A stretch of DNA of 42,957 nt from an uncultured Bacteroidales bacterium. Lineage in GTDB: Bacteria; Bacteroidota; Bacteroidia; Bacteroidales; P3. The notes beneath the pieces are model-generated. The model saw nothing but the letters and a program-made list of their open reading frames with translations, searched no databases and was not told the origin of the DNA. The DNA is taken from the NCBI GenBank assembly GCA_947177315.1, contig CAMWTX010000001.1:1-42957 (forward strand). Direction: 5' to 3'. A program made the translations under genes and the position numbers. Shown here one piece after another: positions 1 to 42,957 of this stretch. Positions within the stretch are counted from its first letter, which is position 1. Every line of letters starts with the position of its first letter.

Positions 1-49
1 ATCTACACGCGTAAGATCGTCGGCAGCGTCAGATGTGTATCAGAGCCCG
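1..49. other. Illumina Nextera i5 library adapter (technical artefact, not genomic)
   Basis: nt 1-8 ATCTACAC (3' end of P5). nt 9-16 GCGTAAGA sits in the 8-nt index slot and matches my memory of index 517. nt 17-30 TCGTCGGCAGCGTC. nt 31-49 AGATGTGTATcAGAGcCcG is the Tn5 mosaic end AGATGTGTATAAGAGACAG with 3 A>C differences. Confidence 0.9.
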
Positions 50-1544
50 GTTTTCCTGCACCGGCCGGCTTCCGGAGAATGCCGCCCCAACGCACGAACC
101 CGCCCCCCTCTTTCCGCATTACGCCGACGGCATCCATATTCCCTGCAATATCGCGCCTTTGAATTTTACGCTGCCCGACACGGTAAAGAAGGCCATCATC
201 GGCATCACCTCATCGAGCGCGCGGAAAGTGTTTTCCGTAAAGCAAAAGGTATCTATCCCAATAACTTTCTGGAAAGAACTCCTGGCCGCCGCCCGAGAGG
301 GAAAACAAGACACCATCCGGCTTGAAATAGCCTTGCGCGGCGCTTCGGGAAACTATACCTCCTACCCGCCCCTGCGCTGGATTGTCTGCCCCGAGCCGAT
401 CGACCCCTACCTCTCCTACCGCTTGGTGCAGCCTACCGCCGGGGCTTACAAGGTGCTGGAACTGCGGCAGCGGTGTCTGGAAAACTTTGAGGAATCTGTT
501 TTGATTTCGAACCAAGAAATGGGCGGAAACTGCTTTAACTGCCACACCTACGACCAAGGGAACGCGGACCGCATGATGATTCACCTGCGCAAACCTTCGG
601 AAGGTTCTCTGTTTTTTGAAAACGGAAACGTGCAAAAGATCCGTCTGCCCGAAACACAAAAGGCCTTGGCGCACCTGCCCGATTCGTTGCGGATGCCGCT
701 CCATTTCGTCTATGCCGCCTGGCATCCCCAGGGACAATATATCGCTTTCTGCACCAATATCCTGGGCATTACCGGCTATGCAGCGCACCGGCAATACCTG
801 AACCTGCTCGACAGTGCCTCGAACATCCTTCTCTACCATCCGGAAAAACGGGGCATCTCTTTGCCGACCGCTCTTTGGACCGCGGATTACGAGGAAACCT
901 GGCCGGCCTGGAGCCCCGACGGGAAATGGCTCTATTTCTGCCGCGCGCCCAAAACAAGCCCCGATACCGTGGCGCGTTATCCCGAATGGGGGGAACGGGT
1001 AAAGCATATCCATTTCGATCTATGCCGTATCGCTTTTGATGCCCCAACGGGAACCTTTGCCGATTCGGTGCAGGTGGTGCTCGCTTCGGAACCCGGCAAA
1101 AGCTATTCGGTGCCAAGGCTTCATCCGGATGGAAAACACCTGCTGCTGTGCCGCAGCTTGTTCAATTCCGTGCCTTACCATGCGGAAGGGGATTTGGTGC
1201 TGCTCGACTTGAAAAATCCTCAGGATGCCTTTTCCGGCGGCAATCCGGCGGACATCCTCAATTCCGCCGAAAGCGAGAGCTGGCACGAATGGAGCGGCAA
1301 CGGAGCCTGGGTGGTGTTCGGCAGCAAGCGGCAGGACGGGCATTACACACTGCCGTATATCGCCTATTTCAACGGGGAACAGTTCGAAAAACCTTTTGTC
1401 CTGCCGCAGAAAAGCCCCCGTTTCTACCAGACTAACCTGCGGGCTTTCAACCTGCCTACCTTCGTGCGCAACGCTTCTCCGGTAACACCCCGCCTGGCGG
1501 CGCAGGGCAAAGAATCGCCGGCGCTTCCCATCGACCTGCTGTAA
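33..1544 (+). CDS. CXXCH-motif / PD40 beta-propeller lipoprotein-like protein, paralog 1 (5'-truncated by the contig end)
   Basis: The ORF's ATG at 33 lies inside the adapter, so the true N-terminus is missing. The product aligns along its length with the 3217..4812 product. It has CFNCH at nt 531-545 and PD40-type motifs WPAWSPDGKWLYF and WSGNGAWVVFGSKRQDGHY. The residues SCTG align with the lipobox cysteine region of the paralog. Confidence 0.85.
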   Translation: MCIRARFSCTGRLPENAAPTHEPAPLFPHYADGIHIPCNIAPLNFTLPDTVKKAIIGITSSSARKVFSVKQKVSIPITFWKELLAAAREGKQDTIRLEIALRGASGNYTSYPPLRWIVCPEPIDPYLSYRLVQPTAGAYKVLELRQRCLENFEESVLISNQEMGGNCFNCHTYDQGNADRMMIHLRKPSEGSLFFENGNVQKIRLPETQKALAHLPDSLRMPLHFVYAAWHPQGQYIAFCTNILGITGYAAHRQYLNLLDSASNILLYHPEKRGISLPTALWTADYEETWPAWSPDGKWLYFCRAPKTSPDTVARYPEWGERVKHIHFDLCRIAFDAPTGTFADSVQVVLASEPGKSYSVPRLHPDGKHLLLCRSLFNSVPYHAEGDLVLLDLKNPQDAFSGGNPADILNSAESESWHEWSGNGAWVVFGSKRQDGHYTLPYIAYFNGEQFEKPFVLPQKSPRFYQTNLRAFNLPTFVRNASPVTPRLAAQGKESPALPIDLL

Positions 1545-1619
1545 AATCTTTCACAATTTCTTGTTTTTTCATGCTTTTCCTCTTTCCGGAAGGAATGCTG
1601 TCTGTTATTAATAAATTTC

Positions 1620-1627
1620 TAACTTTG
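1620..1627 (+). promoter_or_regulatory. Bacteroidetes-type -7 promoter box TAACTTTG
   Basis: Exact match to TAnnTTTG, 42 nt upstream of the ATG at 1669. The nifJ box has the same sequence and spacing. Confidence 0.45.
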
Positions 1628-1668
1628 CAAAGGTTTGTCCGGAGCGGTGGCCGCTTCGGAAACAAGTT

Positions 1669-3213
1669 TTGCAGGCGGTGCGAGGAAAAAAACTACGTGC
1701 TTTTTTGCCTTATCTGGCGGCGGCCTTGCTGCTGGCGGGCGGCGGCTTATGCTTCTACGAGCTGTTCCTGAGCGTGGGGCGGCATTCTTTCTTTACTTTC
1801 CAATCGGATTTCCTGGCCTGTTTCATGCCGTGGAACGCCCATCTGTACATGTATCCGGGGCAGCCCTACGGTTCGGGGGATTTGCTCACGGCCTTTGCCG
1901 GGCAGTTCTACCGAGGCTGGGGTGCGGTGGCCTATCAGGTGGCGGCGGGTCTGCTGTGGGTGCTTCTGTTTACCTTTCTGTGCCGGATTCTGTGGGTGAA
2001 CCGCCTGCGGGAAGGCATCGGGAAAAAGCTTGTGCTTTGGGGGCTTCCGGCCTTCTGGGCCTTGGTTTTTCTGACATGCCAGGTGGGGCTCGCCTTCTCG
2101 AACCAAAATACCTACTGGGGCTTTAAAGATTACAAACTCGGGCGGATTCTGATGAAAACGGAACGCCTGGTGATGGAGAACCGTTACGAAGAAGCCTTGC
2201 AACTGGCCGACCGGTACTGGTTCTCGCATCCCTGTTCCATCGACGATGTGGTGACGGGCCGCAATTCGCTCTACGCGGGATTGTCGCAAACCGAGATTCT
2301 CTTCCGTCTTGACCTGGCGGCCTATACCCGGGTGGCTCTCCTGGGCGCGCACCGGCTCAACGAGGATTTCTTTACGTATTACCGGGTGCCCGAAATATAC
2401 GGGCAAATCGAGGAAGCGGGCGCTCCGGCGGGAACGTTGATATCGGTGTTCCGCAACCGGCTCACGGGCAACCATACGGCGGTCTATAGCCAGATCATGA
2501 ACGTGATGGAAACCGAGGGAATGAGTTATTTCCTGCTGGAACAGTCGGTTTTTTCGGCCTTGGCCTGCCAACAATACGGCTTGGCGGACAAATACATCCG
2601 CCTGCTGGAGAACACGCTCTTTTACCGCAAGGATGCCTCGCTTTACCGGCAGGTTTCGGAATACCTGCAGCACCGAACCGCAACGGCATCCCCCAAAACA
2701 CGCGCCCTGGCGGAACAAATCAAAAGGGAGCGGAACAAATCGCTGACGGACTATATCTACACCAGCGGAAGCGGGGAAGCGGAGGCGCGCGAATTATGGC
2801 GGCAACGGCCCGCGGCATCGCTCGAAAATCTGGAATATATCGCCTTGACAGACCTGCTCTACAAACGCACCGACAGCGTGATGGCGCGCATGGGCGACTA
2901 CCTGCGCCTGAGCGGACAGACCCAACCGCCTTACCGACTGCCGGCGGCCTGGCAGGAGATGCTGTTGGTGGTGGCGGAGGAACGCCGGGGGCAGCTGCCG
3001 CCTCAGGTGGAGGAATACATGCGCCATCTGGCGTGGAACAACGCGCTGGTAAAGCAGTGCCGGATGTTTTACGGAGAGAGGGAACGCTTGCGGCGCGGCA
3101 TGTCGAGCCCGCAGCAGATTACGCAGGCTTTCGGGCATACTTTTGCCTATAACTACTATTTCAGCCGTTTCGTGACGCCCCGACAGGACGGCAACCACGC
3201 TTTGGCACATTGA
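1669..3213 (+). CDS. multi-pass membrane protein with a large alpha-helical C-terminal domain, function unknown
   Basis: 514-aa ORF with about 4-5 hydrophobic helices in the first 150 aa (LPYLAAALLLAGGGLCFYELFL, VAYQVAAGLLWVLLFTFLCRILW, LVLWGLPAFWALVFLTCQVGLAF). A helical soluble region follows. From memory it resembles the Bacteroidetes DUF6057 type; this is unverified. Its stop codon is 3 nt before the next ATG. Confidence 0.8.
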   Translation: MQAVRGKKLRAFLPYLAAALLLAGGGLCFYELFLSVGRHSFFTFQSDFLACFMPWNAHLYMYPGQPYGSGDLLTAFAGQFYRGWGAVAYQVAAGLLWVLLFTFLCRILWVNRLREGIGKKLVLWGLPAFWALVFLTCQVGLAFSNQNTYWGFKDYKLGRILMKTERLVMENRYEEALQLADRYWFSHPCSIDDVVTGRNSLYAGLSQTEILFRLDLAAYTRVALLGAHRLNEDFFTYYRVPEIYGQIEEAGAPAGTLISVFRNRLTGNHTAVYSQIMNVMETEGMSYFLLEQSVFSALACQQYGLADKYIRLLENTLFYRKDASLYRQVSEYLQHRTATASPKTRALAEQIKRERNKSLTDYIYTSGSGEAEARELWRQRPAASLENLEYIALTDLLYKRTDSVMARMGDYLRLSGQTQPPYRLPAAWQEMLLVVAEERRGQLPPQVEEYMRHLAWNNALVKQCRMFYGERERLRRGMSSPQQITQAFGHTFAYNYYFSRFVTPRQDGNHALAH

Positions 3214-3216
3214 CGG

Positions 3217-4812
3217 ATGAAGACTTTCTTTTTTTTCTTGGGTAAATTTTTATGCTGCGGTGGGCTGTTGCTCTCTTCCTGCACCTGCCGGCCTCCGCAA
3301 GATAGCGTGGCGAAAAGCCTCGAAAGCGCGCCTCTCTTTCCCGATTACGAAGACGGAACGCATATCCCCTGCAATATCGCGCCCTTGAATTTCAGGCTTC
3401 CCGACACGGTAAAAACGGCGTGGCTGGAAATCCGGTCGTCTTCGGCGCAAAAAGCCTTTAAAACGGATAAAAACGTGGTTTTTCCGCTCAGATTCTGGAA
3501 ACGGCTCACGGCGGCCGCCCGGGAAAGACAGGATACGGTAAGGCTTTGCATCACCGTGCGCGGCATCTCGGGAAATTATACCTCCTATCCGCCCCTGCGC
3601 TGGATTGTCTGCCCCGAACCGATCGACCCCTATCTCACCTACCGCCTGCTGCCGTCGGTGGAGGGGGCTTACAGTGTCGGTAAAGGGGGTTACAACGTGA
3701 TGGAACTCCGCGAAAGGCATCTGGAGGATTTCGGGGAACGGGTCTTGCTTTCCAATGAGAACATGCGGCGGAACTGTTTCAACTGCCATACCTCACCGGC
3801 CGGAAACCCGGATAAAATGCTGGTGCATCTGCGCCGTCCGTCGGAGGGTTCGCTGTTTTTCGAGGGCGAGAACGTATCGAAAAAAGTGCCGCCGGCCCTG
3901 GAAAAAGCCGGACTGGAACTGCCCGACTCGCTGCGGATGCCCTTAAGTTTCGTCTATCCGGCCTGGCATCCAAAAGAAGAATGGATTGCCTTGAGCACCA
4001 ATATGATAGGCATCAACGGCTATACGCCGCAGCATCAGTACGTGGATATTCTCGACAGTGCCTGCAATATCGTGCTGTACAACACCCGTACCGACCAAAT
4101 CGTACTGGACCGGGCGCTCTGGACCGCGGATTACGAGGAAACCTGGCCGGCCTGGAGCCCTGACGGGAAATGGCTCTATTTCTGCCGCGCGCCCAAGACA
4201 AGCCCCGATACTGTGGCGCGTTATCCCGAAATAGGAGAACGGGTAAGGCATATCCGTTTCGACCTATGCCGTATCGCCTTTGATGCCTCAACGGGAACTT
4301 TTGCCGATTCGGTGCAGACGCTCCTATATGCCGCACCGGGTTGCAGCTATTCGATGCCGCGCGTACGGCCCGACGGCAAGGGGGTGTTGCTCTGCCGCGC
4401 CCTGTTCAACTCCATTCCCTACCACGCTTTGGGCGATCTGCTGTATCTCCGCACGGAGGGTTTGGAGAAACAAGATTCCGCCTCGGACGGGTCGGAAAAC
4501 CCGGCGGATATCCTGAACTCCGAAGAAAGCGAGAGCTGGCACGACTGGAGCGGCAACGGGGCCTGGGTGGTGTTCGGCAGCAAGCGGCAGAACGGCCACT
4601 ATGAACTGCCGTATATCGCCTATTTCGACGGGGAACATTTCGGAAAGCCTTTCCTGTTGCCGCAGAAGAACGGAAATTTTTACCATGCCAACCTGCGGCT
4701 GTTCAACCTGCCCACTTTCGCACGGGCGGCCTCGCCGGTCTGCCCCCGTCTGGCGGCGGAGGGCAAAGATTTGCCGGCACAGGAAATCGAACTGCGCCTG
4801 GGGGCAAAATAA
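3217..4812 (+). CDS. CXXCH-motif / PD40 beta-propeller lipoprotein, paralog 2 (full length)
   Basis: Signal peptide with lipobox-like end (MKTFFFFLGKFLCCGGLLLSSC). CFNCH at nt 3775-3789. PD40/TolB-like motifs WPAWSPDGKWLYF and WSGNGAWVVFGSKRQNGHY. Translationally coupled to the upstream membrane protein gene. Confidence 0.85.
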   Translation: MKTFFFFLGKFLCCGGLLLSSCTCRPPQDSVAKSLESAPLFPDYEDGTHIPCNIAPLNFRLPDTVKTAWLEIRSSSAQKAFKTDKNVVFPLRFWKRLTAAARERQDTVRLCITVRGISGNYTSYPPLRWIVCPEPIDPYLTYRLLPSVEGAYSVGKGGYNVMELRERHLEDFGERVLLSNENMRRNCFNCHTSPAGNPDKMLVHLRRPSEGSLFFEGENVSKKVPPALEKAGLELPDSLRMPLSFVYPAWHPKEEWIALSTNMIGINGYTPQHQYVDILDSACNIVLYNTRTDQIVLDRALWTADYEETWPAWSPDGKWLYFCRAPKTSPDTVARYPEIGERVRHIRFDLCRIAFDASTGTFADSVQTLLYAAPGCSYSMPRVRPDGKGVLLCRALFNSIPYHALGDLLYLRTEGLEKQDSASDGSENPADILNSEESESWHDWSGNGAWVVFGSKRQNGHYELPYIAYFDGEHFGKPFLLPQKNGNFYHANLRLFNLPTFARAASPVCPRLAAEGKDLPAQEIELRLGAK

Positions 4813-4815
4813 GGG

Positions 4816-7611
4816 CTATTTTTTCTTGAGAAGCCGTTTTATTTCGTCTAACTTATTGAGTGCCTGAATCGGCGTAAGGCTATCGACATCCAAATCCAGA
4901 ATCTCGTCGCGGATTTTTTCGAGCAAAGGATCGTCTAATTGGATAAAGCTGAGTTGATAGGGTTTATCCGTTTTGTTATCAGTGTTTTCAGGACTTCCCG
5001 AAAGGAGTTTTCCGGGGGTTTTGGCCTGCGGAGAATCGGCTGTATCTCCGCCGGCGGGCATCGGGGCGGCTGTGGAAGCGGCAGAAGAAGACAAAATGGC
5101 AGGAATTCCGCCTTCCGGATGCCGGTCGCGTTCCAGGTCGGCGAGCATTTCCTGAGCGCGGTCGAGCACGAATTTCGGCATCCCCGCCATCTGCGCCACA
5201 TGAATCCCGAAACTGTGTTCCGAACCGCCTTGCGCCAAGGTGCGCAAAAAAATCATCTTGCCGTTTTCTTCCTTGACCCGGATATGGTGGTTCTCGATAT
5301 GCGGAAATGTCTCCGCCATGCGGTTGAGTTCGTGGTAATGCGTGGCAAAGAGCACTTTGGCTTCCTTACGGGGCTGTTCGTGCAGGTATTCGGCAATCGC
5401 CCAGGCAATGGAAATGCCGTCGTAAGTGCTTGTACCCCTGCCTATTTCGTCGAGAAGAACCAGGGAGCGCGCCGTTAAGTTGTTGAGAATGTTGGCCGTT
5501 TCGTTCATCTCCACCATGAACGTACTTTCGCCCAGGGCAATGTTGTCGGTGGCACCGACACGGGTAAAAATCTTGTCAACCAAGCCGATAACGGCTTCCT
5601 GCGCCGGCACGAAACAACCCATCTGCGCCATGAGCACTATCAGCGCAGTCTGCCGTAGCACCGCCGACTTACCCGACATATTGGGGCCGGTAATCATCAT
5701 GATGCGGCAAGCGTCGTGCCTGAACGTAATGTCGTTGGGTACGTATTTCTGCCCGGCAGGCATGTGTCTTTCGATTACCGGATGCCTGCCCTGCTTGATG
5801 TATAAATCGTAGTGGTCAACTACCTTGGGGCGCACGTATTCATTCTGTGCCGCCACATCGGCAAACGACAGCATAACATCCAAAAAAGCAATGTTCTGCA
5901 CCGATGTCTGCATACGTTTTATAAAGCCGTTGGCAAAGGTCTGCACGGCTTGGTAAAGGCGGGCTTCGAGCGTAGTGATTTTTTCCTGCGCCGTAAGTAC
6001 TTTTTCTTCGTAAACCTTCAGGTCTTCGGTGGTGTAGCGCTCGGCGTTGGTTAGGGTCTGTTTACGTACCCACGAAGCGGGCACTTTGTCTTTGTGCGAC
6101 TGACTTACCTCAAAATAATAGCCATAGACGTTGTTGAAGCCTATCTTGAGTGTGGAAATGCCGGTGTTCTTCTGTTCCTGCTGCTGGAGTTCAGACAGAT
6201 ACTCCCTGCCCGAAAAGGCTATTTTGCGCAATTCGTCGAGCTCGGCGTCCGCGCCCCGGGCAATCACGTTGCCTTTGGAAAGCATGGCGGGGGCTTCGGC
6301 ATCGAGCCATTTTTCGAGATATTCGGAGAGTTCCCGGCAGGAATCCAGGTCTTTTATCCTGTTGTACAGCACATTGTCTTGAGCGGAGGCGATGTTTTCC
6401 CGAGCCCAGGCAATGATTTTTTCCAATACGTCCAAAGACAGTTTGAGCTGCCAGAGCTCGCGCGGCTGTATCTTCATGGCCGCCACTTTCGACAGCATGC
6501 GTTCCAGATCGCCGATCCGGGCGAGGGAATCGCGCAGGGCGGCGGCGTGTTCGCGGTTTTGGAACAGGTATTCCACATGCGAAAGCCGGTAATCGATTTC
6601 CTGAACGTCTTTGAGCGGCAGGCATATCATGCGGCGCAACAGGCGCGAGCCCATCGGGGTGTTGGTCTGGTTCAGCACCGCATACAGCGAGTTCTGTGCC
6701 TGCACATCGGCATCCACGTAAGAGGCCGAGGGCTGGAGCAACTCCAGATTACGTAGGGTGAACGCGTCCATCCACACATACTTTTCTTCTGCGATTTTTT
6801 GCAGGGAAGATACGTGTGCGGAAAGTTCGTGCTTGCTCTCAATTAAGTAGTGCAGACAGGCGGCGGCCGCTATCTGCGCTGCCGGCATATCCTCCACACC
6901 GAAACCTTTCAACGAATTGGTTTTGAAGTGCTCCAACAGGAGTTTTTTGGCAAAGTCGGGCTTGAAAACCCAGTCTTCGAATACTGTAATATAGTAGCGG
7001 TTTCCGAAAAGGCGGCAGAATTCGTCGCGGTACGTTTTCGGCATCACGACTTCGGAGGGTTGAAAATTGTCCAGCAACTTTTGGATATATTCTTCGTTGC
7101 CTTCCGCCACAAAGAATTCGCCCGTACTTACATCCAGGAACGAAATGCCGTATTTTGTTTTGGAAAAGGGGGCGAGGCCGCAGAGAAAATTGTTTTTTCC
7201 GGTTTCCAGCAACCGGTCGTTCATGGCGATGCCCGGCGTGATGAGCTCGCTCACGCCCCGCTTCACGAGTTTTTTGGTGAGCTTGGGGTCTTCCAGCTGT
7301 TCGCAGATGGCCACCTTGCCGCCGGCTTTCACCAGTTTGTAAAGGTAGGTTTCCAGCGCATGGTGGGGAAATCCCGCCAGTTCGGTATAGGTATGGGCGC
7401 CGCTGGCCTTGCGGGTCAAAACGATGTTCAGCACCTTGGAGGCGAACACGGCGTCTTCGCCGAAGGTTTCGTAAAAGTCGCCCACCCGGAACAGGAGAAC
7501 CGCCTCCGGATGCTGCCGTTTGATTTCGTAATACTGCTTCATCAAAGGCGTTTCCACAAACTTTTCCTTGTCTCCTTTTTCCTTGGAGCGGTTTTCCTTC
7601 TTTTCCTGCAT
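4816..7611 (-). CDS. mutS: DNA mismatch repair protein MutS
   Basis: N-terminal TPLMKQYYEIKRQHPEAVLLFRVGDFYETF and Walker A GPNMSGKS in ITGPNMSGKSAVLRQTALIVLMAQMGCFVPA. The ORF is open up to 7665, but I prefer Met at 7611 because a TATTTTTG -7 box (7663-7670) lies inside the 18-codon extension. Confidence 0.95.
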   Translation of the reverse strand: MQEKKENRSKEKGDKEKFVETPLMKQYYEIKRQHPEAVLLFRVGDFYETFGEDAVFASKVLNIVLTRKASGAHTYTELAGFPHHALETYLYKLVKAGGKVAICEQLEDPKLTKKLVKRGVSELITPGIAMNDRLLETGKNNFLCGLAPFSKTKYGISFLDVSTGEFFVAEGNEEYIQKLLDNFQPSEVVMPKTYRDEFCRLFGNRYYITVFEDWVFKPDFAKKLLLEHFKTNSLKGFGVEDMPAAQIAAAACLHYLIESKHELSAHVSSLQKIAEEKYVWMDAFTLRNLELLQPSASYVDADVQAQNSLYAVLNQTNTPMGSRLLRRMICLPLKDVQEIDYRLSHVEYLFQNREHAAALRDSLARIGDLERMLSKVAAMKIQPRELWQLKLSLDVLEKIIAWARENIASAQDNVLYNRIKDLDSCRELSEYLEKWLDAEAPAMLSKGNVIARGADAELDELRKIAFSGREYLSELQQQEQKNTGISTLKIGFNNVYGYYFEVSQSHKDKVPASWVRKQTLTNAERYTTEDLKVYEEKVLTAQEKITTLEARLYQAVQTFANGFIKRMQTSVQNIAFLDVMLSFADVAAQNEYVRPKVVDHYDLYIKQGRHPVIERHMPAGQKYVPNDITFRHDACRIMMITGPNMSGKSAVLRQTALIVLMAQMGCFVPAQEAVIGLVDKIFTRVGATDNIALGESTFMVEMNETANILNNLTARSLVLLDEIGRGTSTYDGISIAWAIAEYLHEQPRKEAKVLFATHYHELNRMAETFPHIENHHIRVKEENGKMIFLRTLAQGGSEHSFGIHVAQMAGMPKFVLDRAQEMLADLERDRHPEGGIPAILSSSAASTAAPMPAGGDTADSPQAKTPGKLLSGSPENTDNKTDKPYQLSFIQLDDPLLEKIRDEILDLDVDSLTPIQALNKLDEIKRLLKKK

Positions 7612-7662
7612 CTTGTCTTTTATTCCCAACGTTTTTGTTAAGCCGCGGCTATAAACCAAGGG

Positions 7663-7670
7663 CAAAAATA
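7663..7670 (-). promoter_or_regulatory. candidate -7 box TATTTTTG for mutS
   Basis: The plus strand reads CAAAAATA, the reverse complement of a TAnnTTTG match, about 52 nt upstream of ATG 7611. Confidence 0.35.
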
Positions 7671-7672
7671 AT

Positions 7673-9544
7673 CTATTTGTTGAGCCAAATCAAAAGCACC
7701 GAAATATCGGCGGGCGAAACCCCCGGAATCCGGGAGGCCTGGCCGAGCGTGGCGGGCTTGATCCGGCTCAGTTTCTCGCGCGCCTCATATGAGAGCGAAA
7801 GTATCGAGCGATAGTCGAAGTCGGGTTTAAGCGGCAGATCATCGTACTTGGAAAGCCGCGCCGCGTTCTCTTCTTCCTTGCGGATATACGAGTTGTATTT
7901 CATGCTGATCTCCACTTCTTCCAAGAGTTCGCGGTAATAGGGTTTTTTGCGGTTCTTCCCGATATAGGCGGCAAGCCCTTCGTCTAACTGCATGAGTTGC
8001 GCAAGGTTTATCTGCGGACGTTGCAGCAGGGCTTCCAAACTCGTTTTCTGCGTCAGGGCGGAAGTGCCGTATTCCAACAGTTTTCCGTTTACCTTTTCGG
8101 GTTCCGCCTTATGGCTGCCGATATACGTTTTTATTTTTTCGCCGTACGATTTTTTCTCTTCCAGACGCCGCATCCTTTCTTCTTTGGCCAGACCCAAATC
8201 ATAAGACAAAGGCGTAAGGCGTTCATCGGCGTTATCCTGCCGCAACAGAATACGGTATTCGGCACGGGAGGTAAACATACGGTAGGGCTCGTCCACGCCT
8301 TTGGTCACCAAATCGTCTATCAGCACGCCGATATAGGCCTGGGAGCGGTTGAGCACGAAAGGAGCCTGGCCATTTATCTTCAAGTGGGCATTGATTCCCG
8401 CCATGAAACCCTGGCCGGCGGCTTCTTCATAACCGGTGGTACCGTTTACCTGGCCGGCGAAATAAAGGTGGTTCACCCGTTTGGTCTCCAAGGTCGGCTT
8501 GAGTTGGGTGGGATCAAAATAATCGTATTCGATAGCGTAGCCCGGACGGAAAATTTTTGCATTCTCAAAACCTACGATTTTATGCAGGGCCGCCATTTGG
8601 GTCTCTTCGGGCAGGGAGGAAGAAAAACCATTCAGATAATACTCCTGGCTGCCGCGGCCACAGGGTTCAAAAAACAACTGATGTTTGTCTTTGTCGGCAA
8701 AGCGGTCTATCTTGTCTTCTATCGAGGGGCAGTAACGCGGGCCGCGGCCTTTGATTCGGCCGGCAAACATGGGCGATTTGTCGAAACCGGTGCGGAGAAT
8801 ATCATGCACCTGGGGATTGGTGTATGCCAAAAAGCACGACATCTGTTCCTGCACGCAAGGGGTATCGGTAAACGAAAACCGGCCCGGTTCCTCATCGCCT
8901 TTCTGTTCCGCCAGCACCGAAAAATCCACGGTGCGGGCATCCACACGCACAGGGGTTCCCGTCTTGAGGCTTTCCACTTGGAAACCGCGTTCCTTTAATT
9001 GTTCGCTCAAACCGAAAGAAGCGCTCTCGCCTATCCTGCCGCCCGAATAAGATTTTTCGCCGATATGGATTTTTCCGTTTAGAAAAGTGCCGCCGGTAAG
9101 GATAACCGCCTTGGCATGAATTTCTGCACCGCAGAGGGTACGCACACCCACCACCTCATCTTGCTTTAAAAGGAAGGCCGTTACCGTATCCTGACGAATA
9201 TCCAGATTCGGAACCGTTTCGAGTTGCGCCCGCCAGTGGGCGGAAAAACGCCACATATCGCATTGAGCCCGCGGGCTCCACATGGCAGGGCCTTTGGAAC
9301 GGTTCAGCATACGGAACTGTAAAGTGGAAAGGTCGGTAACGATACCGGAGTAACCGCCCATCGCATCGATTTCGCGTACAATCTGTCCTTTGGCCACACC
9401 GCCCATCGCCGGATTGCACGACATATACGCCATGCGGTCTATCTGCATGCTCAACAGCAACACCCGGCTGCCCAAATTGGCTGCCGCCGCTGCCGCCTCA
9501 CATCCGGCATGGCCACCTCCCACTACAATAACATTGTATTCCAT
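7673..9544 (-). CDS. mnmG: tRNA uridine 5-carboxymethylaminomethyl modification enzyme MnmG (GidA)
   Basis: 623 aa. N-terminal FAD fold [23 protein letters not shown]. Typical GidA blocks [11 protein letters not shown] and [20 protein letters not shown]. Confidence 0.95.
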
Positions 9545-9568
9545 TCCTATTTAAAATTCAAAACAAGC

Positions 9569-9592
9569 GAAGTGTTTCACGTGAAACACTTC
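9569..9592. promoter_or_regulatory. parS (ParB-binding centromere-like site), perfect 24-nt palindrome
   Basis: GAAGTGTTTCACGTGAAACACTTC. The 16-nt core TGTTTCACGTGAAACA equals the consensus parS tGTTNCACGTGAAACa. It is intergenic, 25 nt upstream of the mnmG start. Confidence 0.8.
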
Positions 9593-9619
9593 TAAAACCG
9601 ATTGTATTTAAACGGTTTA

Positions 9620-9627
9620 CAAAGATA
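9620..9627 (-). promoter_or_regulatory. candidate -7 box TATCTTTG for mnmG
   Basis: The plus strand reads CAAAGATA, a TAnnTTTG match on the minus strand. It lies between the ybeY stop and parS-1, about 76 nt upstream of the mnmG ATG. Confidence 0.35.
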
Positions 9628-9651
9628 GTCGAAAAAACTTGCTTGCAAAAA

Positions 9652-10131
9652 TCACTTTTTGGAAAAACAAGTCGCCAGCATTTCATCCTCCTTTTCGTGG
9701 ATGGCTTTTTCTTCTTTGGGACTCTTATCCTTGTAACCCGCCAAATGCAACAGGCCATGTATCATAACCCGGTTCAATTCATCGATATTCCGAACCTCAA
9801 ATTTCCGGGCATTCTCCTTAATGCGTTCCACGCTGATATAAATATCTCCCGAAACAGGACGGTACTTGGATGCCGTTTTGCCACCTGTTGCCGAAATCGG
9901 GAACGCATCGCCAGGCAAAGTATAGTCGAAAGTAATCACATCGGTAAAAGTGTCGTGGTTCAGATATTCCCGGTTTACCTTTAAAAGATATTCATCGGAA
10001 CAAAAAATATAGGTGATGCCCGATGAAACGCAACCCAGGCGTTTCAAGACCTTGAGTAAACACGCACGGGTGTCGTTGCGGCGCATGAACCCTACCCGAC
10101 AATCTTGTTCAATAAAGGTAATTTCTTTCAT
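9652..10131 (-). CDS. ybeY: rRNA maturation endoribonuclease YbeY
   Basis: Metal-binding motif HGLLHLAGYKD. I prefer the start at MKEITF (10131). The longer ORF to 10194 would translate through the parS palindrome (the MFHVKH peptide). Confidence 0.9.
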   Translation of the reverse strand: MKEITFIEQDCRVGFMRRNDTRACLLKVLKRLGCVSSGITYIFCSDEYLLKVNREYLNHDTFTDVITFDYTLPGDAFPISATGGKTASKYRPVSGDIYISVERIKENARKFEVRNIDELNRVMIHGLLHLAGYKDKSPKEEKAIHEKEDEMLATCFSKK

Positions 10132-10148
10132 TTTGAATGTTTTATAAA

Positions 10149-10168
10149 GATGTTTCACGTGAAACATC
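10149..10168. promoter_or_regulatory. parS (ParB-binding site), perfect 20-nt palindrome
   Basis: GATGTTTCACGTGAAACATC, with the same 16-nt core TGTTTCACGTGAAACA as the site at 9569-9592. It lies 18 nt upstream of the ybeY start. Confidence 0.8.
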
Positions 10169-10231
10169 GCTGTTGTCATACCTCGTTCCGACATCTTTTA
10201 GGCCTATCCGGACTTCCGATGCCAACTTAGG

Positions 10232-10239
10232 CAAAACTA
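10232..10239 (-). promoter_or_regulatory. candidate -7 box TAGTTTTG for ybeY
   Basis: The plus strand reads CAAAACTA. It overlaps the stop codon of the upstream gene, about 100 nt upstream of the ybeY ATG. Confidence 0.3.
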
Positions 10240-13200
10240 TTTATTCGTGTTTTCAAACAAAAAGTCCTGCACTTTTTTCTTGTAATACGGACGCAGTTCG
10301 GGATAGGAAAAACGGAGTAAATCGTTTCCCTGCATTTTTTTCTTGGCGGCGTTCTCCACACTGTCGCCCATAAAAGGAGCGAACGGATTTCCCGCCTTCG
10401 ACTCCCGCCTGTCGTCGCGTTCACGTTTGAGTTCGGCATTCTCAGCTTCCAGCAAACGGCTCTCGATATTCTTTTGACGCGACATCACACGGTCGTTCAA
10501 AATGCGGTTCACCAAATCGCGTTCGGTTGTTTCCATATCTCCCAAGATACGGTTGTAAAGTCCTGCGGCGCCAGGATTCGTTATTTTATCCTTGCGCATC
10601 TGTTCCTGAAGCATACGCCTTATCATTTCCTGTTTGGCGGCGGCACGCGCAAAAGATTCCGAAACCTTTTCCTCCGAAATCTGTTCACCTTGGGAATTGC
10701 CCGATTCGCCCGGCCTGCTTTCCTTGCCCTGCGGAGCGGTTTGCGGCTGACCCTGCTTCTGCATCTGTTCCAACATCTTTTTCAATTCATCCAACTGACG
10801 GTTCAAATCCTGCTGCATCTGCTGCAAGGACTGCTTGCCTTGCTTCATCATTTGCTGCAGAGACGGAATCGGCATCGAAGAACTTTTTTCGCCCGGTTTA
10901 GGACAGGACATCTGCGGTTTGCCCTTCTGCTTTTTCTTGGAAGAACCGCTGTTTCCCTTCATGTTCATCTGTTGCTCCATCCTGTCTAAAGACTCGGAGA
11001 GCAGCAAGGCCAGGTTGTTCAGCGAAGTCATGGTGTATTGCTGGCGCGCCAGGGCCCGGCTGTTGGCCGTATTATAGTGCGAATAATAGACGTTGTTCAT
11101 TGCCAGCAGCAAATCCAGAGCCTCACGGCTGTAAGACAGCATATCCTTTACCTCCCTGTCGGTAGTCAGAGCCACTTGCGGCTGTCGCCGGGCAATGGCA
11201 TTGACGCTGTCGGCCACAAAACGTATCTCGGTATTCAAGGCCGCCTGGGCGCGGATCTGTTCCGCATAACGCGGATCGTTCAGATGGGTCTTGCCCAAAG
11301 TCTCCATCAATTTTTCCTGCTGCACCGAAATACGCACCGTCGATTTGAGCAAAAGCCGGATAAAATCGGCATCCTCCGCTTGGTTCTCCTCTTCTATCTG
11401 CTGCATCTGCCCTGACAGATTGTCGGCCAACTGCTGCAAATCCTGTTCGGTTTTTTCCTGATCCTGACGCGCCGATTTGTCGTCTTTGCGCTGTAAATCC
11501 TCCTTGGTGTTCTCGATATCCTGACGCGCTTTTTCCAAAAGGGAATCCGGCAACGAAAACGAAGTTTTCTTTTCCAGACCCTCGTTCAAATCCTCCACCT
11601 TTTGGAGATCCTTTTCCAAACGGTTCCTGTCTTTCTGCAAATCTTCCTGCAGCTTCAACGCGCTGTCGGCCGATACATGCCGCATTTTCTCACCGGTTTC
11701 CCGGCTTTTTTCCGAAAGCGCCTGAGCGTCGGAAACGGCTTGCCGTAATTTATTTTCAAATTCTAATTGTTTGTATAAATTTAAATTACGCTCAATATCA
11801 CGGCTCAATAAATCCTTCTGACGCTTCACATCCTCCAAAGCGTCCGTAATCTTTTCGCGGGGAGCGTTCTGCCGCATGAGTTCCTGCAATTCCTGCAGTT
11901 TCTTCATCGTGGCATCGTCAAAAAGCTTGTCCATAAGCTCCTGCAACTGCCGCTGTTTTTCCTGCAATTCCGGGTCGGCCTCTCCCAACTCGCTTTCCAG
12001 ACGCTGTTTCTCCTTGATTTCCTCCGACAGTTCTTTATACGTTTCCCGCAGGCTCTCCTGCTGTTCCATCAACAAATCCACCCGCTTCATGTCCTGCCAC
12101 GAAAGCTGCTTTTTGGAGAGCAGATCCTGTACGAATTCCTGCAGTTCCCGGTCAAAATTCCTTACGGAACGCAACGAAAGCGAAAACTTCTCGTCCACCG
12201 AAGCCGAAGTTCTGCCAACTTCTTCCCTTACTTCCTCCTGCGACATCTTCCGGTAGAAGAACGTTTGGGAATACACGGGCTTGAAAGGATAGAAAGCGTC
12301 GTTGTCGCGCAGCTCGAAACCATAACTGAGCTCATCGCCTGGTTGTGGATTAAATTGATCTATATCAAAATAATAAGTAAATTCCTGACTCAATCCGTAA
12401 GCCCTCAGCGGCAAGGTGTCGTAAAACGTCCATTCGTTGCCGGTGGCCGCATTGGTGCAGGAAAGCTTGAAAAGCAGGGAATGAAAACCATAGTCGTCGC
12501 TGATCATGCCGTGAAAATAACGGCGGTATATCCGGTTGCTGTCGAAAGAAGGCAACACCTCGATGCGCGGATAGGCATCCGGAAAGACCTCGACGGAAAA
12601 AGAGGCGGTATCGGTCTTTATATCTTCAAAAGCCTTGGGTATCAAACAGTAACTGCACGAACTGAAAAACTGCCCGGAAAAAGAGAAAACAGGCGGCTGC
12701 GCCCGGGCTTCCTTTAAGGAAACATCCTCGTTAAGCAGTTCACCCGAAGGTAAAAAGCCGAACAGAAGCTTTTCGGCATGGTCTATCTTCAAATCCCAAT
12801 CCACTTTCGTGCCGGCGGGAACCTGCAGGTTGAGCGAATTTTCCACCACTTCGGGTTTCCGGTTCATATAAGGCGGATAGCGGAGCGTTACCTTCATGCC
12901 TGACATCAAAGGCTTGTAATTGACTTCCAGCACATAAGGAGCGCTCCTATACTTGCCGGCCACCAGATGGAACGCTACCGGTTGCCTCACTTTCCGGAAC
13001 ACATGCGAAAAAGACACCGGCGAATTCCGGCGGCACGGAAACAAACGGCCCTCCGTTTCCACAAACACTTCCGCCGGCAGGATATCGCCCTGAACGTCTA
13101 TGTCAAGCGTAAAATCATCTTCATACGCCACACGCAGACTTTCGTTCCCGATAAGGATCGAAAAAGGAAACTCGCGCTCAAAATAACGGCCGTAACGCAC

Positions 13201-13752
13201 GATTCTTTCCGAAGAACCGATAATCCTCGGATTAACGAAATAAATGGCCGTACCCGTTGCCAAAACCAGCAGGAAAGCCAATATATAGCGTCGGTTCGCC
13301 CTGAACCTGACCGCCTTTTCGAAACGGTACGGCACAAAACGGCGGCTTATCTGTTCGATGGCGGCTTCCAGCAAAGTGTACAAAGCCCCGTTCTCCTGTA
13401 GCTGACGCCTCAAATCGAGCACATTGTACAGTCTGTCGTCCAACTCCGGATAACGCAAAGCCAGGTAGCGCGCCGCCTCTTCGTGGCTCATGCGGGAGAA
13501 CCATCCCCTGCCCTGTCCCCAAGGATAAAGCACCAGCATTCCCAAGCCTGCCGAAAACAATGCGGTGAAAGACCAAAATACTGTTCTGCGTACATTTCCC
13601 GGCAAATAAAAAAGATATTCCAGGAGGCAGAACACAAGAAAGACCGCCAAAGAAGCCGCCAAAAGCACAAAAAAGCCTCTCCATGCCTTGTTGGCATAGT
13701 ACCGGAATATAAAAGCATCCAGTTTGGCTATGAAATCTTCGTATGCGGCCAT
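10237..13752 (-). CDS. large membrane-anchored coiled-coil protein, function unknown
   Basis: 1171 aa. Two or three N-terminal TM helices (FFVLLAASLAVFLVFCLLEYLF, FWSFTALFSAGLGMLVLYPW), a central beta-rich region, then about 500 aa of charged E/K/Q/L heptad-like sequence and a Q-rich low-complexity stretch. It may be DUF4175-like; that is from memory and unverified. Confidence 0.8.
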   Translation of the reverse strand: MAAYEDFIAKLDAFIFRYYANKAWRGFFVLLAASLAVFLVFCLLEYLFYLPGNVRRTVFWSFTALFSAGLGMLVLYPWGQGRGWFSRMSHEEAARYLALRYPELDDRLYNVLDLRRQLQENGALYTLLEAAIEQISRRFVPYRFEKAVRFRANRRYILAFLLVLATGTAIYFVNPRIIGSSERIVRYGRYFEREFPFSILIGNESLRVAYEDDFTLDIDVQGDILPAEVFVETEGRLFPCRRNSPVSFSHVFRKVRQPVAFHLVAGKYRSAPYVLEVNYKPLMSGMKVTLRYPPYMNRKPEVVENSLNLQVPAGTKVDWDLKIDHAEKLLFGFLPSGELLNEDVSLKEARAQPPVFSFSGQFFSSCSYCLIPKAFEDIKTDTASFSVEVFPDAYPRIEVLPSFDSNRIYRRYFHGMISDDYGFHSLLFKLSCTNAATGNEWTFYDTLPLRAYGLSQEFTYYFDIDQFNPQPGDELSYGFELRDNDAFYPFKPVYSQTFFYRKMSQEEVREEVGRTSASVDEKFSLSLRSVRNFDRELQEFVQDLLSKKQLSWQDMKRVDLLMEQQESLRETYKELSEEIKEKQRLESELGEADPELQEKQRQLQELMDKLFDDATMKKLQELQELMRQNAPREKITDALEDVKRQKDLLSRDIERNLNLYKQLEFENKLRQAVSDAQALSEKSRETGEKMRHVSADSALKLQEDLQKDRNRLEKDLQKVEDLNEGLEKKTSFSLPDSLLEKARQDIENTKEDLQRKDDKSARQDQEKTEQDLQQLADNLSGQMQQIEEENQAEDADFIRLLLKSTVRISVQQEKLMETLGKTHLNDPRYAEQIRAQAALNTEIRFVADSVNAIARRQPQVALTTDREVKDMLSYSREALDLLLAMNNVYYSHYNTANSRALARQQYTMTSLNNLALLLSESLDRMEQQMNMKGNSGSSKKKQKGKPQMSCPKPGEKSSSMPIPSLQQMMKQGKQSLQQMQQDLNRQLDELKKMLEQMQKQGQPQTAPQGKESRPGESGNSQGEQISEEKVSESFARAAAKQEMIRRMLQEQMRKDKITNPGAAGLYNRILGDMETTERDLVNRILNDRVMSRQKNIESRLLEAENAELKRERDDRRESKAGNPFAPFMGDSVENAAKKKMQGNDLLRFSYPELRPYYKKKVQDFLFENTNK

Positions 13753-14264
13753 AATCTACGGGCTGTCCGCGCCCTTTTCAAACAAAACGTAAAGATACGC
13801 CTTTGATTCCAAGATTAGGCAACCGGATACCGCTCCATACCTCGAATTCATCCAGTTTTCAACACGCAAATTATTGGTATTCTTAAATTTTTAAAAATTT
13901 AAAAAATAAAAAAGAATAATACCCGTAGTAGTAGGGCTGTTATCGTGGTGGATAAATTTTCCGGCAGAATCTTATCATTTGTTATGCACAGCCGCACCCG
14001 TTTTATCAATACTTACTGAACAACAAAAAAGGCTTTGAACCAATATTTTGATGAATTTACAAACAACTGTTCACAGCTTGATGGAAGCCGTGTTCAACAG
14101 CCCGGAATTTTAACATCCGTTAAGTTAAAAATGTTTAAAACCGTTTGATAAAACCTTGATTCCTGTTCATTTTTCCGCCGCTTTTTATTCTCAACAAGTT
14201 TTCCATAAGATTTTAACCGGATATAAACACTTTTTCAACTCTTCCTTTTTTCCGTACAAAAAAC

Positions 14265-14272
14265 TAACTTTG
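14265..14272 (+). promoter_or_regulatory. Bacteroidetes-type -7 promoter box TAACTTTG for nifJ
   Basis: Exact TAnnTTTG match 41 nt upstream of ATG 14313, at the end of a 560-nt AT-rich intergenic region. Confidence 0.5.
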
Positions 14273-14312
14273 CGGTTTTGTAAGCAAGCAAAAAACAAAA
14301 ACCTTATAAATA

Positions 14313-17300
14313 ATGGCAAAACAAAAGAAATTCATGACCTGTGACGGGAATGAAGCCACGGCTCACGTTGCCTCTATGTTCAGCGAAGTAGCCGCCATTT
14401 ACCCCATCACGCCGTCTTCACCCATGGCCGAACACATCGACGAATGGGCGTCGCAAGGCAGAACCAATATGTTCGGCGAAAAGGTCCGCGTTATCGAAAT
14501 GCAGTCGGAAGCCGGCGCGGCCGGTGCGGTTCACGGCTCTTTGCAGGCCGGTGCGCTCACCACTACCTATACCGCTTCGCAGGGCTTGCTGCTGATGATT
14601 CCCAACATGTACAAGATTGCCGGCGAACTGTTGCCGGGCGTTTTCCATGTTTCCGCCCGTGCCTTGGCTTCGCACGCCTTGTCTATCTTCGGCGACCATC
14701 AGGATATCTACGCCACCCGTCAGACCGGTTTCGCTTTCCTGGCTTCCAGCTCGGTTCAGGAATGTATGGACTTGGCCGGCGTGGCTCACTTGGCGGCCAT
14801 CAAGAGCCGTGTTCCTTTCTGCCATTTCTTCGACGGTTTCCGCACCTCGCACGAAATCCAGAAAATCGAAGCCATCGATATGGAAGACCTCAAGGCTTTG
14901 GTGGATACCGACGCTTTGCAGGCCTACCGCGACCGCGCCCTCAATCCCGAACATCCGGTAACGCGCGGCACGGCGCAGAACCCCGACGTTTATTTCCAGG
15001 CACGCGAAGCCTGCAATCCTTACTATGATGCCGTTCCCGACATCGTGAACGACTACATGCAGAAGATTTCGGCTTTGACGGGCCGCGAATACAAGCCCTT
15101 TACCTATTACGGCGATCCCAATGCCGAATACGTGATTGTGGCGATGGGTTCGATTACCGACACGCTGATCGAAACCATCGACTACCTCGCCGCCCAGGGC
15201 AAGAAGAACATCGGTTTGATTACCGTTCACCTCTTCCGTCCTTTCAGCGCCAAATACCTGCTCAACGTGCTGCCCAAGACCGCCAAGCGTCTGTGTGTGC
15301 TCGACCGCAGCAAGGAACCTGGCGCGGCAGGCGAAGCCCTGTATCTGGATGTGGTGGAAGTGCTGAGCCATCTGGCCAACCGTCCCGAAGTGATCTGCGG
15401 CCGCTACGGTCTGAGCTCCAAAGACACCACGCCCGCCCACATGCTGGCGGTTATCGAAAACGTTCAGTCGGCCAAGCCGATGAACAAATTCACCGTGGGT
15501 ATCGTCGATGACCTCACCCACCTTTCGCTGCCGGTTCTTCCCGAAATCAACACCAGCCCCGAAGGAACCTACGCCTGCAAATTCTACGGCCTGGGCGCCG
15601 ATGGCACGGTGGGTGCCAACAAGAACACCATCAAGATTATCGGCGGAACCACCGACAAATACTGCCAGGCTTACTTCTCCTACGACAGTAAGAAATCGGG
15701 CGGCTTTACCTGCTCGCACCTGCGTTTCGGCGACAAGAAGATCAACTCGCCCTACCTGGTTACCACGCCCGACTTCGTGGCTTGCCATGTGGCCAACTAC
15801 ATCTTCAAATATCCCATGTTGCGCGGCTTGAAGAAAGGCGGCAACTTCCTGCTCAACTCGTGGTGGGATGTGGAAGAAACCAAGAAGCAGCTGCCCAACG
15901 CCATGAAGAAATATCTGGCGGACAACGATATCAATTTCTACATCATCAACGCCACCAAGATTGCCGAAGAAATCGGTCTGGGCAACCGTACCAACACCAT
16001 TCTCCAATCGGCCTTCTTTAAGATTTCGGGTGTGATTCCCTACGAAAAGGCGGTGGATGAAATGAAGAAAGCCATCGTGAAATCGTATGGCAAGAAGGGT
16101 GAGAACATCGTGAACATGAACTTCGCCGCCGTTGACCGCGGTGCGGATTATGTGAAGGTGGAAATCCCCGCCGACTGGAAGAACCTCCAGGACGACGGCA
16201 AGATCGGCAAGCGCGAAGGCGTTCGCCCCGATTTCATCAAGAACATCGTGGATGTGGTGAACGACCAGAAGGGCGACGACCTGCCCGTGAGCGCGTTCAA
16301 GGATATGGCCGACGGCACTTTCCCCGCCGGTTGCGCCAAATACGAAAAACGCGGTATCGCCAGCCACGTTCCGGCCTGGGATTCGAGCAAGTGTATCCAG
16401 TGTAACCAGTGCTCCTATGTGTGTCCTCACGCCGCCATCCGTCCTTTCGTGATGAACGAAAAGGAAACGGCCTCCCTGCCTGCCGGCACGGCCACCATCA
16501 AGGCTATCGGCAAGGAATTCGAAGGCATGCAGTTCCGCGTTCAGGTAAGTGTTCTCGACTGTACGGGCTGCGGCAACTGTGTGGACGTTTGCCCCGCCAA
16601 GGAAAAGGCGCTCGTGATGCGTCCGCTCATGGAACAGGAAAACCAGGCGCCGCTGTGGGATTACATGGTGGACAACATCACCACCAAGGCTCATTTGCTC
16701 GACGTTGCCAAGTCGGTAAAGAACAGCCAGTTCGCACAGCCTCTGTTCGAATTCTCGGGGGCTTGCGCCGGTTGCGGCGAAACGCCTTACATCAAACTCA
16801 TCACCCAGTTGTTCGGAGACCGCATGATGGTGGCCAACGCTACCGGATGCTCGTCTATCTACAGCGGTTCTTTCCCCTCTTCGCCCTACTGCACCAATTC
16901 CTGCGGTTGCGGTCCGGCCTGGGCCAACTCGCTCTTTGAAGACAACGCCGAATTCGGCCTCGGTATGGCTACGGCGGTGCGCCAGATGCGCGATCGTCTG
17001 CAGATGTATATGAACCAGGCTTTGGAAGACGCCAAATGCCCCGAAAACATCAAGGAACTGTTCCGTTTCTGGATCGAAAACCGCGAAGACGCCGAAAAGA
17101 CCAAGGAAGTTACGCCCAAAATCCGCGAAGCGCTCAAGGGCACGCAATGCCCCGTCTGCAAGAACATCTTGGATATGAGCCAATACCTCATCAAGCGTTC
17201 GCAATGGATCTTCGGCGGTGACGGCTGGGCTTACGATATCGGTTACGGCGGTCTGGACCACGTGCTGGCATCGGGCGAAAACGTAAACGTGCTGGTGCTC

Positions 17301-17867
17301 GATACCGAAGTCTATTCCAACACCGGCGGCCAGGCTTCCAAATCCACGCCCGTGGGCGCCATCGCGCAGTTTGCCGCCAGCGGCAAGCGCATCCGCAAGA
17401 AAGACCTCGGCGCCATCGCCATGACCTACGGCTACGTGTATGTGGCTCAGGTGGCTATGGGTGCCAACCAGGCGCAATACCTCAAGGCTTTGCGTGAAGC
17501 CGAAGCGCATCAGGGCCCGTCTTTGATCATCGCCTACGCGCCTTGTATCAACCACGGTCTGAAAGCCGGCATGGGTCACAGCCAGATGGAAGAAAAACTG
17601 GCGGTGGAATGCGGTTACTGGCACCTGTGGCGTTACAACCCCGCCTTGGCGGACGCAGGCGAAAACCCGTTCCAGCTCGACAGCAAGGAACCGGATTGGA
17701 GCAAGTTCAAAGACTTCATCAACGGCGAAGTTCGTTTCAACTCCTTGAAGAAACTCTTCCCCGCCGAAGCCGACCAGCTGTTCCAGGCCTGTCAGGACAA
17801 CGCCCAGTGGCGTTACAACCAGTACAAGCGCTTTGCCGTGGAAGACTGGACGAATGCCAAGAAATAG
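14313..17867 (+). CDS. nifJ: pyruvate:ferredoxin (flavodoxin) oxidoreductase
   Basis: 1184 aa single-chain PFOR. N-terminal MTCDGNEATAHVASMFSEVAAIYPITPSSPMAE. Two ferredoxin-type clusters, CIQCNQCSYVCPHAAIRP and CTGCGNCVDVCPAKE. TPP-binding GGDGWAYDIGYGGLDH. Confidence 0.97.
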   Translation: MAKQKKFMTCDGNEATAHVASMFSEVAAIYPITPSSPMAEHIDEWASQGRTNMFGEKVRVIEMQSEAGAAGAVHGSLQAGALTTTYTASQGLLLMIPNMYKIAGELLPGVFHVSARALASHALSIFGDHQDIYATRQTGFAFLASSSVQECMDLAGVAHLAAIKSRVPFCHFFDGFRTSHEIQKIEAIDMEDLKALVDTDALQAYRDRALNPEHPVTRGTAQNPDVYFQAREACNPYYDAVPDIVNDYMQKISALTGREYKPFTYYGDPNAEYVIVAMGSITDTLIETIDYLAAQGKKNIGLITVHLFRPFSAKYLLNVLPKTAKRLCVLDRSKEPGAAGEALYLDVVEVLSHLANRPEVICGRYGLSSKDTTPAHMLAVIENVQSAKPMNKFTVGIVDDLTHLSLPVLPEINTSPEGTYACKFYGLGADGTVGANKNTIKIIGGTTDKYCQAYFSYDSKKSGGFTCSHLRFGDKKINSPYLVTTPDFVACHVANYIFKYPMLRGLKKGGNFLLNSWWDVEETKKQLPNAMKKYLADNDINFYIINATKIAEEIGLGNRTNTILQSAFFKISGVIPYEKAVDEMKKAIVKSYGKKGENIVNMNFAAVDRGADYVKVEIPADWKNLQDDGKIGKREGVRPDFIKNIVDVVNDQKGDDLPVSAFKDMADGTFPAGCAKYEKRGIASHVPAWDSSKCIQCNQCSYVCPHAAIRPFVMNEKETASLPAGTATIKAIGKEFEGMQFRVQVSVLDCTGCGNCVDVCPAKEKALVMRPLMEQENQAPLWDYMVDNITTKAHLLDVAKSVKNSQFAQPLFEFSGACAGCGETPYIKLITQLFGDRMMVANATGCSSIYSGSFPSSPYCTNSCGCGPAWANSLFEDNAEFGLGMATAVRQMRDRLQMYMNQALEDAKCPENIKELFRFWIENREDAEKTKEVTPKIREALKGTQCPVCKNILDMSQYLIKRSQWIFGGDGWAYDIGYGGLDHVLASGENVNVLVLDTEVYSNTGGQASKSTPVGAIAQFAASGKRIRKKDLGAIAMTYGYVYVAQVAMGANQAQYLKALREAEAHQGPSLIIAYAPCINHGLKAGMGHSQMEEKLAVECGYWHLWRYNPALADAGENPFQLDSKEPDWSKFKDFINGEVRFNSLKKLFPAEADQLFQACQDNAQWRYNQYKRFAVEDWTNAKK

Positions 17868-17903
17868 CATGACCTCCCGCCGGTTCTCCGGCGATAAGGA
17901 AAA

Positions 17904-17929
17904 GGCGATCCCTCGGGGTCGCCTTTTTT
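17904..17929 (+). terminator. rho-independent terminator after nifJ
   Basis: GGCGATCC / GGGGTCGC(C) forms an 8-bp stem including one G-U pair, with a 4-nt loop, followed by T6. Confidence 0.7.
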
Positions 17930-17961
17930 GTTCCTGCATAAATCTATTTCAATTAATATCT

Positions 17962-17969
17962 TATATTTG
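17962..17969 (+). promoter_or_regulatory. candidate -7 box TATATTTG
   Basis: TAnnTTTG match 106 nt upstream of ATG 18075. Confidence 0.35.
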
Positions 17970-18074
17970 CCGAATGCATATTTGCAAAATGCAAGACCAT
18001 ACCCTGCCGGAAAACGGCATGGAAGGTTTTGCTAACAATAAGTAAACCAACCAACAACCAATAAACTTTATCCA

Positions 18075-21000
18075 ATGAAAAAGATTATTCTCTCTTTATG
18101 CGCAATGCTGACGCTCAGCTTGGCAGGGCATCTTGCAGCGCAAAAAATGTTGATTCCTCCGGGAACCGACCAAGAACAACTGGAATTGCGCCAGATGGCG
18201 GCGTTCCAGGGACAGACCGAGGCGATACCCTATCAGCCGGTAACCGGTTTGTCGGCCTATACCGACCTTTCCAAAAAGATGGATTTTGCGGTCAAGATGC
18301 GTCCTCTTTCCGAAAACGCGGCTTTGCAAAAAGCGTTCAAGGAAAACAAAAAGAAGAATCAGGAAAAGGCATCCACCGCAGACCTTACCATCGACACAAC
18401 CTTGACTGTTGCCTATTGGGGTGTGCTCACCGCCGCCGAAGACGGCAAGCAACTGTTCGTTACCATGGAATATACCTCGCCTTCGTCTTCAAGCTGGTAT
18501 CTCAACGGTGTCACCTACACTTTGTTCGATGAAAACCTCAAGCCAGGCAAGTCGTTTTCGCTCAAGACGTCTGCCAAAACGCAGGACATTACCCTGATGG
18601 CGAACTATTCCACCCGATTCTTCAACTATTCCGCCGCCAAGGAATTCCTGGTGAGCGTGCATAGTTTCGCCGAAGGGCAGAGTGGTCCCGCTTCGTGCCG
18701 GGACACGCTGTTCATCATCGATGAAGACGGAAAAATCCTCCGTAAGTTCGGTCATACGAGCGGTGCTTTATTGCATAGTGTAACCAAAAACGGCTCCACC
18801 GAAAACCGCGTGCAGCTTATCGATGCCTTCTATTCCGATTTGGCGGATACAATGAAGACTTACATCTACAAGGCGATGGATGTGATGCAGGACGATGCGG
18901 AACCCTTGTTCACGTTCAAAATCGTGGAAGACCTGACCACCTATGCCAATGGTGCGCTGGCTGCCTTTACTGAGATAGAGGGTGAGCCTTGCTACGTCAC
19001 CACGCAATACGAAAAACCCTTTGTGGCGGACGATGTTCATGACGAAACGGAAATCATCGTGGAAAAGAACAACCGTTTCGAGGTGTATATCTACGATGTG
19101 GATTTCAATTTGGTCAAGAAAATCACCTTGCCGTTGATCGGTCTGGACGAAAACGAGTTCAGCTTCAGCACGCTGATGTATTTCGGCAAGTACATGATCA
19201 CGCGCCATGTGTTCAATCAAGACGACAAGTATGAGCTTATCTACGCGATGGACCGCTACGATATCAGTTGCGATTGCAACAAAATGCAGTTCTACCTCAT
19301 GGATGAAGACGGCAACATTCTCAAGGAAATTGCCGACGAAGTGGCTTCCGTAACCGAATTGCAGGCCATCATGGGGCAACACGACGAATTTGCGCTCGCC
19401 TTGGGCGATGAAGACGCGGTGACGGGCATCAGTATGCTCGACATCCCTTCGCTGGATATCAATTTCCATTTTCCCGCCCTATATAAGAACGAACTGCTTT
19501 CGATGAGCTTTGAACGTGTTCCGGCAGAGGATGGCGGTTACAACTACGTGTTCGGCCTCGGCCGCGGCGAAAGCGCGGACGGCACGGTGTATGGCGGTAT
19601 CGTGTATTACGACCGTCAGGGCAATGTGGTCAAGCGCCACCGCATCGATTTGGGCGAAGACTGCCTGTTGTTCACGCCCATCATCAACGCTCTTACGATG
19701 AACCCCTATGCGTTCATTCCCGATGAACAGCAGGAATACCTCTACTTTTACCGTTTCAGCAAGGGTGAAGCCGCTGGCCGGGGCTTCGGCATCGCCAACG
19801 AAGAAGAAACGCTCTACAAATGGCAGGACAACGACCGGGACGGCACTTTCTCGAGCGCGGGCGTACTTACCAACGAGGCCGCCACGGAGCTGAAAAACCT
19901 CTATGTTTCCTGGGCGGGAGAAACCGCCACCAAACACGTGTTCTACAAGCTGCCCTTGAGGAATATCGAACTCCGGGGCGAAGGAACGCAGGCCTCACCC
20001 TACATTATCACCACCCCGGGCGAACTCGACATGGTACGGAACTATCCCGAAGCGTGGTTCATCTTGGGCAACGATATCGATATGGCTTCCTTTACGGGTG
20101 TGAACATGAAGGGTTTCAACTCGATTCCGACATTCAAAGGAAACTTTGACGGCAAGGGACACTTTATCGAAAACATTATTATCAACGGAAACGGCATCTT
20201 CAAGAATGTGGAAGGCGGAACCATCGCCAACCTTTCGTTGCGCAACGTGGCGTTTTCTTCCACGGGCCGCGCCGATGTGGGAACGATTGCCGGCTGCCTG
20301 ATGTTGGAAAGCAAGATGACGAACTGCCACGTAGAAAGCGACATTGTCGTGAACAGCGACCGTGTGGGCGGTCTTGCGGGGCAGGCGGTGAACGCTTCGG
20401 TGATTGACCGTTGCAGCTTTACGGGCAATATTTCGGGTTCTTCCGAAAATGTGGGCGGCATTGTGGGCGATATGCGCACGAGCGGCACGGTATACCATTC
20501 CTATGCGAAAGGTTCGGTGTCGGGAAAAGAAAATGTGGGAGGCATTGTGGGTTCGATGCTGAACGGCGCCGTTGTGGAAGACTGCTACTCGACCGCTTCG
20601 GTATATGCCTCGGCCTATGAAGCGGGCGGCATTGTGGGAGAAAATGACGGTGCCCAGGTTCGGCGCACCTACGCCACCGGCAAAGTCGAAGTGGATACTT
20701 TGTTCGAGTCGAAATGGTTCAAGGGCACGGCGGGTGGCATCGCCGGCTTCACCGTACCCAATACTTTCCGCGGTCAGATAAAGTATTCCTTTGCCCTCAA
20801 CGATACCGTTACCGCTCCCTCGGATGCCTACCGTGTGGCGGCAACCGAGTATTATATATCCACCGATACAGTAAAGTCGTTGGATTCCAACTTCGCCTTG
20901 GCTTCGATGAAAATCGGCCCGAAGAATGCCTTGGCTACGGTAAACAATGATTCTTGTGTTATGGACAGGAATCATGGGGAGTCGGGTTCGTTGGAAACCT

Positions 21001-22100
21001 TCAACCATGCGTTCTACGAAAAATATACTTGGCAGTTCGGAAACAATGCCTCCGCTCCCTGGCAGATGACGGGAAACAAGCCCACACTGTGGTGGGAAAC
21101 GCTCGTGCGCGGCGTCAACCTTTCTTCCCGCCGTGTCACGGTGGCCAAAGGAGGTTCGGTTACGCTCACGGCCAACATTATTCCGGCCGATGCCGGAAAC
21201 AAGACTTTGGTCTGGACTTCCGACGCTCCGCAGGTAGCTATGGTGAACCAGCAAGGAGTGGTTACCGGCAACACGGCCGGCAAAGCGGTCGTTACCGTAT
21301 CGACGCCGGACGGGCTCTACGCTGCTTCTTGTGAAGTAACCGTAATCATTGCCGTGGAACAGGTAATCTTTCCCCAAAAGGAAATGACGGTTCCCGTCGG
21401 TTATACGGTTCCGCTTTCGGTTACCGTTTTGCCTGAAAACGCCACCGACAAGACCGTGCTTTACCAATCGTTGAATCCCGCCATCGCGATTACGGGCGGT
21501 CCTGCTGTGTATGGCGTGGAAGTGGGCAGAACCCAAATCGTGGCGATGTCTGAACAGAGCGGTGTTTCCGATACCTGTACGGTTTATGTGGAAGTGCCCA
21601 TCACCGGTATCGTGCTGAACGAAAGCAACATCACGATGGATAAGAAAACGCCTGTCTTCCAGCTTACGGCTACCGTTTACCCGGAAGAAGCCGCAAACAG
21701 CCGTCTGTTGTGGAAGACCGCCGACAAGAAGGTGGCCTATGTTACCCAAACGGGCGAGGTTCATGCCCAGGACAAGGGCGAAACGATGATTACCGTAAGC
21801 TCGTGGGATGAAAAGGTTTCCGCCCTGTGTTTCGTAACTGTTACCGAACCGGTGGCGAACGAGAACGGAATGCGCAACATGATTACTGCCTGTGCCATGA
21901 ACGATGAAATCGTGGTTACCGCCACCTGCGGTATGGAATGGATTAAACTTTACAACCTTTCGGGTCAATGTGTGGCCAGCCGTACCGGTATCGCTGCGGA
22001 CAAGGTTACGGTGGATGCGGCCAAGATGCCGCAAGGCCTCTATCTGATACAGATTGGTCTTGCCGGCGGAAAGACCGCCACGACCAAGGTGATGAGGTAA
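18075..22100 (+). CDS. giant secreted protein: unknown N-terminal region, GLUG-motif repeats, Big_2 Ig-like domains, T9SS C-terminal sorting domain
   Basis: Signal peptide MKKIILSLCAMLTLSLAGHLAAQ. GLUG-type repeats (VGGLAGQ, VGGIVGDM, VGGIVGSM, AGGIVGEN, AGGIAGF) at about nt 20350-20750. At least three Big_2-like repeats (pattern VTLTANIIPADAGNKTLVWTSD...VTGNTAGKAVVTVST). C-terminus IKLYNLSGQCV...GLYLIQIGLAGGKTATTKVMR is typical of Por_Secre_tail. Confidence 0.85.
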   Translation: MKKIILSLCAMLTLSLAGHLAAQKMLIPPGTDQEQLELRQMAAFQGQTEAIPYQPVTGLSAYTDLSKKMDFAVKMRPLSENAALQKAFKENKKKNQEKASTADLTIDTTLTVAYWGVLTAAEDGKQLFVTMEYTSPSSSSWYLNGVTYTLFDENLKPGKSFSLKTSAKTQDITLMANYSTRFFNYSAAKEFLVSVHSFAEGQSGPASCRDTLFIIDEDGKILRKFGHTSGALLHSVTKNGSTENRVQLIDAFYSDLADTMKTYIYKAMDVMQDDAEPLFTFKIVEDLTTYANGALAAFTEIEGEPCYVTTQYEKPFVADDVHDETEIIVEKNNRFEVYIYDVDFNLVKKITLPLIGLDENEFSFSTLMYFGKYMITRHVFNQDDKYELIYAMDRYDISCDCNKMQFYLMDEDGNILKEIADEVASVTELQAIMGQHDEFALALGDEDAVTGISMLDIPSLDINFHFPALYKNELLSMSFERVPAEDGGYNYVFGLGRGESADGTVYGGIVYYDRQGNVVKRHRIDLGEDCLLFTPIINALTMNPYAFIPDEQQEYLYFYRFSKGEAAGRGFGIANEEETLYKWQDNDRDGTFSSAGVLTNEAATELKNLYVSWAGETATKHVFYKLPLRNIELRGEGTQASPYIITTPGELDMVRNYPEAWFILGNDIDMASFTGVNMKGFNSIPTFKGNFDGKGHFIENIIINGNGIFKNVEGGTIANLSLRNVAFSSTGRADVGTIAGCLMLESKMTNCHVESDIVVNSDRVGGLAGQAVNASVIDRCSFTGNISGSSENVGGIVGDMRTSGTVYHSYAKGSVSGKENVGGIVGSMLNGAVVEDCYSTASVYASAYEAGGIVGENDGAQVRRTYATGKVEVDTLFESKWFKGTAGGIAGFTVPNTFRGQIKYSFALNDTVTAPSDAYRVAATEYYISTDTVKSLDSNFALASMKIGPKNALATVNNDSCVMDRNHGESGSLETFNHAFYEKYTWQFGNNASAPWQMTGNKPTLWWETLVRGVNLSSRRVTVAKGGSVTLTANIIPADAGNKTLVWTSDAPQVAMVNQQGVVTGNTAGKAVVTVSTPDGLYAASCEVTVIIAVEQVIFPQKEMTVPVGYTVPLSVTVLPENATDKTVLYQSLNPAIAITGGPAVYGVEVGRTQIVAMSEQSGVSDTCTVYVEVPITGIVLNESNITMDKKTPVFQLTATVYPEEAANSRLLWKTADKKVAYVTQTGEVHAQDKGETMITVSSWDEKVSALCFVTVTEPVANENGMRNMITACAMNDEIVVTATCGMEWIKLYNLSGQCVASRTGIAADKVTVDAAKMPQGLYLIQIGLAGGKTATTKVMR

Positions 22101-22121
22101 CAGCCTCATGCCGGATAGAGG

Positions 22122-22159
22122 AAGCGCCCTTCGGAATTTTCCGAAGGGCGCTTTTTTTT
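22122..22159 (+). terminator. rho-independent terminator
   Basis: AGCGCCCTTCGG / CCGAAGGGCGCT forms a 12-bp perfect stem with a 6-nt loop, followed by a T8 run. Confidence 0.85.
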
Positions 22160-22232
22160 GCCCGCCGCGTGGAAATCACGGGGTTTGCCGGCGGCATCGT
22201 CGATAAAAAAGACCCTGTTTACAAAAAATGAA

Positions 22233-22240
22233 TATATTTG
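22233..22240 (+). promoter_or_regulatory. candidate -7 box TATATTTG
   Basis: TAnnTTTG match 21 nt upstream of ATG 22261. The leader would be short. Confidence 0.35.
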
Positions 22241-22260
22241 CTTGGAAAAGAAGCTGAAAA

Positions 22261-24063
22261 ATGCTGTTGAAATGTAATGTGAAAGCCGTCAGGAATCTAT
22301 TTATCTCTTTGATAAACAGGAGTTTTTGTAAAACTCTTGTGTTCGTTTTGCTGGCTTTCGGCGGCAGGTCTTTCGCCGAGGGGACAGACAGTCTTCCGTT
22401 TTTCGACCGGATGCTTTCTTTCCAGAGCGGTCTGTCGGTTCAGGAGCAAATTTTAATTACCAAACAAGCAGAAAAATACGCGCAAAAGAAAGGGGATGTT
22501 TACAAGAGTTTCGCCTATGCCGCCCAACGGGGATCCCTGTATTTCTCGGCCGACAACGGCGATTCGTGCCTGTTGGTTTATTCGGCCCTGATTCCCGGCA
22601 TTGAAAAGCAGGTGGAACAGACCGGAGAGGAACGTTGGAAGGTACTCTTGGTGGAATGTTATTCGGATATCGCCCTAAGTTTGATGTTCAAGGAACAGAG
22701 CGACTCGGCGATGCTTATCTACCAGGGGCTTCTGCTCCGTTTCGAAAAAGATTCCATTCCGCAGGTAAACGCCAAGTGCCTTAACGGTATCGGGGTGGTG
22801 TTCGCCTACCGCAAACTGTTCGACCTGGCGGAAAAAAACATGCTTTCGGCTTTGGAACAATATGCCTTGGTGAACAATATGCGCGGCATTTTTGCCGTAA
22901 GTTCCAATATGGTGGCGCTTTTCCAGTCGCAGGGATTGTTTGAGGAAGCCTTGCCGTACGGCATACGCGCCTACCGTATCGCCCATTCCGAGAATTATAA
23001 CGGGCAGGAGCTTATCTACGCTTCGCTGGCGATGGGTTCCATCTATTCGGGCTTGATGCGGTACGATATCGCCCTGCCTTATTTCGAGGAGGCGGTAAAG
23101 TTGGCGCGGGAAAAGGAATTTACACATATGGAGGGTTTTGCCGAAGCCTCTTATGCCAGGAATCTTTTCCATTTGGGGCAATATGCACAGGCGCGCCAGG
23201 TGGCGGAGGATGCCTTGCGGCAGATAAAGGACAAGAAAAAATACGACCTGCAGGTGGATTTGCTGCATCTGTTGAGCCAGGTGGCGGAGAAGCAGAACGA
23301 TGTGGGTTCGGCCTTGCGTTACTTGAAGGAATATATCGTGGTGCGCGATTCGCAGATGGCGTTGGAAAATATGCGGCAACTGTTGGGCGTTCAATACCGT
23401 TACGACAATTACCGTCTGGAACAGGAAGCACGCAACGATGCCAACGAACTTCATTTGGCAACCATGCGCGCCCGGAACCGCGTGCTGTGGATTATTGTGC
23501 TGGCGGTAAGCGTGGCGTTGATGATAACGGTGATAGGTTTTCTTTTCAAACGGCTGGTGCAGTTCCGCCGGTCGGAGGAAATCATCAAGGCGGAATCCCG
23601 CCGGCAGATAAAGACCGTGGAAGAACAGATAGAAGTAAAAAACAAAGAGTTGGCTACAAATGCCTTGCAATTTTTGAGGCTCAGGAATCTACAGGATTCC
23701 ATCATGAAAGAGCTGCGGCAGCTCAAGACGGCCTTTACGCTGCGGGGCAAGGAAAAACGGCAGGTGTGCGACATCGAGGAACTTGCCAAGCAGATAGCTT
23801 CCGAACGGGAATGGAAAGATTTTCAACTTTATTTCGAGCAGGTGGACAAGGAGTTTTTCCGCAAGCTCTCCGAGCGTTATCCCGACCTTACCTCCAACGA
23901 AAAACATCTGTGCGTGCTGTTCAAGTTAGGATTGACCAACAAGGACGTGGCGAGCCTTACGGGTCGTTCCCTGCAATCCATCGGCATGGCCAAATTCAGG
24001 CTCAAATCAAAGCTGCAGGCCGACAATAGCGAGGAACTGAGCCAATTTCTCAACTCGTTGTAG
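22261..24063 (+). CDS. TPR-repeat, single-TM, LuxR-type HTH transcriptional regulator
   Basis: 600 aa. N-terminal signal/anchor, about 350 aa of TPR-like helical repeats, a TM helix VLWIIVLAVSVALMITVIGFLF, and a C-terminal LuxR/GerE HTH (LTSNEKHLCVLFKLGLTNKDVASLTGRSLQSIGMAKFRLKSKL). Confidence 0.8.
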   Translation: MLLKCNVKAVRNLFISLINRSFCKTLVFVLLAFGGRSFAEGTDSLPFFDRMLSFQSGLSVQEQILITKQAEKYAQKKGDVYKSFAYAAQRGSLYFSADNGDSCLLVYSALIPGIEKQVEQTGEERWKVLLVECYSDIALSLMFKEQSDSAMLIYQGLLLRFEKDSIPQVNAKCLNGIGVVFAYRKLFDLAEKNMLSALEQYALVNNMRGIFAVSSNMVALFQSQGLFEEALPYGIRAYRIAHSENYNGQELIYASLAMGSIYSGLMRYDIALPYFEEAVKLAREKEFTHMEGFAEASYARNLFHLGQYAQARQVAEDALRQIKDKKKYDLQVDLLHLLSQVAEKQNDVGSALRYLKEYIVVRDSQMALENMRQLLGVQYRYDNYRLEQEARNDANELHLATMRARNRVLWIIVLAVSVALMITVIGFLFKRLVQFRRSEEIIKAESRRQIKTVEEQIEVKNKELATNALQFLRLRNLQDSIMKELRQLKTAFTLRGKEKRQVCDIEELAKQIASEREWKDFQLYFEQVDKEFFRKLSERYPDLTSNEKHLCVLFKLGLTNKDVASLTGRSLQSIGMAKFRLKSKLQADNSEELSQFLNSL

Positions 24064-24089
24064 AAAACGCCGCAGAACCCCTGTAAACG

Positions 24090-24128
24090 AAAAACGCCGG
24101 AACAGAATCACTGTCCCGGCGTTTTTTT
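24090..24128. terminator. bidirectional rho-independent terminator between convergent genes
   Basis: AAAAACGCCGG ... CCGGCGTTTTTTT with an inner ACAG/CTGT stem. The A-run on the left and T-run on the right allow termination in both directions. Confidence 0.8.
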
Positions 24129-24145
24129 ATGGCGATATTCCGTTT

Positions 24146-26308
24146 TTAAATCTTGGCTATCTTGATTATCTGCCAGCCGTTGGCGGTGAGAATCTTGGCG
24201 ATATAGGCGCCCGGCGACAGATTTTCGATATTGATTTCCTGTTTCTGCACGCCTTGGGCAAAGTGCTGCGCCAGTACCCGCTGCCCGTTGGAGGCATAGA
24301 GTTCCACCGTGTAGAAATCGGAACCGCAGCCGTCAACGGTAATCCTGCCGTTGGCGGGGTTGGGATAGACCCGCAGCGCGGAAGCCGTTTCCAGCGGTTC
24401 GGCCGCCACCGTGGGGCTGCCTGTGAACACCGCCTCAATCTGGGTTTCGGCGGTTACGGTGTATTCCAGGAGCGTATCCCTGCCGAGGCTCTTGTCGTAT
24501 TCCATCCAGCGGGAAAACGTGCAGCCCGGTGCAGGGTGGGCGACAAGCACTATTTTTTCGTCTTTCAGGAAAGCGCCGGCGCCTTCCACCCTGCCGCAGC
24601 CTTCGGGGCGGAGGGTCGTTTCCACCTTGTACAGTTCGGGAACATTCAGGTCTGTGCCGGTACGGAGCGAAGTGTCGCCTTCATACAGGGCGCGAACCCC
24701 GAAACGGTATATCCGGCTCATTTTCGTTATCCCGTGCCGGTATTCGGTTTCTTCGGTTTCTCCCACCAACACGTTATCGACAAAAACCTGATACGAAACC
24801 ACTTTTTGGTCGGTCTGGGGCTTCTGCCAGGAGAGTTTTACCTGCAGGTTATCCCGTTCCGCCCGGAGCGATTCGGGTCGAGGAACACGGTTTTTAGACA
24901 CGACCCGGAGCGCGGCGTCGGCGTCGATGATACCCGAATTGGCGCAGATGTTCTTGTTGTTGCTTTCATCGATGCTTTGCGCCGAAGACATCAATATATC
25001 GCGCATCAGGTAGGAATCGAGCGTGGAATCGACCGAAAGCAGCAGCCCGCAGAGCCCGCTCACGATGGGGGTCGCCATCGAAGTGCCATACATGCCGTCG
25101 TAGTATTGTCCCGTCAGTTCGGAATGTCCGCTTGTGCGGTATTTCTGCGAGGTGCAATAGGTGGAACTGAGGATGCAGTCTTGAGATTCTTCGTTGTTTC
25201 TGTTCATCATGAAGCCGCCCGGGGAGGCCACCGTTACCCATTCGCCGAAATTGGAGAAAGAGGAAATCTGGCGGTTGTCGTTGACGGAAGCCACCGAAAT
25301 GACCCCCGGCAGGTAGCCCGGATACATCGGGCTGTCTTTGTAACGGTCGTTGCCCGCCGCCGCCACGACAACAATGCCGTTGTCGATGCAGGACTGCACG
25401 ATGGCGCGGTCTGTCTCGGTAATCATATACCGGCCCCATGAAAGACTGATCACTTTGGCGCCGTGTTCGGCCGCCCAGCTGATGCCGGTAAAACCGTTGT
25501 CCATCGCCAGACCCGAAGGATCCGTTCCGGGGCAGGAAACGCCCATAAGCGTGATGCCCGAACCGATGGAGGCGATGCCGATGCCGTTGCCGCGGATGGC
25601 GCCCACCGCACCGGCAGTATGTGTGCCATGCGACCAATTATAAGAGGGACAGTTGATTACATTTGGACATTGGGGATCTTGCGGAACATCGGAAGGAGGG
25701 GCGGAATTGCCGGTCTGTCCGGTTCTTACATTATACTGGTTTTCGGGAGCGATGCCCAGATCGGGGTGGTTGCCCCAAATGGCGTTATCCACCACCGCCA
25801 CCTTGATGTTCGCCTGTCCGGTCTGTTGCGCCCAGGCTTCTTCCGCATGAATCAGCTTGAGATGCCAGGAACCGTAACCGGTTTGGTACAGAGGGTCTGT
25901 GCCTTCTTCGGCTTTCGGAGCGGGCGTTTCGGCCATCTGCCCCTGCACGTAATAGACGGGAATCCTTTCCACCAGTTCGATACGGCTGTCCTGTCGCAGT
26001 TGGCGAACCAGTTCTTCGGCCTTGGCCGTGCTGTCGAACTTTAACTCGAATGTGCGTTCCAGCACAGGTTCTCCCAAGGTGCGCATACAGAACATGGTCT
26101 GATGCAGACCGTAGGCTTTCTGCAATTTTTGAAGGGATGCCTCTTTCTCGATGGCGGCAAAGCGGCTGTTGTTGGCCGTTTTGGGGCTTGCCAAAGCCTT
26201 GAAACGCACGTAAACGGCGTTTTCCACATAATCGGCATTCTGCGCCACGGCTTGCGGAAGGGTCATCGCGGCACAGAACAGGAGGCAGGATAAAAGTTTT
26301 GTCTTCAT
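24146..26308 (-). CDS. S8 family (subtilisin-like) serine peptidase with T9SS C-terminal domain
   Basis: Signal peptide MKTKLLSCLLFCAAMTLPQAVAQ and an I9-like propeptide. Catalytic blocks VAVVDNAIW (Asp), SHGTHTAGAVGA (His), AAAGND (Asn) and GTSMATPIVSG (Ser). There is a Listeria-Bacteroides-repeat-like segment. CTD: LRVYPNPANGRITV...GAYIAKILTANGWQIIKIAKI. Confidence 0.9.
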   Translation of the reverse strand: MKTKLLSCLLFCAAMTLPQAVAQNADYVENAVYVRFKALASPKTANNSRFAAIEKEASLQKLQKAYGLHQTMFCMRTLGEPVLERTFELKFDSTAKAEELVRQLRQDSRIELVERIPVYYVQGQMAETPAPKAEEGTDPLYQTGYGSWHLKLIHAEEAWAQQTGQANIKVAVVDNAIWGNHPDLGIAPENQYNVRTGQTGNSAPPSDVPQDPQCPNVINCPSYNWSHGTHTAGAVGAIRGNGIGIASIGSGITLMGVSCPGTDPSGLAMDNGFTGISWAAEHGAKVISLSWGRYMITETDRAIVQSCIDNGIVVVAAAGNDRYKDSPMYPGYLPGVISVASVNDNRQISSFSNFGEWVTVASPGGFMMNRNNEESQDCILSSTYCTSQKYRTSGHSELTGQYYDGMYGTSMATPIVSGLCGLLLSVDSTLDSYLMRDILMSSAQSIDESNNKNICANSGIIDADAALRVVSKNRVPRPESLRAERDNLQVKLSWQKPQTDQKVVSYQVFVDNVLVGETEETEYRHGITKMSRIYRFGVRALYEGDTSLRTGTDLNVPELYKVETTLRPEGCGRVEGAGAFLKDEKIVLVAHPAPGCTFSRWMEYDKSLGRDTLLEYTVTAETQIEAVFTGSPTVAAEPLETASALRVYPNPANGRITVDGCGSDFYTVELYASNGQRVLAQHFAQGVQKQEINIENLSPGAYIAKILTANGWQIIKIAKI

Positions 26309-26310
26309 GG

Positions 26311-28218
26311 TTAGCGTTTCATCAGTTTATGGGTAAAGACGCCTTGTTCGTTTTCAACCTGCACGAAATACAGGCCCGAAACCAAAGAGGCGGTTTCCAG
26401 TTCAAAGAGGTTCTTGCCTGCCTGCAGCAGGATATTTTCGGTGCGGACGGTTTTTCCCTGCGCGTTGAAGATACGGAGCGTCGCCTTGCCGCCCTTGACG
26501 GCATCGAAGACCACGGAGCAGTGTTCGCCGGCAGGATTGGGATAGAGCGAAAGTGTCCGTCCGGCTGCCGGTCTCGCATCGTTGGCGGCGGAATGGCCGG
26601 GTTTGAGGTAGAAAGATTGCGAAACCTGATTGTTCTTGCTGTTCTGCAGGAAAATCACCGCCGCCATGTTTTCATAGCTCGAATAAATCTCCGGGCTTGA
26701 TTTGTCGAAGGTATATTCAAAGTCTTTTTCGACCACGCCGCCGGTGGTTTCAATCGAAATCGGTGTACCCGTTATGCCGGGAACCATCTGGCGAACCACA
26801 TTGTAGAGGTCTTTTTCCCCGTTATGCAGGGTGGACATCAGGTGGATGGAATCTTCGATAAGGCAGATCACCAGGTTGTAGTCGTTCATATCGGGCAGGT
26901 AGTTGGTAACCTTGGCGTGAATCCTGAAGGTTCCGTCTTCCCGCTCCAACGAGGCACTGATGCCGGTAGGTATCGTAACCTGTGCGAAACGGGCGATGGA
27001 ATCGCGCAGGCGGTGACCGATGGTGGTGTCGGTAGGCCTGAAGACCCTTCCGTTCATATATACGGTAGGAGCGGCGTTCACATTGTAATGCTCGGCGCGG
27101 GCCAGAGAGTGTTCCGTTACCGTGGGATCACCCACCGAGGGGATGTCCACTTGGTATTTTACCACCGAGAAATGGCCGCTGTTGTCGGGCACATTGGCTT
27201 TCTGTTCGATAAAGATGGGGTGCATCCAGCTGTTCAGGGGCGCGCAGTTGGAGCACATTCCGCTGGAGAACATCTCCAACAGCAGGTTTTTGCGCGGCAG
27301 GGAAGACTCCTTGACGCTGTAAAACATCGTGGAAGTGGTGTCGGAAGCGATGTTCTTGCCGTTGATTTTTTCCACCCATATCGAAAAGGTATGGTTTCCT
27401 TCGGTGTTAATCAATGTTGAAGTGGTGATATTCAATGTTTTATATGGTTCAATCTTAACATCCGAGAAAATTTCGCGCACCACTTCCCCACCGTCGGCCT
27501 GACGGCAGAGCGTATAGGAGACAATGGGGTCGGAACCGGTATTGAGCAAGGCGGCCTTGAAGATTATGTTTTGGGGGATACCCTGCAGGGTTACCGAAGG
27601 GGAGGCCGCCATTTCGGTAACCAGAGCCGCCACCGGTTCGGTTTCCAGAACCGCCACGTCATCCACACAGACCATGTATTTGCCGGAAGAGTTCTGTATA
27701 AAGGCGATATAGACTTCCTTGCCGGCGTATTCGGAAAGGTCTATCGTGTAATAGGTCCAGCTGGAGGGAGCAACCGCCACGGTTTGCAGGCTTGCCGTAA
27801 AGGACTCTTTTTCTTTGCCCGAAACAGAGATCTTCACTTCAAAACCGTCGCGGTATTCGGTATCCACACGTTTGGCGCGGAAAACGAGAACGGGATTCTT
27901 GGCCGAAGCGAGGTTGATGGCCGGGGTCACCATCCAGCGGTCGGCCACAGCATTTGCCTGAGTAAAGAACGAAACGGCGGCCGCCTGCCGGGAACCGTCC
28001 TTGTCCACCCACACGTTCCATGCCTGTGTAAAGTGAGACAGATCGTCGGGGGAGCTCGCCGGGGTATTGTTGTCGTTGTACAGTGTCCACGATTCCTTTA
28101 CCTGGCCAACCGAGAAGCGGTCGGTGGCATCTTGAAAATCATCATGGAACAATACTTGTGCCGGAGCCTGCATGAGCAGGGCCAACAAAGCAAGGCTTGA
28201 GAATGCAAAACGTTTCAT
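26311..28218 (-). CDS. secreted protein: choice-of-anchor-J/MAM-like N-domain + Omp28-like thioredoxin-fold domain (CSNC) + T9SS C-terminal domain
   Basis: Signal peptide MKRFAFSSLALLALLMQAPAQ. N-domain motifs DDFQD...WTLYNDNN...WMVTPAINL...YIAFIQNS. LLLEMFSSGMCSNCAP resembles the Omp28-family CxxC block. CTD: LSLYPNPAGEHCSVVF...GLYFVQVENEQGVFTHKLMKR. Its stop is 2 nt from the S8 gene start. Confidence 0.8.
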   Translation of the reverse strand: MKRFAFSSLALLALLMQAPAQVLFHDDFQDATDRFSVGQVKESWTLYNDNNTPASSPDDLSHFTQAWNVWVDKDGSRQAAAVSFFTQANAVADRWMVTPAINLASAKNPVLVFRAKRVDTEYRDGFEVKISVSGKEKESFTASLQTVAVAPSSWTYYTIDLSEYAGKEVYIAFIQNSSGKYMVCVDDVAVLETEPVAALVTEMAASPSVTLQGIPQNIIFKAALLNTGSDPIVSYTLCRQADGGEVVREIFSDVKIEPYKTLNITTSTLINTEGNHTFSIWVEKINGKNIASDTTSTMFYSVKESSLPRKNLLLEMFSSGMCSNCAPLNSWMHPIFIEQKANVPDNSGHFSVVKYQVDIPSVGDPTVTEHSLARAEHYNVNAAPTVYMNGRVFRPTDTTIGHRLRDSIARFAQVTIPTGISASLEREDGTFRIHAKVTNYLPDMNDYNLVICLIEDSIHLMSTLHNGEKDLYNVVRQMVPGITGTPISIETTGGVVEKDFEYTFDKSSPEIYSSYENMAAVIFLQNSKNNQVSQSFYLKPGHSAANDARPAAGRTLSLYPNPAGEHCSVVFDAVKGGKATLRIFNAQGKTVRTENILLQAGKNLFELETASLVSGLYFVQVENEQGVFTHKLMKR

Positions 28219-28225
28219 GGTATTT

Positions 28226-29851
28226 TTATTTGCTTATTTTAAACGAGACCGGTTGATTTCCTTTTGTTTTTACACAAACCACATAGATACCCGCCGGATA
28301 GGCGGCAAGGTCGAGGATCTCTGTCCTGGCGCGCAGTACGCACTGTCCCGACATGGAGAAGACATCGGCGTATTCCAGCATCCCTTCCACGCCCGAAATA
28401 CCGAAACGCTGACTTCCGTCCTGAAGGCGGTTCACGCGGATGTTTTCCGCAAAGTTTGCCGGATTGTTGGCGACAGGGGCGTTCTGGTCTATCTCGATGG
28501 CGTTCTTGGCCGTGGTGTCGTAGGTATAGGTGCGGCCCGAAACGGGGCTGGTGTAAATGATTTTGGCCTGCACATTGTATTTACCCTCAAAAGGATAGGA
28601 AACGCTTATTTCTTTTCCCTCCGCCGTAAAAAGGTTGCTGCCAAAGAGACTCCACGTACAGGTGTCGGCTTCTGAAAGCAGACGTATCTTTATGTTTCTG
28701 TTAGGTTTAGCCACAGAAGGGGTGATGGAGAACTTGGGATACACGTTCAAGACCGAAATCACGTTTTCCTTACGGATGGTGCTGGTCTTGCCGTTTCGGG
28801 TAACCGTGAGCGTGGTGGCGAAATTTCCCGGTGTGTTGTAGAATACGGTGGGGGAGGCCAGATCCGAAACCGCCGGCTCGCCGCCTTCGAATACCCAATG
28901 GTAGGAATCTACGGTTCCGAAGGTATTGTCGTAATAACGGGCCGATTGGCGGTCGGCTATCTCGGCGTTGCGGTTGTGGAAGTCGGCGTCGGATACATTT
29001 CCGTCTTCGATATGCGTGTAATCGCCTTCTCCCAAGTAAATCCGGGCGGTCTGCAACACGGTATTGTCTTTCCGCGGACGGATTTTTCCGTTATAAAGTG
29101 TGTCGTAACCTCTTACCGTTTCATCCTGGATAAAAACCACCAGGTTGCCGTTCTTTACCGGAAAACGGCTTTTGGCGTAGTCGGCGCCGAAACGGAACGA
29201 CAAATCGGCGTTTCCCTTGTCATCCAGTTCCACCATCGTTCCCTCCTGGTTGGGATACATAAACGTAAGAGCGTGGTTTACTTCGGATTGATTATACCAT
29301 TTATAGACCAAATGGTCTTGCGTAAAGGCAAGATAAAGGCGTATCCGGCGGTCAATATCCGGTGCAACACGCTGTATATGAACGTTTATTGAGAAACTGT
29401 CGCGCGAATGCATGCGGTCGGGAAAATGTGCTACCTCCAGTTTCAGTTCGTAGGGGGTCTTTCGGCTGGCGGCCTCTTCGATGGATTGCCGTATCTTGTT
29501 TGTTTTCTCAACTTTTTTACCGTTTACAAAGGCCGAAGGCAAGGATTGGACGGTATCGTAATAGCCGCTGCGCCCATAGGCATCGTAGTTGTAGAGAAAG
29601 GCCACTTCGGGGCGGGTTTCGCCGATATGGTAGCCCACAATCGCCATATTTTCAATCTGTTTTGCTATTGCAACAAGGCTGTCTGTAAGTGCGGGACAAT
29701 TGTTGCACCAGGTGCCGCCGAAATCTTCCACCAATACAAAGCCATAGGGTACGCTGTCTTGCGTGGCGGCCAAGGCATTTCTTGATGGCACAGCCATTAA
29801 AGCGCTGAACATCAAGAAAAACATAAGATGTTTGTTGCGTCTGTCTTTCAT
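28226..29851 (-). CDS. secreted Omp28-like thioredoxin-fold protein (WCNNCP) with PKD-like domain and T9SS C-terminal domain
   Basis: Signal-like N-terminus. VLVEDFGGTWCNNCPAL CxxC block. PKD-like segment (FEGGEPAVSDLASPTVFYNTPGNFATTLTVT). CTD: ADVFSMSGQCVL...GIYVVCVKTKGNQPVSFKISK. It is 7 nt upstream of the next gene, which implies an operon. Confidence 0.8.
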   Translation of the reverse strand: MKDRRNKHLMFFLMFSALMAVPSRNALAATQDSVPYGFVLVEDFGGTWCNNCPALTDSLVAIAKQIENMAIVGYHIGETRPEVAFLYNYDAYGRSGYYDTVQSLPSAFVNGKKVEKTNKIRQSIEEAASRKTPYELKLEVAHFPDRMHSRDSFSINVHIQRVAPDIDRRIRLYLAFTQDHLVYKWYNQSEVNHALTFMYPNQEGTMVELDDKGNADLSFRFGADYAKSRFPVKNGNLVVFIQDETVRGYDTLYNGKIRPRKDNTVLQTARIYLGEGDYTHIEDGNVSDADFHNRNAEIADRQSARYYDNTFGTVDSYHWVFEGGEPAVSDLASPTVFYNTPGNFATTLTVTRNGKTSTIRKENVISVLNVYPKFSITPSVAKPNRNIKIRLLSEADTCTWSLFGSNLFTAEGKEISVSYPFEGKYNVQAKIIYTSPVSGRTYTYDTTAKNAIEIDQNAPVANNPANFAENIRVNRLQDGSQRFGISGVEGMLEYADVFSMSGQCVLRARTEILDLAAYPAGIYVVCVKTKGNQPVSFKISK

Positions 29852-30307
29852 TTTTAATACAAGGTATTATAGAAATCGTAAAGGTAAAGATACAATATGG
29901 AAGTTAAAAATATCCGATGAGCCAAAAAAAGTTTTATAAGCTTTTGAAAAATTTTCTTGACAAAGCATCCCCCGATTGTTTTTAAATTATTTATAATAAA
30001 TAAGATAATTATCATTTGAGAGGGTTTTCAAGGCTTTACCTTTGGGGGCGGCAGCCCGTAAGGAGGCTTTTTTACGCCGATATTTCCGCCGCTCTTTTTA
30101 TGGTTCTTTTAATAATTTGTATTTTTGTTTTTTAATGGGATGCGAAATGAAATGTTGCGATAAGGTTACAGAAAGTTTTCACCCCTTATTATACAACTTC
30201 GGTAAAGAAAAAGTAAAATTGCAAATGAAGGATTGGAGTACGACGATACGATTCTGCTGAACAGCCTCACGGAAAAAACGCTTGTACTCCGCAAAAATAA
30301 TCATAAA

Positions 30308-33300
30308 ATGAAAAGATTTTCTTTGTTTTTGGTGTGCCTGTTGGCAACGGTGGGTATGACTCAGGCGGGATTGCCACTCAAGTCTTACACCCTGCAGAAA
30401 ACAGAATCGGTGTCATTGCACGTGTTTTCGGACGATGCCACGACCATCGATTATCTCAAGAATGGCGACACTTTGGGCATTGCAAGCTATGACGCTTTGG
30501 TTTTCTTAGGAGACAACTCCCTAGAAAAGAAAGTCAAACAATCCGACAATTTTGCACCGGTAAAAAGTGGCTTACGAGATATAGGCTTTTCGTTTCCAAT
30601 AGAAAACAATACTTTTACCAAGTTTGGTATTTCTGGAAATGGTTTTATTTCTTTTGGAGATACTGCCCTTTCTTTGGGATTGCTTGATGGAAGACTGAAT
30701 GGAAACAGAACAGGCGAGAACTTTTGGGGTGTCTATTTGATGACTGGGGAACCGGGAGATAAGGGACAGAATATGGTATATGCTGAGAACAACACCAAAA
30801 GATATATAGTTACTCCGGCTTTGATTTTGGTGGGTTCGGACACCAAGATACAATATGAAACCATAAACGATACGCTGTATATCGGTTTTGAAAAATTGCA
30901 TGTTCTCGATAATGAGGGTAACCATAAACTTACCGCCACCTATCAGTATGCGGTGGAAGCCGGTGGTACAATATCCCTGTTGATAGGCAATATTGTTCCT
31001 GAAGAAGAAGAAAAGTATTTCCTCCGTACGGTTTTCGCTTCCAGCAACACAATGCTGGTTCTCAATTTTGAAGAAGAGGATCTGAATCCTTGGGGTGGCA
31101 CTCCGTCTATAGTTTTGGGAGTAGCTTCGAGCCAATATAGCAATACCAAATACTCAATGGTTCCTCCGCTTCCTTGTTCCGCCATCAATGATTTTTCCAT
31201 CGATTGGACCGGCAAGATAACCGCCGCCCCCGATATGATTTCATTTGAATATGACTTTTACGACACAGAAAAGGCCACCAATCTGTTGATGGTTCTCTCC
31301 ACTTCGGATGCGGCTTTGAAAAGCAAGCTGACCGACAAAAAGACATATCTCGATTCACATAAAATCGACAATTTCCCTGTCCGTGTGGCTCAAAACGGCT
31401 ACGCTAGGAATTTTACCGACCTAACGCCGAGCACCACCTATTGGCTGCATGTTTTTCCCTATAACACCAACTGCGCCGACGGCCCCATCTACGGCCAGGA
31501 AATCATACAGCCCGTCACCACCTCCCTGACTTCTTTGGGCGGCATAGCGGTTACTTCCATCAACGGGGATACGATAGACTTGGCTGTTTCGGCCGGAAAC
31601 TCAAAATATATCCTCGGGGTTTCGAATACCAAGATATACAATTACAGAGCCCAACCCATAAGCGGAATACTGAAAGACGGCATATCCCATCAAACCGGCG
31701 ATATCATCCCCTTCCGATATAGCGAAAACAGTGTTGAGGTATCGGCGGATATCAAGATTCTTGCCGTGAACGCTACCGATACCACCTTCAGAATGACCGG
31801 CGCCGAAGCGGGAAAGGATTATTTCTTCTACGCCTGGGCTATGAACGGAGAGGGAGAAAACACCAGGTATTCTTTCGATTATGTGGAAGCTTCCGGCAGA
31901 ACGACAACCGAAACGCCTGTCGTTCTCGATTTTGCGGGCAAGGAAATGCTGGATCTGCCTGCCGGATGGTCATCGTCGGTTGTTGACGGGGACAAGAATT
32001 TTTCGATAACGACTTATTCAAGAGTCTGGGATGCTCCCGTATTGGCATGCGAGCATTTCTATACCGAATCCACCACGGGCACGGCTTCCGCCTGGACGGT
32101 TTCGCCCTGGTTCAAAGGCTCCGGAAACATGCAGGCTGTTTTCAATGTAACTTTCTATACGCATATTTATAGTCAGTTGGAGGGATCTTCCCCCGCTTTT
32201 TCCAAATCCATAAATGCTTCCGACTCGGTGGTTTTCCAGATTCAGGAAAAAGGCGAGGAAGGTTGGCATACGATAGGACGTATCAACAGCGGCAGTACTT
32301 GGAAAGCGGCTTTCAACGAAATCATATCGGATGCTTTTGCTCCGGCAAATGAATTCCGTTTCCGTATTGTCTTCTACCAAGACGCCCAAACGGCATCCGC
32401 CACCTCGGATGGACGTTATTTCGCCATAAAAAGCCTGGGGATTGAAAAAGCCAATTCCTGCATGTATCCGGTGGATATCGTTGTGCCGGAAGACAGCATG
32501 GGCTACCGTTCGGCCAAAATCATGTGGACAGACCCCGGCGAAGGCTGGAACAACTCCTACGTTGTAAAATACCGTGAGGCTGAGGCGGATGATGAAACCG
32601 GTTGGTACACGGTAAGGGTCAACGAACCGCAGGCGGTTTTGAGCGGATTGAAGACGGGAACGGACTATGTGGCGGAAATCAATACCTTATGTTCGGCGGA
32701 TGAATCGTCGCTTGCCAAAAGTATTTCTTTCAAAACCGCCAGAAATATCGTGTATGAAGAAAAAGATTTCAACGCGAGTCTGTCTGAATTGGGATACCTT
32801 TCGTTGAAAGGCAATCTGGGTTCGGAACTGAGGCCCGCCGCAGACGGCGAACGGAACTGGTTTGTCTTCAAGGATGAAACCGCAGATGGTGAACCTTCCG
32901 TAGTGATGATCGACAAAATGACGAATGCCGCCAACAGCTGGCTGGTGCTTCCGGTGCTTTTTGCCGGTTCCGACGGCAAGGTAAAACTCACGGTGGGCAT
33001 GTCGGCTTGGCTCGATGATGCAAGCGGTGCCGAAAAAGAAAGGAAAGCGGCCACCGGCATCGACCACGACACGCTCTTTATCTACCGTTCGGCCAACAAA
33101 ACCTTTACCGCCGAATCTGAAATCGTGGGCAAAGTGATTTTGGATAACCTTACCCCCCAATACCAAAATCTGGAATTCGAGTTTGAAGTGGAAGCCGCCT
33201 CTCCCAACGTATTCGCTTTTTATTTCCGCAAAATTGCCGATAACGGCAACAACGACAACGAAAGCAGCCTGGGCATCAATCTGATTAAGTTCGAATATAC

Positions 33301-34117
33301 CCAGGCCGAGTTTCCGGAAATACAGAATCTGCGCTTCTCCAACGTTACCATGTCCGGTCTTACCGTACATTGGGAAGGCGAGGCGGAAAGCTACGCCTTG
33401 CTGTACAAGAAACGCGGGGCTGAAAAATACGATACTCTCTATACCGAAAATACCGAATACACCCTTACAGGATTGGATGCTGAAACCGTCTATAGTTTCT
33501 GTGTGTTCGGCTATTACGGCGCGGACCGCACCTTGCCCGGCCCTGTATCGAAAGAACGTTCCATCGTTACCGCTTCCGCGCCTTCTTGCGGCACGCCCAC
33601 CGATTTGGTTTCGGAATACGATGCGGAAGCCAACACGGCCACTTTGAGTTGGAAACCGGGCGAAAGCAATAATGGCAATACCATTGTTTATGTCCGTATG
33701 GCGAGCACACAGACGTATGATTCCGTTGTGGCACCGGAATCCTCCCATGTTCTGCAAAACCTGCAGACCAATGTGGTTTACCATTGGTGCGTTCGGGCGG
33801 TCTGCAATTCCACCTACTATAGCGAATTGAGCGATGAAGCGGAATTCAAGACGGCAGGTGTGGCGAACGCCGCTCTGGATTACGCACGTGGTCTGGTTAT
33901 CCGCGTGAACGGCCGCCAGATTGTGGTGGAAAACGCCTCCCGCCATTTCATCAAGACACTGAATGTTTACAGCGCTACGGGAATCCTGCTCAGAACCTAT
34001 GCCGCCAATACCGACGGTAATGTGTTTATCCCGACCGACCTCAACCAAGGCATGGTCATCATCGAAGCCGTAGGTTCCGGTGCGGAAAGGTTCGCCGTTA
34101 AAGCGGTCATCATGTAA
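30308..34117 (+). CDS. giant FN3-rich secreted protein with T9SS C-terminal domain
   Basis: I prefer the start at MKRFSLFLVCLLATVGMTQAG (30308) over the ORF-track ATG at 30233. At least three FN3-like modules (e.g. RSAKIMWTDPGEGWNNSYVVKYRE...GLKTGTDYVAEINTLC, MSGLTVHWEGEAESYALLYKK, ANTATLSWKPGESNNGNTIVYVR). CTD: LNVYSATGILLRTY...GMVIIEAVGSGAERFAVKAVIM. Confidence 0.85.
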   Translation: MKRFSLFLVCLLATVGMTQAGLPLKSYTLQKTESVSLHVFSDDATTIDYLKNGDTLGIASYDALVFLGDNSLEKKVKQSDNFAPVKSGLRDIGFSFPIENNTFTKFGISGNGFISFGDTALSLGLLDGRLNGNRTGENFWGVYLMTGEPGDKGQNMVYAENNTKRYIVTPALILVGSDTKIQYETINDTLYIGFEKLHVLDNEGNHKLTATYQYAVEAGGTISLLIGNIVPEEEEKYFLRTVFASSNTMLVLNFEEEDLNPWGGTPSIVLGVASSQYSNTKYSMVPPLPCSAINDFSIDWTGKITAAPDMISFEYDFYDTEKATNLLMVLSTSDAALKSKLTDKKTYLDSHKIDNFPVRVAQNGYARNFTDLTPSTTYWLHVFPYNTNCADGPIYGQEIIQPVTTSLTSLGGIAVTSINGDTIDLAVSAGNSKYILGVSNTKIYNYRAQPISGILKDGISHQTGDIIPFRYSENSVEVSADIKILAVNATDTTFRMTGAEAGKDYFFYAWAMNGEGENTRYSFDYVEASGRTTTETPVVLDFAGKEMLDLPAGWSSSVVDGDKNFSITTYSRVWDAPVLACEHFYTESTTGTASAWTVSPWFKGSGNMQAVFNVTFYTHIYSQLEGSSPAFSKSINASDSVVFQIQEKGEEGWHTIGRINSGSTWKAAFNEIISDAFAPANEFRFRIVFYQDAQTASATSDGRYFAIKSLGIEKANSCMYPVDIVVPEDSMGYRSAKIMWTDPGEGWNNSYVVKYREAEADDETGWYTVRVNEPQAVLSGLKTGTDYVAEINTLCSADESSLAKSISFKTARNIVYEEKDFNASLSELGYLSLKGNLGSELRPAADGERNWFVFKDETADGEPSVVMIDKMTNAANSWLVLPVLFAGSDGKVKLTVGMSAWLDDASGAEKERKAATGIDHDTLFIYRSANKTFTAESEIVGKVILDNLTPQYQNLEFEFEVEAASPNVFAFYFRKIADNGNNDNESSLGINLIKFEYTQAEFPEIQNLRFSNVTMSGLTVHWEGEAESYALLYKKRGAEKYDTLYTENTEYTLTGLDAETVYSFCVFGYYGADRTLPGPVSKERSIVTASAPSCGTPTDLVSEYDAEANTATLSWKPGESNNGNTIVYVRMASTQTYDSVVAPESSHVLQNLQTNVVYHWCVRAVCNSTYYSELSDEAEFKTAGVANAALDYARGLVIRVNGRQIVVENASRHFIKTLNVYSATGILLRTYAANTDGNVFIPTDLNQGMVIIEAVGSGAERFAVKAVIM

Positions 34118-34179
34118 AATCGGGAAAGCCCCCCAAGGGTTTTCTTTAAAAGAAATAGAAACAACAAAAACCAAACAGA

Positions 34180-37100
34180 ATGAAATTTATCAAAACCATG
34201 ATTCTCGCCGGTTTCCTTTTAGGAACGGTGGGTATGTGTCTTCAGGCTCAGGAGCAGCCTCAAGACCGTGTCTTTCAGGGAAAGAAAGCCAAGATGATTG
34301 TGCTTGAAAGTCTGGCGGGCACAAATATGGTCAACTTATCCCGGAACGAAAAATATATCTATGGGGATCTCGGTGAGGGCGGCGAAGCCGGGTACATCTA
34401 TGAGATCGCTACCGGAACACTTAAGGTTTATGAAGGGTTCAGTTTTGCCGAAGTAATCGATACGAACAACTACGTGGCTTCGAACCATATCATGAAGAAT
34501 GGCCGGCGCATAGAATTCAAGAAACAAAATCTTCCCACCGACAGAGAACACGACTATGGTGCCAGTTGTGCCTCGGCGGACCTGAACGTGATCAGTTACG
34601 ACACCTATATCGGAGCCAATTATGTGTCGGTGATTTTTGACGGAGAAGGCAACATCATCGATACCATGCCTCATTTTGAACCGAATCTCGGTGGCGGCTA
34701 CGGTTCGTTTGTCATGGCAATGACGCCCGACGGCATGATGATGGCCGGACGTACTTCGATGGCGGAAGCCCATACCAATTTTACGCCCGCCATTTGGGAC
34801 CGGTATGCCGACAAGACCGTTGCTACTACCATCGGCGATGTCTTGGACGATGACTGCCTGTTGGACGGTACGATGTACGGCATCAATGACGAAGGCACCA
34901 TTGCCGTAGGGGAATTAACCTCTCTACCTTATTGGGTTGAATACAACAAATCCAACCAGCAATACAAAATGAATGAGATTCCCACCTTTCCCGGATATCA
35001 GATAGGATGGGGTTCCATGATTCAGGACAGTACCGTGTTGGGTATGGATCAATTGGACCATGTTTCCGTCTATGAACGTGTTCCTTGGCTGTATAATATC
35101 AAGTCGAAAGAAAAGGTTAGTTTCCATGACCATTTGCTGTACCGTTACGGTTTGGAAGAAAACGATATTTACCCCTACTTCACGGTGAGGTGTTTCTCGA
35201 AAAATCACAAAATCTTTGTCGGTTTCAGTTATAATGTAGCCTGGTATCCTTATTTGATTATTCTGGAAGACGAACAGGTGCATCCCGTGGTGCGTAATGT
35301 ATCGATTCATCAACCGTACAAGCAGCCTTATGTACAGTTGAATTGGGAAGCTCCCCTCAACGGCGATTACACCGTGGCGGGATACAAGGTTTACTGCGAC
35401 AGTGTGTGCATCGCAACCATCGAGGATGCCAAAACCCTGTCTTACAGGCATAACGATGTAATTCCCGGTATCCATAACTATCAGGTTCAGGCTTTTTATA
35501 CCGATGGAGAAGCTTCCGACTACAGTCCGGAAAAGAAAATCTTCACCGTGGATGAAAACGGATGTTTGCCCGTTCAGGAAATAAACGCTAAAGTTATTTA
35601 CAACCGCACAATAGATCTTACTTGGGGCCGACCTTCGGCAAATATCCTTCAAAAATCGGCGGCGCCCGCCATCAGGAAGGAAGAAAGAACCTCGGTGGCG
35701 AAAGGTGGCGCAGCACGCGAACCCAAATATATGGTGGACGGCAAGCTCGACTATGTGAGCCTGATGGATATGCTCAGCGAACATGCCGCCGTTGGCGTAC
35801 GTGCAACAAACGGTTATCTGTATGTGGGCAATTACCGTACCAATATAATTTCCGTTTACAATGCCATTTCGGGCAATCTGATGAGGCAGGTGGAAGTGGA
35901 CAACCTGTACGGCATGTTCGACATGACCTACCACAACAACACGCTTTATTGCGTTGGAGCCGACTCCAAGAACATTACCATGTTGAGCATAAACCCGAGG
36001 GATCCCTACGACATTACATTTGCCGGTACTATTCAGACCCCGACAAATTTGACCCACATTTCCTATCTGGAAGGATTGAACGATGGCGAAGATATGATTA
36101 TGACCGGTAACTTCAACACCATCAAGTTCTATAAAGGCGATGCCGCGATAGCGTCCGATACGGCTGATTTCCACAAAACTTTCGACATCAAAGGCATGAC
36201 GATTATCGGAACGGCCTACCACAATGGACGTCTCTTTATCGCCAACCAGCATGACGGCAACAGTTCCCTGGTTGAAACTTTCGATTGGGAAACCGGCAAG
36301 CATTTGTTCACTACCGACTTGGTGGCCATTCCCGCCTTGGCTGAAGTTGTAGCGGCCTCCCAAGGTTATTCCGCCTTGATGTCCGGTATCAGTATCGGAC
36401 AGCTGGAAGACGGAACGGTGGTTCTGGATGCCATGGTTCAACCCTTGGTGGCATATAACCAATTGGTTACGGTTGAAGTGGAAAGTTCTCCGGATGTAAA
36501 GGGTTTTATCGTTTACCGAGACGGCGTAAAAGTGAGCGACACGGTGAAAGCCCGTCATTTCTCGGAAGTAATCTTTGAGCCGGGAACATACGCTTATACG
36601 GTTGAGTATATTTCTGAGAACTGTTCGATAAAATCGGACGGCTTTGCCGTAGATTCGGCAACGATCGTTCCTATCGGAACCTGTATGCCTCCCACTCAGG
36701 TGAAAGTGTTCGAATCGAACGAAATCGCTTGTCTTTCCTGGGATGTTCCCAGCAAAGTGACCGATCCCAATATCGTAGGCTTTAATGTTTACCGCAACGG
36801 CGAACAACTTTGTGAACGTGTGTTGGAACTTCGGTTCAACGATGAAGCAATAGAAAAAGGCAAAGAATATATCTACCGCGTGGAAGCCTTCTATGACAAT
36901 TCTTGCGTGGCTTCCGACTCGGTAAAGATTACGCCTACGTTCGAAGGTTATGCCGAAGCACCTGCGGCGGTAGCCGTAAAGGTCAATGAAAAAACGGAAA
37001 ACAATAGCAGCTATACCTCCACCACCACTTGGGACTTGCCCAACTTTGAAGAACCGATGGCCTTGGGCTATTGCGGAAGCGTACCGGGCGGAGTCATCAA

Positions 37101-38085
37101 TCTGGATGGAACCAACACTGTTTATGGTCTTATCGGTTGGACTCAGCTGGACAATGACCTCGAACCGTACAAAGACCTTTATATTGTAGGTATTGAGTTT
37201 ATGATCGGTGCGCCGGTAAACAGCATCAACGGGGTGGTATATATCGACAACCGTTTGGTTTGGAGCGAACCCATGAACCGTGTGAGCATACAGCAGTGGC
37301 ACAAGCATTTCTTCAAGAAGTCTTTCTCGATGAACCAAAAAGTGGAAATCGCCACAGGTTATGCTTTCTCTTTCAATTTGGAAAATACTACCGATGGTAT
37401 CATAGTTTATGATATGGGTCCTGCCGTAGCGAACAAAGGGGACATCCTTTCACCTGACGGTGTTGATATATACTCCCTGAAGGGTTCCGGTGTAGATGCC
37501 AACTTGATGATCAACGCCCTTGTGGTACGCAAACGTGATTTGGAACAGGCTTCCAAGATGGAAGATGGCATGGAATACCTCAAGACCAAGGCTTTCTCCA
37601 CGGGAGCTTTGAAGATTACCGAACCCAGGCCGATTCAAAACGCGCCCAAGACCACCAGCGAAAGCTACACTTTGAAAGGTTTCAACGTATATCGCGATGG
37701 CGAAAAACGGAACCAAGAACTTTTGAAAACTTTCAGCTTTGAAGATAACGGTTTGGTTGCCGGCGGTGAATACGAATATGTGGTATCTGCCGTTTATGCC
37801 GACCAAGAAGTGAAATCCGAAGGAGTTTGGATAAGCGGTGTGGCCAACAGCGAAGCCGAAGCCGTTTGCCCGGTATCCTTCCTGCCCAACCCGGTACAGG
37901 ATATGCTCTACATCAAGGGCGAATACGCTTCCTTGTCGCTTATCGACATGACCGGCCGCGTGGTTCTTTCCGATGTACGCAATGTTCAAAGCCTGCCGAT
38001 GGCCAACTTCCAGAGCGGTATCTACTTTGTGAAGGTAACCGCCGAAAACGGACAGGTTTACATTACCAAGATCGTGAAGAAGTAA
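34180..38085 (+). CDS. giant FN3/adhesin-like secreted protein with T9SS C-terminal domain
   Basis: Signal peptide MKFIKTMILAGFLLGTVGMCLQAQ. Repeated FN3-like modules of the type GYKVYCDS..., GFIVYRDGVKV..., GFNVYRNGEQL..., GFNVYRDGEKR... CTD: VSFLPNPVQDMLYIKGEYASLSLIDMTGRVV...GIYFVKVTAENGQVYITKIVKK. Confidence 0.85.
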   Translation: MKFIKTMILAGFLLGTVGMCLQAQEQPQDRVFQGKKAKMIVLESLAGTNMVNLSRNEKYIYGDLGEGGEAGYIYEIATGTLKVYEGFSFAEVIDTNNYVASNHIMKNGRRIEFKKQNLPTDREHDYGASCASADLNVISYDTYIGANYVSVIFDGEGNIIDTMPHFEPNLGGGYGSFVMAMTPDGMMMAGRTSMAEAHTNFTPAIWDRYADKTVATTIGDVLDDDCLLDGTMYGINDEGTIAVGELTSLPYWVEYNKSNQQYKMNEIPTFPGYQIGWGSMIQDSTVLGMDQLDHVSVYERVPWLYNIKSKEKVSFHDHLLYRYGLEENDIYPYFTVRCFSKNHKIFVGFSYNVAWYPYLIILEDEQVHPVVRNVSIHQPYKQPYVQLNWEAPLNGDYTVAGYKVYCDSVCIATIEDAKTLSYRHNDVIPGIHNYQVQAFYTDGEASDYSPEKKIFTVDENGCLPVQEINAKVIYNRTIDLTWGRPSANILQKSAAPAIRKEERTSVAKGGAAREPKYMVDGKLDYVSLMDMLSEHAAVGVRATNGYLYVGNYRTNIISVYNAISGNLMRQVEVDNLYGMFDMTYHNNTLYCVGADSKNITMLSINPRDPYDITFAGTIQTPTNLTHISYLEGLNDGEDMIMTGNFNTIKFYKGDAAIASDTADFHKTFDIKGMTIIGTAYHNGRLFIANQHDGNSSLVETFDWETGKHLFTTDLVAIPALAEVVAASQGYSALMSGISIGQLEDGTVVLDAMVQPLVAYNQLVTVEVESSPDVKGFIVYRDGVKVSDTVKARHFSEVIFEPGTYAYTVEYISENCSIKSDGFAVDSATIVPIGTCMPPTQVKVFESNEIACLSWDVPSKVTDPNIVGFNVYRNGEQLCERVLELRFNDEAIEKGKEYIYRVEAFYDNSCVASDSVKITPTFEGYAEAPAAVAVKVNEKTENNSSYTSTTTWDLPNFEEPMALGYCGSVPGGVINLDGTNTVYGLIGWTQLDNDLEPYKDLYIVGIEFMIGAPVNSINGVVYIDNRLVWSEPMNRVSIQQWHKHFFKKSFSMNQKVEIATGYAFSFNLENTTDGIIVYDMGPAVANKGDILSPDGVDIYSLKGSGVDANLMINALVVRKRDLEQASKMEDGMEYLKTKAFSTGALKITEPRPIQNAPKTTSESYTLKGFNVYRDGEKRNQELLKTFSFEDNGLVAGGEYEYVVSAVYADQEVKSEGVWISGVANSEAEAVCPVSFLPNPVQDMLYIKGEYASLSLIDMTGRVVLSDVRNVQSLPMANFQSGIYFVKVTAENGQVYITKIVKK

Positions 38086-38144
38086 AATGACTATTGAGCA
38101 GGCCTCGGTTGAGGTTTGTTAATTGATAGTTTGTGTTTCGGTTG

Positions 38145-38171
38145 AGCCCCCGCGAAAGCGGGGGCTTTTTT
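38145..38171 (+). terminator. rho-independent terminator
   Basis: AGCCCCCGC GAAA GCGGGGGCT forms a 9-bp GC-rich stem with a GAAA tetraloop, followed by a T-run. Confidence 0.9.
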
Positions 38172-38224
38172 ATGCTTATTCAACGGAACACGAGGGCGGT
38201 ATTTGCAATTCAAAAGAAAAAGCC

Positions 38225-38232
38225 TATCTTTG
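38225..38232 (+). promoter_or_regulatory. candidate -7 box TATCTTTG upstream of tRNA-Lys
   Basis: TAnnTTTG match 78 nt upstream of the tRNA 5' end. This would imply a long leader. Confidence 0.3.
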
Positions 38233-38309
38233 CAACCCCTTTCCGATGGAACCCGGACGATAGAGCCGGTAAGTCGGAGAGCCCTTTCAAGACCAAATAT
38301 ATTTCCGGA

Positions 38310-38382
38310 GGTCACGTAGCTCAGCCGGTAGAGCACATCCCTTTTAAGGATGGGGCCCTGGGTTCGAATCCCAGCGTGACCA
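38310..38382 (+). tRNA. tRNA-Lys (anticodon UUU)
   Basis: Hand-folded 73-nt cloverleaf. Acceptor GGTCACG/CGTGACC, D arm GCTC-AGCCGGTA-GAGC, anticodon arm CATCC-CTTTTAA-GGATG, T arm CTGGG-TTCGAAT-CCCAG, discriminator A. CCA is not encoded. Confidence 0.95.
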
Positions 38383-38387
38383 CAGAC

Positions 38388-38420
38388 AGAGGATGCTCCC
38401 AAGGCATCCTCTTTTTATTT
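38388..38420 (+). terminator. rho-independent terminator after tRNA-Lys
   Basis: AGAGGATGC / GCATCCTCT forms a 9-bp stem with a 7-nt loop, followed by TTTTTATTTT. Confidence 0.8.
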
Positions 38421-38433
38421 TAACGCTATTGCT

Positions 38434-39987
38434 ATGGAAACCTTATCGGCGGCCGACCAACGGCAACTCCAACACAAAGGCATTTCGCAGGAAGCCTTGC
38501 AGTTACAGTTAGACGGTTTCAAGACCGGTTTTCCCTTTGCCCGCCTGGTGGCGCCCGCTTCGGCAGGAAACGGGGTGGAAAGCTTTACGGCGGAAGAAAT
38601 GGAACGCTACCGCCGCCTGTACCGGGAAAAATCGGGAAGCGAAAAGATTCTCAAGTTCGTTCCCGCCTCGGGTGCCGCCACGCGCATGTTCAAGAGCCTC
38701 TACGCCTTTTGGCAGCAGTGCCGCCAGGACAGGCAGGCCGCGCCCGGTGCCGACGTGCAGGCTTTTTTCGACCACCTGCCGCGCTTTGCCTTCTATGCCG
38801 ACTTGGAACAGGCCGTTCTTAAGGCCACCGGCAAGCGTTTGCAAGAAGCCGTGGCGCAGCAAGACTACGCCAGCGTGCTGGAATGCCTGCTGGAAGAAAA
38901 AGGCCTCGGCTACGGGCATCTTCCCAAGGCCTTGCTGCTGTTTCACCGCTATGAAGACGGGCCGGTAACGGCCTTGGAGGAACACTTGGCCGAAGCGGCG
39001 CTCTATGCGGCCTCCGACGGGGTGTGCCGCCTGCATTTCACGCTCTCGCCCGAGCACAAGGCCGCCTTTGCCCAACGGCTCGGGAAGGTGCTTCCCACCT
39101 ACGAGAAACGCTACGGGGTGCGCTACATCATCCACACTTCCGAACAGAAGCCGAACACCGACACGGTGGCGGTTACCCCCGACAACCGGATTTTCCGCGA
39201 CCCGGACGGCAACATGGTGTTCCGCCCCGGCGGACACGGCGCGCTGATCGAGAATCTCAACGAGCAGGAGGCCGACATCATCTTTATCAAGAACATCGAC
39301 AACATCACCGTTTCTTCCCTGCGCGCCGACACCCAGGCCTATAAGGAACTGCTGGCGGGCGTGCTGGTGGAACGCCGCGAGGCCGTTTTCGCCATTCTCC
39401 GCCAAATCGAGGAAATCCAAAAACAGGGCGGCGCGGTTTCCGAAGCATTCTTGCGCGAAACCGAAGACTTTGCCCGCAAGCGCCTTTCCCTGCGCTTTTC
39501 CGAAAGTTTCAACCGGCTCGAACCTGCCGCCCGTCTGGAGGCCTTGCAAAAGGCGCTCGACCGCCCCATGCGCGTGTGCGGCGTGGTAAAGAACACCGGG
39601 GAACCGGGAGGCGGCCCGTTCTGGGTGCTTCCGCAGGGCGAGGAAGCCCCTTCCCTGCAGATTGTGGAATCCTCGCAGGTGGATATGGGGAACGCGGAAC
39701 AGAAACGGATTTTCGAGACTTCGGTTTTTTTTAACCCCGTAGATTTGATTTGCAGCCCTTACAACCACCGGCACGATAAATTTAACCTTCCGCAGTTTAT
39801 CGACCCGCAGACGGCCTTTATTTCGCTCAAATCGGTGCAGGGCACCGACATCAAGGCCATGGAGCTGCCCGGTTTGTGGAACGGGGCGATGGCGCGTTGG
39901 ATCACGCTGTTCGTGGAAGTGCCCCAGAGCGTGTTCACGCCCGTCAAGACGGTCAACGACCTGCTGCGTGCCCAGCACCAGGCATAG
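38434..39987 (+). CDS. conserved protein of unknown function (DUF4301-like, recalled from memory)
   Basis: 517-aa ORF with strong coding character. The N-terminal Q.GIS.E.L..QL..F..GFPF pattern and KFVPASGAATRMFK block match my recollection of the Bacteroidetes DUF4301 family. No search was run. Confidence 0.7.
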   Translation: METLSAADQRQLQHKGISQEALQLQLDGFKTGFPFARLVAPASAGNGVESFTAEEMERYRRLYREKSGSEKILKFVPASGAATRMFKSLYAFWQQCRQDRQAAPGADVQAFFDHLPRFAFYADLEQAVLKATGKRLQEAVAQQDYASVLECLLEEKGLGYGHLPKALLLFHRYEDGPVTALEEHLAEAALYAASDGVCRLHFTLSPEHKAAFAQRLGKVLPTYEKRYGVRYIIHTSEQKPNTDTVAVTPDNRIFRDPDGNMVFRPGGHGALIENLNEQEADIIFIKNIDNITVSSLRADTQAYKELLAGVLVERREAVFAILRQIEEIQKQGGAVSEAFLRETEDFARKRLSLRFSESFNRLEPAARLEALQKALDRPMRVCGVVKNTGEPGGGPFWVLPQGEEAPSLQIVESSQVDMGNAEQKRIFETSVFFNPVDLICSPYNHRHDKFNLPQFIDPQTAFISLKSVQGTDIKAMELPGLWNGAMARWITLFVEVPQSVFTPVKTVNDLLRAQHQA

Positions 39988-40033
39988 GCGCCGTGTCCTG
40001 TAAGCCACCACATATTAATATAATTTTTTAACA

Positions 40034-41395
40034 ATGAAAGACATAAAGAACTACATCCAGGAGAACAAGAACCGTTTTCTGGAAGAACTTTTCGGCCTGT
40101 TGCGCATTCCCTCCATCAGCAGCGAGGCCGCGCACAAGCCCGATATGGAAAAGGCGGCGGCGTATTGGAAGGCGCAGCTGCTCCAGGCCGGCGCCGACAG
40201 GGCCGAAGTGATGCCCACCGAGGGCAATCCGGTGGTGTACGGCGAAAAGCTCATCGACCCCAAGGCCAAGACCGTGCTGGTATATGGCCACTACGACGTG
40301 ATGCCGGTGGATCCGGTGGAACTGTGGAAAACCCGGCCTTTCGAGCCGCAGGTTATCGGCGACCGCCTCTACGGACGCGGCGCGAACGACGACAAGGGGC
40401 AGTCTTTCATGCACGCCAAGGCGTTCGAATACATGGTAAGGGAAAACTGCCTGCCGTGCAACGTCAAGTTCATGCTCGAAGGCGAGGAGGAAATCGGTTC
40501 GCCCTCGCTGGAGAAATGGTGCGCCGACCATAAGGACATGCTTAAAGCCGATGTGATTCTGGTTTCCGACACTTCGATGATTGCGCCCGACGTGCCCAGC
40601 ATCACCGTGGGGCTGCGCGGCCTGAGCTATGTGCAGGTAAGTGTCACCGGGCCGAACAAAGACCTCCATTCGGGCATTTTCGGCGGCGCGGTGGCCAACC
40701 CCGCCAACGTGCTGGCCGGGCTCATCGCGGGACTTATCGACGAAAACGGGCATATCACCGTGCCGGGCTTCTACGACGATGTGGTGGAAATCTCCGCCGC
40801 CGAACGGGCGGCCATGGCCAAGGCTCCCTTTGACGAAGCGGCTTACAGAAAGGCGCTGGATATAGAGGAAACGCAGGGCGAAAAAGGCTTTTCCACGATT
40901 GAACGCACAGGCATCCGCCCCTCGCTGGACGTGAACGGCATGTGGAGCGGCTATACCGGCGAAGGTGCCAAGACCGTGCTGCCTTCTACCGCGCACGCCA
41001 AGATCAGCATGCGGCTGGTGCCTAATCAGGATTGGGAAAAGATAGGCCGGCAGATTGCCGACTGCCTGCAGGAGTGCGCCCCCAAGAGCGTCAAGGTGGA
41101 AGTGGAGTTGCTGCACGGCGGGCAGGCCTACGGCGCCGATTTGCAGTCGGATGCCTACAAGGCTGCCGAACAGGCGTATATGGAGGTATATGGCAAGTTG
41201 CCCATCCCCACGCGCAGCGGCGGCAGCATTCCCATCATCGCGGCCTTCGAAAGGGTATTGGGTATCAAATCGCTTCTGATGGGCTTCGGCCTGGAAGCCG
41301 ACGCGATTCACTCGCCCAACGAAAGCTACCTGCTCGAAAACTTCTACCGCGGTATAGAAACCATCACCGCGTTCTACAAACATTTTGGGAAATAA
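40034..41395 (+). CDS. M20 family metallopeptidase (dipeptidase type)
   Basis: 453 aa with M20 signatures VLVYGHYDVMPVDP, RLYGRGANDDKGQ and MLEGEEEIGSPSL, plus C-terminal SGGSIP. Confidence 0.9.
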   Translation: MKDIKNYIQENKNRFLEELFGLLRIPSISSEAAHKPDMEKAAAYWKAQLLQAGADRAEVMPTEGNPVVYGEKLIDPKAKTVLVYGHYDVMPVDPVELWKTRPFEPQVIGDRLYGRGANDDKGQSFMHAKAFEYMVRENCLPCNVKFMLEGEEEIGSPSLEKWCADHKDMLKADVILVSDTSMIAPDVPSITVGLRGLSYVQVSVTGPNKDLHSGIFGGAVANPANVLAGLIAGLIDENGHITVPGFYDDVVEISAAERAAMAKAPFDEAAYRKALDIEETQGEKGFSTIERTGIRPSLDVNGMWSGYTGEGAKTVLPSTAHAKISMRLVPNQDWEKIGRQIADCLQECAPKSVKVEVELLHGGQAYGADLQSDAYKAAEQAYMEVYGKLPIPTRSGGSIPIIAAFERVLGIKSLLMGFGLEADAIHSPNESYLLENFYRGIETITAFYKHFGK

Positions 41396-41414
41396 AATAA
41401 CCTATCCACGAAGG

Positions 41415-41543
41415 AAATAACGGAATATAAATGGTTGGATGCAACGCCGCCGAGGGTGAACCCGAGGGAGCGTACTGAAGTACGTGACCGAGGCGTGAAT
41501 CCCGAAGGCAAGGCAGCAGACAGCCGTTTATATTCCGTTATTT
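41415..41543 (+). other. 129-nt imperfect palindrome, candidate structured RNA or long-hairpin terminator
   Basis: The perfect 17-bp outer arms AAATAACGGAATATAAA / TTTATATTCCGTTATTT extend to about 23 bp with G-U pairs. The interior pairs as a rod with an apical CGTAC-TGAA-GTACG hairpin (41471-41484). Most of the internal mismatches are tandem G-A/A-G. A U-rich tail follows on the + strand. Confidence 0.55.
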
Positions 41544-42848
41544 TTATTTTTCCCGGAAGAAAACTTTTACGGGAACTCCCGTGAAATCCCACAGCCGTCT
41601 TAGCTGGTTCTCCACAAAACGTTTGTAGGGATCCTTGACGTATTGCGGCAGGTTGCAGAAGAAGGCAAAGGCCGGATAGTTGCCCGGCAGCTGGGTGATA
41701 TACTTGATTTTTACCGTCTTTCCTTTGTAGATGGGCGGCGGTGTCTGCTTGAGGATGGGCAGCAGCGTGTCGTTCAGCTCCGAGGTGGAGATGCGCCGCG
41801 AGCGGTTCTCATATACCGTTTTGGCCATTTCCAGCACCTTGAAGATACGTTGCTTGTTAATCACCGAGGTAAACACCACCGGCACGTCGTTGTCGGGCGC
41901 CAGGCGTTCGCGCACCACGGCTTCGTATTTGTTGAGCGTGTTGTTCTCTTTCTGCACCAAATCCCATTTGTTCACCACGACCACCACGCCTTTGTTGTTG
42001 CGGCGGCAGAGACTGAAAAGGTTCAAATCCTGGGCCTCGATACCGCTCGAGGCATCGAGCATCAAGATACATACATCGCTGTTTTCGATGGCGCGGATGG
42101 AGCGCATCACCGAGTAGAACTCGATATTTTCGGTTACTTTCTGCTTGCGGCGGATGCCGGCGGTATCCACCAGATAGAAATCGAAGTCAAAGAGGTTGTA
42201 GCGGGTCAGCACCGTGTCGCGCGTGGTGCCGGCAATCGGGGTAACGATGTTGCGTTCCTGCCCGATAAAGGCGTTGATGATGGACGATTTGCCCACATTC
42301 GGACGGCCGATGACGGTAAGCCGCGGCAGGTGGTCGGTGGGTTCTTCCTTGGTGTCGTCCATTTGGCGCACTAACTCGTCCAAAAGCTCGCCCGTGCCGC
42401 CGCCGTTGGCCGCCGAAAGGGTAAAGAGCGTGTCGAAGCCGAGCGCGTAGAACTCAGCGGAGAGCGCCAGTTTGTCGGGGCTGTCTATCTTGTTCACCAC
42501 CAGGTGAACCGGTTTGTCGGTGCGCCGCAAAAGCCCCGCCACATCTTCGTCCATAGGCGTGATGCCTTCTTTGCCGTCCACCAGAAAGAGGATGATGTCG
42601 GCCTCGTCGATGGCCAGTTCCACCTGCTTGCGGATTTCGCGGTTAAAGGAATCTTCGTTGTCGAGCAGGTAACCGCCCGTGTCGATGACCGAAAACTCCT
42701 TGCCGTTCCAGTCGCCGGTGCCGTAGTTGCGGTCGCGCGTAACCCCGCTGGTTTCATCTACAATGGCGTCGCGGCTTTGGATAAGACGGTTAAACAGCGT
42801 GGATTTGCCTACGTTGGGCCTGCCCACAATGGCTACGATGTTGCGCAT
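41544..42848 (-). CDS. der: ribosome-associated GTPase Der (EngA)
   Basis: Two tandem GTPase domains with P-loops [14 protein letters not shown] and [14 protein letters not shown], plus a KH-like C-terminus. I prefer the start at MRNIVAIVG (42848) over the ORF-track start at 42881. Confidence 0.95.
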
Positions 42849-42863
42849 GGCTCGTGGTTTTAC

Positions 42864-42898
42864 AAAAAAAGGCTCGCCCAAATCTTGTGCAAGCCTTT
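42864..42898 (-). terminator. rho-independent terminator downstream of the tRNA-Met gene
   Basis: The minus strand reads AAAGGCTTGC ... GCGAGCCTTT, a roughly 10-bp stem with one G-U pair, followed by T7. It ends 15 nt before the der ATG. Confidence 0.65.
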
Positions 42899-42906
42899 CT
42901 GCTTAG

Positions 42907-42957
42907 TAGCGGGGGCAGGATTCGAACCTACGACCTCCGGGTTATGAGCCCGACGAG
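42907..42957 (-). tRNA. tRNA-Met (anticodon CAU), initiator-like, 3' portion only (runs off the window)
   Basis: The minus strand reads CTCGTCGGGCTCATAACCCGGAGGTCGTAGGTTCGAATCCTGCCCCCGCTA. This is near-identical in layout to E. coli tRNA-fMet. It has three G-C pairs closing the anticodon stem (GGG/CCC), a CTCATAA loop, and T arm GTAGG-TTCGAAT-CCTGC. Confidence 0.85.

Follow-up and report, generated by a model that had tools for sequence, protein, structure and literature searches.

What might two related propeller lipoproteins, each with a single CXXCH motif, do beside a membrane protein encoded between them? This question is raised by the 5' end of the window, the whole 42,957-nt stretch of DNA from an uncultured Bacteroidales bacterium that we analyzed. 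Three open reading frames on the + strand, A, M and B, lie where the original prediction located them: a 5'-truncated A-type propeller lipoprotein (46..1544, beginning at about nt 46), a short-form DUF6057 membrane protein, M (1669..3213), and a full-length B-type propeller lipoprotein of 531 aa (3217..4812). The neighboring genes are mutS, mnmG and tRNA genes. As proposed, A and B are paralogs, with 67% identity at the protein level over 507 aligned residues; their DNA shares blocks of 72-83% identity with a start-to-start spacing of ~3.24 kb. Each encodes one CXXCH motif, CFNCH, at nt 531-545 in A and nt 3775-3789 in B (both + strand), and the N-terminal block, WPAWSPDGKWLYF and WSGNGAWVVFGSKRQ.GHY were all found in their predicted places. 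The assignment of A is supported by the ORF calls, the alignment to B and the Pfam PD40 score, that of B by its ORF, Pfam and a confident AF2 model (pLDDT 90.6, pTM 0.91).

The beginning of A had to be revised. Nt 1-40 of the window are identical to Illumina adapter (40/40; 46/49 across nt 1-49), in the order P5 end ATCTACAC, i5 index GCGTAAGA and Nextera adapter. Because the 5' end of the window is adapter, the ATG at nt 33, from which A was previously counted, is an artefact. Paralog A is missing ~17 codons of its signal peptide, and its lipobox Cys lies at nt 57-59 (FSC), where nt 53-74 align as a repeat with the lipobox region of B. The suggestion of more copies upstream is not supported either: the window ends in adapter on this side, and an orthologous locus (L005) has tRNA-Gly and tRNA-Leu before its A-type gene and no extra copy. 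A-type orthologues include one with 88% identity (P0009).

Between A and M, the AT-rich intergenic region contains TAACTTTG (1620..1627, +), which fits the Bacteroides -7 promoter consensus TAnnTTTG. The box is present as claimed, but the pattern TANNTTTG occurs in the window at chance frequency (20 observed versus 22.6 expected), so that position alone favors a promoter-like element at 1620-1627. Between this box and the start of M is a GC-rich hairpin with a 10-bp stem (1638..1660, +; -19.2 kcal/mol, z-score -2.9), which may act as a terminator of A or as a structured element of a 5'-UTR. The N-termini of homologues and a 502-aa database entry indicate that the true start of M is more likely GTG 1678 or TTG 1705 than TTG 1669. 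At the 3' end of M, 3 nt separate the stop codon (3211-3213) from the start codon of B (ATG, nt 3217), as had been noted.

To describe the locus in its wider context we refer to the propeller lipoprotein family as P and to the DUF6057 family as D. Of 83 loci, 81 have P directly next to a co-oriented D, and both exceptions are cut by contig ends; the propeller and membrane genes are thus strictly paired across loci. The adjacency holds whichever gene comes first, and also in tandem arrays. D-to-P junctions mostly span -4 to +15 nt, with modes at -4 and +3, and 61 of 66 fall within -32 to +31 nt across lineages, consistent with the translationally coupled operon that was originally proposed. The recurring unit, however, is D followed by P (in the window, M and B) and not a membrane protein with a paralog on either side. 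A is an additional P paralog of ancient divergence that has no D of its own. Natural fusions of D to P have arisen independently at least four times, with differing junctions, no signal peptide at the join and CxNCH in every case; one was confirmed as a single 2985-nt ORF. The module is present in hundreds of Bacteroidales species from gut and environment, and the family spans three phyla: the pair is kept in Sedimentisphaerales (where both proteins are Pfam-confirmed) and in Phycisphaerae, and a KSB1 locus is cut at its P gene. Individual genomes carry several deeply diverged pairs, between which P is far better conserved (30-45% identity) than D (19-30%). Overall these results indicate that the two-gene envelope module of a DUF6057 protein and a propeller lipoprotein is real.

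The module was previously unstudied. Profile, structure and literature searches put none of the three proteins in a characterised family, and we found no mention of DUF6057 in the literature. P and D are both without a characterised relative. The earlier reading could assign a function to none of A, M and B; M is nevertheless not without a family, since it passes the Pfam DUF6057 cut-off.

P carries an invariant CXXCH motif. In the form CxNCH it occurs once per protein, in a single alignment column, in 93/93 complete members from 83 loci, including both window paralogs; the column is invariant in the family and loci alignments alike, and the sole family ORF without the motif is one truncated by a contig end. 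The invariance of CXXCH among orthologues, on which the original prediction depended, is thereby borne out. From this conservation we infer that CxNCH is a haem c attachment site, with the motifs at 531..545 in A and at 3775..3789 in B (C187, N189, C190, H191) the sole candidates in either protein. Consistent with the Sec export needed by a c-type cytochrome, B begins with a signal peptide and a lipobox, LSSC (3217..3282, +), whose Cys22 (nt 3280-3282) is conserved in 98% of 96 P sequences. An acidic surface-export signal is present in few P members, which fits a periplasmic location.

The AF2 model of B predicts a beta-sandwich followed by propeller strands. The N-terminal beta-sandwich domain (residues ~30-135; 3304..3621, +) includes the invariant block P-x-Y...P-x-N-I-A-P-L-N-F, and the PD40-type beta-propeller covers residues ~139-528 (3631..4800, +). 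The propeller fold is supported by PD40 scores (46.5 bits in A and 41.7 bits in B versus a cut-off of 20.9), by the AF2 strands and by the propeller matches of Foldseek, the best of which in the PDB is TolB (E 3e-12, TM-score 0.4-0.5). Ten propeller residues of B (R143, R167, H204, R206, Y247, H251, D280, C323, H442 and R457) are near-invariant, each being at least 95% conserved at ~30-35% overall identity. The model places CFNCH in a beta-rich region and not in a classical cytochrome fold, and neither Pfam nor NCBIfam recognised a cytochrome c domain in P. There are no ccs genes within the 43-kb window, a NapC/NirT-type cytochrome is a neighbor at only one locus, and P has no evident electron donor.

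The membrane partner is less uniform. M matches Pfam DUF6057 (PF19529) with 45 bits (gathering cut-off 29.8; E 9.3e-12) but covers only profile positions 170-568, whereas the D partners in Parabacteroides distasonis and in a Sedimentisphaerales MAG match the full profile (E 9e-163 and 1e-112). Canonical D has ~7 TM helices, a C-terminal helical domain and a loop-1 motif, (E/D)-Q-x-Q-L-F ... P-G-G ... Q-F-F, whose acidic residue in the first periplasmic loop (E33 of the P. distasonis protein) is near-invariant among 42 canonical members. M has Gly at this position, which in the window clade is variably Gly or Glu. Its AF2 model (pLDDT 84.8) and hydropathy predict 3 TM helices (nt 1699-1755, 1927-1983 and 2029-2085, +), instead of the 4-5 originally proposed, and then a TPR-like alpha-solenoid (residues ~152-500; 2122..3168, +), for which Foldseek gave only weak TPR-type matches in the PDB (E >0.5). 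M is best described as a reduced DUF6057 variant, with 3 TM helices versus ~7 and the loop-1 acidic residue lost; the TM module has shrunk in the window lineage while the pairing with P was retained. Its solenoid is predicted to be periplasmic from the odd number of TM helices and the basic N-terminus, and the D-P fusions imply that solenoid and P share one compartment. The cytoplasmic parts would then be a ~10-residue N-terminus and one ~12-residue loop, and with so little of the membrane partner exposed to the cytoplasm the sensing role suggested earlier appears unlikely. No His, Cys or Met is conserved across the family alignment; in the broad D alignment, which includes M, the residues that reach 85% are limited to F, G, Q, A, L, K, Y, P and E.

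Taken as a whole, we read P as a periplasmic single-haem propeller that is tethered or chaperoned by D, and give this reading a probability of roughly one half. P would be exported by Sec as a lipoprotein to the periplasm, where the Bacteroidales system II synthase (CcsBA) would attach one haem c at C187 and C190, H191 serving as proximal ligand. This haem would rest against the propeller, and near-invariant residues of several blades (His, Arg, Tyr, Asp and Cys) may form a ligand or substrate pocket, making P a redox or catalytic subunit. D would serve P specifically, as a membrane tether or a docking chaperone, binding it 1:1 and keeping it at the inner membrane; the small cytoplasmic exposure of D and the lack of conserved His, Cys or Met favor such a role over that of an electron carrier or signal transducer. 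In the window the unit would be M then B, with A sharing M as a second P. Haem attachment, the subunit roles and the D-P complex are all proposed here on the strength of conservation, models and gene pairing. A redox module was originally considered unexpected beside PFOR. The neighborhood is unsurprising, since Bacteroidales possess a system II cytochrome c synthase and NrfAH, as documented in B. thetaiotaomicron, P. gingivalis and Prevotella intermedia (PMC13645880, PMC10434189).

Known systems offer partial parallels to this arrangement. Cytochrome cd1 nitrite reductase (NirS/NirN), hydrazine synthase and thiocyanate dehydrogenase are, like P as we read it, periplasmic propellers with haem or metal cofactors (Foldseek E ~1e-6 to 1e-5). 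In cytochrome-propeller enzymes, however, haem c occupies a separate alpha-helical domain or another subunit, whereas the single motif of P lies within a beta-rich body and a cytochrome domain was undetected. In hydrazine synthase the haem c is likewise in a separate domain or subunit (PMC12758564). Foldseek did not reveal kinship of P with cd1 nitrite reductase or hydrazine synthase (TM-scores ~0.3, rmsd >11 A), and a profile search of the PDB gave the hydrazine synthase beta chain (5c2v_B) at E 0.7 and no NirS. The likeness to cytochrome-propeller enzymes is thus architectural only, as first proposed, with TolB, cd1 nitrite reductase and hydrazine synthase beta all generic propeller matches in Foldseek (TM-scores 0.3-0.5).

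For the membrane partner, an analogy can be drawn to CcmI/CycH and NrfG, membrane-tethered or periplasmic TPR chaperones with dedicated c-type cytochrome clients. By analogy, D may be likened to them in combining a TM anchor with a TPR-like solenoid and in its 1:1 pairing with a CXXCH protein. It differs in the ~7 TM helices of its canonical form and in its occasional fusion to P, which is atypical for a chaperone; fusion of a chaperone to its client is unusual and speaks against a chaperone role. No model of CcmI/CycH or NrfG matched M (E cut-off 1) or canonical D (E cut-off 10), and Bacteroidales use system II, which operates without CcmI (PMC13645880). A precedent for linking a polytopic membrane module to a propeller in the periplasm is Helicobacter DsbI, in which a DsbB-like membrane domain and a periplasmic beta-propeller form one protein that functions in envelope redox chemistry (PMC4597128). 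The DsbB-like portion of DsbI has redox cysteines, whereas DUF6057 is without conserved Cys.

The absence of a recognisable cytochrome domain from P, and the position of CxNCH among beta strands that AF2 models confidently without a ligand (pLDDT ~90), are also what one would expect if the motif carried no haem. CxNCH might instead bind a metal or form a redox-active or structural disulfide, with P a TolB-like protein-binding propeller that makes up, together with the D solenoid, a structural or trafficking envelope complex without redox chemistry, comparable to TolA-TolB or to the TPR-propeller pairs of outer-membrane biogenesis. TolB is the top fold match of P (E 3e-12), and D resembles a TPR-type protein-interaction scaffold. 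Like P as read here, TolB is periplasmic, has a helical partner anchored in the membrane (TolA) and carries a PD40-type propeller after an N-terminal domain. P differs from TolB in being a lipoprotein with a beta-sandwich N-domain and CxNCH, in having DUF6057 and not TolA as its partner, in being multi-copy and in lying outside tol-pal operons, and it scores 10-20 bits with TolB equivalogs versus cut-offs of 343-405. Against the absence of haem, the Asn before and the His after the second Cys are invariant in 93/93 members from three phyla, a pattern that marks haem c attachment rather than CXXC oxidoreductases or common Zn sites. The many near-invariant Arg, His, Tyr and Asp residues likewise suggest a pocket over a protein-binding surface. 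We therefore regard a module without haem as rather unlikely.

The near-invariant loop-1 acid and the ~7 TM helices of canonical D could mean that D itself is an enzyme, which would speak against a tether role. Canonical D would then resemble GT-C-type transferases in using a substrate that is lipid-linked or embedded in the membrane, P would be a periplasmic acceptor-binding or accessory subunit, and the D of the window lineage would be a degenerate, non-catalytic remnant. The conserved loop-1 motif, with E33 near-invariant in 42 canonical members, and the combination of ~7 TM helices with a soluble helical domain are in keeping with this idea. However, a profile of the 42 canonical D proteins found no GT-C chain or other solved enzyme in the PDB, and Pfam gives nothing besides DUF6057 for canonical D; nor did Foldseek find a GT-C fold for M, which is the reduced 3-TM form and not the canonical 7-TM one. 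Moreover, the window clade swaps the acid and drops 4 TM helices yet remains paired with a fully conserved P, and it is P, not D, that is the far better conserved between paralogs (30-45% versus 19-30%). We consider an enzymatic D unlikely.

In 28 of 83 loci, SusC/SusD genes are found no more than 6 kb away, and in several loci the D-P pair follows SusC-SusD on the same strand with flanking GH genes. Together with the multiple deeply diverged pairs per genome, this might indicate that D-P pairs process or hand over particular glycans in the periplasm and diversify together with PULs, like SusC/SusD. The rate of 34% is, however, near chance for the PUL-dense Bacteroidales, roughly estimated at 20-30% and not computed on controls, and two thirds of the loci, the window included (mutS, mnmG, tRNA), are without PUL context. 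The invariance of the P pocket residues across paralogs further argues against substrate diversification at that site, and we consider a PUL-linked role very doubtful. Finally, that P is TolB of Tol-Pal itself, as the NCBI/UniRef names of the P. distasonis protein ('TolB family protein', 'Translocation protein TolB') and the best Foldseek match would have it, is effectively ruled out by the equivalog scores (TIGR02800 and NF002183, cut-offs 343 and 405 bits: 20.2 and 12.1 for A, 11 and 10 for B), and no tolQRA/pal genes are among the recurrent neighbors at 83 loci, the window neighbors being the DUF6057 gene, mutS and mnmG.

If the reading of P as a haem-carrying propeller held by D is correct, P might found a new class of periplasmic haem enzymes, in which a single c-type haem is attached inside a PD40 propeller without a cytochrome domain. 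We suggest, tentatively and as less likely than not, that this class and its obligatory, sometimes fused DUF6057 partner may constitute an unrecognised envelope redox system, duplicated and diversified in hundreds of Bacteroidales and found also in Planctomycetota and KSB1.

The two propeller lipoprotein genes of the window (A and B) and the DUF6057 membrane-protein gene between them (M) belong to a module that is real, highly non-random and uncharacterised. We refer to the lipoprotein family as P and to the family of its membrane partner as D. The three open reading frames are all present where the original prediction had placed them, on the + strand: A at 33..1544, M at 1669..3213 (514 codons) and B at 3217..4812. 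A and B are PD40-type propeller paralogs, 67% identical across 507 residues, and their DNA shares blocks of 72-83% identity at a spacing of ~3.24 kb. Each carries one CFNCH motif (nt 531-545 and 3775-3789) along with the PD40-type signatures and N-terminal block already noted, and the M stop codon lies 3 nt before the B ATG, as described.

The gene boundaries required some revision. Window nt 1-40 are identical to an Illumina library adapter at 40/40 positions (46/49 for nt 1-49), in the order P5 end ATCTACAC, i5 index GCGTAAGA and Nextera transposase adapter, so the ATG at nt 33, the first coordinate given for A, is adapter sequence and a false start. Positions 1-45 represent untrimmed adapter contamination left in the assembly. 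Genomic sequence begins at ~nt 46, and A misses just ~17 signal-peptide codons; its lipobox Cys occupies nt 57-59, within a stretch (nt 53-74) that matches the lipobox region of B at 91%. The likely start of M is GTG 1678 or TTG 1705, judging from homologue N-termini and a database entry of 502 aa. M has three hydrophobic segments (residues 11-29, 87-105 and 121-139) rather than the 4-5 TM helices first assigned to it. The -7 box proposed for M is indeed present in the AT-rich spacer between A and M (TAACTTTG, nt 1620-1627), but the pattern TANNTTTG is not enriched in the window (20 matches vs 22.6 in shuffles), so the box is suggestive by position alone. A sigma-70 promoter scan gave no match, the sigma-70 model being uninformative for Bacteroidales. 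Between the box and the M start lies a GC hairpin with a 10-bp stem (1638-1660, + strand; -19.2 kcal/mol, z -2.9), which may serve as the terminator of A or as an element of a 5'-UTR.

Precomputed Pfam annotation placed DUF6057 beside a propeller gene in all three of the diverse contigs inspected first. For a wider comparison of 83 loci with P homologues, D was searched for with an HMM iterated from the M-clade alignment, by which canonical D proteins were also recovered. A DUF6057 ORF lies directly next to P on the same strand at 81 of the 83 loci, confirming that the pair is co-conserved; the other two loci end at contig ends. D precedes P at 52 loci and follows it at 15, and tandem arrays such as P-D-P and P-D-P-D-P occur at about ten. 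Two of these partners match the whole DUF6057 profile, with E-values of 9e-163 in Parabacteroides distasonis and 1e-112 in Sedimentisphaerales. By our estimates, 61 of 66 D-to-P junctions fall from -32 to +31 nt, most often at -4 (12 cases) or +3 (6 cases), and the P. distasonis junction is 3 nt, the same as in the window. Where one genome has several paralogous pairs, these have diverged deeply (P 30-45%, D 19-30% identical). Among the best 150 representatives we also identified four single-chain fusions that begin with DUF6057 and end with P (P0181, 994 aa; P0281, 860 aa; P0173, 857 aa; P0212, 787 aa). The joins are all different, a signal peptide or lipobox is found at none of the four, and CxNCH is kept in all; P0181 is one unbroken 2985-nt gene on a 17,972-bp contig. 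These fusions are evidence of the Rosetta-stone kind for joint action of D and P. They further indicate that the C-terminal solenoid of D shares a membrane side with P, which we read as the periplasm, in agreement with the basic N-terminus and odd TM count (3 or ~7) of D.

A and B themselves are members of two old orthologue groups: the homologue P0009 is 88% identical to A and 65% to B, while P0002 is 83% identical to B and 64% to A. The orthologous locus (L005) in the closest species-representative genome among the matches listed (71% identity) reads tRNA-Gly, tRNA-Leu, A-type P, D and B-type P, followed by mutS and mnmG on the opposite strand. Its A-type protein has an intact LFSC lipobox, and the two tRNA genes (2228-2444) are directly upstream of the A-type gene. 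The further copies once expected upstream of A are not supported, as tRNAs rather than an extra copy occupy that position in L005 and the 5' end of the window is adapter. Repeated tRNAs and adapter sequence are thus a better explanation of the contig break than additional paralogs. The 3' end of the window also falls within a tRNA gene (entry coordinates 42907-42957 (-), 38310-38382 (+)) and, taken with the tRNAs upstream of A in L005, this indicates that both contig ends are probably at tRNA repeats.

The P family is large. A word-indexed search returned more than 905 homologues, clustering at 50% identity gave 873 clusters at E <= 1e-30 (among 1.84 billion representatives), and at least 545 stretches matched in the species-representative genomes scanned. 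Among the matches listed, Bacteroidota hosts include Parabacteroides distasonis, Bacteroides heparinolyticus, Phocaeicola paurosaccharolyticus, Odoribacter, Alistipes/Rikenellaceae, Tannerellaceae, Dysgonomonas, Muribaculaceae, Prevotella/Segatella and Draconibacterium/Prolixibacteraceae, and hosts outside the phylum include Sedimentisphaerales, Phycisphaerae and KSB1. In alignments of 26, 95 and 96 sequences at ~30-35% identity to B, residues C187, N189, C190 and H191 (B numbering) do not vary or are conserved at 99% or more. CxNCH occurs exactly once in each of the 93 complete ORFs from the 83 loci, so that the motif is conserved in orthologues as the original prediction supposed; the sole ORF lacking it is interrupted by a contig end. 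Further residues conserved at 95% or more are lipobox Cys22, R143, R167, R206, R457, H204, H251, H442, Y247, D280 and C323, and the set as a whole has the pattern predicted for a cofactor or substrate pocket. C323 of B (window 4183-4185) lies in the PD40 motif SPDGxxLYFC, outside CXXCH and the lipobox, and is present in at least 95% of members and in four of four fusions; a free thiol and a ligand to haem or a metal are both conceivable. The Bacteroidetes lipoprotein export signal is a run of acidic residues that follows the lipobox Cys. Only 7 of 94 P members have two or more acidic residues at this position, which argues that P faces the periplasm and disfavours a surface-exposed lipoprotein.

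Overall, we propose, with a probability of about 0.5, that D-P is a periplasmic module of two subunits. In this reading the propeller of the P lipoprotein would carry a single haem c, attached covalently, together with a conserved pocket, and D would be its dedicated membrane tether or docking chaperone. System II cytochrome c maturation is available in the order Bacteroidales. In an AlphaFold2 model of B built from the 95-sequence alignment (pLDDT 90.6, pTM 0.91), a signal helix and a beta-sandwich (~residues 30-135) are followed by an all-beta propeller, and CFNCH forms a loop and short strand (residues 187-192) inside the beta-rich body. The CxNCH motif might instead form a non-haem metal or disulfide site within a TolB-like scaffold, a reading that we consider unlikely.

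For D, the preferred role as a scaffold follows from its near-zero cytoplasmic exposure, the lack of any His, Cys or Met conserved across the family, and the loss of four TM helices in the window lineage. M scores 45 bits against Pfam DUF6057 (PF19529; cut-off 29.8), covering profile positions 170-568 alone, and its clade is a short form of ~510 aa with three TM helices. The canonical form of DUF6057 crosses the membrane with ~7 TM helices and conserves in loop 1 the motif (E/D)-Q-x-Q-L-F ... P-G-G ... Q-F-F, whose acidic position is Gly in M and Gly or Glu across the M clade. The AlphaFold2 model of M (pLDDT 84.8) consists of three TM helices and then a ~350-residue alpha-solenoid; a Foldseek search of the PDB found nothing under E 0.5, the weak matches being TPR-like proteins. 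CcmI and NrfG are membrane-anchored TPR apocytochrome chaperones, to which D may be a functional analogue, not a homologue. That D is a real enzyme with a membrane-linked substrate, to which a conserved loop-1 motif might be relevant, seems improbable to us. An aromatic-rich motif ends D, FGHTFAYNYYFSRF in M (residues 487-514, window 3127-3210) and YGDTYWYYYMFK in P. distasonis (L035 ~5900-5958), and an invariant C-terminal His is confined to the M clade. One possibility is that this motif or His is a docking element for the propeller.

The rest of the window encodes mutS, mnmG, ybeY, PFOR, T9SS cargo proteins, DUF4301, an M20 peptidase and EngA, with no cytochrome c biogenesis genes, and offers no functional hint. 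A 1171-aa ORF between ybeY and PFOR (10237-13752, -) encodes a large uncharacterised protein that lacks any Pfam match up to E 0.01. Large secreted proteins form a cluster (24146-29851, -, and 30233-38085, +) that comprises an S8 subtilase, an Omp28-domain protein, a PKD protein and proteins with fn3 and RGI-lyase domains; three of them carry T9SS C-terminal sorting domains (Por_Secre_tail). The 83 loci share no universal third gene; SusC/SusD (28) and a chorismatase-like FkbO_N + RidA protein (10) recur. By counts from locus maps, SusC/SusD is found within 6 kb of the pair at those 28 loci, and at some D-P sits after SusC-SusD and before GH genes, as it would if it were a PUL accessory. By a rough estimate this frequency is about the chance level for PUL-dense genomes, and we give that explanation little weight. 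The FkbO_N + RidA protein adjoins the pair mostly immediately downstream on the same strand, the KSB1 locus included; it may be an optional third component, or its position may be coincidental. This ~380-aa blastp family (c3: L041 4518-5666, +; L016, L018, L044, L051, L053, L059, L065, L075, L077) has RidA/L-PSP in 7/7 members scanned and a chorismatase FkbO/Hyg5-like N-terminal domain in 3/7, the L041 member having L-PSP only. A scan of all locus ORFs for ccsA (WWD motif) or multihaem neighbours revealed one multihaem protein only, in a Rikenellaceae MAG (L048 3743-5269, -). It is a NapC/NirT-type tetrahaem cytochrome (4 CXXCH) fused to an FGE-sulfatase domain, an unusual architecture, and adjoins P-D. 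In another Bacteroidales MAG (GCA_023667315.1; L002 13472-17527 onward), two FGE-sulfatase-domain proteins and a gene with a called product of 10,624 residues lie downstream of D-P.

The P. distasonis orthologue is named 'TolB family protein' or 'Translocation protein TolB' in databases, and TolB is the best Foldseek match of the B model in the PDB (E 3e-12, TM-score 0.4-0.5, rmsd ~11 A), where only generic propellers were found; as A and B score just 10-20 bits against NCBIfam TolB equivalogs (cut-offs 343-405), these names are over-annotations and we discount a true TolB almost entirely. The next matches were S9 peptidases/DPP4, cd1 nitrite reductase, hydrazine synthase beta and thiocyanate dehydrogenase (E 1e-6 to 1e-5, TM-score ~0.3). 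Hydrazine synthase homologues have been described as beta-gamma fusions with at least two haem motifs and a CCP-like domain (PMC12758564), an architecture different from that of P, and this relationship was rejected. PD40 repeats were the sole Pfam match of A and B, and PDB sequence and profile searches with P, M and canonical D found isolated PD40 repeats only and no related structure. Searches of the literature library used here gave no paper for DUF6057 or PF19529, for PD40 with CXXCH and propeller, or for Muribaculaceae with nrfA. On the three points where the original prediction of an envelope module was most exposed, then, we found a conserved motif, a co-conserved pair and no characterised family for any of the proteins; the sensing role that it also suggested is not supported. 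Separately, P and D are known structural kinds: P is a PD40 propeller that bears a c-type haem motif, and D is a TPR-like solenoid anchored by TM helices. What is undescribed is their obligate pairing, their fusion and a haem motif embedded in the propeller.

Bacteroidales dominate the mammalian gut, and their envelope redox biology is known chiefly via NrfAH, cytochrome bd and fumarate reductase. The D-P module is large and old, often with several diverged copies per genome, and we found no publication on it or solved relative; the database name 'TolB' is misleading. With its invariant motif, strict pairing and fusions, the module lends itself to a direct test of the haem hypothesis in tractable species, for example Parabacteroides distasonis or Bacteroides heparinolyticus. 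If P carries haem, it would represent an unrecognised c-type cytochrome family in organisms called haem auxotrophs with few cytochromes c, a new structural solution to haem c binding, and the first functional handle on DUF6057.
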